NCBI GenBank assembly: GCA_045837725.1
Contig: JBEWZL010000056.1
Span: forward strand, 62,001-126,000
DNA from: Vermamoeba vermiformis
Lineage: Eukaryota
Length of the DNA: 64,000 nucleotides
Direction of reading: 5' to 3'
Shown here: piece after piece, positions 1-64,000 of the stretch
Position numbering within the stretch: position 1 is the stretch's first letter
Layout of the letters: every line of letters begins with the position of its first letter
Notes under the pieces: generated by a model
What the model was told of the DNA's origin: nothing
The model's input: the letters and a program-made list of their open reading frames with translations, nothing else
Database searches by the model: none
Made by a program: the position numbers and the translations under genes

Positions 1-534
1 ACATCTCCCGCCTACTGTTATTGTGGAACCAGAAAACAATTTATTATAATTAATAAAATAATTAATTGTAAGGTCTCGATGACGTGAATTCGCCCAGAAA
101 AAGCGACGAACGTACTTACACTTCTGCTAAGAACTTCATTATATCAACGCCATTTTGCGTGCTTGCATGGTTCATGAGATATCAAAGTTGACCGTGTTTG
201 ACCAAACATGAAATTGCACGAAGATAAAATTTTCCATTTCAATCCTCCACGATGAAGAAAGCACAAACTACCGAAGTAAACGGAACTAAAACGAAATCTG
301 GACCCATTGACCATATTAGAAGACGCAACAGGCTTTGGGCGACCAGTAAGTAGCGGATGTTGTCTCGAATTTCATTCAAACTCGCCACACAAAATTTTTA
401 AAAGGAGTAAAATTTGCATCAAACTTTACAATGCTACTCAGATTATTTTACGTATTTTTTCGATATTATTTGTGGCAGAGCAATTTCATTTCATGAACAA
501 ACCAAAAATATTCCATTTTTCGGAAGTGCCTCCG

Positions 535-1238
535 ATGTCTCACTAACACATTGTCATCAAGTCCTCGCTGCCTCAGCAGCCGGAGTAGGATACGCACTGC
601 CCCATTCTTCAATTCTCAATCACTACTCCGTACCTCAGCTTCACTTGATCCAATTCGTCGTCGCGCTCTTATGGACTGGCTTTGTTCTCGCCATTTCCTT
701 CATGGAAGCACCTGTTAAGTTTAGAGCACAATCTTTGCCAAAGAATATCGCTGTAGATGTTGGCCGAACCGTGTTCTGGGCTTTGAACAGGTCAGATCCG
801 ATTAGAATGCTTTAAATCCCGTTATAACTAATGTAATTTTATATGCAGAGTTGAATTGGTCTTCGCTACCGCTGTTGCATTTATTTGTTTCGTAGAGAAT
901 GGTAAATTCACCGTAGAATGATTCGAATCTGACTTACTGACAATACTTTCTTTCAGTCTACCGCATCCAATTATTAGTCCCTGTTGGGTTATTAATTCTT
1001 CAAGTCTTATTATTGCAACCGATCCTTGATAACAGAGCTATTCATTACAATCTCAACGGTACGTCTTACTTAGTCTTATATCGACTCTAAAGTGCTAAAA
1101 TACGCTCAATTATCAGGCGCTCCGCCATCTTCTGGTCATATAATTCATACTGCCTATGTTTTGATCGAAACCACGAAAGTTGCAATGCTGTCTTGGTTCG
1201 CTTGGACTTTCAGCCAACAAATTGTCCAAAAGCTGTAA
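535..1238 (+). CDS. Small multi-pass membrane protein, DUF4149/TMEM205-like; multi-exon, start codon not resolved
   Basis: ORF 414-815 has LWTGFVLAISFMEAPVKFRA...VDVGRTVFWALNR. GT-AG introns then lead to further hydrophobic exons ending at TAA 1236-1238. Confidence 0.55.
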
Positions 1239-1983
1239 CTCCTCGTATAAATACGAATCCTATTAGCATAATAAGACCTTTACTCTTGAGCTAACGATAA
1301 AATAGATAAAATTTTGGCCAAGCAAAATTCTTTAGTTTTTGACCGTTACAAATGAATCAGCAATTAATGACGCAGCAACAGTATCATGCCACATGTGTGT
1401 TTTATTATCGAAAGATACGCGTCGTTGAAAGTTGCAATGCTTTCAAGATTTGCAAGGATGTCTACCGTTGCGCGGTGAGGGTCCTCTCGCTCGTGCAAAC
1501 CGTGTAACACGTTGGACAACGATGGTGGAATATTAACACAGTTATCTAACCAGCTCTTACATTGCTAGGTAAGGCAGTTTTGACTCTAAACCAATCAGCT
1601 TTTTTATCTTTCTTACAAAATTTACAAGGCTAATATTCTTAGCGAAATAATGTTTTTGTGCATGTTTATCAACGCGCACGGGGTGAGAGGAATTTTTTTG
1701 AAGCAAATGTGGACTTTGAGACTCTCACAAGATGCGATCTGCAATGCTAAGCCCGTGCTCACCAATTTTGTCGTTCCGATCGTCAATTACCCATGAAATG
1801 TCGCGATGTTGATGCAGCCGTTATTCCTGACAGGCGAATTTTGCTGGACGAGGCCTCGATCTCGATGAATTTTCTTACAGTTTCCTTCCATATGAACATT
1901 GACAATGTTTGGCACCTGCAACATATAAAAGCCTTCGTTTGTTGCAACATTCATTATTTTATTACATAGCAAATACAAACAAC

Positions 1984-4788
1984 ATGTTGGCGACTTCAAT
2001 CATTTCCAAGCTGAGCACGGAGCAAATCCGAGTTTGGCCTGGCAGATCTTATCCTCTCGGCGCAAGCTGGGACGGTGCTGGCGTTAACTTCGCTCTTTTT
2101 AGCGAGACAGCTGACAAAGTCGAGCTCTGCTTATTCGATAGCGCTAATGACCAGAAAGAAAAACATCGTGTCTTGATGCAATGGAAGGACGACTACGTTT
2201 TCCACTGCTTCTTGCCTGATGCTCGTCCTGGTCAAATTTACGGCTTCAGAGTGCACGGAGAGTACGATCCTTCCAAGGGTAAGCGGCTTTTCTACCACAT
2301 TGCATTTCGAAAAATTTTCAGATTTCGCAAATCTTTTTGTTAATTTCTACGCTTCAAGAAGATATTGATTATCAATTTATTAATAACTAATATTTAAATA
2401 TAGGTCTTCGCTTCAATCATAACAAGGTTTTGGTCGATCCCTACGCCAAGGCAATTGTCAGACACGCAAAATGGCACGACTCCATGTTTTCTTACAAAAT
2501 GGGCAGCGATGACTTTGCTTTTGACGTATGCAATTACATTGAATATTTTCCATCGATAAATCGAATCCGTAATTAACGGTAGAAATTTCTTGCTTTTGCG
2601 CGCTGGATGCGGATTCCTTTTGGAGTTTTGCTAATTTGACAATATTAGGATACTGACAATGCTGCTTACTGTCCCCTCGCAGCTGTCGTTGATGATGCAT
2701 TCACTTGGGGCCACGACTCTCAGTTAAACATTCCCTGGAACAAAACCGTGATCTACGAAACCCACATCCGCTCATTGACCATGACGCATCCAGAAGTGCC
2801 TGAACATTTGCGCGGTACTTACGCTGGTATGTGCTTCGAGCCTATTATCAACCACTTGAAGGATTTGGGCGTCACTGCTGTAGAATTGATGCCAGTGCAC
2901 TATCATATTGACGAGCGAAACCTTGTCGATCAAGGCTTGTGCAACTTCTGGGGCTATAATACTCTTAGTTTCTTCGCGCCCGATAATAGGTATGAATATA
3001 TAGTGCATTTTAAGAGGATATTTCTATCTATTTTGAGACGAATCTAACTTGATCCTCGCAGATACGCTCACACCGACAATCCTCTCGAGGCTGTTTCAGA
3101 ATTCAAGACTATGGTTCGTATTCTCCACAGTCACGGCATTGAAGTCATTCTCGACGTCGTTTACAATCACACTGCCGAAGGAAACCACATGGGTCCTACT
3201 TTCAGCTTCAAGGGCATTGATAACAGAGCTTACTACCGCGCTGTCGAAGGCGACGCTCGATATTACTTCGATTATACTGGTTGCGGTAAGTATTATAAAT
3301 CTAAAACTCATCGCGTACCGGAGATCTGATCTTCCTTTTTAGGCAACTCTTTGAACGTTCGTCATCCTCGTGTTTTGCAACTCATTATGGACAGCTTGCG
3401 TTATTGGATTACTGAAATGCACGTTGACGGTTTCAGATTCGATTTGGCCAGCACTCTCGCTCGTACTTTTTACGAAGTCGATAAATTGGGCGCGTTTTTC
3501 GACATTATCCACCAAGATCCGGTCATCTCTAAAGTGAAGCTCATTGCCGAGCCTTGGGATTTAGGAGATGGTGGCTACCAAGTCGGTAACTTCCCCGTGT
3601 TGTGGACTGAATGGAACGGTCGCTTCCGTGACGGATGCAGATCCTTCTGGAACGGCAAGGGCGTAACTTTGACTGAATTGGCTAACAGATTGGCTGGCAG
3701 TCAAGACCTTTACCAAGACAGTGGTATGTATATAGCCGTTATCTACTTGGAACTAGTGCTAATTTTATCGTGTTAACTAGGTCGTGCTCCATATGCCAGT
3801 ATCAACTTTGTCACTGCTCACGACGGTTTCACATTGTACGATCTCTGCGCGTACAACGACAAGCACAACGAGGCTAACCGCGAAGACAACCGCGACGGCG
3901 CTAATGATAATATGAGCTGGAACTGCGGTGCTGAAGGCGAGACGTCTGACTTTGAGGTCAACGAACTTCGTTGGAGACAACGTGCTAACATGATGGCCAC
4001 CATGTTCTTGTCATTGGTATGTGCATAATAGGCCCCGTTCTTAATAGACAGACACTAATGTTGCGTTAATAGGGTGTCCCTATGATCTCTGGTGGCGACG
4101 AGTTGTCGTTCACTAAAAAGGGTAACAACAACACGTACTGTCAAGACAATGAATTGAACTACTATGATTGGAACATGGAAGACGAGTTCAAGGTCGAGTT
4201 CTTGGACTTCACTAAGCGCTTGATCAGCTTGCGAAAGAGATTCTCCGTCTTGCAACGTCGCAGATTTTTGTCCGGAAACCCAGTTGGTATTTCAGGCTCG
4301 AAGGACATTACTTGGTTCAATCCTTCTGGCGCCGAGTTGTCCAACGATGAGTGGCACTCACCGAGCACGCAATGCATTGGTTATATTATGGAAGGCAGCG
4401 CGATCAACCAAGTTACTGAGCGAGGCAAGGCTGTCGTCGGTGACACTTTGTTGGTTTTGATCAACGCTCAATTCCACGACGTTAAGTTCAGCATTCCCGA
4501 GCACTTCACTAAGAAGCCATGGTAAGTTATGCTCATAGTATTCATAGTATTTTAATTTCGTTGCTTCCACATGTGGATCCGAACAGCTTACTGACAAAAA
4601 TTTTTTCTCTTAGGACTTTGATTTTGACAACGTCCCTTCGTGACAAGGATAAGACTGGTTACCGATACGAAGCTGGTGATGAATTCGATGTGCAACACCA
4701 CAGCTTGGCTTTGTTCATTATCTCAAAGCGAAATTACGGCTCTATGGTGGAACTCACTAGCAGCAGCGAGTGGTTAGAGCTCCATTAA
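1984..4788 (+). CDS. glgX: Glycogen debranching enzyme / isoamylase, bacterial GlgX type (GH13), about 7 introns
   Basis: [60 protein letters not shown], and catalytic motifs [23 protein letters not shown], then [10 protein letters not shown] and [11 protein letters not shown]. Exons are joined by GT-AG introns (e.g. 2279-2403). Confidence 0.95.
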
Positions 4789-4868
4789 AAATACCTGTAA
4801 TAATTAATAAAACAATTACCAACCAGATTTTTTGGTCCAAAAATCAGTTTATTGCCACCAAGCCGTAG

Positions 4869-6162
4869 ATGTCCACTATTGGCACTAAAAGATTGCGAGA
4901 GGATAGTGAGGAGTCTCCGTCCAATAAACGTCTCAAAATTGCAGATTTGGAACCAGATTCAGCATTGTCAGTGTTTCAAATTCCAGAGCTCGTTGAAAAT
5001 ATTGTTAAATATCTTCTAAAAAGTCCCGAAACGATAGTGTTCATATCAAGAATATCAAAGATGTAAGCAAAAATAGAATTGAATTTTTTTATTAGATTTT
5101 TAATAATTATCCAAAGCTAATTCTTTGGTCACAAGGCACTATGATTTAATCCATTGTACTGCAATGTGGATTCGACTTGGATTTTCAGCTATGATTTGTC
5201 CCGAAGAGAAACTCTCTGACAATACCCTTAATTTTTTGTTGGTTGACTTGCGGTTGGAGCTCAATAACGAAAAGATTAGACGGTTGCAATTGCATTCGAT
5301 CATCTTCAAAAGAATACCCAGGTATGAATAAGGACGATATGACTTCTTTTTAATGACTTAGATAGCCCGCAACCCGCAGTTGATTTGGAGGAAGAAGAAA
5401 TGCCGCAATTCATCGCGAATAATTACTTGACGGATGAAGCAGCAATTGTTTTATTGCGAATCATTGAGCGAACATATATCCGCTATTTTACTTTGCGCGA
5501 ACTTGTTGATTGGTTGGAACGAGATCCAGAGGATACAAAAGGTAATAACTCGAAACCAGTTATCTACTAGCTTATTTTTAATGTAGCACTGCGCTGGAGT
5601 TCTCACGGCTCAATCGAGAAACTATTTGACTTCCCAATAAGGAAGTGGGACAATTCCTTAGCAGTTTGCGTACAATACTTTGCCGACGACACTAGAGTGC
5701 CTAACAAAATGACGGACATTCTACAAGCGAGTCGTGTCTCTGAATCACAAGCATTTGTTGGGCGAGTCAAACGCTACACTTTGGCGAACAAAAACAAAAC
5801 ACTCTTGTTTATATATTCTTACTTGGAAGACTGCGAAGGGTTCTCTTCATTCGTCAAAGTACGTTTCTATGGCAGCCAGTAATAGTAACAACGTACTTAT
5901 TATGTTAAAGTTGGACAGATCCACGAACAAGATTGAGTGCTGCGGAGAACTGAAGTACTTCGTGGGAAAGAAATTCGGAGGAGATTTTACCAAGGCGCTT
6001 AATTATTTGTGCGAAGTTGATCGCTCTGGAAGCAGTTGGGGACACGATTACTTGTTTTACAACCAGCTTTGTAATTCGTATTTTAGGGTCACTACTGACA
6101 AGAGATATGCCCCATATGTTGCAGAAGACATCCAGTTCGCTCGTACCAACAAGCTCATATGA
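4869..6162 (+). CDS. Hypothetical protein with N-terminal F-box-like motif, paralog 1 of a tandem pair
   Basis: LSVFQIPELVENIVKYLL...ISRISK. Shares NNYLTDEAAI, IECCG and YLCEVD blocks and intron positions with 6373-7635. Confidence 0.65.
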
Positions 6163-6372
6163 CCACAGTAAAATACTCTTTGTGCAGTAAGGCTACTTCT
6201 CATCGTGTAGTCAATACTTCAAAACATAAAGGACTATTCTTGAGGAACATAATAAAGACGGCTTAATGCGAGAAGTCGTTGTGCGCTGTGTTTGAGCGAA
6301 GAAACGTTTTGGCTTTCCTCGAATTTATACGGACGCCCAAAAGCTTTTTTTATTGTCTTATTCGGAAGCACC

Positions 6373-7635
6373 ATGAGCACTGTTGGAATAAAAAGGTCAA
6401 GAGAAGATAACGAAGAATTCGAACGGAACAAGAAATTCAAACCTGATCAGGACTTGTCTGTGTTTCAAATTCCAGAGCTCTTCGAAAATGTTCTTAAATA
6501 TCTTCTAAGATACCCAAAAATGATATTGCGAATATCCGCGGTATCCAAAATGTAAGTAAAGCGTTGATAACAAAATAATTAATATAATTTAATTATTTTT
6601 CTCAAAGGCATTATAATTTACTTCACAATACTACAACGTGGGTGAGACTAGGATATTCGCCGAAAATAAGCAACGACGAAAAACTGTCGGAGGAAACGCT
6701 CCAACTTCTACTAGCACAGATTCGTCTGAACCAGGAAAACCAAAAGCTTTTGCGACTCCAGAAACGAATGGCAGAATTAAAAAATATTTGTTTCGAGTGA
6801 GTAAATCAAGTATTTACTAATTTTAAACTGCGAACTGACCTTTGCAACCAGCTACTACCAACATCCAGAAATTTCTGTCGATCTGGAGCCAGAAGAAGTA
6901 CCGCACTTTATTTCGAACAATTATTTGACGGACGAAGCAGCTATTGCGCTATTACGCATCATTGAACAAACAATGATAAGACCTTTTTCGCTGAACCAAC
7001 TCGTGCAATGGTTAGAGCAAGATCCGCAGCCACCAGGTACGATTGAAGCCTATTTTTGAAACGTTAATTAATCTATTTGCAGTTAAAACGAAGTCGGATT
7101 GGATAAATGTGGACAAGGAATTGAAATTTCCTTCATACGGAAGTAAAACTGTTACAATGCAATACTACAACAATTATACCGTTCTAAACTCCAATGAAAC
7201 GCAAAATATTTTATCCGTTACACGCGATGAAGAGTCAGTGGAATATTATGGCTACGTCAAGCGACAATTACTCAATACCAACAAAAAAACTATACTGCTG
7301 ATCTCAAGCTCACTACGACCAGAAAGAAAAAACGCCTATTCTTTCATTAAAGTACGTATAAAATAAGCGAGTAGATCCGGAATGACATTTTGACACGTGT
7401 CAAGTTTAACAGATCTGCTAACATGATCGAATGCTGTGGTGATCTGAACATTTACGTGGCTAAAAATTTTGACGGAGATTTAGAACGAGCCATGAAATAT
7501 TTGTGCGAGGTTGATGTAGTAGATACTGCAGCTGAATGGGAAGAATACTATCAGCCCCCTAGCGAGGAGGAAGATACTGAAACACTGTACGCCAAGTATG
7601 TTTCAGAGAATGTGCCATTTGCTCGTTCAATTTGA
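6373..7635 (+). CDS. Hypothetical protein with N-terminal F-box-like motif, paralog 2 of a tandem pair
   Basis: MSTVGIKRSRED...LSVFQIPELFENVLKYLL...ISAVSK, collinear with paralog 1. Confidence 0.65.
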
Positions 7636-7917
7636 ATAAATGATGTTCCGAGTGCAGAGACTGGACATCGCTAAAAACGAGGGCAGATCCATTCGAGTGA
7701 CCAAGCGGAAAGTCCACCGTGTGCCTATTTTGGACTCAGACGGTGAACTCGAGACTACAATCAGCCATTACTTCTTGTTTCAACTACGGATGTGTTCGAG
7801 ATTCGGAGTTCTTGCGTGACCACCATTTACTTTTTAAATCAAGAATGATTTATTCCGAATTTGCAATAATATTGAGCACCACTGGTCATTCTTTGAATTA
7901 ATTACGTTAATCGTGTA

Positions 7918-8879
7918 ATGGAGTACGATTATAATGTCGTTACGAAGAAAAGGAAGCTATATCAGGTAATACAGGCACGAAGACGAATGCATCTGTCGAA
8001 ATTGGACCTAATAATACTATGCCTATTTTAATAATATCGCAATATTTCTTGGAATACGTTGGTCGCTATTAAAGTTAATTTTATTGAATACTGTATTTTT
8101 AAAAATTTTATGTATTTATTTCAGATCACGTAAATTTATTTTCTTGCTAATTATTGGCTTATATAGGATGTCCTGCCTGCAGAAATGATCGAAAATATTG
8201 TTTCTTTGTGTCCTAATCTTATCACGCTTGGATCCTTGGCGTGCACTTGTAAACAGATCAAAAACTTGGTACGCGGATTATATTCAATTACATTTTAAAC
8301 CATCGTAATTAATAATGACCATTAAGGTACATAAAATATTCAGTAAGAACAATATTAGCCTAAAGTTTCACTGGCTAATCGGAGAAAGATTGACGGAACA
8401 AACGGATGTAAAATATTCGCTCAAAGGCAACGGAGATGCAAAGCGAAATATTAGCTATGAAAATGAGTAGGTAAATAGCAATAACAATGAAGTACTAATA
8501 ACGATGTTCTGACAGGACTAGCGATCGGATCGAAACAACTTGGACCCACAAAAGTCAAAAAAAGATTGCAAATCGCTTTAAATTCGCTAGACTATGCACC
8601 AAGCTATTGAATATTATGAATATGAACGATACGACAAAATTCGAAGAAATTATCGACAAGTACCGCGAAGATCCGCTGTTTAACACCAACATCGAAAAAT
8701 TATCATTCGATATTACTATCAATGAGCAAGTGTTTAATTACAAATATGTACATTGCTCTAGAGTATGGGAGTTTAGCCGCGAGAACTCGAGCAACATCCA
8801 CACCGAAAAGAATTTTGAAGAGATAAGCTGGTATACTCTTGATAAATATATGGTACGAAAGCATCATTTACACGTATAA
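7918..8879 (+). CDS. F-box-domain protein (multi-exon)
   Basis: Exon from about 8167 reads DVLPAEMIENIVSLCPNLITLGSLACTCKQI. Candidate first exon MEYDYNVVTKKRKLYQ; last exon ends at TAA 8879. Confidence 0.5.
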
Positions 8880-9966
8880 AATTTATATAGATCATATTGG
8901 ATTACTTTTAATGGCTATCGTACTGATTTTATTTTTGACGATCCAGATCCAGCGATTAAAGTGTGCATTGTGTGCTATTAAAGTGCGAAATTTCTTTGAG
9001 AAAATACCTGACGAGAATACATCAACTAAAATATAATCGATCAATACCTTACAAGTGCAACACCTGCTGAATTTGTATGGATCCGTTTGGATCAGACAAA
9101 AAATCAACTTTATTTGTTCCCAGTACAATTTTAATACGCTTTAATACGAAACTTTTAATAAGAATGTTATCGCTAAGCAGTTTTTTAGCCGGTTGACGAA
9201 TGCAGGTGGGAATCTTCGGATTCAGGTACGATATCACTCTCTTCCTTCTTCGTGGACATCAAGTGCGGTGTGCGGGAGTCTTTATGTTCCCGTAATATAT
9301 TTTAATAATTAAACCACAAATGATCACTTCCGGGTCGACTACTTACTTTTTGGGGTTAAGTTCCCCAAACTCACTTCTGTTCCAGCTCCACTCTACCTTA
9401 TTTTCAGTACTTATTATTTCATTATAAAACGAAATGTCTGGCAGTTGACCAGAAAAAATGAAGCCTTAAAAATCGAGATCGGTACGGATCGTTCCAGAAA
9501 ATTTCGCAGTTCCTCTGGTGTTTAAGCCAATATTATTATTTTCTGTCGACTAAATCTTTGTAACAAGATAACAACAATGAGCAACGTAGCGCAGATTCTT
9601 CAAGCAGGCGACGCCATCACCTTTATGGAAGTAAGTTCAAGAACGAGTGAAAGGGTATAAGCGAAATCTGTTCGCTAATAACTAAAATATAGGCCGGTGT
9701 CAGATCTCCTTATATGGGATTTTGGTTCATTGGGCTTGAAAAATACCAGCAAAAGAATTTTGGTCGGGCAGATGTGTTTTGGAGACGATTTGATTTGTTC
9801 GGTGGCCTTCAAGTAAGAAATATATTATCTTATTTAACAATTTAACAATTAAATTATTTAATCGTTATTCTAAAGGAGTACAAGTTCACAAATGGAGTTT
9901 GGGGATTTGACGCAAAAACGGATTCAGTTCACATTGACATTATTAAAGAACAGTACTCCTACAATA

Positions 9967-10214
9967 TGTAACGTAAGAAATTACCCGTTGAAGACTTTGC
10001 GCGGATTCGCTATTACCCGGATCGCGTAATTGAATAACATTATTTGAATAATCCAATATCCTAATAGGCTAAATAATATTATTAATAATTATATTAGCCT
10101 AAATAATAATCAAAAAGTATAAATACGCTACTCGCGTAGCGAATCTCTTTGTACCTCTCTTTTATATAATAAACAACACATCTCTTTGTTGTAACAGCTT
10201 ATTTATTTGTTACA
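9967..10214 (+). repeat. 5' LTR of the Gypsy element
   Basis: Reads as identical to 20063-20310. TG...CA termini, internal TATAAATA and AATAAA, inverted repeat TAGGCTAA...TTAGCCTA. Confidence 0.97.
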
Positions 10215-10215
10215 T

Positions 10216-10230
10216 TGGTTCCGATAACGG
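10216..10230 (+). promoter_or_regulatory. Primer-binding site, probably for tRNA-Glu
   Basis: TGGTTCCGATAACGG lies 1 nt after the LTR. Its reverse complement CCGTTATCGGAACCA ends in CCA and resembles the TATCGGA acceptor stem of eukaryotic tRNA-Glu. Confidence 0.7.
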
Positions 10231-10863
10231 ATCCTATCCGATTCTTCACGCGACAACACTTTTCAACTCACATCTGACATCCGACATCCGCTGACATGTA
10301 CACTCGTCGAAGACGCACCCGTGGACGTGGCTCTCGAGGAGGGAGACAATCAATCTCTGCCCCGCAATCACCTTTGGTATCTCCTGCTAACAACAATACG
10401 CCCGCTGGATCTTCAGCTGAAAGTCAGGATGAGGCCCCATACGACTTCGCTGAGGGAGGAGAATTTCGTGACGTGCATGGTAATAATGTACATATTCCGC
10501 CGCAACCTCCTGTCAATAACCAGCAAGTTCCGCCTGTTGGAGTGGCTGATCCGAATCCGAATCGAGCGGAGAATGGAATTCTTTTCGACATCCAACGCAC
10601 TCTACATCGGTCAAACCTCGCTATTGAACGTCTCAGTAACCGCTTGGACATATTTGAAGCTCGTATGGATCGACAAGAGACTTTGCTTCATATGGCTCGC
10701 AACGCTGCTCGGAACAACCCGCAACCTGGCCTGGATCAGCAGCAGAGACAACATAATCCTCCTCAACAATCGTTTAGAGTCGAGGACAAGCACTTCCCGC
10801 AAGCAATCAAGCCCTTTACTGGCAATGGTGAACCTTCTGCCGAAGAGTGGATCAAATCCGTGC

Positions 10864-11058
10864 AGCTACAGTGACGCAGCACTTAGCGTATGAATAGGCC
10901 AAGCGGATCGGTTTTTGGCAGCCCTGGTGGAGAAGTCACGTGCGATTCACACCAAAATTGGAAGTTCGAGGAAATAGAAGTGTCGAACGCCAACGCCAAG
11001 ACTACCACAAGGCTCGTATATTTGACAGAGCCTAATATTTATTTGTTAATTTTTTCTT
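10864..11058 (+). repeat. Split direct repeat A1 (195 bp)
   Basis: Matches 15229-15423. Confidence 0.95.
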
Positions 11059-11080
11059 AATTCGGAAATAAATTTCAACG

Positions 11081-12463
11081 ATGACTGCGAGACAATCGTT
11101 TATCCAGAACCTAGTGGAGACACTCAAGACCCCACTACTCTCAAACTGGCCTGAAGCGCGACTCTGGAAGCAAGCTCTGGGATCCGTGAAATGGTCGATC
11201 ATAGATCAGGCTGGGTCAGATGTGGACCAGCTTCGCTTCTTATGCTCCCTGGCGTTGGCGTACTGCTTAGGAGGGGAGTTTGATCAATTGGAGCGCAGTC
11301 CAGCAGTGTCGAAGGAGGAAATCTCTCGGATCTACTCCAAGGCGGCAGATTTAGTGGAGGATCCGGAGCTGTTGCCGTTGTTGGCCCCAGTGACTAAACG
11401 GGTGGAGAATTGGTCGTCCCAGGGACCTCCTCAGCCAGTGGATCGCCCATCGGAGTCTCCTGAGAAGATCAACTCGGATGGCGACCAAGATTCAGAAGAC
11501 TCAGACAGTACTGAAGCGGAGATTGCCCGAGCTGTCCGAGAGTACATGAAGAAGAAGCGCAATAAACGGCAGAAGATCGGAGAGTCTCAACCGAAGACCC
11601 CTGCTACAGCTCCAGCAGTTCAGATCACGGATGTCCCCCCTCCTAGCGCTTTGGCGAAAGACCCTAAGGTGGCGGCGGGTGCTGACGCACTTATCGCCCA
11701 ATTGGAGCTCAAGTTGTCGTCGATGAAATCGCAGTTGGACTCGCTAGCCGGGAGCCTCGTTCCCCAGAGCCCCATCAACAACTTGCTTTTGCCTCAGCCC
11801 TGGGGCCAATCTTTGATCCACGGAACGTCGAAAGCCACCCCTGTTGGTCAACTGGCGGACGTCCAAGCGACAGTCGAGCTGAGGAAGCCAGGCCAGGTCT
11901 ATCTCCCGCGCTGTTTCACCAAGGAGGCATTGGAGAAGAGGTTGCAACCCTCGCAGGCTAAGGTCCCACAGAACGCGGAGGATTATATCCGAGCGTCGTG
12001 GGAAGTCAAGGACCTCCTCGAGAAGGAGGAAGGTTTTGTCGAGCGAGATTACAATGCCTTTGTCCGCTGGATCGTGGAGCTTGGTGATGGCTACGAATGG
12101 CTCTCAGTTATGGCACTGGACGAGCGCCTCAGATCGCTCCAAGCAGTGGGCAAGCTTCGCTGGAAAGACAGGCCCTTGGAGAGCCTCTTCACTACTCTTC
12201 GAGCGCGTCCAATTCATCAACGTGCCGAGGCCAAGCAGGACAACAAGCCCAAGGCCTTTTCAGGCACCAAGAAGAAGAAGGGTGTCTGCTTTGCTTTCAA
12301 CGGTCACAAGGGTTGTTCGAAGAGCTCTGATGCATGCGAGTACTCTCATTCTTGCTCTGACTGTAAGTCCTCCAATCACAATGTCCTTCATTGCTCCAGT
12401 GGCCCAAAAGGCCATCCCGGCAAGACGAGTTCATCGGGCGCGTCTGCGGAGCGCCGGGAGTAG
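11081..12463 (+). CDS. Gag-like ORF1 of the YR retrotransposon
   Basis: 460 aa with a C-terminal Cys/His finger CFAFNGHKGC...CEYSHSCSDC...HNVLHC and a YEWLSVMALDERLR block typical of DIRS/Ngaro gag. Confidence 0.85.
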   Translation: MTARQSFIQNLVETLKTPLLSNWPEARLWKQALGSVKWSIIDQAGSDVDQLRFLCSLALAYCLGGEFDQLERSPAVSKEEISRIYSKAADLVEDPELLPLLAPVTKRVENWSSQGPPQPVDRPSESPEKINSDGDQDSEDSDSTEAEIARAVREYMKKKRNKRQKIGESQPKTPATAPAVQITDVPPPSALAKDPKVAAGADALIAQLELKLSSMKSQLDSLAGSLVPQSPINNLLLPQPWGQSLIHGTSKATPVGQLADVQATVELRKPGQVYLPRCFTKEALEKRLQPSQAKVPQNAEDYIRASWEVKDLLEKEEGFVERDYNAFVRWIVELGDGYEWLSVMALDERLRSLQAVGKLRWKDRPLESLFTTLRARPIHQRAEAKQDNKPKAFSGTKKKKGVCFAFNGHKGCSKSSDACEYSHSCSDCKSSNHNVLHCSSGPKGHPGKTSSSGASAERRE

Positions 12464-14025
12464 AGATCGTAGCCCGCTCTAGTGCAGTGACCCTCCGCTT
12501 CAATCAGTGGAAGAGATTCTTGGTGGGGGACTCTGACGCCGACTTCCTGACCGACATTTTCAAGCCTGGTGGTGGCCTTCGAGTTGTCAAGGAGGGTGTG
12601 GCTGTGCCAGCGTCTTTCTTGCCGAACTACGCTAGTGTCTTGGAGTGCGAAGACTTCATCCACCAAGACATTATGACGGAACTAGAGAAGGGTTTCATTG
12701 CAGTACTGCCAGTCCAACCATACAAAGTCAATGCTCTTGGTGCAGTCAAGAAGAGCGAAGGCAAGTTCCGTCGCATTACTGATCTCAGTCGCCCAAAGGG
12801 TGCGGCGTTGAATGAATACATTGATTTGGTCAATTTTCAGTTTAGCACGGTCGATGATGCATGCGACTTCATAATGGAAAACCCTTGGGTTTTTGGCTGC
12901 AAGTTCGACATTGAAACAGCTTATCGTCATGTCCCGATCTGGCCGGGTGACTGGCATTACTTTGGCTTCGAGTGGCGTGGCACCTTCTACATCGATCTGC
13001 GCCTCTGCTTTGGTCTAGCTTCAGCTCCTTACGTTTTCTGGAGAATTTCTAATTTCATTGTCCGAGTAGGCAACAAGTTCTTTAACGTGGCCTTCATTTT
13101 GCCCTACATTGACGACTTCCTCGTGCTTTCTGTTGGCACTGACTCTGATGCTGCACGCGCTCAAGCTTGGAAAGACTTCGTCAATTTCCGCGAGTGTCTA
13201 ACCGAATTGGGTTGGCCAATTTCAGAGAAGAAGATGGTTGAGCCCTGTCAGGATCTGGTCTTCCTTGGCATCCGCATCAATATGCATGATCGCATCATTT
13301 CTTTACCAGAAGACAAGCTAGCTGACCTTCTCGACATTCTACGGAGCTTCAAGGATCGAGTTTCGTGCACTAAGCGCGATCTGGAGCGCTTGATTGGTAA
13401 GCTCAACTTCGGCGCTAAAGTGATCAGGGGCGGACGCACTTTCCTCCGCCGCATGATCATCCTGGCCAACTCGGTCCCAGAGCGACATCACGTGGTGTCT
13501 CTAGACGATGAATTCCGTGCAGATTTGGATTGGTGGCTTCGATTTGCGAGCGCCTGGAATGGCAAAGCCGTTATGCTGGACCCAATGCCCATTGACATGC
13601 GTCGGTTTGAGGTGGACGCCTCAAATAGTGCTGCGTGTGCTATCTTCGACAAGCACTTCATCGTGCGGATCCACGACCCTTTGACATCTGCGTGGCACAT
13701 CAATGATAAGGAGTGCCTTTCAGTCTACTTGGCTGCGCTTCGCTGGGCCCCAGAATGGGCCAACAAGCGGGTGATCGTCTCATCGGACAATACCACGACC
13801 GTTTCGGCCATCAACAAGGGGTCTTCAGCATCCCCAATCATCATGCGAATGCTACGGTCTCTGTTTTGGCTATCAGCGACACACAACTTTCACTTGACTG
13901 CGGTCCACGTACCGGGGGTTCTTAACGACCTGGCAGATGCGGGTTCGCGATTGAATTTCGACAAACTGATTGACAAAGGGCTCTCCATGCAGTTGTGCCC
14001 CGAGTTTGATCCAGAATGTCTTTGA
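12391..14025 (+). CDS. Reverse transcriptase / RNase H of the YR retrotransposon (no N-terminal ATG)
   Basis: KFRRITDLS, KFDIETAYRHVPI, LCFGLASAP, YIDDFL, FLGIRI; RNase H motifs VDAS, HINDKE, SDN, HVPGVLNDLADAGSR. Confidence 0.95.
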   Translation: MLQWPKRPSRQDEFIGRVCGAPGVEIVARSSAVTLRFNQWKRFLVGDSDADFLTDIFKPGGGLRVVKEGVAVPASFLPNYASVLECEDFIHQDIMTELEKGFIAVLPVQPYKVNALGAVKKSEGKFRRITDLSRPKGAALNEYIDLVNFQFSTVDDACDFIMENPWVFGCKFDIETAYRHVPIWPGDWHYFGFEWRGTFYIDLRLCFGLASAPYVFWRISNFIVRVGNKFFNVAFILPYIDDFLVLSVGTDSDAARAQAWKDFVNFRECLTELGWPISEKKMVEPCQDLVFLGIRINMHDRIISLPEDKLADLLDILRSFKDRVSCTKRDLERLIGKLNFGAKVIRGGRTFLRRMIILANSVPERHHVVSLDDEFRADLDWWLRFASAWNGKAVMLDPMPIDMRRFEVDASNSAACAIFDKHFIVRIHDPLTSAWHINDKECLSVYLAALRWAPEWANKRVIVSSDNTTTVSAINKGSSASPIIMRMLRSLFWLSATHNFHLTAVHVPGVLNDLADAGSRLNFDKLIDKGLSMQLCPEFDPECL

Positions 14026-15091
14026 CAGCGGAAGATTACATTGGCCTCGGCTATGTGGACTCCACGGTCAAGGCCAGGCAGGCAGTGGTTTCGGCCTTTG
14101 CCAGGTTCTGCTACGCTTCGAATCGAACATTCTTCCCGACGAACGAGTTTGTCCTGGCCGACTACGCGGCATATCTTGCAAATAATGGCGTCAAGGCAAG
14201 TTCGATCAAGACATACTTGACAGCCATTTTCGCTTTTCAACAGTTGCATGGTGGCCCACACCCAGCGCGTGACAGCCTTCGCCTCAAGGTGGTCCTCAAG
14301 GGCATTAAACGCGCGCAGTCCTACACACCGTCGAGCAAGCACCCTCTCACTCCTGTGGAGTTGCTCAAACTCAAGGCGTGCTTAGACTGGTCATCATCTC
14401 TCCACCGCACTTTCTGGGCTTGCCTCGTGGTCGGCTTCTGGTCTTTTCTTCGGGGTGGAAACCTTGTGCAGAAATCTGCGAAGAAATTCGACCCAGCAAA
14501 GCATCTCAGCGCGTTGAACTTGTCAAGGAACGAGCGTGGTTTCTTAATTTCGCTCAATCGAACGAAGACAGTCCAATTCAACGAGAGAAGGCTGATCATC
14601 CCGCTGCTCTCAGTACCGGGAAATGCGCTGTGTCCCGAAGTGGCCCTGGAGGCGATGTGGGCCTTGTGTCCCATGCCTGAATCGGGGTCGATTTTTTGTT
14701 TTAAAGGTGATGACGGTAGAGTTATGCCGCTGGTGCACTCGAAGCTTAACGATAGTAAGTATCGTGGCAGTAGTTGCATATTGTGCTTACTTACCTGTTT
14801 TCTCCAGTGATCAAGAAGACCTGCCTTCAGTGCGGGTTGGATCCGAAGGATTTCTCCGCACACTCGCTGCGTAAAGGTGGCACGACGGGAGCCTTCATCG
14901 CGGGAGCGGACAGGGTGATGGTCAAGGCTCAAGGAGACTGGGTGTCAGACGCCTACATGCGTTACGTCACTTTTTCTCTGGATCAGCGCTTGTCAGTCCC
15001 ACAGGCGATCATCGAGGCGATGAGAACTCCTCAATTTTTTGAGCGCTGCTCTTCCTTGTCTCTGGCGACGGCGGCGGCAATCTATCAATGA
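14016..15091 (+). CDS. Tyrosine recombinase, join(14016..14754,14808..15091)
   Basis: SAM-like N-terminus (ASSIKTYLTAI), catalytic R (FLRGGNL) and K (RTKT) in exon 1. HSLRKGG and GDWVSDAYMRY in exon 2. Intron GTAAGT...CTCCAG. Confidence 0.92.
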
Positions 15092-15120
15092 TCTGGTTTG
15101 GGGGCTCGTTCGCTGTGTTT

Positions 15121-15228
15121 GGGGGCTTTGGTGCTCTCGTTAGCCCCAACCCGTGGCGGGGGGTGACGGGGAGCCACCACCCCTAATAAAGCTGAATTTA
15201 CCCCCACGAGCAGCGCAGGCATTCGTGC
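15121..15228 (+). repeat. Split direct repeat B1 (108 bp)
   Basis: Matches 15457-15564; GC-rich; contains AATAAA. Confidence 0.95.
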
Positions 15229-15423
15229 AGCTACAGTGACGCAGCACTTAGCGTATGAATAGGCCAAGCGGATCGGTTTTTGGCAGCCCTGGTGGAGAAG
15301 TCACGTGCGATTCACACCAAAATTGGAAGTTCGAGGAAATAGAAGTGTCGAACGCCAACGCCAAGACTACCACAAGGCTCGTATATTTGACAGAGCCTAA
15401 TATTTATTTGTTAATTTTTTCTT
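15229..15423 (+). repeat. Split direct repeat A2
   Basis: Matches 10864-11058 and directly abuts B1. Confidence 0.95.
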
Positions 15424-15456
15424 TTTAATTTTTATTTTTATTCACGTTGTACAATA

Positions 15457-15564
15457 GGGGGCTTTGGTGCTCTCGTTAGCCCCAACCCGTGGCGGGGGGT
15501 GACGGGGAGCCACCACCCCTAATAAAGCTGAATTTACCCCCACGAGCAGCGCAGGCATTCGTGC
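15457..15564 (+). repeat. Split direct repeat B2
   Basis: Matches 15121-15228 and forms the right end of the element. Confidence 0.95.
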
Positions 15565-16320
15565 GCTCATTTATCGAAGACCAAGAAGGATGGACCGAAG
15601 CTATGAAGAAACAAGTCTTCTATTGCAGAACAAGTGATGGTGCTTATAATCACTTGGTTATCGCTAGTTTGGTATCAAGCGACATACTTTCGAAGAGATC
15701 TTGACTGAAATTCTCAACGAATATGGTGGTGGCAACCAAGACATGGTAAACTCGCTTCATATGAAAAATCTTGAGCAGTCTGACACTGAGACTGTCTCTG
15801 AATATTTTATGAGATTTTACAAGATCGCATCCAGAATTTCGAACCGATCTGACAGCGACAAAATGCATGATTTTATTTCAGGACTTCGTCTTGATATTCA
15901 AGAGTCCGTCGTGCATAAACAGCCCACCTCATTACATCAAGCTGTCGAGTTAGCTAAGAACGCTGAAGCCTGGACCGCGATGTATGGCAAGAAGAGAAAG
16001 AACGCTGCCAAACCTGCCCCGGTTCAACAAACGACCGTCAAGCCCTTCTTTTTCAGCAGAAACAATGGTCAATCGCCTCAACGCACGAACCCAATGGTCA
16101 CATCTGGATCTCCTCAGAATAATTCCAAAGTCGCGACTCCCGCTGCGACAAGCAAGTCAAATCAAGCTGCGACGCCCAAGACACCTGCGCCTAGCAACTT
16201 TGCCAAGAGACTTGACTACAACACCCCTTACCGCCCGCAACAGTTCAACAACATTGACGCATCCGAACTGGATCTTGACGAGAATTACGTTTTGGACGAC
16301 GATGAACTTGACGTCGACCA

Positions 16321-19300
16321 GGAAAACGACCAGTTGGAGGAGTAAATGGCTCGCCTCACTCCTTAGAGCAAGAGCCTTACAGCTCAATACCCTTTGAACT
16401 ACCCATTCTACAGCCCGACTACAACCCTTACCCAATCAAACCTCTCATCATACCTGCCTTTGTTCACAACATATTATCCGACACTTTATGGGATACTGGC
16501 GCCTCAAGATCGTTCGTCACCCCAGATCTCGTCAACGAACTCAAGATCAAGACTCACGCTGGTACACTCAACGTCAAAAACTCAAATCAACAACGGACAA
16601 CGCTCACTCACTATGCAATTGTTCCTATTCGACTCACTAATGGTTTCTCTATGGACTTCAAATTTTGGATCAACGACAAAATCAACTTTCCGCTAATTTT
16701 TGGTATGGATCTACTTAACGTCATGAAGCCTGTTCTGGATTTCGAGACTAGGCAAGTCTATTTTAAGCCTAGGATTATTCCCTACTCACCAGACAATATC
16801 ACGCGCGATACAACGATCATTCAACTGGAACGAGATCTACGCGTTCCCGCTCGCTGCGAGATGCGCTGCTCTTTACCTACTAATATGGCTGATGGTACCT
16901 CTGGTCTCATTGAACGTGCCGAATCTATCTCTGATCAATATGGCGTTACTTTGGCTCACAGTTTAACGACATCCAAAAATGGAAATATTATTGTCCGATT
17001 CTTAAATCCTCACGATACGGACATTATCATCAAGAAGAACACCAAAATTGGTCGCATAGTGCCCTATGAATTGCTTAATGAATTCTCTGACGAAGACTGC
17101 ACGTACACACAAGAAGAATTCTTCGCACCGTTCAAACTCGAAGAACGCTACAAACACTTGACTGCGCAACAACTAGAAATGCTCAAAAACACTATTTGGA
17201 AATGCCGCAACGCCTTCTCTTTTGGTTCTGACGCTCAACCTGGTTTAACTGACAAAGGAGAACATCGCATTGACCTTACTGACGAAACTCCGTTCAAACA
17301 GCATGCTTATCGCGTTCCGTACACTCAACGTGAATTCATGAAAGAGAAAATCGATCAAATGCTGGCTCAAGGCGTCATCTCAGTCTCGTCATCGTCATTC
17401 GCTTCACCTGTGGTTTTGGTTAAGAAGAAAGATGGCTCTCTACGATTCTGTGTGGACTATAGAAAACTCAATGGCGTAACTGTCAAAGACTTATATCCGT
17501 TGCCGAGAATTGACGACATGCTAACTTTACTTAACGGCAATCTTTATCTCTCAACACTAGACGCAGAAAATGGCTTTTGGCAGACCCCACTAGTGCCTAA
17601 AGATCGTCACAAAACTGCTTTCATCACTCCGTTTGGACTCTTTGAATTTAACCGGATGCCGTTTGGTCTTTGCAACGCTCCGTCAACATTTCAACGTCTT
17701 ATGGATGTGGTACTCTCTGGACTATTATGGCAAATCTGTTTGGTATATATGGATGATATTATCGTATTTGGACGCTCGTTCGAAGAACACTTACTAAATT
17801 TGGAAACCGTACTCAAAGCGCTCATCACCGCTGGTATCAAGCTCAAGCCCAGCAAATGCAACTTTTGTCAGGAAGAACTCAAATTCCTTGGTCATATCGT
17901 ATCAAAAGATGGCATTGCTACGGATCCAGAAAAGATCGAGAAAGTCAAGAATTCCCGAGAACCAACCAACGTCGAAGAATTACGCTCTTTCCTTGGACTT
18001 ACTGGTTACTATAGAAAATTCATTCAAAACTATGCTAATATCGCAGAACCTCTCATTCTACTCACCCGTCAAAACAACGCTTGGAAATGGGATCTCGCTC
18101 AACGATCCGCTTTCGAAGAGCTTAAGAAGAGGTTAACAGAAGCACCCATTTTAGCTCATCCCGATTTCGACTTGCCCTTCATTCTCTACACTGACGCTAG
18201 TTCCGTTGGACTTGGTGCCGTTTTATCACAAATTCAAGATGGAAAAGAACGCGTAATTTCGTACTGGTCCTCGACACTTGACCCTGCTAAACGAAATTAT
18301 TCCGCTACTGAAAGAGAATATATGGCCGTCGTCGAAGCTGTCAAGAATTTCCGTTACTACTTACTTGGAAAGAAATTTGAATTGGTCTTGGATCATCAAT
18401 CACTCGTCTTCTCACGCACTATGAAAGATGGAAATCAACGACTACTCAAATGGAGCTTATTTTTGCAAGAATATGATTTTGACATCGTTCATCGCTCAGG
18501 AAAATCACACTCGAACGCAGATGCACTCTCGCGATTGCCGATCGTCACTCTCAACAACATAATTGAAGAAGAAGTCGACATGCCCATCAATTTCACGACA
18601 GAACAAATCCAACAAGCCCAAGCTTTGGACCCTCTTATCAAGCCGCTCTTGGATCTCGTCACTACTCGATCCAAATCTAAAAATAGAAAGAAACAAAAGA
18701 AGTTAGAAGATTTCGTGGTCGAAGATGGCATATTATATCGCAACTATAGACCTAGTGGCATCGAAGAATTAATTCAGCGACAACTGGTACTTCCGCTCAC
18801 GCTCCGACCTCAGATCCTGAAATTCTATCACGATTCCGCTATTGGTGGTCATTTTGGATTCATGAAAACATATGGAAAAATTAGAGAACGCTTCTACTGG
18901 TTTGGAATGGCTAAAGATATTCAACACTACGTCTCATCTTGCGAATCCTGCTGTCGAAGGAAAATTCAACGCAAGATCTTTGGTGAACTCACTCCAATCG
19001 TCGTAAGCGAACCCTTCGAAATATTAGGAATGGATCTATTAGGTCCCTTCAAACCAACCAAGCACGGAAATAGCTACATTCTCGTCATGAGCGATCACCT
19101 GTCAAAATGGGTCGAAGTTTTTCCGCTCGCCGAAATTACATCAGCTGACATCGCTAAAATCTTGGTCGAAGAAGTAATTTGCCGCCATGGCTCCCCTCAG
19201 AGAATTCTCACTGATCAAGGCGACAATTTCAACTCGCAACTCGCTCATCAGATCTACAACATTCTCGCTGCTAAGAAAATGCGCACTGTGGCATATCACC

Positions 19301-20067
19301 CTCAAACGAATGGACTCACTGAACGCTTCAATCAGACTCTCGCTCAACAACTCACTCCGTTCGTCAACGAGAAGAAATTTTCAATTGCCTACAAAGTCGC
19401 CAAGCAAAACGTTGCTCAACGCAACGCTGATCTCAAAGAAGACAAGAAGTATCTTTACAAGAAGAAACAGAAGCTCAAACCGAAAGACATAGTCTGGTAC
19501 GCGCTCGCAAAACTTCCGCCTGGAACGACGAAGAAATTGGCTTATCGCAACATTGGTCCCTATGAAATCGAATCACTTCGTGGCAACAACGCACTCATAG
19601 TTAGTCCCACTGATCCAAAAGATAGACTCTACGTCAACGTTGGACAACTACGACTTCAGATCCCTCGCCGAAAAGAATTGGATATGGAAATTTCATCTTC
19701 TACCGATGAAATCTTACCCGCCGCTGATGACACGCCGCCTACACCTCATCAACGATCGCCGCCTGCGAAAACTCAACGAAAAACCACTGCCCGAAGAAGA
19801 AAATCTCCGTCAGATCTACTGCTCGAAAATCTACGCCTTATCTACACCTCAGTTCGAGATGGTGAAATGCTCAACGCATTCAAGACATCGCTGAAAGAAG
19901 CTATTGGCGAAGGTAGTGCCTGGACTACGTCAACGAAAGTCAAGAAACAATGGGAAAATCAGATCGTCACTGCAAGCACCGCTGCCGCCCTCAAAGAACT
20001 CATCGACAAATTCATCAAAGAAAATAACTTGGAGGACCAAGTCAAAGCTAACGAGGGGGTAATGTAA
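16321..20067 (+). CDS. pol: Gypsy pol (PR-RT-RNase H-IN), probably expressed by -1 frameshift; integrase appears internally deleted
   Basis: The frame is open upstream of Met 16651 and contains protease LWDTGAS. RT LRFCVDYRKLN and YMDDII; RH YTDAS and NADALSR; IN HHCC, GMDLLGP, TDQG, NGLTERFN, IGPY. The stop lies within the 3' LTR. Confidence 0.93.
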   Translation, partial: GKRPVGGVNGSPHSLEQEPYSSIPFELPILQPDYNPYPIKPLIIPAFVHNILSDTLWDTGASRSFVTPDLVNELKIKTHAGTLNVKNSNQQRTTLTHYAIVPIRLTNGFSMDFKFWINDKINFPLIFGMDLLNVMKPVLDFETRQVYFKPRIIPYSPDNITRDTTIIQLERDLRVPARCEMRCSLPTNMADGTSGLIERAESISDQYGVTLAHSLTTSKNGNIIVRFLNPHDTDIIIKKNTKIGRIVPYELLNEFSDEDCTYTQEEFFAPFKLEERYKHLTAQQLEMLKNTIWKCRNAFSFGSDAQPGLTDKGEHRIDLTDETPFKQHAYRVPYTQREFMKEKIDQMLAQGVISVSSSSFASPVVLVKKKDGSLRFCVDYRKLNGVTVKDLYPLPRIDDMLTLLNGNLYLSTLDAENGFWQTPLVPKDRHKTAFITPFGLFEFNRMPFGLCNAPSTFQRLMDVVLSGLLWQICLVYMDDIIVFGRSFEEHLLNLETVLKALITAGIKLKPSKCNFCQEELKFLGHIVSKDGIATDPEKIEKVKNSREPTNVEELRSFLGLTGYYRKFIQNYANIAEPLILLTRQNNAWKWDLAQRSAFEELKKRLTEAPILAHPDFDLPFILYTDASSVGLGAVLSQIQDGKERVISYWSSTLDPAKRNYSATEREYMAVVEAVKNFRYYLLGKKFELVLDHQSLVFSRTMKDGNQRLLKWSLFLQEYDFDIVHRSGKSHSNADALSRLPIVTLNNIIEEEVDMPINFTTEQIQQAQALDPLIKPLLDLVTTRSKSKNRKKQKKLEDFVVEDGILYRNYRPSGIEELIQRQLVLPLTLRPQILKFYHDSAIGGHFGFMKTYGKIRERFYWFGMAKDIQHYVSSCESCCRRKIQRKIFGELTPIVVSEPFEILGMDLLGPFKPTKHGNSYILVMSDHLSKWVEVFPLAEITSADIAKILVEEVICRHGSPQRILTDQGDNFNSQLAHQIYNILAAKKMRTVAYHPQTNGLTERFNQTLAQQLTPFVNEKKFSIAYKVAKQNVAQRNADLKEDKKYLYKKKQKLKPKDIVWYALAKLPPGTTKKLAYRNIGPYEIESLRGNNALIVSPTDPKDRLYVNVGQLRLQIPRRKELDMEISSSTDEILPAADDTPPTPHQRSPPAKTQRKTTARRRKSPSDLLLENLRLIYTSVRDGEMLNAFKTSLKEAIGEGSAWTTSTKVKKQWENQIVTASTAAALKELIDKFIKENNLEDQVKANEGVM
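20053..20062 (+). promoter_or_regulatory. Polypurine tract
   Basis: GAGGGGGTAA immediately before the 3' LTR. Confidence 0.75.
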
Positions 20068-20310
20068 CGTAAGAAATTACCCGTTGAAGACTTTGCGCGG
20101 ATTCGCTATTACCCGGATCGCGTAATTGAATAACATTATTTGAATAATCCAATATCCTAATAGGCTAAATAATATTATTAATAATTATATTAGCCTAAAT
20201 AATAATCAAAAAGTATAAATACGCTACTCGCGTAGCGAATCTCTTTGTACCTCTCTTTTATATAATAAACAACACATCTCTTTGTTGTAACAGCTTATTT
20301 ATTTGTTACA
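20063..20310 (+). repeat. 3' LTR of the Gypsy element
   Basis: Reads as identical to 9967-10214 and is followed by TSD CAATA. Confidence 0.97.
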
Positions 20311-20811
20311 CAATAATAAAGGCGAGGACGATGATATTCAAGATCTGCATAATGGTCATAAATCGTTCGTTTTGACCAAAGCTTCAGAAGCTGAGATCGC
20401 ATCCCGATACGCAGATCTCGGAGATTTGAACGAAGAAGACGCTGAAAAGATCAATGCAGATAAAATTAAGCAGCATGTTAAATTTAGTAGAGTAGATCCG
20501 GAATCTACTGACAAATCCAGCATGGCGACTCCACCGTCAGAATTAATTTTGGTTGCTCATGGTGCGAGAGACATGGATGATGTAACTATCGGACAATTTA
20601 ATAGCGTTGAAGAGCTTAAACAATATTACGTCGAGAATGGATTTGATTTGATATTCCTTTAAATTTTCGCTGGTGAAAATAAATTAGATCCAAACGAAAA
20701 GAAAATTTTGGATTTAATATTGTCTTATTTATTACATGGTTCGCTGCAAAGTGAAATAAAGTTGCATTGATGTTATTACCTTATTTAGTAATCGAAAATT
20801 CTATCGATCGC

Positions 20812-23485
20812 TTAGAAAATTCCATTTTTGTACCAATTGCCCGAATTGAATTCTTCTCTCAGTCCGTGACTGCACGCAAAATATTCGTCGTAGCGACCAC
20901 CAGTAGTGCGCAGTAAGAATTGCAAGTACGAAGGTCTATAAGAAAAATATGAGTACCCACATCCAGTCCGATCTTAAAATTTCCAAGAGTCAAATTAATT
21001 TTTTAATAGAAAAATGGATTATTTTGTACGTAATAAATCTATATTCTTTGTGCTTGCTAAAATAATGATGGCAGATTGATGCAGCATGAAAAAAATCAGT
21101 GACTTATCGTCCTTAGCGTGACACGTGTCAAACAGAAGTCATTGCAAATTTCGCATTAAAATATTAATCTAACGCTACAGACTGACTCCAGAAACAATAA
21201 CTAGTGACACGTGTCAAACAGACGTCGTGTCAAAATAGAGGTTGCGAAAGAATAAAGGTTCCAATTCAATGATTCTTACCTCAAGCAATCAGGCTCCCAC
21301 AACGAGCCGTAGAACAACACAGCGGTGCAGAATGAATAGAGCAGCACTTCGCCGTTCTTGATCGGCTTGATTTTCTTCGTATCAACTGCGTATCTGAACA
21401 ATGTTTCGGCTGCCTATTAACAAATCATTACTATCATCTATACTGCTTAATATAGATAATATATTATTAATATTCGAATAAACCTTAAAAAAATTGAAAT
21501 TTGGATGTGGATCCGAAATTTGAGCCCGACGAATTATTAGTCGTTTTTTTGATATTATAAGTGTCTTATATTGATAAATTACCTTAGCTACGACCCACAT
21601 AGAGATATCCGGACTTTGAATCAGTGCGGAGGACAATCCAGCGGTGAATCCAGCAATCAACGAGTTCGTCGCGTCTTCTTTGCCTCGAACGCGCCTTTAA
21701 GCACGAGATAAAATTAATACAATGCACGTAATTGCCTTATTTGGTAATAACACATCGTTGGAGGTTTGTTGTACGTACTTTAATATGCAGTGAACAATTC
21801 GTTCAAGTCCTGAGAGCAAACCGAGGAACAAACTGAACCGGAACTGAATATTTGCAGATGTATTAGTTAGTGCATAATATTTCCAAAAAAGGAAATAAAT
21901 ATCGTCGCTGCTTCAATAATATCTTGGGACACCATTTTTTCACGGCAAGTCAAAACCAGCAAATCACTTCGATTTGGATAACAATGATAATCCGACAGTA
22001 TTTCCTTATTAGGAAAGTGATTTCTAATGACTTACGGTGTACTTGTTCAACGCAATATCGAGCAATCTGCGCCACACTTGGTTGCTGAACAAAACTTTTG
22101 GTCGGACTAGCAGTGACAATAAGCCGAATACGCTCTATATTTAGTAATGTTAGAACGATCGCGTGGTTGAATTTCCATATTTGGTAAGGTAAAACTTTGT
22201 ATGAGGTTGAGAAAACTGACCTTGAATAAAAATGCCAAAATGAATGATTGACCGAATCCCATAATACTATAATGCAAACAATAGCCTCTGTGTTCGCACA
22301 ACTTGCAGTCTATTAATAAAATATCAGCAACGGAGATCCGCTGACGAAAACTTGCCTAATTTGGAAAAATGGTTTTTTTTAGATTGAACAAATTATCGTT
22401 CGTAAGAGTTAGTAAGACGAAAATATTGAACTTACTAGGCTTTCCAGGAATAGTTTTACTGACAATTCGTTCAAACCAACTCTTTTTTTGTTCAGATCCG
22501 ATGAAAAATTTCATGAGACCGCCAATATTATTGCCCAGATTGGCTGGTCTGTATTTATAGAATGCTACGAGGACACTCCATGACATAGCAAATAGGAGAG
22601 TAAGTCCACCAGGAATAGGAAGTGCCAATTCTAAACAAAAATTTCGGTCAAGATCCGATCGGAAAAATAAAAGTCATTTGAATTGTCAACAATGCGTGAT
22701 CAATATTATATTATATATGTATGACTTACTTCTAGCTACGGCCATTTTAAATAAGGCCTCTGCAGCTTGATTCATGACATAGACGGCCAATTCTACGCGT
22801 CGATGAGGTTTTTCGATAAATAAATACAAATAAGAGCCCAAAAACGCATTTAAAAATGAAAAAATGCGATAATTTCTGCCAGTTAATGATGTGGCCACGC
22901 ACATTTGACCGCAGAAAGAACTTCCATAAGCAGCTAAAAATAAAAACAACGGATCAGTATCGGATCTTCATTTGCGTATTATTAATTAGGCTTAAATAAT
23001 TAATGATAGATATTTATATACTAATTATTGATAATTTTAAATGTAACCGACTAAATTTGCCGTGTGCACAAAAAATTGATTTTCGCGTGACATTTCTCGG
23101 TGTTTTTGAAGGCGGTGCCGCTGATACTAAAAATATGGCATATCATAATATTAAGGTACTATTAGATAAACAAATCCGGTAATCGATTTCGTTAAAGCGC
23201 AGATCCGAACGGCTAATAAACAAATTTTTTGTATTTTTCTAACGGGTGCTTACCAATAAATAAACTGCTTCGTAATATATTAGGCAATGTCTTCTTAATA
23301 AAAAATTGGAAGTTCTTTTTGTTAAGCAAGTGTGTTAAAATGTAGATCGGCCCGTAGATCTTCAAGCAATTGTTAAATGTATCAATAAATGCTCTCCAGA
23401 CATAAACATAGTGCGATCCAGTCTTGGCATGAATGGTCACCGAGCAGGGCTGATAAAACCAATAAAGCTCCTTCGAGTTGGACAT
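20812..23485 (-). CDS. TMEM135-like membrane protein (multi-exon)
   Basis: PCSVTIH, LKIYGPIY, NILRSSLF, FIEKPHRRVELAVYVMNQAAE, CEHRGYC, IAGFTAGLS, PSYLQFLLRTTGG; stop at 20812-20814. Confidence 0.75.
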
Positions 23486-24292
23486 TTTTTTGATTTTGAG
23501 ACCAGGATCTGATCAGAAAAAAATATCTAGATTAGAGCTGATTCATGAAAGATCGAGCATTAAAATATTTCTAAAATAATTAGCAAAATATTAATAAACA
23601 AATACGAGCTCTAATTGCACAAGTTTGTTTGCAAGTCTATTAATTAGATCAAATTCGGATCTAGCCTCCGAGGTTGTCGTACAAACAAAACAAGTTTCAT
23701 AAACTTACTATATTGCAGCTCGTTGCAAAATGACACAACTCAAAATGAGTCCCAATCGTATGTAATTTTGTTGTGTGTTGATGAATCACTCAGGAGAAAT
23801 TAAAATTACGAGGGTTTCGTACTGCGACAGAGATTGCCACTGTAATTTCAATGAAACATTAAAAGGTTTGATGCGGTCTAATCATTGTTTGGAACCACAG
23901 TTGCACGGAGCGAGTTCGATCGAACGTTCCGAATCTACCTACTTAGCATGGAGACTCCAAGCAACTCAATACTATTGCGCGACTGAAAGAACTATTTGAG
24001 GTTATTATCAAGGCTCAACTTCCTAAAGAGATAATTTTCAGATGAAAAATCATCGGGTTGCCTCTTTTAGGCAGATCTTGCCTTCGATATCAAATTAATG
24101 GAAATTAACTGGTATTAATAACCTTAAATATTCAGACTAACTAATCAAGCCTTGCTTTTAGAGTCTTTGTCACGATCTGCAACTACTTTTGTACCGAAAG
24201 AAACAACCGATTAAAATTACAGTTTATTTACAAAATTATTTACGAAAAATAAGAACGAAAGAGACCACTCTTTAATATGGTTCCTTTTGAAG

Positions 24293-25500
24293 TTATTTCT
24301 TCTCGTCTAAGTGGGTGTTGTCGTCATCAGGCAGGACTTGTACTTTGTGTCTATAATACAGCCCGTCCTTGCTCATCGTACTAGACTTCAATTTGTACCA
24401 TAATGTATTTAAGCCACTTTTTTGCCATAATTTCCTCGATTCTTCTAATTTTTCTAAATTTTCATCTCGAAAAGTCGTGGATGCGGACTTATGACCAGCA
24501 TTTAACGAGTAGAATAATGAAGGTCTTGATGAATACGTTAACTTCAATCCCGCCAATTTAATTCTGTAGCTGAAATCGTCATCTTCGCCTCCCCAGCCCC
24601 AATAATCATTCGAATAGCCATTTATAGCCACAAAATCGGCTCTATTAACGCACGTGACTGTTCCAGCGAATCCTCTATAAATATATTTCCATCCTATAGT
24701 TAAGAACGTTAGCCAGATTGCTCGATCCAAAGCTTTATTTTATTTTAATTTTAATTTTCAAGTTTAATAGAATCCATGTTATTAATATTAACAATTATTT
24801 TGGACGCTTGATATTTTTATGTCGATCGCGTTGTTGGACTGATTTATTAAAGTTTTAAGATTGCATTTCGTATATTTTCGGTTAAAGAGTCATATTCATA
24901 GGGTTAGCCTTACCAAACTTTTGAATGAGCACGCCAAGCTGTCTAGGCTTCTCAGGATATGAATAATCAACGCATGGTGAGGCTGGAATAGTGTCTACGT
25001 CATGAAGACAAAAATAATCGTGATTTGATTGCGTCAAGTTGAATCCAATATTTAGTAGCTTGGCTCTATTGAATATATGCATGTCGTCTTGCTCTATTAC
25101 ATGAATAGAGAATTTTATGTTGAGATCCTGAAAAAACGCGTGCATCATTTGAGAAAAGGCTTGAAGGTGCATTTCGCGGTTTCTGAATGGTACTAATATT
25201 GCTAATGTATGATTACTATCGGGAGCATTATCATATCTATCTTCAGGACCTTGACAAAGTCTCGAATCTGTATTCAAAAATTAGATCCAAATACGGATTT
25301 GAAACAAAAAAGAGTTAAACTCACATAATTTATTCATACCGTGTAAAATAATTATAGTAATATTATATGTACATACCAGAACATTCTGCGGGTTCCCAAG
25401 TCGGTCCCAGAAAAAATTCAATGTTATAGGCGATCAGCAAGCCCAACACCACTAAAAATAATAGCGATATAACCACACGCAGCAACATAGGCCTAGCCAT
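24293..25500 (-). CDS. Beta-1,4-galactosyltransferase family (GT7), type II membrane protein
   Basis: LAILVPFRNR, FNRAKLLNIGF, CLHDVD, INGYSNDYWGWGGEDDDF; N-terminal TM exon from ATG 25500. Confidence 0.9.
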
Positions 25501-25844
25501 GGTTCTATGATTGATACGCTTTGTGGTGGTGCGGGTAAAGAAGGAAAAATACTAGATTTTTTGCACGGGCTTGTTTTCAATCCCAAAAAACGGTTCAGTT
25601 AGTAAACCACAATAGACATAATATTATACCTTTATGCTATACATAATTTGATAGTCGTCAATCGCTAATCTCGATCTAACCAACCGAACAAACAAAAAAC
25701 TGAAACTACGCAAAATGTTGAAGCTTACTATCGCAGCTGTTGATGATTGCACCAAATATACCCGTTATTTTAGAATTATTTAGGAATATTTAATAATTTT
25801 GTTTTTGAAAGAAAGCGCAGACGGAGCGGATTTATTTATTTAGA

Positions 25845-26475
25845 TCAAAAGAACTCCAACAATAGCCAAAGTGCTAGCACCAACAACAACTGCGTTGCTC
25901 TTAGCTCCAGGAGTAGTGCTCTTCGGAGCGTTAGTCGGGGCAGTGACAGGTGCAGCAACGGGCTCAGCTGTGGGTTCAGCAAGCGGTCCGGCCAACAAAT
26001 TCCGAGAATCGCAGTCGGAAGGGGAAGCGCAGAAGCCGGAGTCGGTGCAAAAAGCCTAAGAGCCAAACGTTAGTTTCGGCATCTAAAATTTGCCGGCTTT
26101 GGATCTGCCGACAAATTTGTTTCTCTTTAAAAGTTTAAATTAATAATAAATAAAATGAATCTAAATATACATGCAAATGGACTATTAATGAATGGCAGCC
26201 TCGACGACTAAGTCTTACCACACGAATTCGGTACGCATCCAAAGGACATGCAGCACCGCTAACAGCGTAGCAGGTAGACAGGGCCATCATGCACATGCAG
26301 TTGTCGAAGAGAGAAATAGCAGTAGCGGTGCACTTGTTATAGTCGACTTCGCACTGGCACTGAGCCGAAGCGGATGCTACAAAAAAAGTTTGTAAAGTTA
26401 TTATGGCATAATAATCACCTTCGTCTCAATTAACGTACCAATAAGCAAAGCAAGTACGGCAAAGACGTATTTCAT
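25845..26475 (-). CDS. Small secreted Cys-rich surface protein with Pro/Thr/Ala stalk and probable GPI signal
   Basis: Signal MKYVFAVLALLI, Cys-rich exon 26216-26378, last exon with FCTDSGFCASPSDC, an EPTAEPVAAPVTAPT stalk and a hydrophobic C-terminus. Confidence 0.65.
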
Positions 26476-27178
26476 GATGAGAAGTGGTGTTATGTTGTCT
26501 AAAGAATAAAAAAAAAATTCGACGACAAAAATGTTTTGCCTTATTTGGTTAAATTCATTCACGTTTGTGCCAGTTGCCGTTGTATGGTGTCGTTGGACTA
26601 TAATTACAAAATATCGACCCAATATTAAAGCATTCAACGATCGGAGCACAGCCAATGGCAGCATCGTTTGCATTTGGATCAGATTTACATTATTACGATG
26701 GATAACGCTCCGAAATCTACATACCCTGGAATTTAATAGATCCAAATACGGATCATCCGCTTTTTTTAACCCCGAACTTTTGCTGATCTAAATTCAAAAA
26801 TCAGCAAGTTTTAGTCCGACTCCCTCCGTGCAGACTTCCAATTAACGTGTAAGTTTAAAATGACGATTTTCTCGATCTTGTATAACGTTATACGAAGCGG
26901 CAAATCATATCAGAAATAACTAAGCAAGCCTTTACTAGTAACGCAAATCGAACTACCAATCGCGTATCTTTTCGGTTTGTGAAGAGTCATTGTTAAGCAG
27001 TGCTGCAGTAATTACCCTGAAAATGCATCGTAGCTTTGTGAAATCTACAACGGGAACAACCGGGTGTGAACTTTTGGGAACAAGCTCCCAGGGGAAGCAC
27101 GTGCTTCCTGTGGATAAAAACCAATCTGTCTTACACCAAAAGATTGTTTTTAGCAACGATACTACTACGACAGCACAG

Positions 27179-27703
27179 ATGACGCGAGTATTACTTATCG
27201 TCGCACTTTTGTTGCCTTTGGTGTTCGCTCAAACACGACCAACACTTGAAATCGTCGTATTCTCCGACATCTGCGCAACCTACATCACTACGTACGCTTT
27301 GGAGAATAATCCTTCCTTGTGTCAAAGGTTACCCTCGGTCACCGGTGGCATAGTCAGTGGATGGCCAGGATACGCTCGGTGTCAAGGAGATAGGATGCTC
27401 TTATCCTACTGCAGACGACAAGACAATGCCACAGACTGTGGTGACTGCGAAACACCTGTTCAAGTTTCCATCCGCAGTCGAGACACAGGGTGCGGTTGGG
27501 ATGGAATTATAGGCGCATCGGTCAGAGTTTCTTGTCCGCCAATCAATACAATTCTTGTTGAAGAAGGCGCGTTTGCTGTGGCTTGGAGTGGATTCTGCGT
27601 ATTTTTCGTCATGGCTGTTGTTTTTATGGCTCTGTATATCCACCAAAGAAGATCCGCAGTAAACATGTACAAAAACGCTCCACTAGCAGAACCGCTAATG
27701 TAG
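27179..27703 (+). CDS. Single-pass membrane protein with Cys-rich ectodomain
   Basis: Signal MTRVLLIVALLLPLVFA, 8 Cys, TM AWSGFCVFFVMAVVFMALYI, short cytoplasmic tail. Confidence 0.7.
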   Translation: MTRVLLIVALLLPLVFAQTRPTLEIVVFSDICATYITTYALENNPSLCQRLPSVTGGIVSGWPGYARCQGDRMLLSYCRRQDNATDCGDCETPVQVSIRSRDTGCGWDGIIGASVRVSCPPINTILVEEGAFAVAWSGFCVFFVMAVVFMALYIHQRRSAVNMYKNAPLAEPLM

Positions 27704-28009
27704 AAAAATTTGTTCATCCATAGGGTACCCTACATTATAATAAACATGCTGCATTAATATCAACACGTCATTTCAGTTCCTTAAAAAATAGACACGAAAT
27801 CTTGATCTGCAACGGTAATGCCAACCACCTCCGAGACAGCTAAACAGACGAAATAATACATTGAAGTGCTCATCGGATTGTTTGTTGCTCTGACAGGACC
27901 ATCCAATGGCTAATAATAAAGAAATCCGACCCGACATTTTCATCTTACCTTTTTCAGATCAACACAAGAGCCAACTTCGCCATTATTTTGTGCATGTTCG
28001 AATTAAAAC

Positions 28010-31000
28010 ATGGCAGCTCCAACGAAGGTATATACAAAAGCTGAAGCCAGACGAATCCGTTGGCAGGTGGATGTGGCGAAGATTTTTGTCTAATAATTCA
28101 AATATTATAGGAAAATGTAGTTATATTGCTCGATGTTGGTCTGGGGATGACTAAAGGCAAAAAATCAACGGAATTATTGGAAGGCGCGATCAAAGCCGTT
28201 ACTTTGCTAGTGCAACAAAAGGTAATCATTTTGCCCGCTCCAAATTAATTAATTAACTTAATTATAATTTTTAATCGCATTATTGTTCGGTTAGGAACGC
28301 ATTTTTGAAATTTAACTCGATCCCGCCTAAATTGCCGTAATTTCGTCGAAGCGAAAATTATTGGAAATAGAATCTATATCGTGCAATATTATTTTGAATT
28401 ACTAACGAATTTTTCATAGATTTTGTACAGCAGTAAAGATGAATTAGGTCTCGTTTTATTTGGCACGAACGGTAAGTTGATTAGCGATTCATTTATTTAA
28501 CCTTTAAATTATTATTAATATGCCAATAAGCCGTATGTATAATAATACAACGTTAAATTAATTACATCGACTACGGAATTATTTCTGATTTTTTAATTTA
28601 GAGACGAATAATGATTTGGCCGAAGGAGGACGAGAAGGCTATGAAAATATCAATGTGATGTATAATATCTTACCACCTAATCTTAAATTGCTACGTGATA
28701 TTGAATCAATTACGCCTGGCGATGCTGAAGCCGATTGTAAGTACACGCGATCTAGATCTCGCTGTCACCGTCATATTTTAATTTGAATAGGCATTGTCGT
28801 TAATATTAAGCAAATAGTGCAACCTATAATAATATCCAAACAATATTATACTCAATTATAAGACAGATCTGATTTTTTCATTATCGGATCTAGCTTCGTG
28901 AATGTTACTTTTTTTGCAGTAGTACGAATTTAATACTAATATTATTTTTATACTATTATAGTCATTGCAGCACTCATCGTGGGCATGGACATGTTGATAA
29001 AAAAAGCAGGTCAGAAGAACGTTCAAAAACGTATTTTCTTGGTGACGAATGCTGGGTCACAAGTGTTCAAAGAAGACATGCCTATTGTAGTCGATAAATT
29101 GAAGGAGATGGATGCCAGATTGAACGTTATGTAAGTTACTTCTATTTTCAAAATTTTGTAGGATCCAAATCACACCTATAATTCAATTCATAACGCTTAA
29201 ATATAATGCGTACAATAATTTCATGAATGGATCGATTGGGTTTTTGATTGCTTAAGATGGTGTTATTAATATTTTTTGTACTATAGTGGTGTTGATTTTG
29301 CCGATGAACATAGCGCCAACAACAATTTGAACCAATCGAACAAAATTAAAGCAAAAGATAAAGTCAAGGTACGTACTATTCTTCTACGATCATTATTTCC
29401 AAATTAGGCAATTGCCTTACATAAAGAGCACACGAACAAAATTTTAGAGTTGTTTACCGTGTTAATTTTTTTGCCTTTTATAGCAAGAAAATGAAGAACT
29501 GCTGCGCGAGTTGTGCGGTCAAGTGAAAGGTGTCGTAGTGCCAGTGACACAAGCCATTGAAATGATGTCGTACTTCAGATCCAAATCCGTGTTGCAAAGA
29601 ACTAGTTTCAGAGGATTCTTCGAAGTGAGTCAATTCGTTAAAATTCCTGTGTGGGCCTTTAAGAAGACTGCTGAAATGAAATTTCCTTCTTTGGCAAAAG
29701 TTTCCAAGGTCTCCCAAGAATGTAAGTGCGCACGTTATTGCCATTTATAGTCCTAGAAAAAAAAAAAATGACCTTATTAATTTGCAAGTATTAATTTGCA
29801 GCGGAAAATCCTGGCACGATGAATGTTATTCCGCAGCGCACGTTCCACAATGTGATGGATGAAAATCCAGACGAAGAAGTTCCCGAAGCACAACGAGTGA
29901 AGGGCTACAAATATGGCAAGACTCTCGTACGTATCTCTTACATTACTTTCATGAACGCCATTCACTGAATTGTTGATCGATCTAGGTACCGTTCTCCAAA
30001 ATCGACGAAGACGCGTTGAAATTGCAAACAGAGTCGGAATTGAAATTGATCGGTTTTAGCGCTAAAACTAATGTGCCACGTAAGTTTAATACGCCATTAC
30101 CATTTTAGGCAAGTATATACTCATCGATCCCTTTAGGTCATCACTATCAAGCTGATGTCGAGTGCATCACTTCGTTGCCCGGTGATCCTGATGCTGCTGT
30201 CGCTTTGAGCGCATTGGTAAGTAACGAAATTTCAATTTTCACCGAAGGAAAATCACGTGACTACACCTACAAATTGATCTTCAAACGGTTATTGACATTC
30301 AATTTATCAAGTCGACTGAGCCTAATTTCCTTTATAGATTCATGCCCTGGCCGAAACTAACTCCGTGGCCATCGTCCGATTCGTGAAAAGAAAAAATGCA
30401 CCGCCACAACTGGGTGTGCTGACGCCGAGCATTAAGACTGACCACGAAGTGCTGTACTACAACAAATTGCCTTTTTCGGAAGATATCCGACAGTATGCCT
30501 TTGCACCTCTTTTAAGCAATACTACGCGCAAATCTTACGTGCCGAATGAAGAACAATTGAACGCCGCGGAAGAATTGATCAACGCACTGGATCTCACTAA
30601 AGCTGCGACTGATGAGGACGGGTACGTCATAAAACACTTTTTTACTAACACGTTATTAACAACTATGATAATCCTTTAAGTAATAATTTTCTGTGTTTTT
30701 ACATGAAGAAATTTTGTGTTTTTTGGCCACACGTGCTGACCGGTGGATCTGACGACTAATTTTCATTCGTGTAGAAATCCGATTGAAGCTCTCAAGCCTA
30801 AATACACGTACAACCCGGCACTACAACACTTCTACCAAGTACTACAGTCACGTGCCATGCAGCCTGAAACACCACTACCGCCTTTGGATCCGCTCATTGA
30901 AAAGTACGTGAAAATATAATTACAACCCACCCCTACTGTTATCAGCATAACATGAAACATAATAATATTTCGCCCTATCGAATTTTCATATGATATACTT

Positions 31001-32157
31001 CGTCAATCGAACTCACGTGGTTGGTGGTTAGGTACGTGGCTCCAGACGAAGAATTGTTCAAGAAAGCAGAAGACTCGTTGAAGAATTTCAAAGAGAAGTT
31101 CGTGTTTGTGAAGACAGAGCTGAAAGAGAAAGAGAATCGACGTCGGAACTGGTCCGAAGCATTTTTGCGCGATGAAGATGTCACGCTCGAGTCGTACATG
31201 GCTGGCGGCGAGAAAAAGAAACAAAAACTCGGTACGTGCCCTAAACATCGATCTCGCACGGAGATTAATATTGACATGAAATTTCATCCATTTTTTTCAC
31301 ATTTTACTCGTGATATTTTTTACTCTTTGAGTAGTACTAACTATAGCTTTGATTTTTTTTAGACGATGGCCAAGGCATGTCATTGCAAAGCATTATCAGC
31401 GGAGGTGTCAATGAAGTCGGCACGATCACACCAGTGCAAGATTTCAAGAGCATGTTGACGCGCAAAGACGTCGATTTGGTCGATACAGGTACGCGTACTT
31501 GCCTTATTTGGAAATCCTTGCAAAAGCAATCTTACTCGTTGTTCCAGTCTTTGCGGATACTAATTTCCATATTTAGCCATCAAGCAAATGCGCGATCGCA
31601 TCGTCAAGTTCGTTCATGAAAGTATTAAGGACTCGTACTATGACAAAGCTATTGAATGTCTGGATGCGTTGCGAAGTGGATGCTTACAGGTACCTGATGA
31701 TCGATAAAAAGAACGAAATGACATCGCATAGGCTCTAACTACCTTGCCATATTAGGAAGGTGAAGTCGCCAATTTCAACAACTTCATGAACGACTTGAAA
31801 AAGTTTTTCAGAGGCAAGCGACGAAATGACTTTTGGGAGCGCATTGTTAGCAAAGACATTAGTCTGATTACGATGGACGAGAACGCTGAAAGTGATATTA
31901 CGGGTGAAGATGCTGTTAGAGTAAGTTGAAAAAAAATCTTAAAATAGATCCGTTGTCAAATCCGTCAAGCAATTTCGATTATTAAATCCGCTATTATTGC
32001 TCTTTTATTAATTACTCGTTATATTTAGTTCTTAAAGGGCGATATGGTCATCGATAGTTCAGCGCAGAATAATAATAACAATAATAACAACGATAAGGAA
32101 GAGAAGCAAGTTGGTGATGAACACGATGCTGAATCATTGTTTGATATGTTAGAATAG
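28010..32157 (+). CDS. KU80: Ku80 (XRCC5), NHEJ DNA-end binding subunit, many introns
   Basis: vWA VVILLDVG, DELGLVLFGT, KRIFLVTN; core VKGYKYGK, AIVRFVKRKNAPPQLGVL, LPFSEDIRQYAF, YNPALQHFY; C-terminal VGTITPVQDF, YDKAIECLDALR, AESLFDMLE*. Confidence 0.93.
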
Positions 32158-32613
32158 ATTAAGTAAATTAACAATTAGTAAAAAATTTACATAGACGAAA
32201 AGTACTGTCATATTTCGATCGATTTATTTAATTTTGCTTTCGAAAATCGTAATATCGTAACAAATTAGATAATTAGTGCTTACTTTAAGATACTTTTTAC
32301 TATCATATATACGGAGAAGTAAATCGATACCAGTTTTTTTGCGAGATTCGTGAGGTCAAACGGAGATAGTGCAGTATAGTCAACTAGAGATAACTTGAGT
32401 AAAAAAAATATATCAGCGAATATAATTTAGCAATGCGAGCCACTTCACTAGCTCCGAAGTACGAAAGATCTTAAATTGGAATTCTACCAAATGCGATTCA
32501 ATCGTATTGCTTCGTTATCATTGGTCCATTACTGTCTGTTTTTTCTGTTTTTGTCACGTGCAGTATAACTTTTAAAGCCGTTTGTAAAATTCATTTGTTC
32601 TTTTCCAACCGAA

Positions 32614-35011
32614 ATGCGTGCAACGGCTCTATTTATTTTGCTTGCACTCGTTAGCTATTCATATCAACAAGATGTTGCTGTAAAAGGTTGCCCTACGGCA
32701 GTTTCGACCCTCAACCGCGCATGCATTAGCACGACTTTCGGCACAGTAGATACATTCGATCTTTCGGATTCAACCTTTTGTGCCGAGGGCTTCACCCTTA
32801 CTACGTGCATTGATGGTTCATGTATTGATACGGACACATCTGACGCACTTAGACTGGTTATTCCACAGCTTTTTCGGCCTAGCATCTGCCCGATTTGCTC
32901 CGACATCCCGTTTATTTTGGAATCCTCGAGGAAAGTCTGCACAGCGTTTGGATTAAATCATGTTATCCCATTCGATAGACAGCCTTATTTTTGCGGCAAC
33001 ACAGACTTACAAAATGGGACAACATTATTGGCTACGAACTTCATAACTTTAACGGCCCTCACATCCGCAACCGAACCTGGATTTGTCGGCGTTAGATTTG
33101 ATTACCACGGATGCATTGTCTTCTCGCAAACTTGGTATGCCAAAGACGAATGGTCATCAGACAGAGTACCCACTGCCGGATGGTTCCCGCACACCGTCAA
33201 GATCAGTCAAAATGCAACTCAAGTATCAATTGCATTGGCCGCTCTCAACACCGATATTTATATAACGAAGAACGGAAAGGCCATGGCAGTCAGTATTGGT
33301 TACGGAGTGCGCTCATCCACGACGGATGCAGGCGTTTGTGCGGTTGCCGCGACTTGCGTTGCCGAGACTAACTACATCATGCCGACGCCTACTACACCAC
33401 CGTGCACTTCAATCCCGCTTATATTCGCTACAGGTACGGCAAAAGTGATATAGATCTGTCGGTGCACACGTGATCCGTTTGAACTTACTCATCATTCTAG
33501 GATGCCAATTTGATGTTAACACGATGAACTCCACTTGGGGTCAAAATGCATATGACGCAGCAACTATTGATGCCGCCTTGAAAGCTCTTCAAGGCAACGG
33601 TACCGTCCTCCAAGAGCTCGATTGTAAGTCATTCTTTATGGCCTTGTATCACTGCTAACGTGTTCTTATAGTCCAACGACGAGGTCTGCCCATTATACTG
33701 ACATTGGTGCCCAGTGGTGCCTTTGTCGGGTTGTACATTGGCGTGTACTTCTGGCGCAGACGAGTCATCAGAGGACGCGCCGAGACAATGGCATTTACGC
33801 AACACAAAGGCTGTTGCAACGCTTCGTGGACAAATGGCTTTGGCAATAGAACGGTCATTTCGTACAACCAACACAGCGCCCGTGAAAATTTGACGAGAGC
33901 CCCGATCCGAGCGATCTGGTGTTGGATGGTATTTTGCCTAAACTCACACGCTCTTGGCCTCGTGTACTCCTTCACGGGTCTAGTACTGCTGTCAATGTTC
34001 TGTGGACTTTGGATATTCTTGTACATTGCTAAGAACGTCGAAACCATTCACTACGGCAGCAGCAAATTCAGCGTGGCTTCCATCATCATTTACAAAGTCA
34101 TCATGAGCATGGTCTTGGCTCAACAGGCAGGCATTGGAATCATCGGTGTTGTTGCCTACGAGTATTACCTCTACGAGATCCAGTTCTGGTGGGGCATTGC
34201 AGTGCTAATCTTCATGTTCATCGGTGCATTTTGGATGATGATAACTGGCTTCGATTTGTGCCTTGCAACGAGATACTTGATAAAGGGTGTTCCAAAGCGT
34301 GAAAACCCTGTCACGATCGCTCTGCAACAGATCTCAAACGACAACAACAATAATCGTGCCAATAGAGGTCTGTTAGGAATGGTCTATCCACAAGCTATTC
34401 CTGACAACAATCAAAATCACGTGGTCGCTGTCCAACAACAACACGTCATTCCGAACGCCGTGCAGATGCAGCCCGCGGTTCAGGTGTCAGATCAGGTCAT
34501 TCCACCACCTCAAGCACATGTTATCCAAGGCCAACCAGCTATGAATATGCAAGTGTCCGACAATGTCATACCTCCTCCACAAGCACACGTCATCCAGCCT
34601 CAACCGAACATGTACGGCAATGGCGTCATTTCACCTCCCGACAACAATCCGTACATCAAGCCAGCACCCGCGGATATGATTCCTGGATACGGATCTGTTA
34701 ATATCACGGCAAATATAGACCAGTCAGACCCTTGCTATCGAGTCGCAAAGCGTACCATCAAAATGGCGGCGTTGGATTTAGAACCTGCCCGAGAAGAACA
34801 AATCAGCCAGAAGATCGTCGAGATGTTGCAGTCAATGAACGTATCCTACAATCTTCGCGGAGAAGATGGCGAAGCAGCTAGTTTGAGAAACGATCTGGCT
34901 AAGAATTTGGCCGAGGAAGTCAGGATGTACAAGAATGATTCGATGGACGAGCTCTCTTATGGCCTAAAAGAGGCAATTTTGTTATGGAAAGACGAGCATA
35001 AGCTTACTTAA
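32614..35011 (+). CDS. Membrane protein with signal peptide, Cys-rich ectodomain, several TM helices and Gln/Pro-rich cytoplasmic tail
   Basis: ORFs 32614-33453, 33470-33658 and 33704-35011 are linked by short introns; VIPPPQAHVIQ repeats. Confidence 0.7.
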
Positions 35012-35300
35012 TGCTCCTAATGTATAATTTCGCAATAAATACTTATTTGTAAATAAAATCGAAAACGAGATCCAATTCGCTGCTTACTCCCACAGCGAAC
35101 CCAAAGGTATAATACGCGTAAATAGCATTATTATATTGCACAATGAACAGTTTACTGCTGAATTAATTGTTTTGTCGACGTCCAATGATTCGGGTTCGTG
35201 ATTGACATTTGTGACGGTTTCATGTCCAGTTCCCTTCATTCGTCAATTCTATTAATCAAACGCACCATCGACTACATAAGGCCCATATTATTATTATTAA

Positions 35301-38300
35301 ATGGAGGCCTTTGCGAGACTCCGCCTCTCGCTTCTTTGTTTATGTTTCGTTTTGGCGGTTGTAGTCGCGGATGGACCAGCAGTAACAGCGCTGAATTATC
35401 ATGTAAAAAGTTATCAAACGCTAGAAGAACGAAATGAAATGGCTGTGGTTACTGGTAAGCATCACATCCGACAAACTTTTTTGCCGTTATCGGCAGTCTA
35501 GGATCTCCAATGTTCGGAGAACGATTTTATCCCTAAATATGAATGTATATTTACATTATAACTATAATTTGAGAAAATCAATAGATTTACTGCTAATGAT
35601 TCAGTTTGGACACGTGATACCAAAAGTTCACATTTTAATCAAGTACTTTCGCCCTTTACTTACTGGCTCAATCTTTATATCTAACCGTAATGGACAATAA
35701 TAGTGACGATCTATACTTTAAATTCCTTTGACATTATAAGAAAAATGGGGTTGATCTCCAGAATCGAAAGACATTTAACCAGTATTGCGTAGTTTACGCG
35801 ACGCAATGCGTTTACTATATTAGTTTCGAAAAAATACTCCAAAATGTCTGATTATAATTAATTTCTCGATTGGCGCGTGACCAACTGTCATGCACAATTG
35901 CGGGATCCGGTTACAAAATCTTCAATCCCCTAAGTTTCTGTTGCTTTATATGTCAAACCTAACACTTACATAGTTTATTTCGTTTAAAATTGGTTGACGT
36001 GTATTATTTTGGCATCACACTGATTTTTTTTTTTTGTCAGCGACTTTCGACCAAGATCTCTTCGTTGACCTTGGATGTAACAACACAAAGAGCGATTCAA
36101 TTATCGTACCATGTTGTACAGATGCACAGCAAACACAATGTCTCAATTCAACATCAGTTAATCAATGCATGGGCACGAATCTACTACGAGGAAATGCTAG
36201 CCGCTCTCAATCGCAATATTTCGTGTTCAAAGTTGCAAATCCATCACAATGCAAATCAATTACAATATTAGCAAGGTATGTTTAAGTGTTTTAGCAAACA
36301 GAACCGGTTCTTGTTTCTTGATCTCGAATTGCCCCATTTATTTTATTATGTAATTATTAAAATTATCAAATTATAGAGCTATTACTGGCGATCCCGATTT
36401 ATACATCTCCTTAAATGCGGCTGGTACTACAACACCAGATGTGACTTCCAGATACCGCTCAGAGAGTAAGCCTCATATAAAAATAATTTGCGATAATTCT
36501 CATTGTTTAATATTATTTTTAGATATTGGAAGTGATTCTTGGAGCCTCTGCTGCGATGATATCAATAGAAATGTTGCTGGATGGACAGGAGACGTTTATT
36601 TTACCGTATTTGGCAGTTCAGAAACAATTTATGAGCTCGAAATTCTTAGTAAGTACTAAATTATAGTTTTGAACAAAAAATACGCTTTTAAAAATTAATT
36701 TGGATCCGGATCTCATCACCTTTATTCTAATGCTTTATATTTTAGCTACGTCGCGATTAAATATTACTGATACATATGCACTACCGCAATTACAAGTCGA
36801 TTGCAACGGAAATAACGCTTTGAGTGTTTCCGATTGTACTGAGTTTGCGTGTGCCTCGCTGCCTCCTACAGCAGATCCGCTCTTTTCTTACCTTGCTGCC
36901 ATGTCGTAAGTCCCGGCCACTATAGACAACTATCATATAAATCTAATTCCATATTTATAGGGGCTTGCCCGTGACGTTGGACTACAGATCCAAACAGCTG
37001 TCCATTGCTTTGTTTTTGAGACGCGAACGATTTACTTCAATTACAGTACGTGCATTTATTATATTATATTACATTATACTATTATGGTAATAACGATGTC
37101 ATATTTTTAGACTTCAACTACCAGACTGCCATTCGCCGAGTCTTTGTTGACTGATTCGACGTGCGTGTATTCTTTTCCTAATATCATCAATGCTGCGGGA
37201 GAGGTAACACCACCTTGCTAGTGTCGGCTATAAGCTATTCTAACCAATATCCACAGCCTATGATTGCAACATTGCCTCTGAAACAAGCCGAGTTAGCGTG
37301 TTCTCAATCGAGTTTCCGTGGAGCTGTTCAAGGTACTAACTTTAGGAATTAATAAGCTCCTAATTACTGATAAAATAATTTCTAGGAATTAATAGTGTGT
37401 TGGATTCGCTTCGTGCTGCCTCTCCTGAAAATATCAACGTTGTAACTGACTTCGTGCAACAAGTACGTTCACTGAACATTTCCTTTTATGGCAGTAAATG
37501 GGTGCGCTAACCTTATCTTTCAGTCTGCTGCTTATGTCGTGAGTGACGCGTGGGTGGGATGTATTGACATGATCGAGAACAAGTTGTTGAAGCAACAGTT
37601 CGAGCAACAGTCAGTCAGCAACACTACGAGCTGCTTCGTTACTGATACGACGAGTGATGCGTACTTCTCGGACCCTTGCTGCAACCCAGAGTACGTGCTA
37701 TTAATACCATTCCTAAGCGTGAACTAACTGTCAAAACATCCAGTCTCGAGTTACAAATGTGCTGCGTGCCGCGTGACATTTCAGCTCCAGTTGCTTCTTT
37801 TGCCGTCAACGCTGATGCTTTGAGCTCAACTTGCACGCACTCTCGTTGTGCTGAGGTGAGCTACTTTGCAATCCCTAGTAACTTTTGTTGACTTTTCAAA
37901 CAGCCCGTGCTCAACGATTACATTGTCTTGCGACAAGCTGCTGGTACTCTAGGCACAGGCTGCGCCGAAGAAAGCATAATAGTAAGTATACATAAACTGC
38001 AAATATAGCCCTCAGCGTGACACTTAAACTTTTTTGACAGGCTTTGAACGATCCGTTTTTCGTGGTGAATCCGTTGAGCAGTTGCCTCAACCAAGTCTTC
38101 CAACAAAGTTGTGACTCAGCCGGCGATTGTGACGCGCACTACAACAACAGCATTTGTTTGTTGAATGGCTGGTGCCAAATGCCGTGCGAGACCAATGACG
38201 ATTGTTTCACGGGCAATTGCACGACGATTTCACAAGTCAAGACTTGCGTGCTGTACGATCCTAACGGCGAAGACCGAACTGGAAACCGTTTGTTGATCGA

Positions 38301-41300
38301 GGTAAGTTCATTATAACACCTTGTATTATAGTACTAATGTCTCCTTAGTGTTTGAACAAAAACATCAACTCGTTCGTGAATTTGTTCATCAGACAACAAT
38401 TGGGCTTGAATTGTAAGTCACGTGATATTATACGACACATATTAATTAACTATAAAATGTTAGCAACGTCATCAAATGAAGAGTTTGAGCAAAAAGTCTT
38501 TGAAGATCTGTCACAGTTCACGTGTGTTGGTGACATTGGCACCATTCCTCAATCGCACAAAACGAACCAAACATTATGTGAAAGTACACGAGCCTGCAAC
38601 TGGGTCACGTGCACTGATCTTGACGCACCAAGCACGTGCACCGAAGAAAATTGCATGGATCCGTACATGGGCAGTGACAACTTTTGCTTGGGTTGTTTGT
38701 CGAAGACAAATTGTTTTGAGGTACGGCATTAATTATATATTGCCTTATAAAGCTATTCTTGCTAATGCTTTCATTTACAGATTTCAGTTTTCCCGAGATG
38801 CGAGTACAAGAGTTACAACGGCAGATCCGGATGTGAGGCACTCGGTGGTCACTATAACCCCATTGCTGGTGTAGTCTCGTTAAATGAGGTCTGTTGGCGT
38901 GCCAGAAACTCTAGCTACGAGACCTGTTTCCCGCCAAATCTTTGTCCGACCGTCACCGTAAGTTTTGACACCTTGACACTTTGACACGCAATATTTCGCT
39001 AACAAAACCAATTATAGCAACAAAGTTGCGAGCCTTCGTGCTACTTCCCCAACGTTAATCAGACGGATTGTTCTGGCACCATTGACGGCTATAGTGTCAC
39101 TTGGCGAGGTAACTCAAATGGTGATGGCGCGTGTGTCGTGTCAACGGCTGTGTCTCAAGCTAGTTGCACTGGTCCAAACGCGCAGTGGTGGTATGTAATC
39201 TTGGTTACATTATAGACCTTGGGAAGTAACTCACGGGTACTTTTTTTAGGCCTGGAACACTTCAATGGGAAGGCTCTTTTGTGTCCGAGCAAGAGTGCAC
39301 GAGCATTGGCTACTGCGCCTCAAAATTCACCTTTACAACTGAAGCAGATTGCTTGAGTGACGCTTTCAATTACTGCGAGGGATGCAGCGTCTGTGGCTCT
39401 CAACAGATTTGCGAGTCTCAGGGCACGTGCGACTCTCACATCGGCTGTCATTTGCCGTTCAATGCTGAAGGCGACTGCAGTTTGACATCTGACATTTGGA
39501 CTCCGAACGGCTGTTGGAGAGAAACTATTGGTTCTACTGTCGCATGTAACTCGCTCGGAGGGTACGCCGAACTCGTTCAATGAAAAAAAATTCATAGCTG
39601 ACACTTGCCTTATTTAGTAAATGGCTCGCCGAAGCTGAGAGCAAATCAACGTGTGAAGACAAAGGCTACATTTGCGTTGAGCCCCAGACAGCCGGCTTGA
39701 CTTCGCGTCGTCGACAAAATGAACGACCAGCTGGTATCTCGTTCAAAAACGCTACGGAGTGCTCAGCGTGTTCTGGCGAGTACAAATCATTCTACACTTT
39801 TAAGCCCGTAAGCACCGTACTTGCATCAACTTTTTGACACTAACATGTGAATCAGTATCGTTGGATCCAATCACGATATATCCCTGGTCAGTGGAAGACA
39901 CGAGAATGGGGTCAAGCACATTTATGGGCTGGATCTGTTGACACCGACAAGTTTGAAGATCTGCACGCCAGATCTGCTGCACGAAGATACGCCAATATTG
40001 CTCAATCGAACATTTTGTGCAGGTAAGTCACGCTTAGTACGTCATATAAACCTGCAGTATTAACGGTATTATAGATACGGCAAGAGCAGCCAAGTCGCTG
40101 ATCAATTGAGTTGTGATTGTGGTGTTGACGGCAGCGACAGTCCGTGCTTCAACACGCTGTCAAAGCAGGTCGTTCAAGTCGCACAAGTGTGCACGAACAT
40201 TCCAGTGACAATTCAAACACCACTTGGATCGCTTAAGGCCTCGGATAAGATCAGTGTTGACGGCAGTGACTGCAGTGAAATTTCAGTGGCGGTTGTGCCT
40301 GTCAATCAATTTTCACAACGCCGACAGGTCTCATTGAGCTCAGTCTCCGTGTCGTTGTCGCAATCTGGCCGCGCAGATCAAGTACGTAGTTCACAGTGCC
40401 CGAGACCTATTATATATACTAACCCTTATTATTCAGTTACGCTTCATTAAGAATCAACGCGGCATCGCGATTGGCGAGCTCATCGGCGATGGTGTAGAAT
40501 TCACGCCCACAAATCCAATCCTCGATGGTCTGACTGTTTGCTTGACTATTGATAGCGTAAGTGATTTTCACGTGGTTAGTAGCAAAGTATTAATTTCCTT
40601 ATTTGGAAATCAGAACTGGAACTCGTCATTGCCTGCTGCTTATTTTGATGTAGCTTATCCGACTGACGCTAATTACACCGGCTTTGCAATTCTCGGCCTG
40701 GCACTTGGTCTTGACACGAGGTGAGTTCTATTTTGACACTTTGATGTTGAATTCTCTGATTGACACTTAGTTCATGAACAGAGAAATTTGCTTTGATTAT
40801 TTGGCCACGCGCACCGAAGATGTCACGGCGTTCTTCCCTATTATCTTGATTCAAGACTATGACAATGCCTCGTTCATTCAAGGCCTGTTCCCTGGTGAAA
40901 TTTTCATCATTTTCTTCGGTGTGTTGATTTACCTCTTGACGACTGCCTTCACTTTGTTCCATTTGGGCAAGCACATTGTAGCCTATATGCAAGGCGATCA
41001 AGCACGATCTTTCCTCAGTTTAAGTCGTGTCGCGCTCATGGTCCTGGCCCTCGTGTTGTTGAGTAAGTCCTCGACTTGCCTAATTAGGAAATATCGTTAC
41101 TAACGTGGCTCAAAACCATCAGTTCGCCTCGTATACTTGTTGCTTTTGCCGTTTGGCGTGCTCGAGCAATACAAGCCAATCGATGTTATTTTCTCGGAAT
41201 TGCCTGCCCTGTTATTCTGCTACATCTATTCAATCATCGTGCTTCGATGGTACGTTTAAACATTTTTGAACAAGATCTAGATCCAGATCCGGATCTCCGA

Positions 41301-42195
41301 CTTGTGCATGAGACTTATATGACCTTTCCAGGGCTGAAATCTACCATTTCTCGATGTCAGGTGCCAAGCCTGGCTTTTCCAAGTTAAAACCAGCTGTGAT
41401 TACGCTCATCATATTCTTGGGCGTGGCCTTCATTGTGCTGCTAGCGCTGTTCTTGGCGATAGTTGTGCCCGTTATCAAAGTAGATTGCACGACTCCTGAA
41501 GATGAAATCAACGCGAGAACGGCAACTGAAGTCGTTGCAATCGTCTACAAAGTCTTTTTCGCCGCTATTTGCATCACGTTGTCGGCCTTGTTTGTGTTGT
41601 ACGGCGCACGCATTATTCGACTCATGAGACAAGGTCAAGCCCAATCTGACAAGAATAAGATAATGAAACGAAAGAAGACGATGTACAGGGTAAGTTATTA
41701 ATTAGCCAATTTTACGTTTGACCAAAGTTTGACCGACATTCATTGCTCGATCTGGTTTATTTTTCGCTTGCTATGCTAATTTTTTAATACTTATTAATGT
41801 CTTATATTTAGTTGATGATTATTTCCGGCGTTTCTGCGGTTTGTCTGCTCGCTCAAGCAGCGAATCTGTTCTGGAGTTCTTTCGACCAATCCCGAAACAT
41901 CTATGGTGTATTAATCTTCTTATACGTCATAGAAATAGCGCCTTCTATCATCTTCATATTAATGTTCAAACGTGGCTCTTTGTTCTCACGATATAACCGA
42001 AAACGAGATGCGACTGGATCCGGCAGTGGTCAAGGCTCTACTGCTAGCGGCAATGCTACTAGTATGAGGACACGTATGCCTAGCATGGGACAGTCAGATG
42101 CACTCGAAAGATCCGAAATCGCAGACAGATCTGAAACGCTTGAAAGATCCGAAGTTATTGATCGATCAGAGGTTGTTGAAGAGTCCTCTGAGTAA
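35301..42195 (+). CDS. Large Cys-rich ectodomain 7TM receptor-like protein (THH1/TOM1-like membrane domain), about 20 exons
   Basis: Signal peptide exon at 35301, many Cys-rich exons, then TM region with ELPALLFCYIYSIIVLRWAEIYHF, LFVLYGARII and YVIEIAPSII; tail with ERSE/DRSE repeats. Confidence 0.7.
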
Positions 42196-42351
42196 TCCTT
42201 TGCACTAACGTTAATGAATTGTTTGTATAATATATCGTAATAATAAAATGCCCATTCCGCAAAACCTGAAAAAGCGAATTCGGCGACAGAAAAAAAACGA
42301 ATTGATCGATTTAGTTTTGCTTATCTGACTAGACCTACAACAAATACAAAA

Positions 42352-43759
42352 ATGATTAATGCGGTATTTTTCGTGCTTATAATGCTTTTTAGCAGTAATC
42401 AAGGTAAACAGCTTTGGCTAATTCGAGATCAGACACTAACCGTCGAATACAGGACAACATTGCGGCTCAAATCAATTCACAGTCAAAAATAGTAATGGAG
42501 ATGAATATCTTACAATCAATTCTCCGAATGAAGTTAAAGCTTGCGGCGGGATCAACATCTGCGACGAGCTTGCTGTTGCCACGCAATCCCTATCGCTTGA
42601 TAACAACGGTCTGCTTTCAATATCAAGTGGAAACTCCGTAATTTTAGGCGATAATAGCATAACGAACGAAATTCAAACTTTGGCACTAGATGGCGACTCC
42701 TTGACACTTTCAAAAGACGGAGGATACATCAGATTGCCGGATGCAAGTAGCACAAACGAGCTGCAAGTAATAGCCATTACTGGCGATACTCTATCGCTTT
42801 CGAACAACGGCGGAAGTATCAAATTACCCGATGCCAGTGCCACAAACGAACTTCAAACTTTGGCACTAGATGGCGACTCCTTGACTCTTTCAAAAGACGG
42901 AGGATACATCAGATTGCCGGATGCAAGTAGCACAAACGAGCTGCAAGTAATAGCTATAACTGGCGATACTCTATCGCTTTCGAACAACGGCGGAAGTATC
43001 AAATTACCCGATGCTAGTGCCACAAACGAACTTCAAACTCTTTCTCTGGCAGGCGACACGTTAGCGCTTTCAAACAGCGGAGGCAGTGTCAAACTACCCG
43101 ATGCGAGCAGTACAAACGAACTCCAAACTTTATCGTTGAGTCAGGCTGGCGAGTTGTCACTTTCAAATGGAAATTCCGTCACTTTGGCGGACAATAGCGC
43201 AACGAATGAATTGCAAACTCTGTCTTTAGTTGGAGATACAATATCGCTTTCAAACAATGGCGGCAGCTTGACCTTACCAAACTCGAGCAGTACGAATGAA
43301 CTTCAGACCCTTTCTGTTGTCGGCAACACAATGTCGCTTTCAAACGATGGAGGCAGCGTTAAATTACCACTGAACAAAATCCACGCGCACTTTCCTGGGA
43401 ACACTGTCTTCGTCGCTGGAGCAGCCTGGACTCAAATATTAGTGACAACGGCTAACATCCCAGCTCCAGGCTGGGTGTTACTGACGTTCCATTGTAGCAT
43501 TGTCTCGAACCCTGGTTATGGATTCGACGTTGGTGTAATATTATCCAACAGTTCTGTTTATTCAAACAGTGACTATTACAAGATAACTTTCGCGAGAACC
43601 CCTGTGGACTCTGTGTTTCCCGTTTATACAGAGGCTGTCTTTCAAGTTAGCGGTGGTGATCAGAAGTTTTATGTGTGGGGAAAATGTGCCAGTCAATGTC
43701 CTTCAGTATTCTACCCCAGAATAATGGTGCATTACTTCAGCGATGGATTTTTTAAATAA
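42352..43759 (+). CDS. Secreted protein with about eight 30-aa tandem repeats, join(42352..42403,42453..43759)
   Basis: Signal MINAVFFVLIMLF, 49-nt intron, repeats DASSTNELQTLSLxGDTLSLSNxGGSVKLP, and a beta-rich C-terminal domain. Confidence 0.8.
42672..43039 (+). repeat. Near-perfect 180-bp tandem duplication within the repeat-protein gene
   Basis: 42672-42851 recurs at +180 with only a few third-position changes. Confidence 0.9.
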
Positions 43760-43832
43760 AACGAGTTTGTTACAAAAAAATGAGAATTTAGTACAGTGAG
43801 CAAAATAAGCACCACCATTAGCCACTAACAAA

Positions 43833-45728
43833 ATGGTAAGACCTGGACGTGGAAGATTTGAAGAAAAAAAAGATAATTTGTACCGGATTCGTACTCGATC
43901 TAACAAAATTCTTATTTCCGACAGGCTCGCTCATATGTACTACTGGTTGTAGTTGCTTTATTTAGCTTTGGAGTATGCTCTGTTCAAGCTGTTAATTGGC
44001 CGGTATTGACGAATCAAACGATTTCGGCCGTTCCTCCTCAAGAGTTTCGTACCTTAAACTCTACTACGTTAAAAACTATCTCACCAACCGTACGTACATA
44101 TTTATTTAAAATTAATTATATTTTTTGGGGGAGAAATAACGTATTTTCGAAATTTTTTTTGTAGGCTATGAGCGGATTGCTTCCAGCACAAATGATCGAA
44201 ATCCCTCCTTCAGCACTGCAAGGTCTTACTAAAAAACAAATGCAAAATATTCGTGGCCTGGTATGCGCAGTCTTCACGGTGGAACAATCAGCGAATCTCG
44301 CTCCACTTTCTTGCCGTGGATTTGAACCCGAGTGCATCCGCTCGCTTTCAGTTCAAGCTCTTTCCGCCTTTACCCTCAAATGCATTGCAGAAGTACCCAA
44401 TTTTATGATTCCTCTCCTTTCTACACAACAATTTACTGCGATCCAACCTTCCGCCTTGCGTGGTCTGGATTGCGATCAGATGTGGGATATTGGAAACCAT
44501 ATCATGGAAGCCATCACTCCCGTCATGCTCTCGAATCTCTCGCGTGCTTGTTGCTTCGTCAATGGTCGCAGTGTGCATCATATGAAAGAGGAGACCATCA
44601 AGTCCATGACATCCAGCTGCATTGAAATGGCCGATGGAACTATCTTCGAGTCCATTGGTCTAAGAAGATTCGTTATGATTCCTAAGCGCGCTTACTCTGG
44701 CATTCGATACGACCAAGCCATGAAGATGGACAAACGGATCGTAGATTCGCTTACTTTGGAAGATCTGCTGGATACGCTCTCTGGTGCCGGCATGGTGGGC
44801 TTGCTCTCGTCCCATTCCCACTTTAGGGACCTGATTAATAGATACGGCATGTCACTGGTCAGAAACTTGACCGTGGAGCACATCTACCCTGAAGATTCTA
44901 TTCACATGGCTGTGATGCGACAAAGTGTGGGTGCTGCGCACCTCGATCCGAAGATTTTCGTCGTGCATTGGGAAGAAATTCGTTCTCGATTGGAAAGCAC
45001 CAACTGGCTCGAAGTGTATTTACTGAGCTCTGATACTCCTGCTAGTGTTTTTACGGATCACACCGTCGCGGCTATGATGGAGTACAATTTCTTCGGTTTG
45101 ACGTTGGATATGTTCAAGAAGGTGCCTCCGCATATGTTCAAACACGCTACTGCTGATGGCGTCAGACTTTGGCCACAAGAATTCGTAGTGTCAATTACGC
45201 TGGAAATTTTCAAGGAACTTTCTGTGGATGCGTTCCTGGAGCTCTACGAAGATTTGTACCACATTCGTGCAGACTGGGTGTCTTCTATCCCTATCGCAGC
45301 TATTCCTCGTATGCAGTTCTGGGGCTTGTATTGCGCACAAGCCTATGCATTCACTCCTGAGCAGATCGCCGTTATGACTCCGTCGCAGCTTGAGCTAGTT
45401 CAGGGCGAAATAGTGAGCGACTTAAATAGCCTTAAATATATATATGGATAACTAATATGATTTTTAGAACTGGTGCACTGAGTCGACGGCTCCTCGCAAC
45501 ACCCCGATCTCCGGCACTCCAGTACAAGATACTCCTCTAATGCAAGAAACTCCTGCTTTTTCTGCTCCTGTCAACCAAGGTGTCGTAGAAGATAAGGGGC
45601 TTACTGTTGGTGGAGTATTTGCAATCATCTTCGCCATCGCTGTTGTGATCCAGTCCAGCGTGATCGGCTACCACATCTACAACAAGCGTAAACGCGGCAG
45701 TGGTCTTGGTCAATACGATCAACTTTAA
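43833..45728 (+). CDS. Type I membrane protein with degenerate helical repeats
   Basis: ATG-only first coding exon (43833-43835, then GTAAG), signal peptide exon, ORF 44168-45451 with IPPSALQGLTKKQ-like repeats, final TM GGVFAIIFAIAVVI and basic tail. Confidence 0.7.
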
Positions 45729-45818
45729 GTATCATTATTATTATAGTTAAATAATAAACTATTAGCTCTATTATAAACAAACGAAATTTACAATACCGGT
45801 ACGAGGCCTAAATCTGGC

Positions 45819-47597
45819 CTACAAATTGCCGGACATAAAACCTTCTTCGTCAGCAGGGACTATATAAGAGTTAATAAAACATAATAATATGTAACGTTGG
45901 ACGTACTTCTGACTGGCGCCATCATTCGTCGTTTACGCCAAAAGTAGAATCCGGTAAATCCAGCGCCGATCAGCATAATTCCGCCAATAACACCAGTCCA
46001 CGCGTAGTTGTAAGTGTTATCAACAGGCATTACGCACTCGACTGAATAGGTGCTCGCAAAAGTTGCAGGATTGTAGTAATATTTGCCTAAACAGCCGTTG
46101 TAACATCGCACCAAGTAGCCACAATTCTTCATGGCACATGACTCGGGCAACATTGACACCTCGCGGCATTTGTTCTCGGTCATGCATTGTGTCAATGTCT
46201 AGCAAAGATAAGTATTAAAATAACTATACAAGTTCGAACTAAAGTCTGAAACCCTACCTGGAACTGCGTGTTGCAACTGTCTCGGGTCTTTTGGTTGAAA
46301 TATACTTCGGGTGCAAACACGTTACTTGGCACGCACACCTTGTCTCCTTGATGAGGATCACATAGGCACTGACCTCCCTTGCTTGTACAGTCGTCACATG
46401 CAGCTACAATCACACGGTCAGCATCAATGCATAAAAACACGTGTCAAATTAGGAATTTCACAGAAAACAACGAGATTGTTATATACGTACTATTGGCTGT
46501 ATATTCAACTGCAGCGCATTTGTTTCCTTTGCATTCTAAGCCCATTTCACAGTCCAATCGATCGGCACAATCTTCGTTAGCTTTCTTCGCGTAAATTTTC
46601 TTGCATTCTAATTGACATTTTAGTACTATATAATAACTATAATGATGTCGCTTACTTTGCTCGACGCAACGCATTGACGGACCACAAGGGTTAGATCCGG
46701 TATCTACATCACACGAGCTTCCCTACAGATAAAAGGAGAGACTATTAGACCATATATATAACATTAGGCCGGCAAGTAGCACTATATTAATATAATTGAT
46801 GCTGTACCTCTGAAATTTCTGTGCATTTACGCTCGACACAAGTTAGTCCATAACCGCAATCAACAGTATTGCTGCACTCTCCGTCTTTTTGCACTGACTT
46901 GCATTTGCCATCAATACATGCGCCATTCAAACATTGTCTATCGTGCGTGCATATTTCTCCGGCCCTAAAAGTTTAAAGTAAGCCAAAAATCAATATTGAA
47001 AATCTCGATCTGGTCGCGAGAATCTCCAAAATCAATATAATATTCTATGATAAGTATTAATACTATATATAGAATTTTTGGCAATATTCCTATCGCTAAA
47101 TATGAAGAAGGAACGTACTCGGCGGATTTGGCGAACTTGCAAGTTGCATTACAGAATACTTCTGCGCCAATAAGGGCTGTATTGCATTGTGAATCAAATA
47201 CGCATTTATCTCCAGGCTTATACGGCCCTCTAACGCAAACGCCGTTGTTGCAGCGCAGATTCAATTCGGTGATCTGACATACGGCCAGTCCTGCCGGCTG
47301 ATTACTTTAAAAAAATTAATTATAATTATTATAAAATATTGGGCGAAGTACTGAAAGAAATATGCATTAATTGACTTGAAATTATGATTTTTTCGGATTT
47401 GCGAAATGTCTAGCGCTCCTTCAATGACATGAAGGTCCTCTAAATACGCACCTTATATCATTAGGCAAATTAAATGCGTCAGTATTGCATCCTTCCGACT
47501 CTTTTGAATTATAGAAGTGCACGCAACTCGGATCACTTGCTGCACGACAGATCGTCAGCAATGCAAGCACTATCAATACTTGATACCGCAAATACAT
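45819..47597 (-). CDS. Cys-rich repeat single-pass membrane protein
   Basis: Signal MYLRYQVLIVLALLTIC, repeated Cx4-5Cx3-5C modules, TM WTGVIGGIMLIGAGFTGFYFW followed by RKRR. Confidence 0.65.
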
Positions 47598-47953
47598 CGA
47601 GTGCCTATGTTGTTGGAAATAGAAACAATGACTGAACTATTTTTGGTTCAGAAAAGAAACAGGCTCAATTGAGCTTGGTTTTTGCCATCTCTAGTGATAA
47701 TCGCACGCTTCATATATATTTTATGAATATATTTCACTGTCGCGTGTGCACATCCGCGAGCACACTAAGTTTATCCGAAAACGTGATCTTGCGTAAAGAC
47801 TTTATATAATTCGTTGCAGCAGATTCAACCTCATCACCATAGGCTTTGCGCAATCGACAAAAAATGACACGATTCTTGAATAAAAACAGAAAAGTTTTAT
47901 TTTACAAAATTGCCGCAAGCTATTTACAAGTTAGTACATCACGTTAGCATGAT

Positions 47954-48836
47954 TTATGACCAGCTAATCAAATTCTCAACGTTGTTCCATTCATAACCGC
48001 CAAGGTCATTATTGCGACAGGTAGCGGATTCGATGTCAAAACTTAAAAACTCGGGACAACTCTCTGACGAAGCCATGCTACTGCTAGGTGAATCATGTGA
48101 CGATTGGCTGCTATAGTACGATGCACTAGACGTATTCATGTCAGGAGTGCTGATTTGTGGTGCGGCTTCGGGATCCGGTGTGACTAAAAGCGTGGATGTG
48201 ACTCCGCCCTGGTTGGGGTTGTATACATTCCTGACGCGGACTTCCATTCCATTATACTTTATGACTGGCTCGGGAACGATATGGTAAGACGGTTTTACGG
48301 GCATCGGCAGAATTTGGTTGGATTCGGTTGCCTTGAAATTCTCGATCCAAGATTGGATCTTGGCTTCAACCGCGCTCCATCCTTTAGTTCGCGGTGATAA
48401 GTTCATGAACTGGCTCATCTTCGTAGGGCTTAAATAGTCATATTAGTAAGTTTTAAGACCAGCAAGATGTGGCAACATCAAGATTTGAATCAATCGTTGA
48501 AAATTGCGGCCCGATTAAAAACTTTGCGGCACATTTTACTCATTCGCATAATGAGATGTTTCATGAAGCGATTGCTTACCTCAAGCCGCACTCTCGAGCG
48601 ATTTGTTTTTGCGATTTGGCACCTGTAAGCAGGATCTGTCTGACGCATCTAACGAGGCTAGCATTGGGAGGCTTTTTAGAGTAAGTCGGAATCGTCATTG
48701 AGGGCACTAAGCCAAGCATCATAAGCTGATCGACATCGAGAGTAGTAAAGCGTGCGCGTTTGATTTGAGGCATGTATTCGAGTTGATCCAAATCCGTACT
48801 GAAAGCGTCTTCAGCTGTTCTTTTCAAACCGTACAT
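47954..48836 (-). CDS. Putative transcription regulator with Cro/C1(XRE)-like HTH, paralog 1 (intron 48429-48579)
   Basis: Spliced SQKQIARECGLSPTKMSQFMNLSPRTKGWSAVEAKIQSW, basic N-terminal motifs, Ser-rich acidic tail. Confidence 0.65.
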
Positions 48837-50290
48837 TGCTGTGATAAGTTATTGCACGAGAATTTTTCCGTTGCACCTTTTGTGGCTTTCAGTTGAGAAA
48901 GGTTTAATCAAAATGTCACGCGATTTGCACTGCGTTTTATGTGCTAGCACACTTTCCTTTTTAGGACGTGAACGGCACTGCCTTGCGATTTTCGCCGTGC
49001 AAAGATCTGACACACATAGGAACAAAATTGATGGCTTGATCAAATCTTGCTTTGCAGTAGCGACTCTAAATGATTGTTGGATCCGTACTCCTAAATAGAC
49101 AATTTTGTAAATAAATTTCGAATTTTATATTTGTAGCGAAATTAAAGTACTACAAAATTAACGCTCTTCGTCGCTACGATCATATTATCCGTCAGTAAGT
49201 CAAGTTAAAAACTTTCTTATTCAAAGAACGCCTCCCATCGCAGGTTGACAAAATTACAGCAATTACTTTTTCAAAATTCAGTGAAAAAAATATCCGTGAC
49301 ACGTGTCGGGAGTGAAGAGGGCCCGATATCACTATTTTTCATTAAAAATCAGACGAGACGTCATAGAACCGAGGAAAAAAAAGGAATGTTTAACGAAATG
49401 ACAAGGACAGGTTGTCCTTATCAAGCTAATGACGGACATAAAGTTTACGTGGTATTTTTAGAAAAAAAATGCCCGTCGCAAAGTGAGGGACCCAGCGAGA
49501 GATACCGTGACCAGATCTGATTACAAAAGTCCTACACTGAGGACAAAAAAAGAATCATTGTTGTAAACTCCCTATATTTGCTTCATAAGGTAATAATTTT
49601 TGATTTCAAATTTCAGATAATTCGTTTGGCAAATCGAGATTATTTATAAATAAAAAAATCTTCTAAGCCGCAGCAAGATCCGCATAATAAAAATAATTAA
49701 ATGGAAAATCTATCTACTTAGTGTTCATCGGTTCACAGAAAATGATCGTAATGCGATTGATTATCAAAAATATTCGTGAAATGTTGAAGCGGATGTGTGC
49801 GCTGCGCTTACCTTTGCTTGAGTAAATGAGCAATATTCATGAAGGGTAATTAAATCGTGTATTCTACATGATGAGGTGGTTGCGGGTAATATTTGAGTAT
49901 TTCAGACCTATTAATAATGTCAACAATTCTTGAACCCTACAGAATCGAAACTAATTAACGCCATAATTACCGAATAAATATACCAATAATTAATTCTTAG
50001 TTGCTAGCAAATAATATTATAACAATATTTACCTTGAGCAGATTCAAAACAAAAAGGAGCGGTCTGCTGATCCAATAATCCTTACATTGATTATAATAAT
50101 CGAAATTTCAAATATATGTTGCGGTAATATCATTTGCAATAGTGCATGCTAAATGGTGTAGTCTTCGACGACAGTGCGAAAATGAATCATCAACATGTGC
50201 ACCGTGGCAACTACTATTTACTAATTTACACAAAATAGGCTATTTACATAGTAACTAACAAGCAGGCTGGTTTTTCCAAATCTTTACGCG

Positions 50291-51215
50291 CTACAGAGGC
50301 GAATCCAGCGCTTGGACGATCGAGAAGTTGTCCCAAGCACAATCGTTGAGATACGCAGTACAAGTACCAACCGTCCATTTAGAGGCTAACTCCGGCTTAA
50401 AATCTTCCCTCACACCGGAGTTTGTTGTCGCGTCATGAACGAGATGCGCTTTTGAAATTTCAACTCCGGAGAGATCTGATGACGTATTGATGACCTCATC
50501 GCTGTTCGAGTATATTGTATGTTGTTGATCATTGTTTTCGATAGGGTTCAATGCTTCAATCTCAGCTGATTCATGTGCGTAGGTGCTCGTTGTGGATGTG
50601 GATGTATCATCAAATTGCCAAGGATTGCTTCGATTCTGCACGTATACTGTAGATCTCAATTCCTCCGGCTCAGGTTGCTCGTGCGTAACGACGCAGGATT
50701 GAGGTACTGAGTAATCTGATTCCAGCGGGTGACCCGATCGTTGGCTTCGTTTGGTTTTTTTGAGCCACGCAGTGACTTTTGCTTCTACTGAGTCCCAACC
50801 ATGCACTCTAGGCGACAAGTTCATAAACTGGCTCATCTTAGTTTGACTAGAATAGAAAAGTTAGACTTTGTTCGCAATCCGCGGAAATTCGGTTAAGTTT
50901 TGAATGAGATTGAAGGAAATCGACCTTGATCTTGATTAATATTACTTATAGACATTACCTTAAGCCGCATTCCTTAGCAACTTGCTTTTGTGTCTTCGTT
51001 CCAGCGAGAATAATCCGCTTGACCTGATTAACCAACTCTTGGTTCGGAGCATACTTCAATTGTGGCGCGGCTAAAGTCATCATAGGTACGAGTCCTATAA
51101 CCATCATATCTGAAGTAGGTACTGTTTTGGCTCGCTTGCAAAGTTGCGAAACGGCGGATTCGTATTCAAAAACGAGATTAGCTTTTCTCTTGCTTCCAGC
51201 CATGCTGTTCTTCAT
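50291..51215 (-). CDS. Putative transcription regulator with Cro/C1(XRE)-like HTH, paralog 2
   Basis: Spliced TQKQVAKECGLSQTKMSQFMNLSPRVHGWDSVEAKVTAW; same intron position as paralog 1. Confidence 0.65.
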
Positions 51216-52452
51216 CTTGCGTGGTATTCAATCTAGATTGTTTGTTGGGAATGCCTTATTTTCCCGACGATCGTTTTAAATCGAGGCAATTTACAAATTA
51301 GGAAAAGGAAAGGTCCATGCATCGCGCTACTTCCTGCCCAAGAATTCATTAGTGCGTATTCATTCTATGATTAGTATATTCAATATTAATACGTTACGTA
51401 CAAATAAAAAATATATTCATATTTTAAAAATTACCAGGATCTTTAGGAGATTAAAATAGACCGCAGGAAAAAATTGAATCAAATTTGAAATAGGCATATC
51501 AAAACATTAATATAGACTAATCGGACTAACATTACGGTGCATAGGTAACTTATCACGCTGGTTAAAGCGATCGCTTATCATCTCATATTCATGGAACGGC
51601 AAACGTTAAGAACACAAGTTCATGAACAAATTGCCTTATTAAGGGATGAAAGAATATCGTAATTGAAGACAGCGGCCGAAAACATCCGAAATGAGAAAAT
51701 TTTAGGTAGCGTTCTCAAATGGAGATTAAGATTGATGTAACTATACTCCGTGATCGGTATAAACGATCTAGAATATAAGAATAGCGAGATTTATACATAC
51801 CTGTGATGCAGATAATTGCTTTTCCTCCTTAGCAAAGCGGATCTGAGATAAGAAAGCAAAGTTAGTCGGATTTGGAACAAAAGGGATTGGTATTCATAAG
51901 GCATAATAGAGATAGTTCTCAATCGTCATCTTTGGTAATTTAATTAATCGAATATTTTAAAAGTTAGTTCTGGCCCTAAACAGGCTAAGGTTAATTTTGG
52001 AGATCGGGAAGCTTTCAGATAAACCAACAAGGATGGCCCAGTTTAGGTTATAATTTTTTTGCGTTCGATATAACGGTAATATGAAGAGCAAAGATACTGC
52101 TCGAAAGTAATTCGTTATCAGGTAGCGCAGATTTAATTAATCCGAAACAGCGCCATTAAATTAAAATACGAATAGCAATTGCATATTATTATTAAATCAT
52201 ATGGTTAGTATTATTGGTATTAATACTAATAAAAATTACCTGCAACAACACGATACTTCAAATCTATTGAAACTCATTTTCACGAGCTGTGTAGACGTTT
52301 CAAGTAATATACACTGGCTAATTTACAATAACGTTTCATAAAAATAACAAAAGCAGTGGTTATGTGTTCTTCTGAATTGAATCAAAGCAAATAACTTTTT
52401 AGATTTGTCATTTTATATCACCTCGTACACGCAACAACAAGACTGATATGTG

Positions 52453-54717
52453 ATGCAACATTATATCAATAAAAATTGGCGATGGCCATTGCACCCTAAC
52501 GCAGGGCAGCCAACAGAGCAGGTACAGCGAGTTTTTTTTAAATTTAATTTCTTACACCCCTTGATCTTCAATTATTAATAATTATACGGCTATGAAGAAA
52601 TTACAGAATATAATTAAATTACATTGACAACGTATTAACTAGATTTTTTTCTGCAGGTCTCTCAATTTTTGGGATTGCCCAGCGAGATAATCGAAATCGT
52701 ATTGCAAGAAAGCAATTTATTCGATGTTATAATGCTTCGAACAGTGTGCAAGTCACTTTACAACTTGATTGCGGATGCACATCTGTTTCCAAAACACTTC
52801 GTTCTCGATCAACAGAAATGCTTGGAATACTACGTCACTCTTGGAAATATATCAGCATTAGAGTACTTGCACGCAATGAATTTTTTCTTTACGCCTTCAT
52901 TATGCGTTAGAGCAGCGGAATCTGGTCGATTGGATGTGATCAAGTACCTACGCGACAACGGATGCCACTTAGATTATGGAACGCATTATGCATTAACGAC
53001 CTCCGGACATTTAGATGTATTAGAATACATTCTTGAAGGTCAAACCGAAGACAACCTTAAAGAAGCCTATGGACCGATGTGTGTGCAGTATTTATTCTCC
53101 GCTAGTGCATCCGCTGGTCATTTGCACATTGTAAAATATTTGCACGAGAAAGGATTTGGATGGGAAACCAATACAATATATGAGGCCTGTCAAAACGACC
53201 ACTTTGAAGTGTTCAAATACGCGATCGAGAACGGATGTCCTTACGAACCAATTCATCCCCCAATCGGCCATATCAAATTCATGAAATATCTTGAAGAACG
53301 GGAAATTCCCTGGAAATACCGCGCATGCAAAGACGCGGCCAGCAAAGGAAATTTAGACGCGTTGAAATATGCTCACGAACACGGATGTGTCTGGCAAGAT
53401 GCGGTCAATAATAATATGGCTGCTGCACACGGCCACTTAGAGTGCTTAAAATATGCAGTAGAGCATGGCGCCCCTGTTGGAGACATTCACAGCGTCAAAT
53501 CAATTGAAATTTTGGAATACTTGATCCAACACACCACCGCGAACTTGACAGATTGGATCTACACTTCAGCGCTGTCAAAAAATACAGATAGAAATATTAT
53601 TTACTATATGTTAAAGCATACGACCGTTGCACCACCACCACACTTTGCAGTTCAAATTGCACAGACGGGCGATCTAGAACTTTTCAAGTTCGCCATTGAA
53701 AACAAATTTAATGCAGCACCAATACATGACGAGTTCGAATTCGCATCGGATATTTATATGGCAATTGTTAGTAGTGATTACACAAGTGGATCGTTGGACT
53801 GCTTGAAATATGCAGTCGAGAAAAAATTAGGGCGGTTCTATGATGACTGGCTTGTTTACTTCCGTCATATGTTGGTTTCTAATATTCCCCAAAAAATCGA
53901 TATGATTAAATGGTGGTTGGAGAATTTACCGTACAAATTCAGAAATCAAGATCTGATCAACGTCGTGAAAGGCGAGTCGATTGAAATACTCGAATTATTG
54001 ATTGAAAAAGGCATCAAATTTAACGAAGAGCACTTGAATATTGCTTCGGAATTAGATAGTCCTCTAGTTCTGGCATATATGCTCAAGCAAGGTCATTGTA
54101 AGTAACGCCTTAAGCGATCTAATTTTTAAACGCTCTTAATAATTTCGTTTTGAAGATAAAAATTGGAAAATTGGTTACTATGCCTCCCAGCTCTCGTGTA
54201 TCAAATATGCGCATGAACATGGATGTAAGTTTTAACGAAAGACAGATCTTCGTTTCCCTTGCTTTTCTTCGAAGAAAAAAATTTAATTTTCCCTTGTGAC
54301 GAGTTTAAACTAACGATTACTACTGTAGATGAATGGTCTCTCGATTGCCTCATTAATTTATCCTTTGGCGATAGTGTCGAAGTACTGCAATACTTGCTCG
54401 AACAAAGAATAGTCGAAAGAGGTACAGCGCTGAAAATGAGTGCAAAAAAGCACGCTAATCAATGGAAACGATATCTTACAGAGCTTAAAGGTATGTTTAA
54501 TATTGTTATTACGGCCAAAAACTTTGGATCCGAAGTGTAGCAGTGACCTAAAATTATTTCGTTTAAAGAATAACAATAATTATTGCATTATTGTATTAAT
54601 TTATTTACTTATGGGCGAGAACTAATCGCCGTTATCTATTCAGATCTGCCGGCAAACAAGAAGAAAAAGAAATCGTCGGCCAAAATCAAAGAGGCGTTTT
54701 CCAAGTTATGGAAGTAA
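52453..54717 (+). CDS. F-box plus ankyrin-repeat protein
   Basis: LPSEIIEIVLQ...LRTVCK, then repeats such as AAESGRLDVIKYLRDNGC and AASKGNLDALKYAHEHGC. Terminal exons are approximate. Confidence 0.8.
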
Positions 54718-54942
54718 CTGTACTTGTAGTAATAAATAATGTCAATACCGGAAATATTTCGTTTTTTGGGTTCCATGCCATTAGGAAAAAAATCAGAAGC
54801 ATGAGACTGGCTGTGAATTGTAAACAATATTATTTAACTTGTCAATGGACCGTTTTTGCTATTTCGTTCCAAAACGTGAACATAAAGAACGATAATATGA
54901 TGAAAAAGGCATATTAATCATAGTACGAGAAGATTGGAGAAA

Positions 54943-57900
54943 ATGGATCTACCACAAGACGTTCTGTTTAGCATTTTCGGTTGGCTTGATCCAACTGATT
55001 TTGGTAATTTATTACTTCTTAAGCAATAATTTTCGTCCTGTATTAATTTTGTAATGCTACGAAGGCGGTTATAGCCTAATATCAAAATCGTGGCTTCAGA
55101 TGAGCCAAGAAAATGAATTATGGAAGCATCTGTGCTTTAAAAAATGGAGGAAAAATCCGAATAACTCTCAAATATCAAACAACGCACTAATACCGGTTGT
55201 AAAAGGTAAAAGAAGGTCTTTTAATAATTTTAAAATTTGACGTCTCTGATCCAAACATTTTATTTGAATTAGGATCCTCTGTAATCGACTGGAAGAAAGC
55301 GTATAATCTTAGGTACATATTTTTATCAATTTGAGCGCTAGATGATTAATTTACGTAATTTAATTGACCGATATCAGAACGCTCGCGGATGCGGCCCTAG
55401 AGAACATAAATACAATTGCTAAGAATACTGGATCGTTACGCTTAATAGGACACGAATATTTTGACGAAGGTTGGATCACTTTTGACCAATTTAAGATACT
55501 CTTCAACAGAATTCTATTGCTTCGAACAGTTCCACATCCACTGCAGTACCCCAAAATTTGTTCGTTTCTTATGGAATATGAATTACTTATGCTATTACAA
55601 CTTGACAGCACGTTATTTAGCGAGATTTCATTTGTTAGCCAATTTTTGGGAATCATCAGTTACACTACGGACACCCCCGGCGTAGCAGCCTTAATGTTCG
55701 TTCTATACATAAGTACAACGATTAATATGTACTAAATACTATATTAGGGTCGCAAAAAATGCAATTGAACTTCGGCAAGTGACTTTGAAAAGAAAGATCC
55801 CGATAGATGTGATTGGACCACAGATAAATTTGCGCGGGAAATTTATTTACCGCGCTTATAAATACATTGATAAGAGACATCAGAAGCCTTTAATTGATTT
55901 CCTAACAACGACAATATTACTCGTAGACGACTGGTCAAAATCAGAAGAATTCGTAAGCAATAATTTGGACCAATTACTATTGAACTAAAATTTCCTTTTT
56001 TAGACATTATTTATTGCCGAGGACAATACGAACGAAAACAATCCTATTTCGAACTTATTTTTCACGTTAGAAAAATTTGCTTGGTTGATGAGTAAGTTGG
56101 TCATCGCTTCATTCATTCCAATAATATTCCCTTATTTAGCAATAGAAGAATTCATGAACCTGTTTCATAGAATCGGCGGCCTGTCTCTTACAACGAAAAT
56201 TTATATGACAGCCGCCACTGCAGTGATAAATCATATGGAGATCTGGAAGGAAATTACCATCAAAAACTTCTTCGAAACGTAAGTTGAATATAAATCGTGT
56301 GAAATGGCGATATTTAATATTACTATACTTGGTTAGGTATTATCCGTGGCTATTTGGCAATCCAAGAAATGACATCGAACTTTTGATACCAACATTTGAC
56401 ACGTTAACCACTGTTTTCGCTGAACTCAAAAAGACATTCAATATCGAAGAACTGAAAGATCCGAATATAGAACCAAACTTTAAAGCTGCGGTGCTGGAGG
56501 GCGTTAAATTTTTGCAAAGTTTTCTGATCCCGATTTTGTCTGCGCTTGACATCAACCACACGCGGTAACCGACAACTTATAATTATTAATCCTAACACTA
56601 TCTAATCGATATTATTATATTAGGCTTTGTCTTAGCGTTACAAAATTTATGACGGAATTTTGCCGTATGTTTGACGAACCATGGTTCGAGCCCATGTTGA
56701 CACCACTTTTGGACAAATTATACACAGTTCTCACGAACACAAATCTTGCATTACGAGTTAGAGCGATGGAGACAATAGGCTTGATATTAGCAATCTGTCC
56801 GGGATCGTTTTCTAAGGTACGAAAATTCCGTCAAACATGCCACCAAAAAAAAATTTCCCGACAATTTTTGACTTTTTTTTTAGCACCAAGAACGCGTGGT
56901 CACTGAATTGAACAATATTTTAACAAACGGAGATTTAAATGAACGAGAAAAAGTTGTCGAAATAGTATGTCAATTGTGCGCAAAGATCGGCGACGAAATG
57001 AAGGTCCAATTCAACCCAATTTATGATAGCCTTATTACAATGTTCAAGAACGATAAATCTGCACATGAACATCAAATCTTGATGCTGTCACAGTGGGCTA
57101 TTATTGCGTTAAAGAACAACTTCAACGAAAACCTGGCATTGGTATTCCCGGTCATTTACAAGTACCGTGCAATTGAAATTTTCACTACAGAGCTCGGATT
57201 CTATAGTAGTGAATATGGATATGAGGCAAGGCCTAGCATAATTCAAACAAGGCTTTATTGACACTTTTTTTAACAGCCCAAAAAACAGTTACTGAACGAA
57301 AAATTGTTAACTAAACGTAGTGCCACTCTCGAATGTGCTGCAGGTCTTATACAGCACATGGACCGAGAGTTGTTAGTACCTTACTACGAACAGATTGGCG
57401 ATATCATTGCTGCAAATATTGACCGTAACGGGGCAAGGGGCAAGTTAAATTGAAGGTAATTTAGTAAAAGTATAGTTCCTTATGAAATTTTATTTTTAGT
57501 GCTGTTACCTAAAGCCTGTCAATATTTGGAGAATTATGTGAAGAAATTTTTCACTCTCGAATCGACACAAACACCAGTATGGACAGCGAACGTCTTTCGC
57601 TTCATCGAAGACCGATTAGTTCCTTATGCCGGATTAATGCACAAACTCGCCAATTTATCTGATCGAGAAAACATGCTGCAGAAGTTTCATGATGTAAGTT
57701 GCCCATAATTTCAAATTTAGATTCTATCAAAAGTCTGTGAAATTGTGGAGAACATTTTATTTTGACAGGACTGTGTCACTTGTCCCTAATTGTCATATTT
57801 AGATTATGAAATATTTATGCACAGTGAATCCATTGATACATCCACTACACAATGACAATCACATGACACTATCACTTGATGTAATAATATCATCGCTGAT

Positions 57901-58798
57901 GAAAGTGCATCTGGAACAATTGATGTACCATTCCCACGTACGTACTTCCACAGCAAACTCCGAGAGACGATAATAATTATTGTTATTTGCAGGTTTGGGA
58001 ACTCTTCCAGCTTGTGCTCGACCATACATTGAATGCTGAAGCTTTTTTCAATATCTTTTGGCAGCCAGTCCTAGCGCCACAAATAATAGTGGCATACCAA
58101 TCTTCAGGCACTGTACATCCACTAAGTCTTTGGATTATCAATGAAGTACTTTTGCGGTGCGGATCAAGCTTCACCTTTACAGATCCGACTTCGGTGAGGA
58201 GCAAGGTTTAATTTAGTGTAATCCCTATTGCTAATGATTTCTATAGAGTAGCATTCTCAGTATGGTTTTGCATTGCCGAGACATAGATAATGGTGTTATG
58301 AGAAATGTAATAATAATGTGGGCTGTTGCCAATCATTTGAGTAAGCACTCGTCTAAACACGCCGACCAACTAACTTTTTTCCTCCGAAGCAATTCTGGGA
58401 ACAAAATATCCGCAGTTACTACCAACCAATTTGGACAGTAAGTGGCAATAATAATACTTATTATTATCCATATCATTTACTTATAATGGTTTTAGCATTG
58501 CTGCGTCGGCTCGAAAACTATATGCAGCTACTGCCAAGAGAAGATTGCCAGACCACATTAGGTACCTAGTAAGCCTCATAGCTAATCACAAATATTAATA
58601 TTTCGTTATAATATAGAGGCCTATTTGTCATTGCTCTACAGACAACGGCAACTGGTTCAAGGCAAAAATTTAAATGACGATATTTCGGAGCTGATTGATC
58701 GCGCAACACAAGAAGTAATATTGAAATTGCCCGATAGCGGTATTATTGATATTAATAGTATTAGTGCCGATTTTGAAAAAATCCTTAATCAGCTTTAA
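54943..58798 (+). CDS. F-box protein with long helical (ARM/HEAT-like) region, many introns; true start may lie upstream
   Basis: MDLPQDVLFSIFGWLD...ISKSW...NELWKHLC; LRVRAMETIGLI and EREKVVEIVCQL helices. Confidence 0.6.
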
Positions 58799-59333
58799 AC
58801 ATAAAAATAAAAAAATGGGTGCCTAACCCTCGTACTTTACCGAAATTATATCTCCTGTTGCGTGTAAATTCGGTGCAGCTCGGCTAAAGACGTCAATCAC
58901 TTTTATACTCGAGCATATCTGAGGAATTACTCTGCCTAAATTGCTCGAGATTTGGAAGGAAAACTCCACGAATCAGGCCAAGATATCAATGAGCTAAATA
59001 TGAAACAGTGATGCCTTTTATGCTCGCTAAGACTTACAGTACAATGCTGAAATTAAATTGCGAAATCGGATCTGGATTCGGTTTCTGGCAATATTAGTAT
59101 GAGAGTAATAATCGGGTATTTTTGTCGGTCGTTGAATTAAATTCAATTAAACTAATCGAAATAACGGATTTTTTAAGTAAATTTCGGTAAAATTAATCAT
59201 AAAAATTAGTTTTCTCTACGAAATCTGCTTTGGTAGTCCGCGAGCTAGACCAAAGTGCCAACTTTATAAGCGAACAAGTTTGGTCCCACTTTTATTCAAC
59301 TCACAAACCAGAAACAACTCACCTAAAGTCAAG

Positions 59334-60422
59334 ATGAGACTCGTCACTTTAACTGTTTTAGCTTTCGTCGCTACCTGCTTAGCACAAACCAACTCGTGGT
59401 TCTACATTGAGAACTACGACTCTACTGGTTGCACAGGAAACCTTCTCGTTCAAGGTTATCTCGCTGACGGCACGTGCCATCCGAATCCACCTGGCAGCTT
59501 CAAAGCAACTTGCACTGGCGGCACTCCTACGTTCCAAACTTGCACCGATACCGCCTGCCAAACTTGCACAGACGGCACTCCTTCTACCGTTTGCACACCA
59601 AGTAAGCTCAAATTCGCTGAAAATCAGATCAAGCAGATCTAACGAAAATTTTTTCGCTTTAGTCAACGGAATCTTCCAAAAAGCTGCTTGTTCTGATGGT
59701 ACTTACCCCAATGGTAATGGCTATATCTTGAAGAAGGACTTTACTAGCACTAGCACTTGCACCGATTCTGCATTTAGAGTAAGTACCGGATGCCGACTTT
59801 AATACGATTTAATTAGACTTTCCGACGCTATTTAAATCGAAATTGAATCAAATTTTGCAACGTGGGCAGTTTTCGGTCTGCAATATTTCCTAAATTGAAG
59901 TACTTAAATGGTTATTAAATTGCAATTCTGTAATTTCGGTGCACATCCGTCAAACAAGTGATTAATCGGCATATTTACGCTTAGCTTACCTACTTGCCTC
60001 TTGGTTGCACTACTACTGCTTCTTTCGGTGCCGCATCTGCTAACTACCAATGCAAAAACGGCGCTGCTTATGGAGAACAATGCACTGACGCTACTTGCGG
60101 TAGCTGCACTTCGCTTGGCTTCAGTGCTACATGCACCACTAACACTGATAGCGATATCAAGTCTACTCACACTTGCACATCCGCTGGCTCGAACAACAAC
60201 TCGACCACTCCTACATCCACCACTCCTACTACCATAAACACTCCTACTACGACCACTACTCCCACAACAACTACTACTCCTACTACCAAGGCCCCTACTA
60301 CTACCACTACGCCTGCTACTAAAGCTCCTACCACCAACAATAACAACACTCCCAACAGCGCCACTACCACTAAGGTCGTCGCTGCTGGATTTGTTCTAGG
60401 AGCAATTATTTTGGCTTTGTAG
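59334..60422 (+). CDS. Secreted Cys-rich protein with Thr/Pro mucin-like stalk and probable GPI anchor
   Basis: Signal MRLVTLTVLAFVATCLA, two CTDxxCxxC modules, PTTTTT repeats, hydrophobic C-terminus. Confidence 0.8.
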
Positions 60423-60482
60423 ACCAATGTTATGAAATAGTAGTAAATATATAAGTATATTTAAACGTTACCGTGCTGCGGT

Positions 60483-62089
60483 TTATTTCTTTTGCAACGA
60501 GATCTGGTTGAACACGTGGATCGTGTCGGCATAAGGATGAGGCATGCCTGTATCGTGTCTCTTGCCTTGAATGCGCAATCCAATCATACCCTCGTCTTTC
60601 ATCAACTGACCCATAGCATCACGTAATTGAAGCTCACCTAAGATGAAACATGAGCCAAAAAGTACGTGGATCAACTACCGAAAACTAACGGATCTTAACG
60701 CGTAATTTAGTAGAATTATCGTACCTTTCGTTCTAATATTGTTATCGTAATTGTGTTGCAAGATATCGAACACTTTAGGAGTCAACAAGTCAATGCCAAA
60801 GTAGCACAAGTACTCGTTGTCAGGCAATCCTATCCGCATTAGCGCAACCATTAGTTTACGTTCTATAGACTTATCAATCCTATCAAATGAACCTACCAGG
60901 CACTCGCAAGTGTTCTCTAGCGTATTCAACGGAGGGCTTTTCGACAGTGTTAGTCAAATTCAAGACGGACTCGCCCTGTCACGCGAACGAAAAGAATTAG
61001 TACACGGACCTGCCTGATTGGCATATTGAGCTTAATTACCTCTATCTTGTCTCCAATAACAATACCATTAACGCTCAACTCGCTCTCAGGGCATGTTTCA
61101 AGAGTTGTAGCGCTCTTGCCGTGTTTGTTGTACACGTCAACTAACGTTTGTGCACATGTCTGATTAGTGTAGCTATAATATATACAACATTAGTAACGGT
61201 ATATAGTCGACACCTACTATCACATTTCATAATAATATAGGATTCTATATTGTAGTATAAGAACTGTAGTGGTAGAAAATGTACCTAACGTAAACATGAT
61301 CGCCCAACAAAACTAAGAAAGGCTCGTTGCCAACGACGCTTTTAGCGCACAAAACAGCATGCCCAAATCCCTATTATCATATTATTAGTAACTACTTTAG
61401 TTGTAAACCCTATGTAACAAAAAGTTTTCGATCGGATCGTACCTCTTGTTTCTCTTGCAAAGCAAATTTTAATCTCTTGCCAATATATTGTAATCGTTCA
61501 GCTTGTGCTTTAAGCTCTGGCTTTTGCAAATAAACAGCATTGCTGGGTGTGTTAAAGAAGGCCTCGATCGGTTCTGAAAATCTATAGTTAGTACCGCTCT
61601 TCGACAATATAATAGATATATTTATATTATTATATACTTACCTTGTTGACCATGTTGCACGACAATACAAATCTCAGCGTCGTCACCAAGAGCGCTCAAC
61701 GCCTCTTCAATAATGACTTGAATGACAGGCTTGCAGAAGCCATCCTGGGACATGTAATATTAGCATATTAATATTGAAATATTAATGATAGTGGCGTTTT
61801 TGACCTTAATGAGAGTTACTACAGCGAAACAAAAATAAATTGCAAAATGAAAATTAAATATTACATACATAATCCACAACCGATTCTAATATTGATTTGA
61901 CACCATAAATACGCGATATTAATCGAATGACTATTTGTACACACAATTTGAGATTAAAATGAACGAAAAACTTACCTTGTCAACGATCGGAAACAAAGCC
62001 TTGGGCATAGCCTTGCTGGCAGGGAACATACGTGTACCCCAGCCAGCAATAGGAATAACGGCCTTGCGAATCTTTTGGTGAGTAGCCAT
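60483..62089 (-). CDS. galU: UTP--glucose-1-phosphate uridylyltransferase, bacterial GalU type, with introns
   Basis: [50 protein letters not shown]...[29 protein letters not shown]. Confidence 0.85.
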
Positions 62090-63289
62090 TTGTGTTTAAC
62101 GATTGATGCGCTAATAAAAAATCGTCCAGATCACGTACCCAGCAATAGTACTAAAAAAAGATTCTGGAGGAAAATAATGGTCTCCCAGGAAGTAATTTAA
62201 TTATAAATCGTATAGAAAATCGAGTTAAATAAAAATAACACGAGCCGGAGTTGTTGAAATGAAACTTTCGTCAGATTGGTACGTGAATCAATTTAATGTG
62301 CAATAATGGGACTATGCTCGTGTCCCGTGTACTTGGTCGATAATAGAAAGGTTTGAGCTGTGTTATGTAATTCAATTGCGTATGCGAATAAAATTTATTG
62401 AGCGAAAGTTACTATTTTTGGATTCTTCAGCCCTGATAACGGCGTGCAAGCAAATTGTACAGTATACTATTATTTTATTCACGAGGCCTCAAGTCCTTTG
62501 TAATATATTATTTTTCTAGTTGGACGAAGGTAAATTTCAACAACAGATACGGCAAACTTGATGGACCGTTGCTCGTGTGGATGTAAAGTTCTAGAAGTCA
62601 AAAACATTTAATATGGATTGTATAATACAGCAAAATATATTGAATGCACGAACCGCGAATCAGCTAGCAAATAGTCAAAAAAGAATCATGAAAATTAAAT
62701 CTAGATCTTACGAAGCGCTTTAAATATTTACAGACCAACGAGCAACGGTTGTCAAGCTACCAATAATAATTGATAATTATAACAAGTTATTATTCAAATT
62801 GAAAAGCGGAATCATTTGAAATCTGGCACTACAAGCGTTTTTTTATTATACGTTACTGCTGCGTATAATACAATAATATAAGATATAATTTGGAAACTAT
62901 AATATTGATTTAAACCCGCTTTGTAATTACAAGATTTTTTTCTCATCGAGCGAATTTTTTGATCGTTTCAAAAATAGGGCAGCGTGACGGACAAATACAA
63001 ATCAGATCCTATTGATTTGTATACAGTGGAAGATTGATATAAACAGCAAGAGTAGGTTAATTTGAATTGCTAAAGGAGGTAAATCTGCATAAATATTTTT
63101 CGGGGCCTTCATACAGATTCGCAAACCTTTTATAGTTGCAAATTAGAACGAACGTACTCTACAGTAATTTATTTTCCTATTTTTAATTAAAAGCACGAAA
63201 CCCCAATTCCCCTCGTTGAAATCTGGAGTCTTAGCTGCTTTCGTTTATTTTGCTACAAAATTTTTAATTATGCTTCTATTAGACTCCTA

Positions 63290-64000
63290 ATGTCAGAAAT
63301 CAAACCTTCCGCGAGTTCTCCAGTCCTTACTGCCCAAGGATCGCCCAGAACACCTAAGAAGTTGGCCGACTCTGGCGGCAAATCTGACAAAACAAGACCA
63401 CCACCAGTATCGCCAAGAGGACTTACAGGCTCAGGAGGTGTAAATATTAGTTACAGCTCACCTGCTGGATCGCAGCCTAGTTCCCCGAGTAATTCATTGA
63501 AGCGATCAGCCTCGTTTAGACTTCCAGACGAGAGCAGCCAATCATGGCGAACTATTACTATGCCCGGCAATAAGACAGAACGGCGACGGTCGGTCAACTT
63601 AAAAACTGCACCTGAGCCTAAAAAGGTAAATCCATCCGACGTTTAGTGCACTTCCGAAATAACAGATTATTCATAATACTCTCGAACAATGTTTGTCAAT
63701 ATTTATTTTAAGCGCAGTATAACCTTTAAATATTCAAATTGCTTTCGAGTTGAATTAGTTCGTAAATTTATCAATTCCATTTGCTAACGATAATTAAATA
63801 TGCAGATTACCGATGATTTCTTAAAAGAAGATAGCTTGGAGATTTGGCGGCCAAACCTGTACAGATCGACCTCGGAAACGAGTTTGACTAAAGCTTGGAA
63901 GGATGGCGAAGATAGAGTACGTGTATTTATACTGTTATTACCAGTACTAATGCGTTTGTAGGTGCAAGGAATGACTGTCACAGCATTAGAAGCAGCTCTT
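63290..64000 (+). CDS. 5' part of a gene with Ser/Pro-rich disordered N-terminus, probably continuing past the window
   Basis: ORF 63290-63646 with a donor GTAAAT near 63625, and a further exon-like segment from about 63807. Confidence 0.5.

Follow-up and report, generated by a model that had tools for sequence, protein, structure and literature searches.

In the sections of two accounts that deal with integration, DIRS1-like retrotransposons are described as recombining a 3-bp circular junction with the same 3 bp in the genome and as producing no target duplication (PMC3266345, PMC7192593). Elements of this kind have inverted terminal repeats, an internal complementary region and a methyltransferase in addition to the 3-bp junction. 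Ngaro elements, in the portions of three sources that describe them, follow the layout A1-[ORFs]-B1A2B2, encode ORF1, reverse transcriptase (RT)/RNase H and recombinase in that order and have no methyltransferase (PMC8547959, PMC13465315, PMC4157794). Their ORFs are usually free of overlaps, according to the relevant part of one account (PMC3266345). Cryptons also encode a tyrosine recombinase and, as one source puts it in the passages concerned, have short direct flanking repeats that stem from target microhomology rather than from true duplication (PMC13465315).

The locus analysed here lies in a 64,000-nt stretch of Vermamoeba vermiformis DNA (the window). A sequence-only reading had proposed that a tyrosine-recombinase element sits in the gag of a Gypsy retrotransposon, which itself sits in a host exon. 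This three-layer nesting is confirmed. The inner element shares the layout, gene order and apparent lack of a methyltransferase of Ngaro elements, but differs from them in an overlap between ORF1 and ORF2 and in a conserved intron in its recombinase gene. It has the short flanking repeats of Cryptons, but unlike these it also possesses an RT and split direct repeats.

Structure of the nested insertion

The outer element (9967-20310, + strand) interrupts a host exon and resembles other Ty3/Gypsy LTR retrotransposons in its TG..CA LTRs, 5-bp target duplication, gag with a Retrotrans_gag domain and pol in the order protease, RT, RNase H, integrase. It is unusual only in a gag frame break and in the insertion that it carries. 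An uninterrupted gag homolog of 502 aa and 65% identity, P0145, served as the reference for testing the gag join. The outer layers comprise the following features, with coordinates given in the window.

9577..9966, + strand: upstream part of the host gene, an open frame with GTAAGT/GTAAGA..AG introns (sequence reading)
9577..9630, + strand: host exon 1, followed by an intron at 9631..9692
9693..9812, + strand: host exon 2, followed by an intron at 9813..9875
9876..9966, + strand: upstream piece of host exon 3, up to the insertion point at 9966
9962..9966 (left) and 20311..20315 (right): 5-bp target-site duplication CAATA (sequence reading)
9967..10214, + strand: Gypsy 5' LTR, 248 nt, TG..CA
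10216..10233, + strand: candidate primer-binding site, starting with TGG 2 nt past the LTR (sequence reading)
10296..10863, + strand: N-terminal part of Gypsy gag, frame 0, aligned to P0145 residues 70-241
15565..15656, + strand: Gypsy gag resumed, frame 0, aligned to P0145 residues 243/244-273
15657..15667, + strand: gag frame break, 11 nt against three residues in the homolog
15668..16345, + strand: C-terminal part of Gypsy gag, frame 2, with the Retrotrans_gag domain (Pfam)
16312..20067, + strand: Gypsy pol, 1251 open codons, with protease, RT, RNase H and integrase (Pfam)
20053..20059, + strand: purine run GAGGGGG, putatively a polypurine tract, just 5' of the 3' LTR
20063..20310, + strand: Gypsy 3' LTR (repeat comparison, sequence reading)
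20316..20662, + strand: remainder of host exon 3, including the stop codon

Both elements lie on the + strand, and the apparent identity of their terminal repeats holds throughout: the LTRs match at 248/248 positions (a repeat search had first placed them at 9966-10214 and 20062-20310, at 100%), and the A and B repeats of the inner element at 195/195 and 108/108. The window contains no tRNA gene for comparison with the primer-binding-site-like sequence. The host exon has no Pfam match and no homolog among longer proteins, and two of the three variants seen in exon 2 in run X5 are synonymous.

Removal of 9967-20315 had been claimed to restore the host exon, and position 9966 joined to 20316 indeed reads ..EQYSYN|NKGEDDD.. 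In gag, the flanks of the inner element read ..EEWIKSV, a split codon and SFIEDQ.. in one frame. On P0145 the piece 5' of the insertion extends to residue 241, the one 3' of it starts at 243 and the split codon corresponds to residue 242, and the spacing from the tryptophan to the hydrophobic residue is the same in P0149. The further claim that the structure can be unwound base-perfectly is correct locally, in that both flank pairs abut exactly, but gag breaks frame again about 100 nt downstream of the join, at 15657-15667, between P0145 residues 273 and 277. Contig 6 of sequencing run X1, which may be source data of the assembly, agrees with the window at this break.

A chimeric join of repeats during assembly could in principle mimic such nesting, as no listed contig spans the entire structure and both the LTR and the inner element are multi-copy. 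Yet the host/LTR, gag/A1, B2/gag and LTR/host junctions are each crossed by an X1 contig of single-copy depth with 0 differences, X1 being the probable source run and, as possibly the assembly's own data, not independent against misassembly. Moreover, both flank pairs restore reading frames and homolog alignment, unlike a random chimera. An assembly artefact is accordingly barely conceivable.

The inner Ngaro-type element

The inner element is assigned from its repeats, domains and homologs, and its parts are as follows.

10864..15564, + strand: Ngaro-type tyrosine-recombinase retrotransposon, 4701 nt
10864..11058, + strand: repeat A1, 195 nt, with TATATTT at 11017-11023
11081..12463, + strand: ORF1, 460 aa, gag-like judging from its position and Cys/His-rich at the C-terminus
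12367..14025, + strand: ORF2, 552 codons from stop to stop, RT and RNase H (Pfam, 283 homologs)
12403..12409, + strand: candidate -1 frameshift heptamer C CCA AAA, in the ORF1 frame within the ORF1/ORF2 overlap
14016..14754, + strand: tyrosine recombinase exon 1, with the FLRGGN motif that holds the first catalytic Arg
14755..14807, + strand: recombinase intron, 53 nt, GTAAGT..AG, placed by abutment of the exons on intronless homologs
14808..15091, + strand: tyrosine recombinase exon 2 including the stop codon, with HSLRKGG and ..AYMRY..
15121..15228, + strand: repeat B1, 108 nt, with AATAAA at 15185-15190, ending with ATTCGTGC at 15221-15228
15229..15423, + strand: repeat A2, identical to A1 and directly 3' of B1
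15424..15456, + strand: AT-rich spacer between A2 and B2, 33 nt (sequence reading)
15457..15564, + strand: repeat B2, identical to B1, ending with ATTCGTGC at 15557-15564

By its sequence organization, this is an Ngaro-type element of the DIRS order: its direct repeats are split as A1-[ORFs]-B1A2-B2, and the tyrosine recombinase lies downstream of RT/RNase H. ORF2 matches only RVT_1 (E 4.3e-8) and, weakly, RT_RNaseH (E 0.006, below its cut-off), and the other ORFs, ORF1 included, have no Pfam match. The call that a methyltransferase is absent rests partly on lack of room, ORF2 ending about 55 residues past the RNase H match, as Pfam may lack a DIRS model. Inverted repeats of at least 40 nt were not found in 9000-21500, which separates the element from the DIRS1-like group; PAT-like elements are set apart by the methyltransferase, which was not found here alongside the split direct repeats. 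No further copies of either element were found elsewhere in the window. Confirmed relatives are few: a scan of metagenome_contigs with RT alignment confirmed two loci among 37 pattern matches (L001 and L002), both 78% identical; a left flank is available for one of them, and neither extends to the B repeats. No match to a 25-nt degenerate pattern taken from the beginning of A was obtained in viral_contigs or genome_contigs.

ORF1 is 53% identical to ORF1 of L001. Its overlap with ORF2, unlike the usual arrangement in Ngaro elements, spans 97 nt and holds the candidate -1 slippery site. The ~48 nt that follow the heptamer are 100% conserved in L001, and the predicted folds 3' of it are similar in the two elements, with stabilities not better than those of shuffled sequences (z -0.36 and -1.88). 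A -1 frameshift at C CCA AAA probably carries ribosomes from ORF1 into ORF2.

A Cre-like recombinase and its intron

The family profile of the recombinase matches Cre recombinase chains (E 3.1e-8, over profile positions 11-150), with FLRGGN aligned opposite LLRAAE of Cre and HSLRKGG opposite GHSARVG. The conserved residues of the Cre-like superfamily are all present, namely R (FLRGGN), HxxR (HSLRKGG) and Y (AYMRY). The recombinase exons have no match in Pfam, Phage_integrase included, and a SAM-like N-terminal domain is hinted at by a weak Phage_int_SAM_5 match in the homolog P0136 (E 0.0016, below the cut-off). The predicted structure of an intronless homolog is of poor quality, with a mean pLDDT of 60 and the catalytic half below 50.

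The two exons abut, with one split codon, on the intronless homologs P0136, P0142 and P0144. L001 and L002 have an intron at this position too, differing in length by 13 nt. The recombinase would be translated from a spliced mRNA, and, given that genomic copies retain the intron, the template for replication would be unspliced RNA. A spliced subgenomic mRNA may be the only source of the recombinase, with replication proceeding from unspliced RNA, by analogy with retroviral env. Of the 43 reads from RNA run X19, most are 90-95% alike and fall on the LTR, and the inner element and the Gypsy interior are covered by none. No description of a recombinase-gene intron in Ngaro elements was found in the literature searched, a set outside which the founding Ngaro papers lie, and one of the papers covered contains no text on introns, targets or nesting (Muszewska 2013, PMC3783388).

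A short core at the junctions

The ends of the inner element suggest that it recombined with its target at a short att-like core, which on the left is the following feature.

10856..10863, + strand: left copy of the core, ATCCGTGC, on the target side (sequence reading, junction comparison)

Since the gag flanks abut exactly on P0145, the empty site had one copy of the 9 nt ATCCGTGC-G, and the B|A junction of the element itself reads ATTCGTGC-A. The core copies at the two ends differ at one position (C/T), and the inner boundary can be placed only to within 5 nt, as CGTGC is present at both 10859-10863 and 15560-15564. A deletion of 4710 nt would likewise keep gag in frame. The corresponding 4710-nt element, holding both core copies and inserted at a core-less site, is ruled out by the homolog alignment.

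Comparison of the left junction, the internal B1|A2 junction and the left junction of L001 reveals nothing in common left of the 8-mer, and from the 8-mer onward all three read AT[C/T][C/G]GTGC AGCTAC.. A second copy in X1 carries an identical ATCCGTGC: contig 2 terminates at 10885, a further contig, with a 61-nt left flank of unrelated sequence, connects at 10856, and the 30-mer 10856-10885 is common to both copies. At the other end, contig 6 starts at 15536, from which, given the k-1 = 30 overlaps at the other repeat edges, the part shared between copies would reach the G at 15565. L001 matches the 8-mer at 7/8 positions at its left junction, and its contig stops short of its own B end. The core is thus defined by this copy, one more left junction in X1, the deduced shared G and the left junction of one relative.

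These repeats could also be an ordinary target duplication of 8-9 nt made by a staggered cut, with one later C/T mutation and no core involved, as the end copies differ at a single position only. Such an origin is highly improbable, because the 8-mer also occurs internally, where B1 meets A2; in the second X1 copy the identical 8-mer stands beside a different flank, and in the 78% relative 7/8 positions match at the corresponding place, whereas independent duplications would differ in sequence. In addition, the element codes for a tyrosine recombinase and not for a DDE integrase.

Recombination at the core can be set out as a sequence of putative steps. The Gypsy element would have entered exon 3 of a small orphan host gene by means of its DDE integrase, duplicating CAATA, after which an autonomous Ngaro-type element would have integrated into the Gypsy gag. 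The Ngaro cDNA would close, or join its ends, bringing the end of B up against the start of A, as stored at B1|A2. The Cre-like recombinase would then carry out conservative recombination between ATTCGTGC, followed by A, and the near-identical genomic ATCCGTGC, followed by G, leaving one core copy at each end without target duplication. DIRS1-like elements, in the same sections on integration, share this duplication-free outcome, with one junction copy per end and one internal copy (PMC3266345, PMC7192593). The inner element differs from them in its direct repeats, with no inverted repeats found, and in a shared block of 5 nt exact or 7/8.

The Cre/loxP system and phage att cores offer another likeness. 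Besides the Cre-matching profile, a short asymmetric sequence is common to both recombination partners and recurs at both product junctions. The background to this is the 8-bp spacer of loxP and the core of phage lambda. In contrast to these systems, no inverted repeats of at least 7 nt that a recombinase might bind as arms were found around the B|A junction of the inner element. Within the window, the 8-mer occurs at chance frequency (5 found, 4 expected), with unoccupied ATTCGTGC sites at 36173 (- strand) and 45263 (+ strand); the core alone is therefore not enough to make a target. The Ngaro lineage may be a sequence-specific integrator at ATCCGTGC-G, far longer than the 3-bp junction of DIRS1.

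Target choice, copy number and order of insertion

The position in gag would follow from the core sequence that gag happens to carry and not from a preference for transposons. A preference of this kind, with other mobile elements serving as safe harbours, had been raised from the sequence and has precedents. In Cafeteria, Ngaro elements nested in the mobile endogenous virophages are, like the inner element, GC-richer than their surroundings (0.50-0.52 against 0.35-0.45 in neighbouring sequence here), and 91% of type-1 Ngaros lie inside virophage-like elements, according to the passages on their location (Hackl et al., 2021, PMC8547959). A preference of DIRS-1 for inserting into DIRS-1 is likewise reported in the pertinent part of one account (PMC7192593). 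Of the inner element, the only copy visible in full also sits in a transposon. But the Cafeteria case, as presented there, is a statistical preference over 80 elements (PMC8547959), whereas a single nested copy is seen here, one copy in three. Only two other flanks are visible: that of the second X1 copy, of which there are 30 nt, is unlike gag, and that of L001 contains LRR-like and Peptidase_S74 ORFs but no domains typical of transposons. In metagenome runs X5 and X7 the inner element is present and the Gypsy interior is not, and a short sequence match suffices to explain the position. Safe-harbour targeting is thus unlikely.

The depths of X1 contigs, which are mean word depths and not copy numbers, are 306-322 for the Gypsy interior, 315 for the contig at the gag/inner-element junction, 360-385 for the single-copy host flanks and 967-992 for the interior of the inner element. 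From these values, X1 appears to contain about one Gypsy interior, and hence composite, and about three copies of the inner element, of which at least one other has a non-gag left flank and a loose end at 10856. Neither an empty host allele nor an uninterrupted gag branch was seen among the X1 contigs listed. In X5 and X7, the inner element is present with 0 and 2 differences and the Gypsy interior has a depth of zero; no listed contig of these two runs crosses 9966/20316. Joints were not reported in any of the four runs among the pieces listed.

Two readings of the nesting had been offered, two very recent successive insertions or an inner element carried as a passenger in Gypsy RNA. For the latter, the inner element would have entered a Gypsy copy elsewhere, and LTR-driven transcription of the entire 10.3-kb composite would have been followed by its retrotransposition into the host exon. 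Their shared strand would fit, as would the LTR reads in X19 from a related expressed Gypsy family and the 100% identity of both terminal repeat pairs, by which neither element is dated first. No donor is visible, however: in X1 the Gypsy interior and the junction stay at roughly single-copy depth, X5 and X7 lack the Gypsy interior, and the same junction was not found at a second locus with a different duplication, as judged by contig depths in one sample. The gag is interrupted and frame-broken, so all gag functions would be needed in trans, and the inner element has a sense AATAAA in both B1 and B2. Such signals would tend to truncate a composite transcript. A composite passenger is very unlikely on these grounds.

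The first reading fits all the tests, including the X1 depths and the finding, in X5 and X7, of the inner element unaccompanied by the Gypsy interior. It is likely that two independent recent insertions took place, Gypsy first and then the Ngaro-type element through core-guided recombination, an order that is deduced from copy number, as with both repeat pairs 100% identical neither element is measurably older. In one metagenome lineage, whose copy of the host gene is about 4% different, the inner element shows 100% identity over about 4.5 kb. It may therefore have passed very recently from one lineage to another, through sexual exchange or by horizontal transfer.

Implications for tyrosine-recombinase retrotransposons

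Nested insertions abound, and this one can be explained without a special mechanism; it is of value as a clean natural experiment. Comparison of the interrupted gag with its uninterrupted homolog gives, to single-base precision, the empty target of a tyrosine-recombinase retrotransposon, something seldom attainable in this poorly understood order. The empty-site reading is direct sequence evidence for the model of conservative, duplication-free recombination. Taken together, an integrator specific for an att site of 8-9 nt, a recombinase made only from spliced mRNA and very recent spread between lineages form a joint picture that can be put forward only tentatively. The conserved recombinase intron yields a testable prediction as to which RNA is the template and which the messenger. 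A target core longer than the published 3 bp is suggested, and, if this is true for all copies, the element would provide a tractable eukaryotic recombinase/site pair for biochemistry.

Outer Gypsy element and host exon

The outer insertion is a Ty3/Gypsy retrotransposon, 5643 nt long without its passenger. A repeat search of the region returned a perfect pair (9966-10214 = 20062-20310), from which the LTRs, starting with TG and ending with CA, and a CAATA target flank can be read. After the 5' LTR lies sequence that begins with TGG and looks like a primer-binding site, and a purine run precedes the 3' LTR (both read from the sequence). Internal frames were assigned by domain search.

Host gene and outer element
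9577-20662: host gene, ATG at 9577, short GT..AG introns at 9631-9692 and 9813-9875, stop at 20660-20662; predicted product 203 residues
9962-9966 and 20311-20315: CAATA on both sides of the outer element
9967-10214 and 20063-20310: LTRs, 248 nt each
15668-16345: C-terminal gag frame, Retrotrans_gag and Ty3 capsid domain
16312-20067: pol frame, 1251 codons, with aspartyl protease, RVT_1, RNase H, integrase zinc-binding domain and rve core

The sequence-only reading proposed that deleting this element restores the host exon, and joining 9966 to 20316 indeed keeps the frame open (..EQYSYN/NKGEDDD..). Its coordinates proved correct by repeat search and sequence reading. Self-BLAST returned the same repeats and no further copies of the outer or inner element in the 64-kb window. 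In X19, an RNA run from a different sample filed under the same species label, reads 90-95% alike cover the LTRs only (9967-10214, 20063-20310), and a loose end at 10194 carries poly(A), which suggests expression of a related Gypsy family there. Elsewhere in the window, a long open frame at 52639-54105 (+) encodes an F-box and ankyrin repeats, and long frames at 26942-27703, 32569-35011 and 44165-45451 are without Pfam match.

Anatomy and class of the inner element

The inner element carries split direct repeats, defined by two perfect pairs lying within the LTR pair (10856-11058 = 15221-15423; 15121-15228 = 15457-15564).

Inner element, 10864-15564, 4701 nt
10864-11058: repeat A1, followed by the ORFs
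11081-12463: ORF1, 460 aa, Cys/His-rich C-terminus
12367-14025: ORF2, RVT_1 (E 4.3e-8) and a weak RNase H match (Pfam)
14016: start of ORF3, the recombinase, whose reading breaks down at 14754
14755-14807: recombinase intron, 53 nt, GTAAGT...AG
15121-15228: repeat B1
15229-15423: repeat A2, directly adjoining B1
33-nt spacer between A2 and B2
15457-15564: repeat B2

ORF1 has no Pfam match and is 53% identical to the counterpart ORF of a relative. For ORF2 there are 283 database homologs, one of them a 100% identical protein, with further ones at 78% and 55-62%. Neither the repeat search nor inspection of the B/A junction revealed inverted repeats in the element. Excerpts of three papers (PMC8547959, PMC13465315, PMC4157794) list as Ngaro marks the order A1-[ORFs]-B1A2B2, a tyrosine recombinase encoded downstream of RT/RNase H, and the lack of a methyltransferase. 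The inner element shows every one of these, an assignment made by structure.

Beyond 14754, HSLRKGG and ..GDWVSDAYMRY.. are encoded in the next frame. Three intronless homologs of 326-343 aa (P0136, P0142, P0144) read uninterrupted across the intron site, and aligning the two exons with them leaves a gap of exactly one residue, the split codon. A recombinase-family profile matches Cre recombinase chains (E 3.1e-8), and the two are in register at the HxxR motif and at the first of the catalytic arginines. Two metagenome contigs carrying 78% relatives of the element have an intron at the identical site (L001, about 7880-7945; L002, about 2015-2080), with a length difference of 13 nt and conserved exon edges. 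The intron is of spliceosomal type; its own sequence is well conserved in these relatives and it is absent from more distant recombinase homologs (47-52% identical). Four closer database homologs terminate at the intron point. That a sense intron has outlived retrotransposition suggests that the element would replicate from unspliced RNA, with the recombinase made from spliced mRNA. A comparable arrangement was not found in a literature search that did not extend to the founding Ngaro papers.

Other signals bear on expression. TATATTT lies in A, 35-41 nt before its end, and AATAAA in B, 38 nt before its end (both read from the sequence), positions that fit a transcript starting where A1 ends and reaching into B; the internal B1A2 would supply the ends missing from it. 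The last part of ORF1 shares 97 nt with the start of ORF2, and within this overlap, in the ORF1 frame, the heptamer C CCA AAA (12403-12409) is a candidate -1 frameshift site. The approximately 48 nt that follow are 100% conserved in L001, while the two elements are otherwise only ~71% identical in DNA; heptamer and conserved stretch together lie at window 12403-12460 and L001 5530-5590. Predicted RNA folds after the heptamer are similar in both and no better than shuffles in either.

Exactness of the unwinding

The upstream gag piece, in frame 0, ends ..EEWIKSV, followed by a split codon, and the downstream piece begins SFIEDQ... CGTGC stands at both 10859-10863 and 15560-15564, so the boundary of the inner element is ambiguous by 5 nt. 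The reference was P0145, an uninterrupted gag protein (502 aa, 65% identical) found via the C-terminal gag frame. It aligns with the upstream piece to residue 241 and with the downstream piece from 243/244, placing the split codon on 242; a second homolog, P0149 (39% identical), has the same spacing at this site. A 4710-nt deletion, which also keeps frame, was ruled out by the residue alignment to P0145, with the P0149 spacing agreeing. The homolog spacing thus supports the 4701-nt deletion, which leaves a single occurrence of the nine bases ATCCGTGCG at the empty gag site.

The deletion claimed to restore gag is therefore the right one, but gag is still not whole after it. The frame-0 alignment stops at P0145 residue 273, and the Retrotrans_gag frame, a different one, takes up from residue 277; between them, eleven bases (15657-15667) occupy the place of three homolog residues. 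A contig of X1, the probable source of the assembly, agrees with the window here, though X1 is possibly the assembly's own data. The frame change relative to the 65% homolog indicates that this Gypsy copy is gag-defective independently of the inner element. It still has identical LTRs and a pol open over 1251 codons.

A shared core at the junctions

In published models for the order, the joined ends of the element are preserved internally as the B1/A2 junction.

Junction sequences
Internal B1/A2 junction: ..GGC ATTCGTGC / AGCTAC..
Putative empty gag site: ..CAA ATCCGTGC G CTC..
Left junction: ..CAA ATCCGTGC / AGCTAC..
Right junction: ..GGC ATTCGTGC / G CTC..

Element and target share 5 nt exactly and 7/8 nt overall, and one copy is kept per integrated end. 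Such a short shared block with one copy per end argues for conservative recombination at a common core rather than staggered cutting. By our own arithmetic, a 7/8 match has a chance probability of about 4e-4 per junction.

Independent junctions point to the same core. X1 contigs were built at k = 31, and the other repeat edges all overlap by 30 nt (11029-11058, 15121-15150). One contig spans the gag/A1 boundary and stops at 10885, and a second contig joins at 10856 after 61 unrelated bases. The overlap at 10856-10885 means that a second copy must carry an identical ATCCGTGC ahead of AGCTAC, and since the contig leading out of B2 starts at 15536, the part common to the copies includes the G at 15565. 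The left junction in L001, whose element is a 78% relative at the protein level, reads ..CATA ATTGGTGC / AGCTAC... A three-way alignment of junctions shows unbroken similarity that begins with the 8-mer, and none before it.

The 8-mer is not rare (5 in the window vs 4 expected), and two copies of ATTCGTGC, at 36173-36180 (-) and 45263-45270 (+), are unoccupied; they may be potential targets, or a sign that the 8-mer alone is insufficient. No binding-arm symmetry was found around the B/A junction. Excerpts on DIRS1-like elements describe a 3-bp circular junction recombining with an identical genomic 3 bp without duplication (PMC3266345, PMC7192593), and an excerpt on Cryptons attributes flanking repeats to microhomology with the target (PMC13465315). 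The principle is the same here, but the shared block is longer.

One event or two

Four runs were compared with window 9000-21500, using contig depths that, as the tool cautions, are not copy numbers.

Contig depths in X1
Host flanks: 360-385
Gypsy interior: 306-322
gag/A1 junction contig: 315
Inner element interior: 967-992
LTR: about 1000-1280

Read from these depths, X1 holds about one Gypsy interior and about three copies of the inner element, with two additional LTRs; that other LTR flanks exist is shown by the loose ends 9967 and 20312. Unbranched contigs cross host/LTR at 9966/9967 and gag at 10863/10864, and X1 thus shows no empty allele of the host gene and no gag free of the insertion, though contigs can drop rare variants. 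In water and aquifer metagenomes (X5, X7) the inner element stands at depth 7-9 and the Gypsy interior at zero, and it thus exists independently of this Gypsy. It shows 0 differences in X5 over the listed pieces (333 + 3818 + 290 + 37 nt) and 2 in X7. Host-gene fragments in X5 differ from the window at 22/536 positions while the inner element is 100% identical; the near-identity could reflect very recent spread from one lineage to another, or samples that contain a mixture of strains.

A single composite together with an independent inner element is what successive insertion predicts. The sequence-only reading had also considered that both elements moved together, the inner one riding within the Gypsy RNA. 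This requires a donor, none was seen, and the Gypsy interior lies near host-flank depth in X1, leaving the idea unsupported. A preference of the inner element for other mobile elements as safe harbours has precedents in excerpts describing Cafeteria Ngaros within virophage-like elements (PMC8547959) and DIRS-1 within DIRS-1 (PMC7192593). However, the other visible flanks, a 30-nt stretch and the L001 flank with Peptidase_S74/LRR-like ORFs, are too few for any claim of preference, and targeting is likewise not supported. The left flank of L001 also contains a 120-nt direct repeat (34-153 and 2486-2605; 93% identical, 2.45 kb apart), with an ORF matching Peptidase_S74 and LRR-like domains on the minus strand between its copies.

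Two recent, independent insertions, in line with one of the two alternatives originally offered, are the best reading. A Gypsy element would have inserted into the exon of an orphan host gene, and an active, low-copy Ngaro-type element would then have entered its gag at a match to its own end-junction core. The nesting itself is ordinary. Points of modest interest are that the target of a tyrosine-recombinase retrotransposon can be read to the exact base, the core of 8-9 nt common to independent junctions, the conserved recombinase intron, and the 100% identity of the element in a metagenome lineage with a diverged host gene (22/536).

Follow-up and report, generated by a model that had tools for sequence, protein, structure and literature searches.

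A retrotransposon of 4,701 nt occupies positions 10864-15564 of the window (the whole 64-kb stretch of DNA analysed; coordinates and features are given for its forward strand), and its components follow one another in the order repeat A1, gag, reverse transcriptase/RNase H (RT/RH), tyrosine recombinase (YR), repeat B1, repeat A2, a spacer and repeat B2, as the initial annotation had described them. Repeats A1 (10864-11058) and A2 (15229-15423) are each 195 nt long and identical at 195/195 positions, and repeats B1 (15121-15228) and B2 (15457-15564, the right end of the element) are each 108 nt long and identical at 108/108 positions, which bears out the earlier reading of both pairs as identical. 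The spacer between A2 and B2 (15424-15456) has the 33 nt previously assigned to it, is AT-rich and is unique to the 3′ end. A 48-nt word of A and a 49-nt word of B each occur twice in the 64-kb window, with no occurrence expected from 100 shuffles, and a single copy of the element was found there. The left flank is similar to the end of B, so that the identity of the A pair extends 8 nt leftward (202/203). B1 starts 29 nt past the stop codon of YR, placing the internal repeats downstream of YR, and B1|A2 forms an internal copy of the B-A junction. A TATATT word (11017-11022), with a putative promoter role, lies near the 3′ end of A1, and AATAAA is present in both B1 (15185-15190) and B2 (15521-15526); words this short, the TATA-like one and AATAAA alike, could occur by chance. 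No pair of inverted repeats of at least 20 nt was detected in 9500-17000, and no ORF of the element was matched to Dam by Pfam, in agreement with the absence of inverted termini and of a methyltransferase (MT) domain reported at first. The interior is filled by gag, RT/RH and YR, with no room for an MT domain, and neither an rve nor a DDE domain was found by Pfam within 10864-15564.

The A2-spacer-B2 end might also be regarded not as an integral part of the element, but as what is left of an internally deleted second tandem copy, or of a recombination event between copies. L001, a more distant relative (42% RT identity), is present in a tandem array that repeats head to tail about every 4,185 nt, and tandem arrays thus do form among these relatives. 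Such an origin is nevertheless very unlikely, as the 33-nt spacer resembles the element interior at chance level (score 10; shuffles, mean 9.3 and maximum 12), the perfect identity of A1/A2 and B1/B2 is what the replication model requires at insertion (available part of PMC6681497), and the arrangement A-[ORFs]-B-A-B is the described norm of Ngaro elements, with comparable repeat sizes in Xenopus (available part of PMC9210276).

The element lies within the gag of a Ty3/gypsy LTR element (9967-20310), for which Retrotrans_gag, RVT_1, RNase H, Integrase_H2C2 and rve domains were identified by Pfam. The gypsy LTRs (9966/7-10214 and 20062/3-20310) are 249 nt long and 100% identical, and the gypsy element is flanked on both sides by the 5-nt sequence CAATA (9962-9966 and 20311-20315). 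When the insertion was omitted, the gypsy gag frame remained open for 45 further codons. The sequence CGTGC in the left flank (10859-10863) is the same as the 5 nt that end repeat B and presumably represents the crossover microhomology; on comparison of the donor junction with the rebuilt target, 7/8 bases matched to the left of the crossover (the last 5 exactly), and no match was found rightward. No target-site duplication was found at the insertion of the element, and the 5-nt (7/8) match of donor and target fits conservative recombination without duplication. The copy is clean, with perfect repeats, intact genes and a rebuildable empty site, and hence gives the exact ends of the element. 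Because the A and B pairs are identical and the element is located in a gypsy element whose LTRs are also identical, it is considered to be young, as had been proposed.

The gag-like ORF (11081-12463) is complete; a CCCH finger at residues 403-423 and a CCHC knuckle at residues 425-438 lie near the C terminus of its 460-aa product. A Pfam search with this gag protein itself returned no family; zf-CCCH was matched by 17 of 61 relatives, a profile of the gag family matched CCCH-finger structures (E=2.8e-8), and the pair of CCCH and CCHC fingers was also found in the gag of L001 (E=7e-9). The RT/RH open frame (12367-14025) lies in the −1 frame relative to gag and contains YIDD at residue 239 (counted from 12391) and the RNase H motifs VDAS, DKECL, SDN and LADAGSR. 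RVT_1 was detected in it above the Pfam cut-off (E=4.1e-8) and RT_RNaseH below the cut-off (E=0.006). The YIDD and RNase H residues are invariant in an alignment of 16 sequences and are present in the RT/RH of the window, and all 16 aligned RT proteins of the clade stop just past RNase H. The first ATG of the RT/RH frame appears only at 12673, and translation of RT might proceed by a −1 frameshift at the C CCA AAA heptamer (12403-12409; in the gag frame, within the gag/RT overlap), from a GTG start at 12487 or from the ATG at 12673. The RNA fold 3′ of the candidate heptamer was no better than that of shuffles (z=0.12); without special RNA structure after the heptamer, the −1 frameshift is weakly supported.

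YR was found in two pieces. Exon 1 (14016-14754), whose ATG overlaps the RT stop by 10 nt, comprises a SAM-like N-terminal domain (weak match to Pfam Phage_int_SAM_5, E=0.02) and the first half of the catalytic domain, with the catalytic Arg in FLRGGN and Lys in RTKT. Exon 2 (14808-15091; stop codon, 15089-15091) contains HSLR (HxxR), GDW and YMRY (the catalytic Tyr region). R, K, HxxR, W and Y do not vary across the alignment of YR relatives, and all of them are present in the predicted spliced product of the window. In Pfam searches with the YR pieces and their relatives, all matches, including those to Phage_integrase, were below the curated cut-offs. A profile built from 4 uninterrupted YR relatives matched Cre (E=1.6e-9) and XerD (E=5.6e-4). 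The predicted structure of one YR relative (P0125) was of moderate confidence (pLDDT 60.9, pTM 0.53), and Foldseek with this model returned Cre as approximately the top 30 matches (E~1e-8, TM-scores ~0.4), followed by other tyrosine recombinases. Judged from its catalytic residues and from these profile and modelled-fold matches, YR is a Cre-like member of the tyrosine recombinase superfamily. With Cre of phage P1, the closest solved structure, it has in common two domains, a Trp replacing the second His, HxxR and Tyr; it differs in belonging to a retroelement, and the identity is approximately 20%. The inverted-repeat symmetry of the B|A junction was not beyond chance.

The first YR frame ends after 264 aa at TGA (14808-14810), and the part containing HxxR...W...Y sits in another frame (14774-15091). 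The 53-nt interval between the exons (14755-14807) has the organization of a spliceosomal-type intron in phase 1, beginning with GTAAGTAT and followed by CTTAC, a pyrimidine tract and a terminal CAG, and removal of this GT..AG interval yields a single YR frame of 340 aa. The initial annotation had counted three complete ORFs; this was correct for gag, and is not so for YR, which is split over two frames and needs splicing. Genes of the same genome carry ordinary short GT-AG introns: a GlgX-like gene has five (125, 123, 57, 57 and 56 nt) with a 5′ end of GTAAGY or GTATGY, and the YR intron (GC 0.42) resembles its 56-57-nt introns in length and 5′ site. Of 13 relatives (47-99% identical), 10 have the YR interruption at this codon too, and the 3 uninterrupted ones align over the junction without a gap. 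Nine of the interrupted relatives end 2-21 residues past the junction, and 1 has an 18-residue in-frame insertion there; in all 10 the junction is followed directly by S, C or R (NGT codons), and the tails diverge beyond it as non-coding sequence would. The YR gene is thus predicted to be readable only after removal of a spliceosomal-type intron, whose position is common to most relatives. The YR tree did not separate an ancestral from a non-ancestral intron, and an intron of this type in YR elements was not mentioned in the YR-element literature searched.

It might be argued instead that YR is simply broken, the 53 nt being a mutational insertion or frameshift that is not spliced, and that the copy is dead or dependent on recombinase supplied in trans; without splicing the ORF does end at 14808-14810, and neither YR piece was significant in Pfam. 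This explanation is extremely improbable, as the interruption shares codon and phase among the 10/13 relatives with tails differing as non-coding sequence, the boundaries of the interval are canonical and its length is that of the introns of the GlgX-like gene, and the two exons show no other defect and retain all catalytic residues. Taken together, with the YIDD of RT, the acidic residues of RNase H, the catalytic residues of YR and the zinc fingers of gag all present, the element looks intact at the sequence level.

The GC content of the element (0.52-0.56; 0.52-0.54 when taken per kb) is higher than that of its flanks (0.33-0.38 per kb), as noted earlier, and its GC3 (0.60-0.66) exceeds that of the gypsy ORFs (0.42-0.52) and of most host ORFs (0.43-0.56). 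The initial annotation had suggested on this basis that the element could have been acquired horizontally, and the closest non-identical RT relative is, among the matches listed, just 76% identical. The suggestion was not upheld: the GC3 of one host exon, the highest, reaches 0.64 and overlaps that of the element, the intron is built like those of the host in length, 5′ splice site and GC, no donor was found for the element, and the Ngaro elements of Cafeteria are also GC-rich relative to the elements they enter without transfer having been claimed (PMC8547959). A recent arrival from another host is accordingly regarded as distinctly unlikely.

For classification, the class definitions, together with the replication model, were taken from the available parts of PMC4157794, PMC3266345, PMC6681497, PMC9210276 and PMC7192593. 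The split direct repeats, the internal repeats downstream of YR and the lack of an MT domain constitute the Ngaro layout, as initially proposed. With Ngaro-like elements of Xenopus (DIRS-53_XT; PMC9210276, available part) and Cafeteria burkhardae (PMC8547959), the element shares the arrangement A1-[ORFs]-B1A2B2 with identical pairs, and gag, RT/RH and YR in that order without MT. The repeats of the Xenopus element (A, 236 nt; B, 152 nt; 100% identical; PMC9210276, available part) are of the same order of size as those of the window, and Cafeteria Ngaro elements are likewise nested inside other mobile elements (PMC8547959). The window element differs from these in that its YR is split by the predicted intron, in the lack of an SGNH-hydrolase ORF, and in its length of 4.7 kb vs approximately 6-7 kb in Cafeteria Ngaro (PMC8547959). 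PAT-like elements (Pat1, Toc3 and Kangaroo) also have split direct repeats, RT/RH and YR, with zinc fingers in the Gag of Pat1, but carry an MT-like domain (PMC4157794, available part), whereas the RT ORF of the window stops right after RNase H. DIRS1-like elements (Dictyostelium DIRS-1) have RT/RH and YR and integrate without target-site duplication in common with the window element, but it has none of their inverted terminal repeats, internal complementary region or MT domain; they integrate by recombination at 3 nt common to the element junction and the target (PMC3266345, available part), compared with 5 nt (7/8) shared here. VIPER-like elements are described as confined to kinetoplastids and as forming a separate RT clade (PMC6681497, available part).

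In the RT tree, which was built without named Ngaro, PAT, DIRS1 or VIPER references, the window RT falls in an 18-member clade with support of 100, and its identity to relatives outside this clade is 29-42%. A lineage descended from PAT or DIRS1 that has secondarily lost MT could look like Ngaro: homoplasy of YR-element features is described in the available part of PMC4157794, as are zinc fingers in the Pat1 Gag, of which the window gag has two, and a derived Pat1-like lineage of C. briggsae without MT, so that structure alone is no proof of Ngaro ancestry. Against this, no MT/Dam match was obtained in any of the 28 RT relatives of at least 580 aa (among 120 listed), 16/16 clade members end after RNase H, L001, which has gag-RT/RH-YR, is also devoid of MT, and the position of the internal repeats, downstream of YR, is the one given for Ngaro (PMC4157794, available part). 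The absence of MT from these long relatives, the clade members and L001 means that the whole detectable RT neighbourhood lacks it, and such a descent is judged unlikely. By structure, the element is thus of the Ngaro type, set apart from PAT and DIRS1 by their published descriptions. We estimate at about 0.8 the probability that it is a YR retrotransposon with Ngaro structure, apparently functional and recently inserted into the gag of a young Ty3/gypsy element. The member is new and the kind is known; the classification is ordinary, and the conserved intron is the most interesting feature.

To our knowledge, no tyrosine-recombinase retrotransposons have been studied less than Ngaro elements, whose model of replication so far exists on paper. 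When the published split-direct-repeat model is applied to the window element, RNA would start near the 3′ end of A1, where the TATA-like word precedes the gag ATG by 64 nt, and would end after AATAAA in B2; since B1 contains the same AATAAA, transcription would have to read through this first signal. The internal B1-A2 copy would supply the terminal sequence missing from the RNA, so that cDNA could be closed into a circle, and the Cre-like YR would recombine the B|A junction of the circle with a short matching target sequence. The 13-nt G-rich word TGGGGGCTTTGGT at the start of repeat B (15120-15132 at B1) is found in both the window and L001 at an identical offset past the YR stop; a shared word of 13 nt was reached in only 1/300 shuffles, making it a concrete candidate for a cis signal.

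The predicted intron implies that the RNA copied into DNA must be unspliced, while active recombinase could be translated from spliced RNA only, the unspliced RNA giving a 264-aa product without HxxR, W and Y. Under these opposing constraints on template and messenger, splicing would sort the transcripts into two pools, one of template and one of recombinase mRNA. The combined proposal that the intron is retained clade-wide, down to 47% YR identity, that it acts as such a splicing switch and that the G-rich word of repeat B is a signal is put forward tentatively, at somewhat less than even odds. If it is true, unspliced RNA would be the replication template, incapable of yielding active recombinase, and spliced RNA would yield the recombinase and be normally excluded from reverse transcription; the intron would be lost occasionally, when spliced RNA is copied, and the G-rich signal would mark the site at which the terminal repeats are generated. 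Such a separation of template and messenger RNA was not described for tyrosine-recombinase retroelements in the literature searched, and the conserved intron would provide a simple natural marker of which RNA becomes DNA in Ngaro-type elements.

Introns are likewise kept through replication in the LTR retrotransposons Ogre, CRR, copia and BARE1, which have spliced transcripts (PMC3735527), and in Penelope-like elements (PMC3846280; also PMC4209133, available part), and such retention means that spliced RNA is normally not the template. The BARE1 intron is also small (104 nt; PMC3735527). In BARE1 and copia, pol expression is lost on splicing in favour of Gag, and the unspliced RNA encodes everything (PMC3735527), whereas the window element, which belongs to a different order of retroelements, is predicted to need splicing for its integration enzyme.

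The tyrosine recombinase (YR) gene of the element (10864-15564) had initially been annotated as a single complete ORF, but the frame opened by the ATG at 14016 ends at a TGA (14808-14810) after 264 amino acids (aa), and the HSLR, GDW and YMRY motifs of the recombinase lie in another frame, at 14774-15091. A candidate intron of 53 nt, which starts with GTAAGTAT and ends with a pyrimidine tract and CAG, was located at 14755-14807, and a single YR frame of 340 aa was obtained by its removal. Using YR exon 1 as a query, 13 relatives with 47-99% identity were recovered. Three relatives (P0125, P0131 and P0133; 326-343 aa) are uninterrupted and were aligned with the spliced product of the window without a gap across the junction (LNE/LIK... 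versus LND/MIK..., with the slash at the junction). Nine of the 13 relatives end 2-21 residues past the shared codon, and P0127 carries an in-frame insertion of 18 residues at the junction codon. All 10 interrupted relatives have S, C or R directly past the junction, and the later tails differ between relatives; S, C and R are residues of NGT codons, as expected of a phase-1 intron starting with GT. The interval 14755-14807 is thus read as a putative spliceosomal-type intron, with splicing predicted from the sequence. No other intron was found in the element, the gag and RT (reverse transcriptase) frames being continuous and the RT, aligned with its relatives, showing no extra segments.

What makes this element unusual is the conserved intron of its recombinase. 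The word 'intron' was counted 0 times in PMC3783388, PMC4157794, PMC3266345, PMC6681497 and PMC9210276 and twice, unrelated to Ngaro, in PMC8547959; no intron of a YR retroelement is mentioned in these papers, and literature searches on the topic returned no paper that deals with it. In a YR tree rooted with L001, a related locus on contig JAAETJ010000066.1, the backbone was not resolved, and the tree does not tell whether the intron was gained or lost first. The lack of an intron in P0125, P0131, P0133 and L001 may reflect copying of spliced RNA or a state that predates intron gain. Tentatively, intron-bearing elements would occur in both branches of the deepest RT-clade split, given a pairing of YR and RT proteins inferred only via source contigs of equal size (4336, 5046 and 4439).

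Introns of the host were located in a GlgX/isoamylase-type debranching-enzyme gene (2026-4543, + strand), which contains at least five short GT..AG introns, by alignment with a bacterial-type homologue of GlgX. The five intervals recognised by GT..AG ends and in-frame stops are 125, 123, 57, 57 and 56 nt long, and their 5′ ends are GTAAGY or GTATGY, one being GTAAGTAT, the same as the start of the YR intron; the host's own introns thus appear to resemble that of the recombinase. The gene is 43-73% identical to the bacterial-type GlgX P0136 in three aligned pieces, and planctomycete proteins are its best named relatives; the names recovered in a search with a GlgX exon were all of bacterial type. 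Its short introns, at least five in number, make it a candidate for a gene of bacterial origin within a eukaryote. The other eukaryotic genes in the window are represented by exons for a beta-1,4-galactosyltransferase (GT7; 24296-25280, - strand), one of which resembles mammalian B4GALT1 (E=2.6e-19), a Ku beta-barrel exon (30338-30676, + strand) and an ORF with F-box and ankyrin repeats (52669-54105, + strand). The regions 32614-35011 and 38349-45451 also contain a number of long ORFs, the largest of 435 aa, whose GC is raised; Pfam assigned them no family or gave only a marginal eIF-5a-like match.

The higher GC of the element noted initially was confirmed (0.52-0.54 per kb inside versus 0.33-0.38 in the flanks), and horizontal acquisition had been suggested as a possible reason for it. 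The GC3 of the element is 0.60-0.66, versus 0.42-0.52 for the ORFs of the surrounding Ty3/gypsy element and 0.43-0.56 for most host ORFs, but one host exon reaches 0.64, and a difference in GC3 alone does not demonstrate transfer. The host-style intron in the YR gene, as predicted here, argues for long residence in hosts with such splicing.

The repeat structure described in the initial annotation was reproduced in full: A1 (10864-11058) and A2 (15229-15423) are identical at 195/195 nt, B1 (15121-15228) and B2 (15457-15564) at 108/108 nt, and A2 is separated from B2 by a spacer of 33 nt. A 48-nt word of A and a 49-nt word of B each occur twice in the 64-kb window, with 0 expected (100 shuffles). 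The spacer was considered as a leftover of the element interior and this was rejected, the similarity being no better than chance. No inverted repeats of at least 20 nt were found within 9500-17000, no further copies or fragments of the element were detected elsewhere in the window by blastn and tblastn, and an Rfam search of the whole window gave 0 matches. RNA structure was not significant in repeat A (z=-0.45) or in repeat B (z=-1.33, equalled by 15/200 shuffles).

PMC4157794, PMC3266345, PMC3783388 and PMC9210276 describe DIRS1-like elements as having inverted termini, an internal complementary region and a methyltransferase-like (MT) domain, and PAT-like elements as having split direct repeats together with an MT domain. 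In the present element the three ORFs fill the interior, no Dam-like (MT) domain was detected with Pfam, and all 16 aligned RT proteins of its clade have their C-terminus just past RNase H. Judged by its structure, the element is of the Ngaro type and not of the PAT or DIRS1 type, because it is without inverted termini and without MT, and the RT proteins of its clade end after RNase H. Descent from a PAT/DIRS1 lineage that lost MT is improbable, at roughly one chance in eight, and was retained because PMC4157794 warns of MT loss, known there in a Pat1-like lineage; among the 120 listed RT relatives, the 28 of at least 580 aa include none with an MT domain, and their added length is N-terminal to RT.

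By the RT search, 133 proteins were found at E<=0.001 among 8,000 scored candidates, and the matches listed comprise P0001 (100% identical), P0002 (76%), fifteen at 53-59% and a remainder at 29-42%. In a FastTree phylogeny of the window and 120 listed relatives, the window falls within an 18-member clade (support 100, stem length 0.78) distinct from the sequences named from Ptychodera, Stylophora and Ephydatia. Judged by these matches, the element probably represents a new family of the Ngaro type, none of its close relatives carrying a name. One locus, L001 (5,234 nt, RT identity 42%), was obtained by scanning genome contigs; it contains tandem head-to-tail copies with a period of ~4,185 nt and ~91% identity, and has the order gag-RT/RH (RH, RNase H)-YR, an uninterrupted YR of 327 aa and no MT domain. 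This eukaryote-type YR retroelement (JAAETJ010000066.1, 1-5234) lies on a contig titled as a bacterial MAG, where eukaryotic DNA was probably binned together with that of a bacterium; a similar explanation may hold for the RT relatives P0036 and P0044, whose names assign them to Candidatus Thiodiazotropha MAGs.

The gag frame (11081-12463, 460 aa) matched no Pfam family. A pattern search placed a CCCH finger at residues 403-423 and a CX2CX4HX4C knuckle just behind it, at residues 425-438, and this pair was aligned with the L001 gag (E=7e-9); similarity was absent in the N-terminal 335 aa of the L001 gag (E=0.64). In the gag search, 96 proteins were found at E<=0.001, yet just two at E<=1e-30 (one identical, one 32% identical). 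Pfam zf-CCCH was matched by 17 of 61 gag relatives, and the family profile against PDB gave tristetraprolin-type CCCH finger structures (E=2.8e-8 to 3e-5) and nothing but CCCH fingers. A Ty3-type capsid was rejected by hhalign of the gag family against the gypsy gag of the window (probability 0.4%). Because capsid similarity to the gypsy gag was undetectable, the label 'gag' is a putative one, based on position and the predicted nucleic-acid-binding fingers.

The RT/RNase H frame is open at 12367-14025 and contains YIDD and RNase H motifs, with a Pfam match to RVT_1 that passes the cut-off (E=4.1e-8) and one to RT_RNaseH that falls short of it (E=0.006). Its first 97 nt are shared with gag, relative to which it lies in the -1 frame. 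A candidate slippery heptamer, C CCA AAA, is present at 12403 in the gag frame, and the RNA 3′ of it folds no better than shuffles (z=0.12). The Met start of the RT protein lies at, or within 6 alignment columns of, the GTG at 12487 in 6 of 15 relatives, and the first ATG of the frame is at 12673. Candidate routes of RT translation are a -1 frameshift at the heptamer, a start at GTG 12487 and a start at ATG 12673.

Pfam matches of the YR to a SAM-like N-terminal domain and to Phage_integrase were all below the cut-off. A profile of four uninterrupted YR relatives matched Cre (E=1.6e-9) and XerD (E=5.6e-4), and R, K, HxxR, W and Y, invariant in the alignment of uninterrupted relatives, are all present in the spliced YR protein of the window. 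An AlphaFold model of P0125 was of moderate confidence, being built from a 4-sequence alignment (mean pLDDT 60.9, pTM 0.53); its best ~30 Foldseek matches were Cre chains (E~1e-8, TM ~0.4), followed by Brujita Int, XerA, XerH, XerD, Tn1549 Int and Flp.

The YR element interrupts the gag of a Ty3/gypsy element (9962-20315) with LTRs at 9966-10214 and 20062-20310 (249 nt, 100% identical), TG...CA ends and CAATA on either side; Pfam detected RVT_1, RNase H, Integrase_H2C2 and rve in its pol and Retrotrans_gag in its gag. Its identical LTRs mark this element, the recipient of the nested insertion, as young. Of the 8 nt that precede A1, 7 agree with the end of B, the last five (CGTGC) all among them, and the right side is unmatched; the chance of an exact 5-nt match at one fixed position is ~1 in 1,000 by simple arithmetic. 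When 10864-15564 was removed, the gypsy gag frame extended 45 codons more, as read by eye. From the one-sided CGTGC match and the continuation of gypsy gag, the insertion is without target-site duplication, and the ends of the element are fixed to within a 5-nt overlap. This fits the recombination model of DIRS1-like elements outlined in PMC3266345, in which recombination takes place between 3 nt at the junction and the same 3 nt in the genome and leaves no duplication, the overlap being 5 nt here versus 3 nt there. Inverted-repeat symmetry of the lox/dif type at the B/A junction was rejected (2 spanning repeats versus 2.79 expected, equalled by 100/200 shuffles). Separately from the nested insertion, the gypsy gag frame shifts at 15615-15702, and a 53-nt GT..AG interval with a weak GTCTTC 5′ end (15615-15667) lies at this frame break; it could be an intron or a frameshift mutation, and such a GT..AG pair could be chance.

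In the split-direct-repeat model, as given in PMC6681497, the repeat parts anneal, and A1/A2 and B1/B2 must be identical at insertion; in the experiments on DIRS-1 reported in PMC7192593, cDNA intermediates were linear and single-stranded, and the internal junction region was required. For the present element, an RNA would span the end of A1 to B2, the missing ends would be supplied from the internal B1-A2 copy, and the product would be a circle, which the Cre-like YR would cross over at CGTGC. Because the intron appears to be inherited among relatives, the template RNA copied into DNA would normally have to be unspliced, and the catalytic half of YR would be encoded by spliced RNA only. Transcripts of the LTR elements Ogre, CRR, copia and BARE1 are spliced (PMC3735527), and introns are retained in Penelope-like elements (PMC3846280). 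In BARE1 and copia splicing favours Gag, whereas in the YR element it would be needed for the integration enzyme.

TATATT is present in A at 11017, 64 nt upstream of the gag ATG, and AATAAA in B at 15185 and 15521, 38 nt from the B end; between the YR stop and the gag ATG of L001, AAATAAA and then TATAAG occur in the same order as in the window. With words as short as these, any role is putative. A much stronger signal is the 13-nt G-rich word TGGGGGCTTTGGT, whose offset from the YR stop codon, counted from the first base of the stop, is exactly 31 nt in the window as well as in L001 (583-595), two elements with 42% RT identity. Within the window it occurs only at the starts of B1 (15120-15132) and B2 (15456-15468). 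The longest common word averaged 8.05 nt in 300 shuffles, and 13 nt was attained in one. The word is read, from its position, as a putative conserved cis signal defining the inner boundary of repeat B; strand priming, guidance of template switching and recombinase binding are candidate roles for it. A near-duplicate of the G-rich start of B1 was observed just upstream of B1 (TTTGGGGGCTCGTT, then TTTGGGGGCTTTGGT; 15089-15135), and L001 has two G-runs at the matching position.

Follow-up and report, generated by a model that had tools for sequence, protein, structure and literature searches.

A candidate -1 frameshift site joining gag and RT in a Ngaro-type tyrosine-recombinase retrotransposon of Vermamoeba vermiformis

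Introduction

Programmed -1 frameshifting at a heptamer of the form X_XXY_YYZ is best known from Gag-Pol expression. Among retroviruses and LTR elements, HIV-1 uses U_UUU_UUA followed by a hairpin and MMTV uses A_AAA_AAC, while the yeast L-A totivirus makes its Gag-Pol fusion with G_GGU_UUA and a pseudoknot. The spacer between heptamer and structure is usually about 5-9 nt.

Tyrosine-recombinase (YR) retroelements are the least studied retrotransposon order. The Ngaro elements were reportedly described by Goodwin and Poulter in 2004, in the founding paper on the group. A passage in Piednoel et al. (2011, PMC3266345) states that Ngaro and Viper elements do not usually have ORF overlaps, and a passage in Muszewska et al. 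(2013, PMC3783388) notes the YR ORF alone as sometimes frameshifted. In the literature searched, which did not cover the founding paper, we found no description of a gag/RT slippery site in Ngaro-type elements, nor any account of how RT expression relates to that of Gag in YR retroelements. A preliminary description of the DNA analysed here had likewise noted that frameshifting was not known to be established for Ngaro-type elements, and to this extent the literature agrees.

Here, we propose that a Ngaro-type element of Vermamoeba vermiformis makes a 981-aa Gag-RT/RH fusion by programmed -1 frameshifting at C_CCA_AAA, a reading of the sequence to which we assign a probability of about 0.75. 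The locus resembles retroviral and LTR gag-pol in that gag ends just past a zinc knuckle, RT lies in the -1 frame without a start of its own, and an in-phase X_XXY_YYZ heptamer precedes a spacer of 5-6 nt and then a structure rich in GC; its relatives use the classic A_AAA_AAC. It differs in being carried by a Ngaro-type tyrosine-recombinase element without a protease or a DDE integrase, so that a fusion would escape processing, and in using the rarer C_CCA_AAA, a type reported to be less efficient, with a stimulatory structure that is putative. In proposing an uncleaved Gag-polymerase fusion made by -1 frameshifting, incorporated via its Gag part in a system without protease, we draw a parallel with the L-A totivirus. 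L-A, however, is a dsRNA virus that encodes an RNA-dependent RNA polymerase and has no sequence kinship to this element, where RT/RH takes the place of that enzyme and a YR gene lies further on.

Element structure

The window (the whole 64,000-nt stretch of DNA that was analysed) contains, at 10856-15564, an intact Ngaro-type tyrosine-recombinase retrotransposon of recent insertion. Its gag, RT/RH and YR genes are ordered on one strand, and split direct repeats surround them in the order A1 ... B1 A2 B2:

10856..11058, plus strand: split direct repeat A1 (203 nt; the second copy is A2)
11081..12463, plus strand: gag ORF (460 aa; stop TAG at 12461-12463)
12367..14025, plus strand: RT/RH ORF, -1 relative to gag
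14016..14754, plus strand: tyrosine recombinase exon 1, aligning to residues 36-253 of YR homologues
14755..14807, plus strand: YR intron, spliceosomal-type (53 nt; GTAAGT ... CTTAC ... CAG)
14808..15091, plus strand: tyrosine recombinase exon 2, containing HSLRKGG and the tyrosine region YMRYV
15121..15228, plus strand: split direct repeat B1
15221..15423, plus strand: split direct repeat A2
15457..15564, plus strand: split direct repeat B2

Both repeat pairs are 100% identical (10856-11058 against 15221-15423, given as 99.5% by blastn, and 15121-15228 against 15457-15564). The gag frame is open from 11072 to 12463, with its ATG at 11081, and its C-terminal end carries a CCCH-like finger and a C-x2-C-x4-H-x4-C knuckle (12353-12394); the gag ORF has no Pfam match. 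The RT/RH ORF matches RVT_1 (4.3e-08) and, weakly, RT_RNaseH. YR has its own ATG, overlapping the end of RT, and both of its exons align with YR homologues; the intron is placed between them on the basis of flanking ORFs that match consecutive parts of uninterrupted homologues. Pfam identified no methyltransferase, protease or DDE integrase in the three ORFs, which is weak as evidence of their absence. Neither further copies of the element within the 64,000-nt window nor Rfam matches in 10800-15600 (E up to 1) were found.

The element is thus like described Ngaro elements in its gag, RT/RH, YR order, its lack of a methyltransferase and its repeats, and unlike them in its gag/RT overlap and its YR intron.

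Gag/RT overlap

The gag and RT ORFs overlap by 97 nt (12367-12463). The preliminary description had placed RT in the -1 frame, overlapping gag, open from 12367 and without an early ATG; the frames confirm this, as does the first RT-frame ATG, which is residue 103 (nt 12673). It had also reported CCCAAAA in gag phase, where the sequence does read GG[C CCA AAA]:

12403..12409, plus strand: slippery heptamer C_CCA_AAA, candidate slip site, in gag phase (Gly-Pro-Lys)

This is the sole X_XXY_YYZ heptamer in the 97-nt overlap, all phases counted, and one of 2 in-phase examples in the 463 codons of gag. Because chance would supply about 0.16 in-phase heptamers in an overlap of such size, the heptamer is weak taken alone. 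A Recode-derived list includes CCCAAAA among 20 heptamers whose use in vivo is known or suspected, and a passage in PMC9609781 ranks C-triplet slippery sites as the least effective type.

In an alignment of the query with 19 of 51 RT homologues, similarity starts at about V35-W48 of the stop-to-stop ORF, and the invariant columns G70 and N87 sit upstream of residue 103. Since these invariant columns precede 12673, RT lacks a usable ATG of its own.

Downstream RNA structure

Three features follow the heptamer:

12410..12414, plus strand: spacer, 5 nt to the pair U12415-A12459 and 6 nt to C12416-G12458
12415..12459, plus strand: branched GC-rich hairpin, candidate frameshift stimulator (-21.7 kcal/mol)
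12472..12476, plus strand: GCCCG, suggested to pair with 12435-12439 as the 3' arm of a pseudoknot (unsupported)

An earlier count of 6 nt for the spacer holds, with 5-6 nt depending on which pair is taken as the first, and this falls within the canonical range. The hairpin consists of an outer stem (12415-21/12453-59), a middle stem (12423-27/12441-45) and a weak inner helix (12429-32/12436-39), and the pairings first proposed, CCCGGC (12416-21) with GCCGGG (12453-58) and, inside it, AGACG (12423-27) with CGTCT (12441-45), are complementary as claimed. Segments of 51 and 43 nt adopt these stems, with energies of -21.7 and -19.0 kcal/mol. Among dinucleotide shuffles, 38/200 (51 nt, z -0.84) and 26/200 (43 nt, z -1.17) are equally stable, and over short contexts z spans -0.84 to -1.33. 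In contexts of 71, 98 and 121 nt the outer stem is absent from the MFE structure and z is positive; the 71-nt ensemble gives pair probabilities of about 0.30 for the outer stem and about 0.88 for the middle stem. The locus is the second most stable at 51 nt, with 0.3% of 3969 sliding windows in the coding part as stable, and it is also a local GC spike (72.5%). A role for the hairpin as frameshift stimulator is plausible, with a stability that is statistically indistinguishable from what composition gives.

For the proposed pseudoknot, CGGGC (12435-39) and GCCCG (12472-76) are complementary, but the loop finds a Watson-Crick match of at least 5 bp within the 41 nt that follow in 27% of cases, among shuffles and real-sequence controls alike, and pairing beyond chance is not supported. 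The pseudoknot would trade the inner helix (-4.7 kcal/mol) for a duplex of -8.3 kcal/mol, pseudoknot penalty excluded, which leaves the energetics roughly neutral. With the match at chance level, we have dropped it.

Conservation of the gag tail

The features described above are weak by themselves, and the main support for frameshifting comes from comparison with homologues and related loci. P0060, the closest homologue of gag, shares 53% identity with the window's gag overall, yet its last 22 residues (PKGHPGKTSSSG.S.ERRE) are identical at 20/22 positions and end at the same stop. Both differences are Ala to Thr; if due to single-base changes, they would fall outside the outer and middle stems.

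A wider gag set comprised 95 proteins, namely P0060 and 94 non-self matches, 82 of which have CxxC in their last 60 residues. With the caveat that the patterns were picked post hoc and that the proteins are mutually related, P[K/N] stands 17-18 residues ahead of the stop in 7/82 (expected 1.1, p 1.6e-4), and a C-terminal KN followed by 0-2 residues occurs in 8/82 (expected 0.55, p 1e-7). When the tails of the window, four related loci and 10 homologues selected for showing these patterns are aligned, PK, PN and KN share one column, 3-7 residues past the knuckle. This Pro-Lys/Asn column coincides with the window's candidate slip site, just past the CCHC knuckle. Within the window's own lineage, what is seen of the slip site is amino acids and not DNA. 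No in-frame gag-RT fusion turned up in a search of longer proteins, a result that carries little weight in either direction.

The conserved tail bears directly on splicing as a way of joining the two frames. An intron of 3n+2 nt, running from GTAAGT at 12363 to an AG further on, would put RT in frame, and the element is demonstrably capable of carrying an intron, given the real 53-nt example in YR. In addition, GTAAGT 12363 is the sole other donor-like site (GT[AG][ATG]GT, plus strand; 2 in the element), and 49 GT..AG pairs leave gag-RT open, five of them with the 12363 donor (acceptors at 12424, 12451, 12460, 12472 and 12487). None of these five acceptors, however, has a pyrimidine tract in the 15 nt inspected before it; they are G-rich, unlike the YR intron's CCTGTTTTCTCCAG. 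The only intron-like acceptor, TTGCTCCAG (12399), would give a 37-nt intron that leads into the third frame and a stop at 12482. Moreover, the stretch to be excised codes for the latter half of the CCHC knuckle together with the conserved tail, both of which homologues keep as protein up to the gag stop, and what relatives have instead is slippery heptamers. We reject splicing as very unlikely because acceptor signals are missing and the interval is conserved coding sequence.

Related loci

The preliminary description had named conservation in related elements as a check. Such conservation is seen both in the Pro-Lys/Asn of gag tails and in the DNA of related YR-element loci. A first scan of genome contigs, based on an alignment of close relatives, gave 19 pattern matches, 0 of which were confirmed; a second, with another alignment, gave 8 loci (L001-L008), with RT 29-36% identical to the window's. 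All 5/5 loci with a -1 gag/RT layout (L002, L003, L004, L005 and L006) have an in-phase A_AAA_AAC at the matching position, and in L004, L005 and L006 it is directly followed by TAG. These five represent two lineages, with RT about 30% identical between them and to the window. In the other 3/8 loci the arrangement is not seen, owing to an in-frame TGA in L001, a +1 layout in L008 and a rearrangement in L007. In L002, the third ORF matches Phage_integrase (6.5e-06).

Structure downstream of the relatives' heptamers is not evident. Over 5 loci and 4 lengths, the MFE is matched by no more than 5% of shuffles in 1/20 comparisons (L006, 120 nt, z -1.93), and RNAalifold consensus structures are weak (about -6 kcal/mol), coming from just 3 and 2 sequences.

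The seven-A run of the relatives (GAAAAAAAC) raises the option of a frame change at the RNA level, with the polymerase stuttering on the A-run and adding a base in some transcripts. Seven A is a length at which polymerase slippage occurs in other systems. The window, however, has just four A, too short a run for polymerase slippage in known systems, and what it shares with its relatives is the X_XXY_YYZ phase and not a long homopolymer. We consider stuttering extremely unlikely.

The relatives also provide part of the case for RT/RH being translated separately, whether by reinitiation past the gag stop, by a non-AUG start (such as GTG 12487), through an internal ribosome entry site or on a subgenomic RNA. 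In the RT frame, L003 has an ATG that overlaps the gag stop, L004 and L006 have one a few codons past the stop, and L005 has one upstream of the heptamer; these ATGs would allow reinitiation or own initiation at those four loci. Gene callers place the start of the window's own RT at a GTG (P0007, with MGDSDA where the window has VGDSDA), and the element's YR ORF does have its own ATG overlapping the end of RT. Against this, the window's RT frame is without ATG from 12367 to 12673, with invariant columns upstream of 12673. Under scanning, initiation at an internal non-AUG codon would not be expected 1.4 kb into an mRNA and downstream of an ORF that is translated in full. Separate translation also leaves unexplained both the fixed position of the dipeptide and the in-phase heptamers of all five -1-layout loci. 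On balance, separate translation is unlikely.

Finally, the -1 arrangement might be without function, the result of a frameshift mutation, of misassembly or of the copy being dead, with heptamer and hairpin there by coincidence. The chance expectation of about 0.16 heptamers and the non-significance of the hairpin against shuffles would allow this. The copy does not look dead, however, with its identical split repeats and all three ORFs intact, and proteins identical to its gag (P0059) and RT (P0007) occur in other data sets. Furthermore, a relative (gag 53% and RT 76% identical) has separate gag and RT and ends gag at the same residue, and the layout is common to three lineages with RT only about 30% identical. 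We regard absence of function as very unlikely indeed.

We also considered a second frameshift at the RT/YR junction and find no case for it. The window has no in-phase heptamer at that junction and has an ATG there instead; in-phase heptamers lie in the RT/YR overlap of 2/5 relatives checked, and the YR frame of L004 is not -1.

Proposed mechanism

Programmed -1 frameshifting, the route to a Gag-RT fusion first suggested in the preliminary description, remains the best explanation in light of the RT conservation upstream of the first ATG, the Pro-Lys/Asn dipeptide and the A_AAA_AAC of relatives. Directly observed here are the reading frames, the heptamer with its phase, the lack of an ATG, the patterns of conservation and the relatives' sites. 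That slippage occurs, how efficient it is, what the hairpin does and what becomes of the fusion protein, we infer from sequence.

Ribosomes would initiate gag at ATG 11081, the majority terminating at UAG 12461 to give the 460-aa Gag. A minority would slip by -1 on C_CCA_AAA, with the P-site tRNA-Pro re-pairing on CCC in place of CCA and the A-site tRNA-Lys on AAA once more, while the GC-rich hairpin 5-6 nt downstream probably stalls the ribosome over the heptamer. Slipped ribosomes would then read the RT frame from AGG 12409, producing a protein of 443 aa of Gag and 538 aa (codons) of RT/RH, 981 aa in all. The element being without a protease, the fusion would remain uncleaved and would carry RT, in a small and constant proportion, into assemblies of Gag, as other Gag-Pol systems do.

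More broadly, frameshifting just past the knuckle could be an old and widespread Ngaro-type route to an uncleaved Gag-RT, with at least two interchangeable designs and a marker in the gag tail, a proposition whose odds we put as even. One design may consist of a strong A_AAA_AAC with, in several elements, an immediate gag stop and no evident structure. The other may combine a weaker C_CCA_AAN with a hairpin rich in GC, the gag stop following exactly 17 codons later. At the protein level, a gag C-terminal KN and a PK(+17) may serve as the marker of recoding.

Conclusions

The mechanism proposed here is already known, and what is newly traced is the group of elements that carries it. Since the mechanism is textbook, the gain is one of coverage and annotation rather than of principle. 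If the proposal is true, annotation should merge gag and RT as a 981-aa transframe product in place of a GTG-started RT, as in the case of P0007. The gag C-terminal signatures would in turn offer a cheap means of finding more such sites, and Gag-Pol recoding would reach a class of retroelements that has no protease.

Proposed frameshift and architecture of the element

Here, we propose that the RT of the Ngaro-type element would be reached by -1 ribosomal frameshifting out of gag. This is based on a frame layout, an in-phase heptamer, a spacer and a conservation that all agree with the canonical -1 signal, and the arrangement resembles in its working the gag-pol frameshifting of retroviruses and LTR retrotransposons. 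The element is 4.7 kb long (window 10856-15564), has three genes, all on the + strand, and shows the Ngaro layout in its gene order and repeats.

Features of the Ngaro-type element (window coordinates)
10856-11058: split direct repeat A1, 100% identical to A2
11072-12463, +: open gag frame, first ATG at 11081
12367-14025, +: open RT/RH ORF (Pfam RVT_1, 4.3e-08; RNase H match weak)
14016, +: start ATG of the tyrosine recombinase (YR)
15121-15228: split direct repeat B1, 100% identical to B2
15221-15423: split direct repeat A2, pair of A1
15457-15564: split direct repeat B2, pair of B1

No second copy lies elsewhere within the 64-kb window, and Pfam found no protease in the element. It is nested in a Ty3/Gypsy LTR element whose 249-nt LTRs (9966-10214 and 20062-20310) are identical, upstream of what remains of that element's gag (15668-16345) and of its pol (16312-20067), and both insertions look recent. 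The Gypsy pol is likewise -1 relative to its own gag; their 34-nt overlap (16312-16345) lacks a canonical in-phase X_XXY_YYZ, the nearest candidate being G_GAA_AAC at 16321-16327. A dead or mis-assembled copy, in which the frame change would be without function, is highly unlikely: the split repeats are identical, the ORFs are intact, other data sets contain identical proteins, and the -1 layout is conserved.

A 53-nt intron of spliceosomal type (GTAAGT ... CTTAC ... CAG; 14755-14807) interrupts the YR gene. Exon 1 matches residues 36-253 of uninterrupted YR homologues and exon 2 their residues 281-337, and the YR ORFs of the four related loci compared are all uninterrupted. Such an intron, kept in a retroelement, implies that the copied RNA is unspliced and that YR is made from spliced RNA only. 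The YR ATG lies 7 nt ahead of the RT stop TGA (14023-14025), with YR -1 relative to RT; this junction (14010-14025) has no slippery heptamer, and YR seems more likely to be made by coupled reinitiation, or from a spliced mRNA of its own, than by a second frameshift.

Start of RT and the gag/RT overlap

The preliminary description placed RT -1 to gag, overlapping it and without an early ATG, and this is borne out: the overlap is 97 nt (12367-12463) and the first RT-frame ATG is residue 103 (nt 12673). An RT homologue search gave 51 proteins, 19 of which were aligned with the window's stop-to-stop ORF. Similarity sets in at about V35-W48 (nt 12469-12508), with invariant columns at G70 and N87, all upstream of residue 103; judged from this alignment, RT reading must therefore begin before the first ATG of its frame. 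The database entry for the window's own RT (P0007) starts MGDSDA where the DNA has V(GTG)GDSDA, and the initial M of database RT homologues is untrustworthy.

The overlap does hold the in-phase heptamer first noticed by eye, CCCAAAA at 12403-12409, which gag phase reads as GG[C CCA AAA]. No other X_XXY_YYZ occurs in the overlap in any phase, and this one is one of two in-phase heptamers across 463 gag codons; since base composition predicts ~0.16 in-phase heptamers by chance per overlap of this size, the heptamer alone is weak evidence. CCCAAAA is included in a published listing of heptamers known or suspected to be used in vivo, and C triplets are given as the least effective slippery type in PMC9609781. 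Transcriptional slippage, the least probable of the alternatives, would be hard to reconcile with only four consecutive A.

Could RT instead be joined to gag by splicing? The element has a real intron, in YR, and GTAAGT at 12363, inside gag, is its only other strong donor-like site, with five acceptor AGs that would place RT in phase. Those five are G-rich and lack a pyrimidine tract in the 15 nt upstream that were inspected, whereas the sole intron-like acceptor (12399) would give a 37-nt intron into the third frame, a dead end, and the interval codes for the CCHC knuckle's second half and for the conserved tail; we thus consider splicing very unlikely. The segment 12363-12399 (GTAAGT ... CTCCAG/TG) matches the YR intron in its donor hexamer and in the final eight bases around the acceptor.

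Conservation of the slip site

The nearest gag homologue (P0060, 53% overall identity) has its stop at the same residue as the gag of the window and shares 20 of its last 22 residues with it (PKGHPGKTSSSG.S.ERRE). A full phmmer scan with gag gave 95 matches at E <= 1e-3, 7 of them at E <= 1e-10. From P0060 and 94 non-self matches, 13 without CxxC in the last 60 residues were removed (P0075, P0078, P0087, P0090, P0100, P0110, P0114, P0117, P0119, P0122, P0139, P0140, P0154), leaving 82. Pro-Lys or Pro-Asn stands 17-18 residues ahead of the gag stop in 7/82 (1.1 expected; binomial p 1.6e-4) and gag ends in Lys-Asn plus 0-2 residues in 8/82 (0.55 expected; p 1e-7), for patterns picked post hoc in mutually related proteins compared as protein only. 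In an alignment of the window's tail with those of four loci and of 10 homologues picked for showing these patterns, PK, PN and KN share one column, 3-7 residues past the last Cys/His of the C-x2-C-x4-H-x4-C knuckle. C_CCA_AAN encodes PK/PN and A_AAA_AAC encodes KN.

Nucleotide scans covered bacterial and archaeal genomes only; the first found no related locus there, and the second found eight (L001-L008), on contigs labelled bacterial MAGs (Sedimenticola, Ca. Thiodiazotropha, Bacteroidetes, unclassified) with eukaryote-type YR retroelements, for which the simplest account is that host or eukaryote DNA contaminates the bins. Their RTs are 29-36% identical to that of the window (L007 excluded) and fall into the lineages L002 with L003, L004 with L006 and L005, L001, and L008. 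L002, L003, L004 and L005 have RT downstream of gag and -1 to it, with an in-phase A_AAA_AAC in the overlap (local positions 2789, 711, 2482 and 1087, respectively); L006 has one at 1607, in a gag frame broken by one stop. The classic heptamer is thus in phase in 5/5 loci of -1 layout, of eight fetched, and a TAG follows it immediately in L004, L005 and L006. The other three depart from this layout: L001 has gag and RT in the same frame, split by a single TGA (3602-3604), which points to readthrough of the stop codon instead of a frameshift, or alternatively to a decayed copy; L008 carries its RT in the +1 frame, and no slip site is evident; and L007 is rearranged.

An RT-frame ATG overlaps the gag stop in L003, lies a few codons past it in L004 and L006, and is upstream of the heptamer in L005, so that reinitiation or own initiation is possible in these loci. 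For the window, which is without an RT start codon, translation of RT by its own initiation is improbable.

Downstream structure

The proposed stems form in local folds, although the outer one is missing from the MFE structure in 71-, 98- and 121-nt contexts; in the 71-nt ensemble, pair probability is ~0.88 for the middle stem and ~0.30 for the outer. The 43-nt segment with these stems folds at -19.0 kcal/mol (26/200 dinucleotide shuffles as stable, z -1.17) and the 51-nt one at -21.7 kcal/mol (38/200, z -0.84), and z is positive in the three longer contexts. Such stability is reached by 0.3% of 3969 sliding 51-nt windows of the element's coding part, where the hairpin is the second most stable locus because of a local 72.5% GC spike. 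The sole more stable 51-nt locus (14638-14693, -25.3 kcal/mol) is in YR exon 1, with the intron donor ~60-115 nt further downstream. The hairpin, 5-6 nt 3' of the heptamer, is unusually strong for the element and correctly placed, its strength being a matter of composition. In the relatives, structures 3' of the heptamer are weak (consensus ~-6 kcal/mol from 2-3 sequences).

The suggested pseudoknot pairing (12435-39/12472-76) is at chance level: shuffles and real-sequence controls alike contain a match of at least 5 bp in 27% of cases. It would swap an inner helix of -4.7 kcal/mol for a duplex of -8.3 kcal/mol, the pseudoknot penalty still uncounted. An Rfam search of the element gave no match.

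Proposed mechanism and implications

In the frameshifting that we propose, the majority of ribosomes would terminate at UAG 12461 to give a Gag of 460 aa, and a minority would shift back one base at C_CCA_AAA, resume at AGG 12409 and produce a 981-aa fusion (443 + 538 aa). The hairpin probably acts as the pause element.

As the preliminary description had supposed, such frameshifting does not appear to be established for Ngaro: the searchable literature gave no description of it, with none for Ngaro or other YR elements in the available text of PMC3783388, PMC8547959, PMC6681497 and PMC3266345 or in a wider literature search, and an earlier report in the founding paper (Goodwin and Poulter 2004) or a later review (Poulter and Butler 2015) is possible. 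ORF overlaps are given as not usual in Ngaro and Viper in PMC3266345.

With no protease in the element, the fusion would remain intact. The low effectiveness of C triplets fits a low Gag-RT:Gag ratio, and may explain why a weaker heptamer and the strongest local structure go together in this lineage.

Follow-up and report, generated by a model that had tools for sequence, protein, structure and literature searches.

A conserved intron-like interruption in the tyrosine recombinase gene of a Ngaro-like retrotransposon

Introduction

The retention of an intron by a retroelement is an old puzzle, since copying of spliced RNA erases introns. Marker-intron assays developed for DIRS-1 exploit this erasure, as the assay passages of PMC7192593 describe. 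Introns have been reported in transcripts of the Penelope, Athena, L1, Tad, and kangaroo-1 elements, according to the sections of PMC1636488 and PMC4209133 that treat them. Kangaroo-1 of Volvox carteri is a tyrosine recombinase (YR) retrotransposon, and the report of introns in its transcripts appears in PMC1636488, which cites Duncan et al. 2002. Thus, an intron in the YR retrotransposon order has precedent. The RNAs of copia, BARE, Ogre, and CRR are known to be spliced; splicing there decides which proteins are made while the unspliced RNA replicates (splicing passages of PMC3735527).

Ngaro-like YR elements are defined by split repeats in the order A1...B1-A2-B2 and by the lack of a methyltransferase domain, in the classification passages of PMC13465315 and PMC6681497. 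The DIRS/Ngaro surveys PMC3783388, PMC3266345, and PMC9210276 mention neither introns nor splicing. PMC6681497 and PMC4157794 contain no mention of introns and refer to splicing in unrelated passages only. Full-text searches of the main text of openly available papers turned up no conserved intron described for a Ngaro or DIRS recombinase.

Here we analyze a YR retrotransposon in a 64,000-nucleotide stretch of a Vermamoeba vermiformis contig, which we call the window. A preliminary description of this DNA proposed that a spliceosomal intron interrupts the YR gene and that its removal acts as a switch on integration.

Results

Structure and insertion site of the element

The element is 4.7 kb long (10860-15564, with all of its features on the plus strand) and carries split direct repeats in the order A1...B1-A2-B2. 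The A1 terminal repeat (10860-11058) begins with a GTGC crossover core at 10860-10863. A2 (15221-15423) is a copy of A1; BLAST and a repeat search aligned 10856-11058 to 15221-15423 over 203 nt at 99.5% identity. B1 (15121-15228), the end of which overlaps the start of A2, is 100% identical to B2 (15457-15564) over 108 nt. AATAAA motifs are found at 15185-15190 in B1 and 15521-15526 in B2, and a GTGC core at 15561-15564 forms the right end of the element.

All ORFs of the element are open. ORF1 (11081-12463) codes for a gag-like protein with a Cys/His-rich C-terminal part, and it matched no Pfam family. ORF2 (12367-14025) codes for a 552-residue reverse transcriptase (RT) and RNase H (RH) protein; its counterpart in a DNA relative described below, L001, has 554 residues. 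In the Pfam search, RVT_1 scored above the cut-off (E 4.3e-08), and RT_RNaseH gave a weak match below the cut-off at residues 431-496 of 552 (E 0.0063). About 55 residues are left after the RNase H match, too few to hold a methyltransferase domain, and no further Pfam family was matched in ORF2. A candidate -1 frameshift heptamer, C CCA AAA in the ORF1 frame, lies in the ORF1/ORF2 overlap at 12403-12409 with a GC-rich stretch after it. We infer -1 frameshifting at this site, and recoding is probably already in use at the overlap. By its repeat layout and domain content, the element is a Ngaro-like YR retrotransposon. It shares with Ngaro-like elements (order DIRS) the split repeats, a gag-like ORF, an RT/RH without a methyltransferase, a YR gene in last position, and the lack of a target-site duplication.

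The insertion lies within gag of a Ty3/gypsy element identified by Pfam. The 249-nt LTRs of the gypsy element (9966-10214 and 20062-20310) are 100% identical, and its gag frame reads on across the insertion point once the nested element is removed. A GTGC core occurs both in the target and at the internal B1|A2 junction, which agree at 7 of 8 bases around it. We found no target duplication at the element junctions. A crossover in GTGC without target duplication is as expected from tyrosine-recombinase integration of a circular intermediate. The near-identity of the split repeats (99.5-100%), the 100% identity of the gypsy LTRs, and the open ORFs all point to a young, active-looking copy. These sequence features indicate that the copy is young and intact and that it was integrated by an active recombinase.

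We searched sequencing runs for further copies and for transcripts. One DNA run of the species contains 97% of the element's words. Among the Logan contigs of that run, a 2148-nt contig covers 13003-15150 with 0 differences, and its word depth of 992 is about 3 times that of the flank contigs (306-315). In several contigs the A repeat continues into different sequence, consistent with insertion at other sites. An intron-less joint was not listed among these Logan contigs, a kind of assembly that can drop rare variants. No RNA run was listed in the sequencing-run search for the element. Three RNA-seq runs that bear the same species label as the best-matching DNA runs, and that may or may not contain the organism, gave 0 reads on 10700-15700, with ~13 million reads taken from each.

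The interruption of the recombinase gene

The YR gene lies in two parts. Exon 1 (14016-14754) starts at an ATG 7 nt before the ORF2 stop and codes for an N-terminal SAM-like domain and the catalytic Arg and Lys. Exon 2 (14808-15091) codes for the HxxR motif, the Trp, and the nucleophile Tyr, and ends in a TGA stop at 15089-15091. The YR frame of exon 1 (frame 0, 14010-14810) enters the intervening stretch and closes at a TGA at 14808-14810, and the remainder of the YR is encoded in a second frame (14774-15091). The predicted intron occupies 14755-14807. It is 53 nt long, with GTAAGT at 14755-14760 and AG at 14806-14807. Two overlapping branch-like CTTAC motifs (14787-14791 and 14791-14795) are followed by a T/C-rich run and a terminal CAG. 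CTTAC sits 12-16 nt upstream of the 3' site and fits yTnAy, not CTRAY. The last base of exon 1 is an A in codon position 1 and exon 2 supplies TG, which makes this a phase-1 intron.

We used a profile alignment to Cre to locate the catalytic residues. The YR profile was built from 15 natural full-length relatives, five of which matched Phage_integrase in Pfam; neither half of the window YR matched a Pfam family by itself. The profile aligned to Cre recombinase with an E value of 1.8e-15 over profile positions 10-300, which is almost its full length. The Cre-equivalent Arg (FLRGGN) and Lys (RTKTVQF) fell in exon 1, and the His-x-x-Arg (HSLRKGG), Trp (GDW), and nucleophile Tyr (RY) fell in exon 2. 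The full set of R, K, HxxR, W/H, and Y is complete in the window YR only after removal of the intron. Exon 2 has no start codon upstream of the HxxR motif.

These results bear out several claims of the preliminary description. It had placed the break in the YR frame between the R/K half and the HxxR/W/Y half, as the Cre alignment confirms, and the GTAAGT...CTTAC...CAG signals of its 53-nt intron read exactly at 14755-14807. Its clean frame after removal of the 53 nt is reproduced in a predicted product that is colinear with uninterrupted homologues. The predicted truncation of the unspliced YR before the catalytic Tyr likewise holds, given the stop at 14808-14810 and a Tyr encoded in exon 2.

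We compared the predicted intron to introns of the host. The flanks have a G+C content of 33-40%, compared with 52-54% for the element, and carry intron-bearing eukaryotic genes. Mapping a host isoamylase gene (2649-4785) against a 98%-identical intron-less protein (P0166) defined five introns of 72, 57, 57, 56, and 92 nt. Their 5' ends are, in order, GTATGA, GTAAGT, GTATGT, GTATGT, and GTAAGT, their branch motifs are CTAAC, CTGAT, CTAAT, CTAAT, and CTGAC, and all end in YAG. Sequence comparison indicates that the YR intron fits this profile, though it is slightly shorter and has CTTAC rather than CTRAY. The earlier statement that the interruption has the size of host introns is therefore roughly right, in that 53 nt lies just under the 56-92 nt range of these five introns. 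A GT7 galactosyltransferase gene (24293-25280, minus strand) has an apparent longer intron of ~180 nt; the host set is confined to the isoamylase introns, which were verified against a homologue.

Relatives of the recombinase

We collected 24 close YR homologues with 47-100% identity. Sixteen share the window's interruption, at the same codon position, and the other eight run through. The interruption occurs in the same codon phase in relatives down to 48% protein identity, a recurrence well beyond what chance would give. Thirteen of the 24 proteins end 2-21 residues past the junction, and three others (P0007, P0018, and P0286) carry an 18-residue in-frame insert exactly at the junction. P0286 lies on a 477,798-nt contig and is thus genomic. 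In 16/16 interrupted proteins, the read-through opens with S, C, or R, all of which can be encoded by NGT and so suit a GT in phase 1. K, T, M, or E follows in second place, which implies 5' sites of GTAAG, GTACN, GTATG, or GTGAR. The eight continuous homologues, from records that may be of genomic or assembled-transcript origin, align to the predicted splice product without gaining or losing a residue at the junction. Recombinases that are further removed (<=36% identity) are continuous as well.

A metagenome scan for DNA relatives recovered L001 and L002 only, and searches of genome contigs and viral contigs gave no further DNA relative. The L001 and L002 proteins are 81-82% identical to the window YR. 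Both loci contain an interruption of the form GTAAGT...TAG, in the same codon phase and 66 nt long. The change between 66 and 53 nt with the same borders and phase indicates that length was altered by indels while the signals stayed. All three loci with readable DNA (window, L001, and L002) thus have GT...AG borders, and the unspliced frames of all three close 6-18 residues past the junction. By lineage, the gap measures 53, 54, or 66 nt. Because only 7 of the 738 nt of exon 1 differ between L001 and L002, these near-identical loci amount to one effectively independent DNA comparison.

The preliminary description had asked for genomic copies to be aligned to see whether each keeps the intron, and L001 and L002 both keep a GT...AG interruption there. 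It had also reasoned that a continuous ORF with sequence homologous to the 53 nt would mark a simple frameshift of this copy. The alignment gave the opposite result, as the 53 nt have no counterpart in the uninterrupted homologues. With 16/24 homologues and both DNA relatives interrupted, the feature cannot be a private frameshift and instead has the form of an intron-like GT-AG interruption.

We examined the distribution of the interruption on a maximum-likelihood tree of the exon-1 region. The tree contains 23 rows and excludes the near-duplicates P0014-P0017 and the fragments P0064 and P0289. Nineteen close relatives split from four outgroups with support of 99/99. Interrupted (14/19) and uninterrupted (5/19) rows fall in separate supported groups, and the uninterrupted rows form two clades, (P0005, P0011) and (P0013, (P0019, P0287)). 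The intron state needs three changes on this tree, for example one gain and two precise losses. Well-supported branches force only one change, which is compatible with a single origin. Equal clustering was seen in 0/500 label shuffles. This clustering by clade argues for a state inherited at the DNA level and not for a mixture of DNA and RNA records. Because 5/19 tree rows and 8/24 proteins are without the intron, it is not essential to the life cycle of the family.

Selection and conservation

Synonymous sites are saturated between the window and its relatives (pS ~0.78). Comparison with L002 gave a pN of 0.132 and a pS of 0.778 for exon 1, and a pN of 0.085 and a pS of 0.773 for exon 2. Four-fold sites are identical at 33/99 positions in exon 1 and 13/42 in exon 2. 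As a control, we read exon 2 in two shifted frames, where pN (0.27 and 0.30) rose above pS and stops were present. The low pN of exon 2, together with the lack of a start before HxxR, argues that exon 2 is translated in a frame joined to exon 1 only by intron removal. The substitution pattern indicates that exon 2 is under strong purifying selection in this splicing-only frame, and that it has been so while both lineages carried the intron. Comparison with L001 gave a pN of 0.286 and a pS of 0.723 for ORF1, and a pN of 0.156 and a pS of 0.754 for ORF2. Both of these ORFs are constrained as well, and purifying selection on the RT/RH points to propagation through RNA.

The sequence of the intron is itself conserved. 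It is identical to L002 at 48/53 positions and to L001 at 47/53. In the interior outside the splice signals (14761-14787), 24/27 positions are identical to L002 and 23/27 to L001. Four-fold sites served as the neutral benchmark (46/141, 0.326, or 33%). Tested against 0.326, the binomial P is ~2e-18 for the intron in full and ~2e-9 for its interior, both based on a single independent comparison. P0003 (77% identity) has a read-through tail that could be encoded by these same first 20 intron bases.

Identity to L001 over the element as a whole is 68%. It rises to 89% in the 45 nt with which the intron begins, which puts this stretch in the top 2.5% of windows of that length. Conservation peaks at 98% in the 45-nt window 12398-12442, which holds C CCA AAA. 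The first 45 nt of A1 are 96% identical. Other windows at or above the level of the intron lie at 13033-13077 in ORF2 (91%) and 10969-11013 in A1 (89%), and 14632-14676 in YR exon 1 ties the intron at 89%.

We considered several sources of this conservation. A local recombination patch was rejected, as synonymous differences reach both borders of the intron. Coding in the read-through frame was rejected, as the tails differ in sequence and length. We also considered a hairpin in which the 5' site pairs with the CTTAC region. Folding of the intron was not significant (z -1.59, with 16/200 shuffles as good; z -0.36 for L002), nor was folding with the flanks (z -0.32 and -0.14). When the intron was compared with the other parts of the element, direct and inverted matches reached 8 and 9 nt, no longer than those of shuffled introns. 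Sequence comparison shows the intron interior to be under purifying selection. The intron thus resembles a functional cis element, and a cis-acting signal within it is the most likely explanation.

Discussion

We propose that 14755-14807 is a real U2-type phase-1 intron that has long been heritable in one clade of Ngaro-like elements, that a complete recombinase depends on its splicing, and that the unspliced RNA is copied. We put the probability of this reading at roughly 80%. The case for splicing at 14755-14807 is built entirely by comparison of related sequences. Full-length recombinase would be translatable from spliced RNA only. The unspliced RNA would yield the gag-like and RT/RH proteins and a truncated recombinase of 246 residues plus a short tail, and it would also serve as the template for reverse transcription. 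We expect the unspliced RNA to be the one copied because the intron persists in every new copy. The preliminary description had already held that the element copies unspliced RNA, and persistence of the intron through saturated synonymous divergence implies as much. An intron would thus have survived many replication cycles in one YR retrotransposon family.

The preliminary description went on to view splicing as a switch on integration, which we regard as a plausible reading. The conserved sequence of the intron alters the likely mechanism relative to that description. We favor a model in which a signal in the intron would either set the ratio of spliced to unspliced RNA or mark the unspliced RNA as template. 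In its most developed form, the intron would be a self-preserving control module. The interior signal, present in unspliced RNA only, would be bound by an element protein that holds back splicing and directs this RNA to reverse transcription. Spliced RNA would yield only dead-end copies without the signal, so loss of the intron would be impossible. Rare spliced RNA would be the sole source of active recombinase, and unspliced RNA would give a truncated and possibly inhibitory form. We advance this detailed version tentatively and consider it unlikely to hold in full. The packaging signal of retroviruses lies downstream of the major splice donor and is present in unspliced RNA only. The YR intron may resemble it, purely by analogy, as a cis signal that restricts replication to unspliced RNA. 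If the control module is real, it would represent a new division of labor between template and messenger RNA for a retroelement that is neither an LTR element nor a retrovirus.

The intron could instead be real and spliced but a neutral relic, with template RNA escaping splicing through fast export, packaging, or cis-preference and with neither a switch nor a signal involved. The two clades of the family that manage without the intron are in keeping with such a relic, as is the lack of significant structure or complementarity in the intron, and short introns need some minimal sequence. A neutral spacer should diverge, however, and the interior is identical at 23-24 of 27 positions when four-fold sites have fallen to 33%. 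The intron also ranks among the most conserved stretches of the element. We therefore find a neutral relic quite doubtful.

Another alternative makes the truncated recombinase, with its DNA-binding domain and half of the catalytic domain, the main product. It would act as a regulator or inhibitor, and rare splicing would license integration. Retention of the third intron in the Drosophila P element offers an analogue for such a truncated regulator. The early closure of the window, L001, and L002 frames (6-18 residues past the junction) and the good conservation of exon 1 would suit this role. The read-through tails, however, are unrelated in sequence and length, and the 54-nt insert is open in P0007, P0018, and P0286, so no truncated form would exist there. 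On this evidence, a main role for the truncated protein is very improbable.

We also weighed translational recoding, in which no splicing occurs and ribosomes bypass or shift over the gap. Ribosomes bypass a 50-nt coding gap in phage T4 gene 60. The element probably recodes at the ORF1/ORF2 overlap, and the intron-less relatives show only that the gap is non-coding. A bypass would not account for gaps of 53, 54, or 66 nt that always have a GT-compatible start and end in AG where readable. There is no matched pair of take-off and landing codons and no stop directly past the take-off, and the signals equal those of host introns. Ribosome bypass is scarcely credible as an explanation for this locus. 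A dead copy with a private insertion or frameshift in the YR, as the broken frame and the lack of a Pfam family in either half might suggest, is refuted by the same interruption in 16/24 relatives and both DNA relatives, the strong purifying selection on exon 2, the youth of the copy with all other ORFs open, and the lack of a counterpart to the 53 nt in uninterrupted homologues.

The spliced-intron reading has practical consequences. The intron would provide a tractable 53-nt handle on the choice of template RNA and the control of recombinase dosage in the little-understood DIRS/Ngaro order. It also carries a warning for annotation, as prokaryote-style gene calling truncates these YRs, and 13/24 database proteins end at the intron.

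Introns in retroelements as such are already known, and what appears new here is an intron, conserved in position and sequence, that splits the catalytic domain of a YR. Penelope-like elements also keep spliceosomal introns through replication, but they belong to another class with a telomerase-like RT and a GIY-YIG nuclease, and the relevant sections of PMC4209133 and PMC1636488 do not report introns that lie in a catalytic domain or are conserved in sequence. Kangaroo-1 is likewise a YR retrotransposon with split direct repeats and introns in its transcripts. In the element described here, the intron divides the catalytic domain of the YR, and both its place and its sequence have been kept across the family. 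Ogre, CRR, BARE, and copia share with our model the principle that splicing decides which proteins are made while unspliced RNA replicates. As described in the passages on their splicing, these are integrase-bearing LTR elements of plants and flies in which splicing either parts gag from pol or takes place between ORFs. In the window element, by contrast, splicing would join the two halves of the catalytic domain of the integration enzyme itself.

Nested insertion of the Ngaro-like element

The Ngaro-like retrotransposon lies inside a Ty3/gypsy element (9966-20310) with 249-nt LTRs that are 100% identical. The gypsy pol ORF (16312-20067) is intact and codes for a protein of 1251 residues with protease, RT, RNase H, and integrase domains. 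The Ngaro-like insertion, which falls within gag, is the sole disruption of the Ty3/gypsy element. Given the identical LTRs, the intact pol, and the lack of any other disruption, these are two very recent transposition events, one nested in the other.

The gypsy gag frame is unbroken across the insertion point, and there is no target-site duplication at the junctions of the Ngaro-like element (10850-10863 and 15550-15570). The target and the internal B1|A2 junction (15217-15232) share a GTGC core, and seven of the eight surrounding bases are alike. This integration footprint suggests a recombinase with some sequence preference.

Expression of the element's reading frames

The most highly conserved 45 nt in the element (12398-12442; 98% against L001, a DNA relative) span the heptamer C CCA AAA (12403-12409, forward strand), which is in the frame of ORF1 and within the overlap of ORF1 and ORF2. 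ORF2 lacks an early methionine. The heptamer is likely a programmed -1 frameshift site that would yield a gag-RT fusion. A GC-rich stretch is found 3' of the heptamer.

The ATG of the recombinase gene lies 7 nt upstream of the ORF2 stop, in the -1 frame (14016-14025). Unless the recombinase has an mRNA of its own, this placement suggests that it is translated by termination-reinitiation or through a second frameshift. An antisense open frame of 207 residues (14321-14944, reverse strand) spans the recombinase intron; it is probably a side effect of the high G+C content of the coding strand.

Host genes in the window

A host gene of the bacterial-type isoamylase/GlgX family (1900-4800, forward strand) contains at least five short introns. 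Among the proteins nearest to its product are eukaryotic entries derived from transcriptomes, as well as numerous bacterial proteins at about 80% identity across the catalytic piece. The gene may be an old acquisition from bacteria by the host lineage. In a GT7 galactosyltransferase gene, the Glyco_transf_7N and 7C domains fall in separate ORFs, and the gene seems to be split by a putative AT-rich intron of about 181 nt (24733-24913, reverse strand), far longer than the five verified introns of the isoamylase gene.

Homologous recombinases with an in-frame insert

In one subclade of homologous recombinases (P0007, P0018, and P0286), represented by protein sequences, the interruption corresponds to 54 nt and leaves the reading frame open. 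Translation of unspliced RNA would therefore give a recombinase of full length that carries 18 additional residues between its Lys region and its HxxR region. The inserts of the three proteins are similar, beginning with R-E and carrying L-G in the middle and T close to the end.
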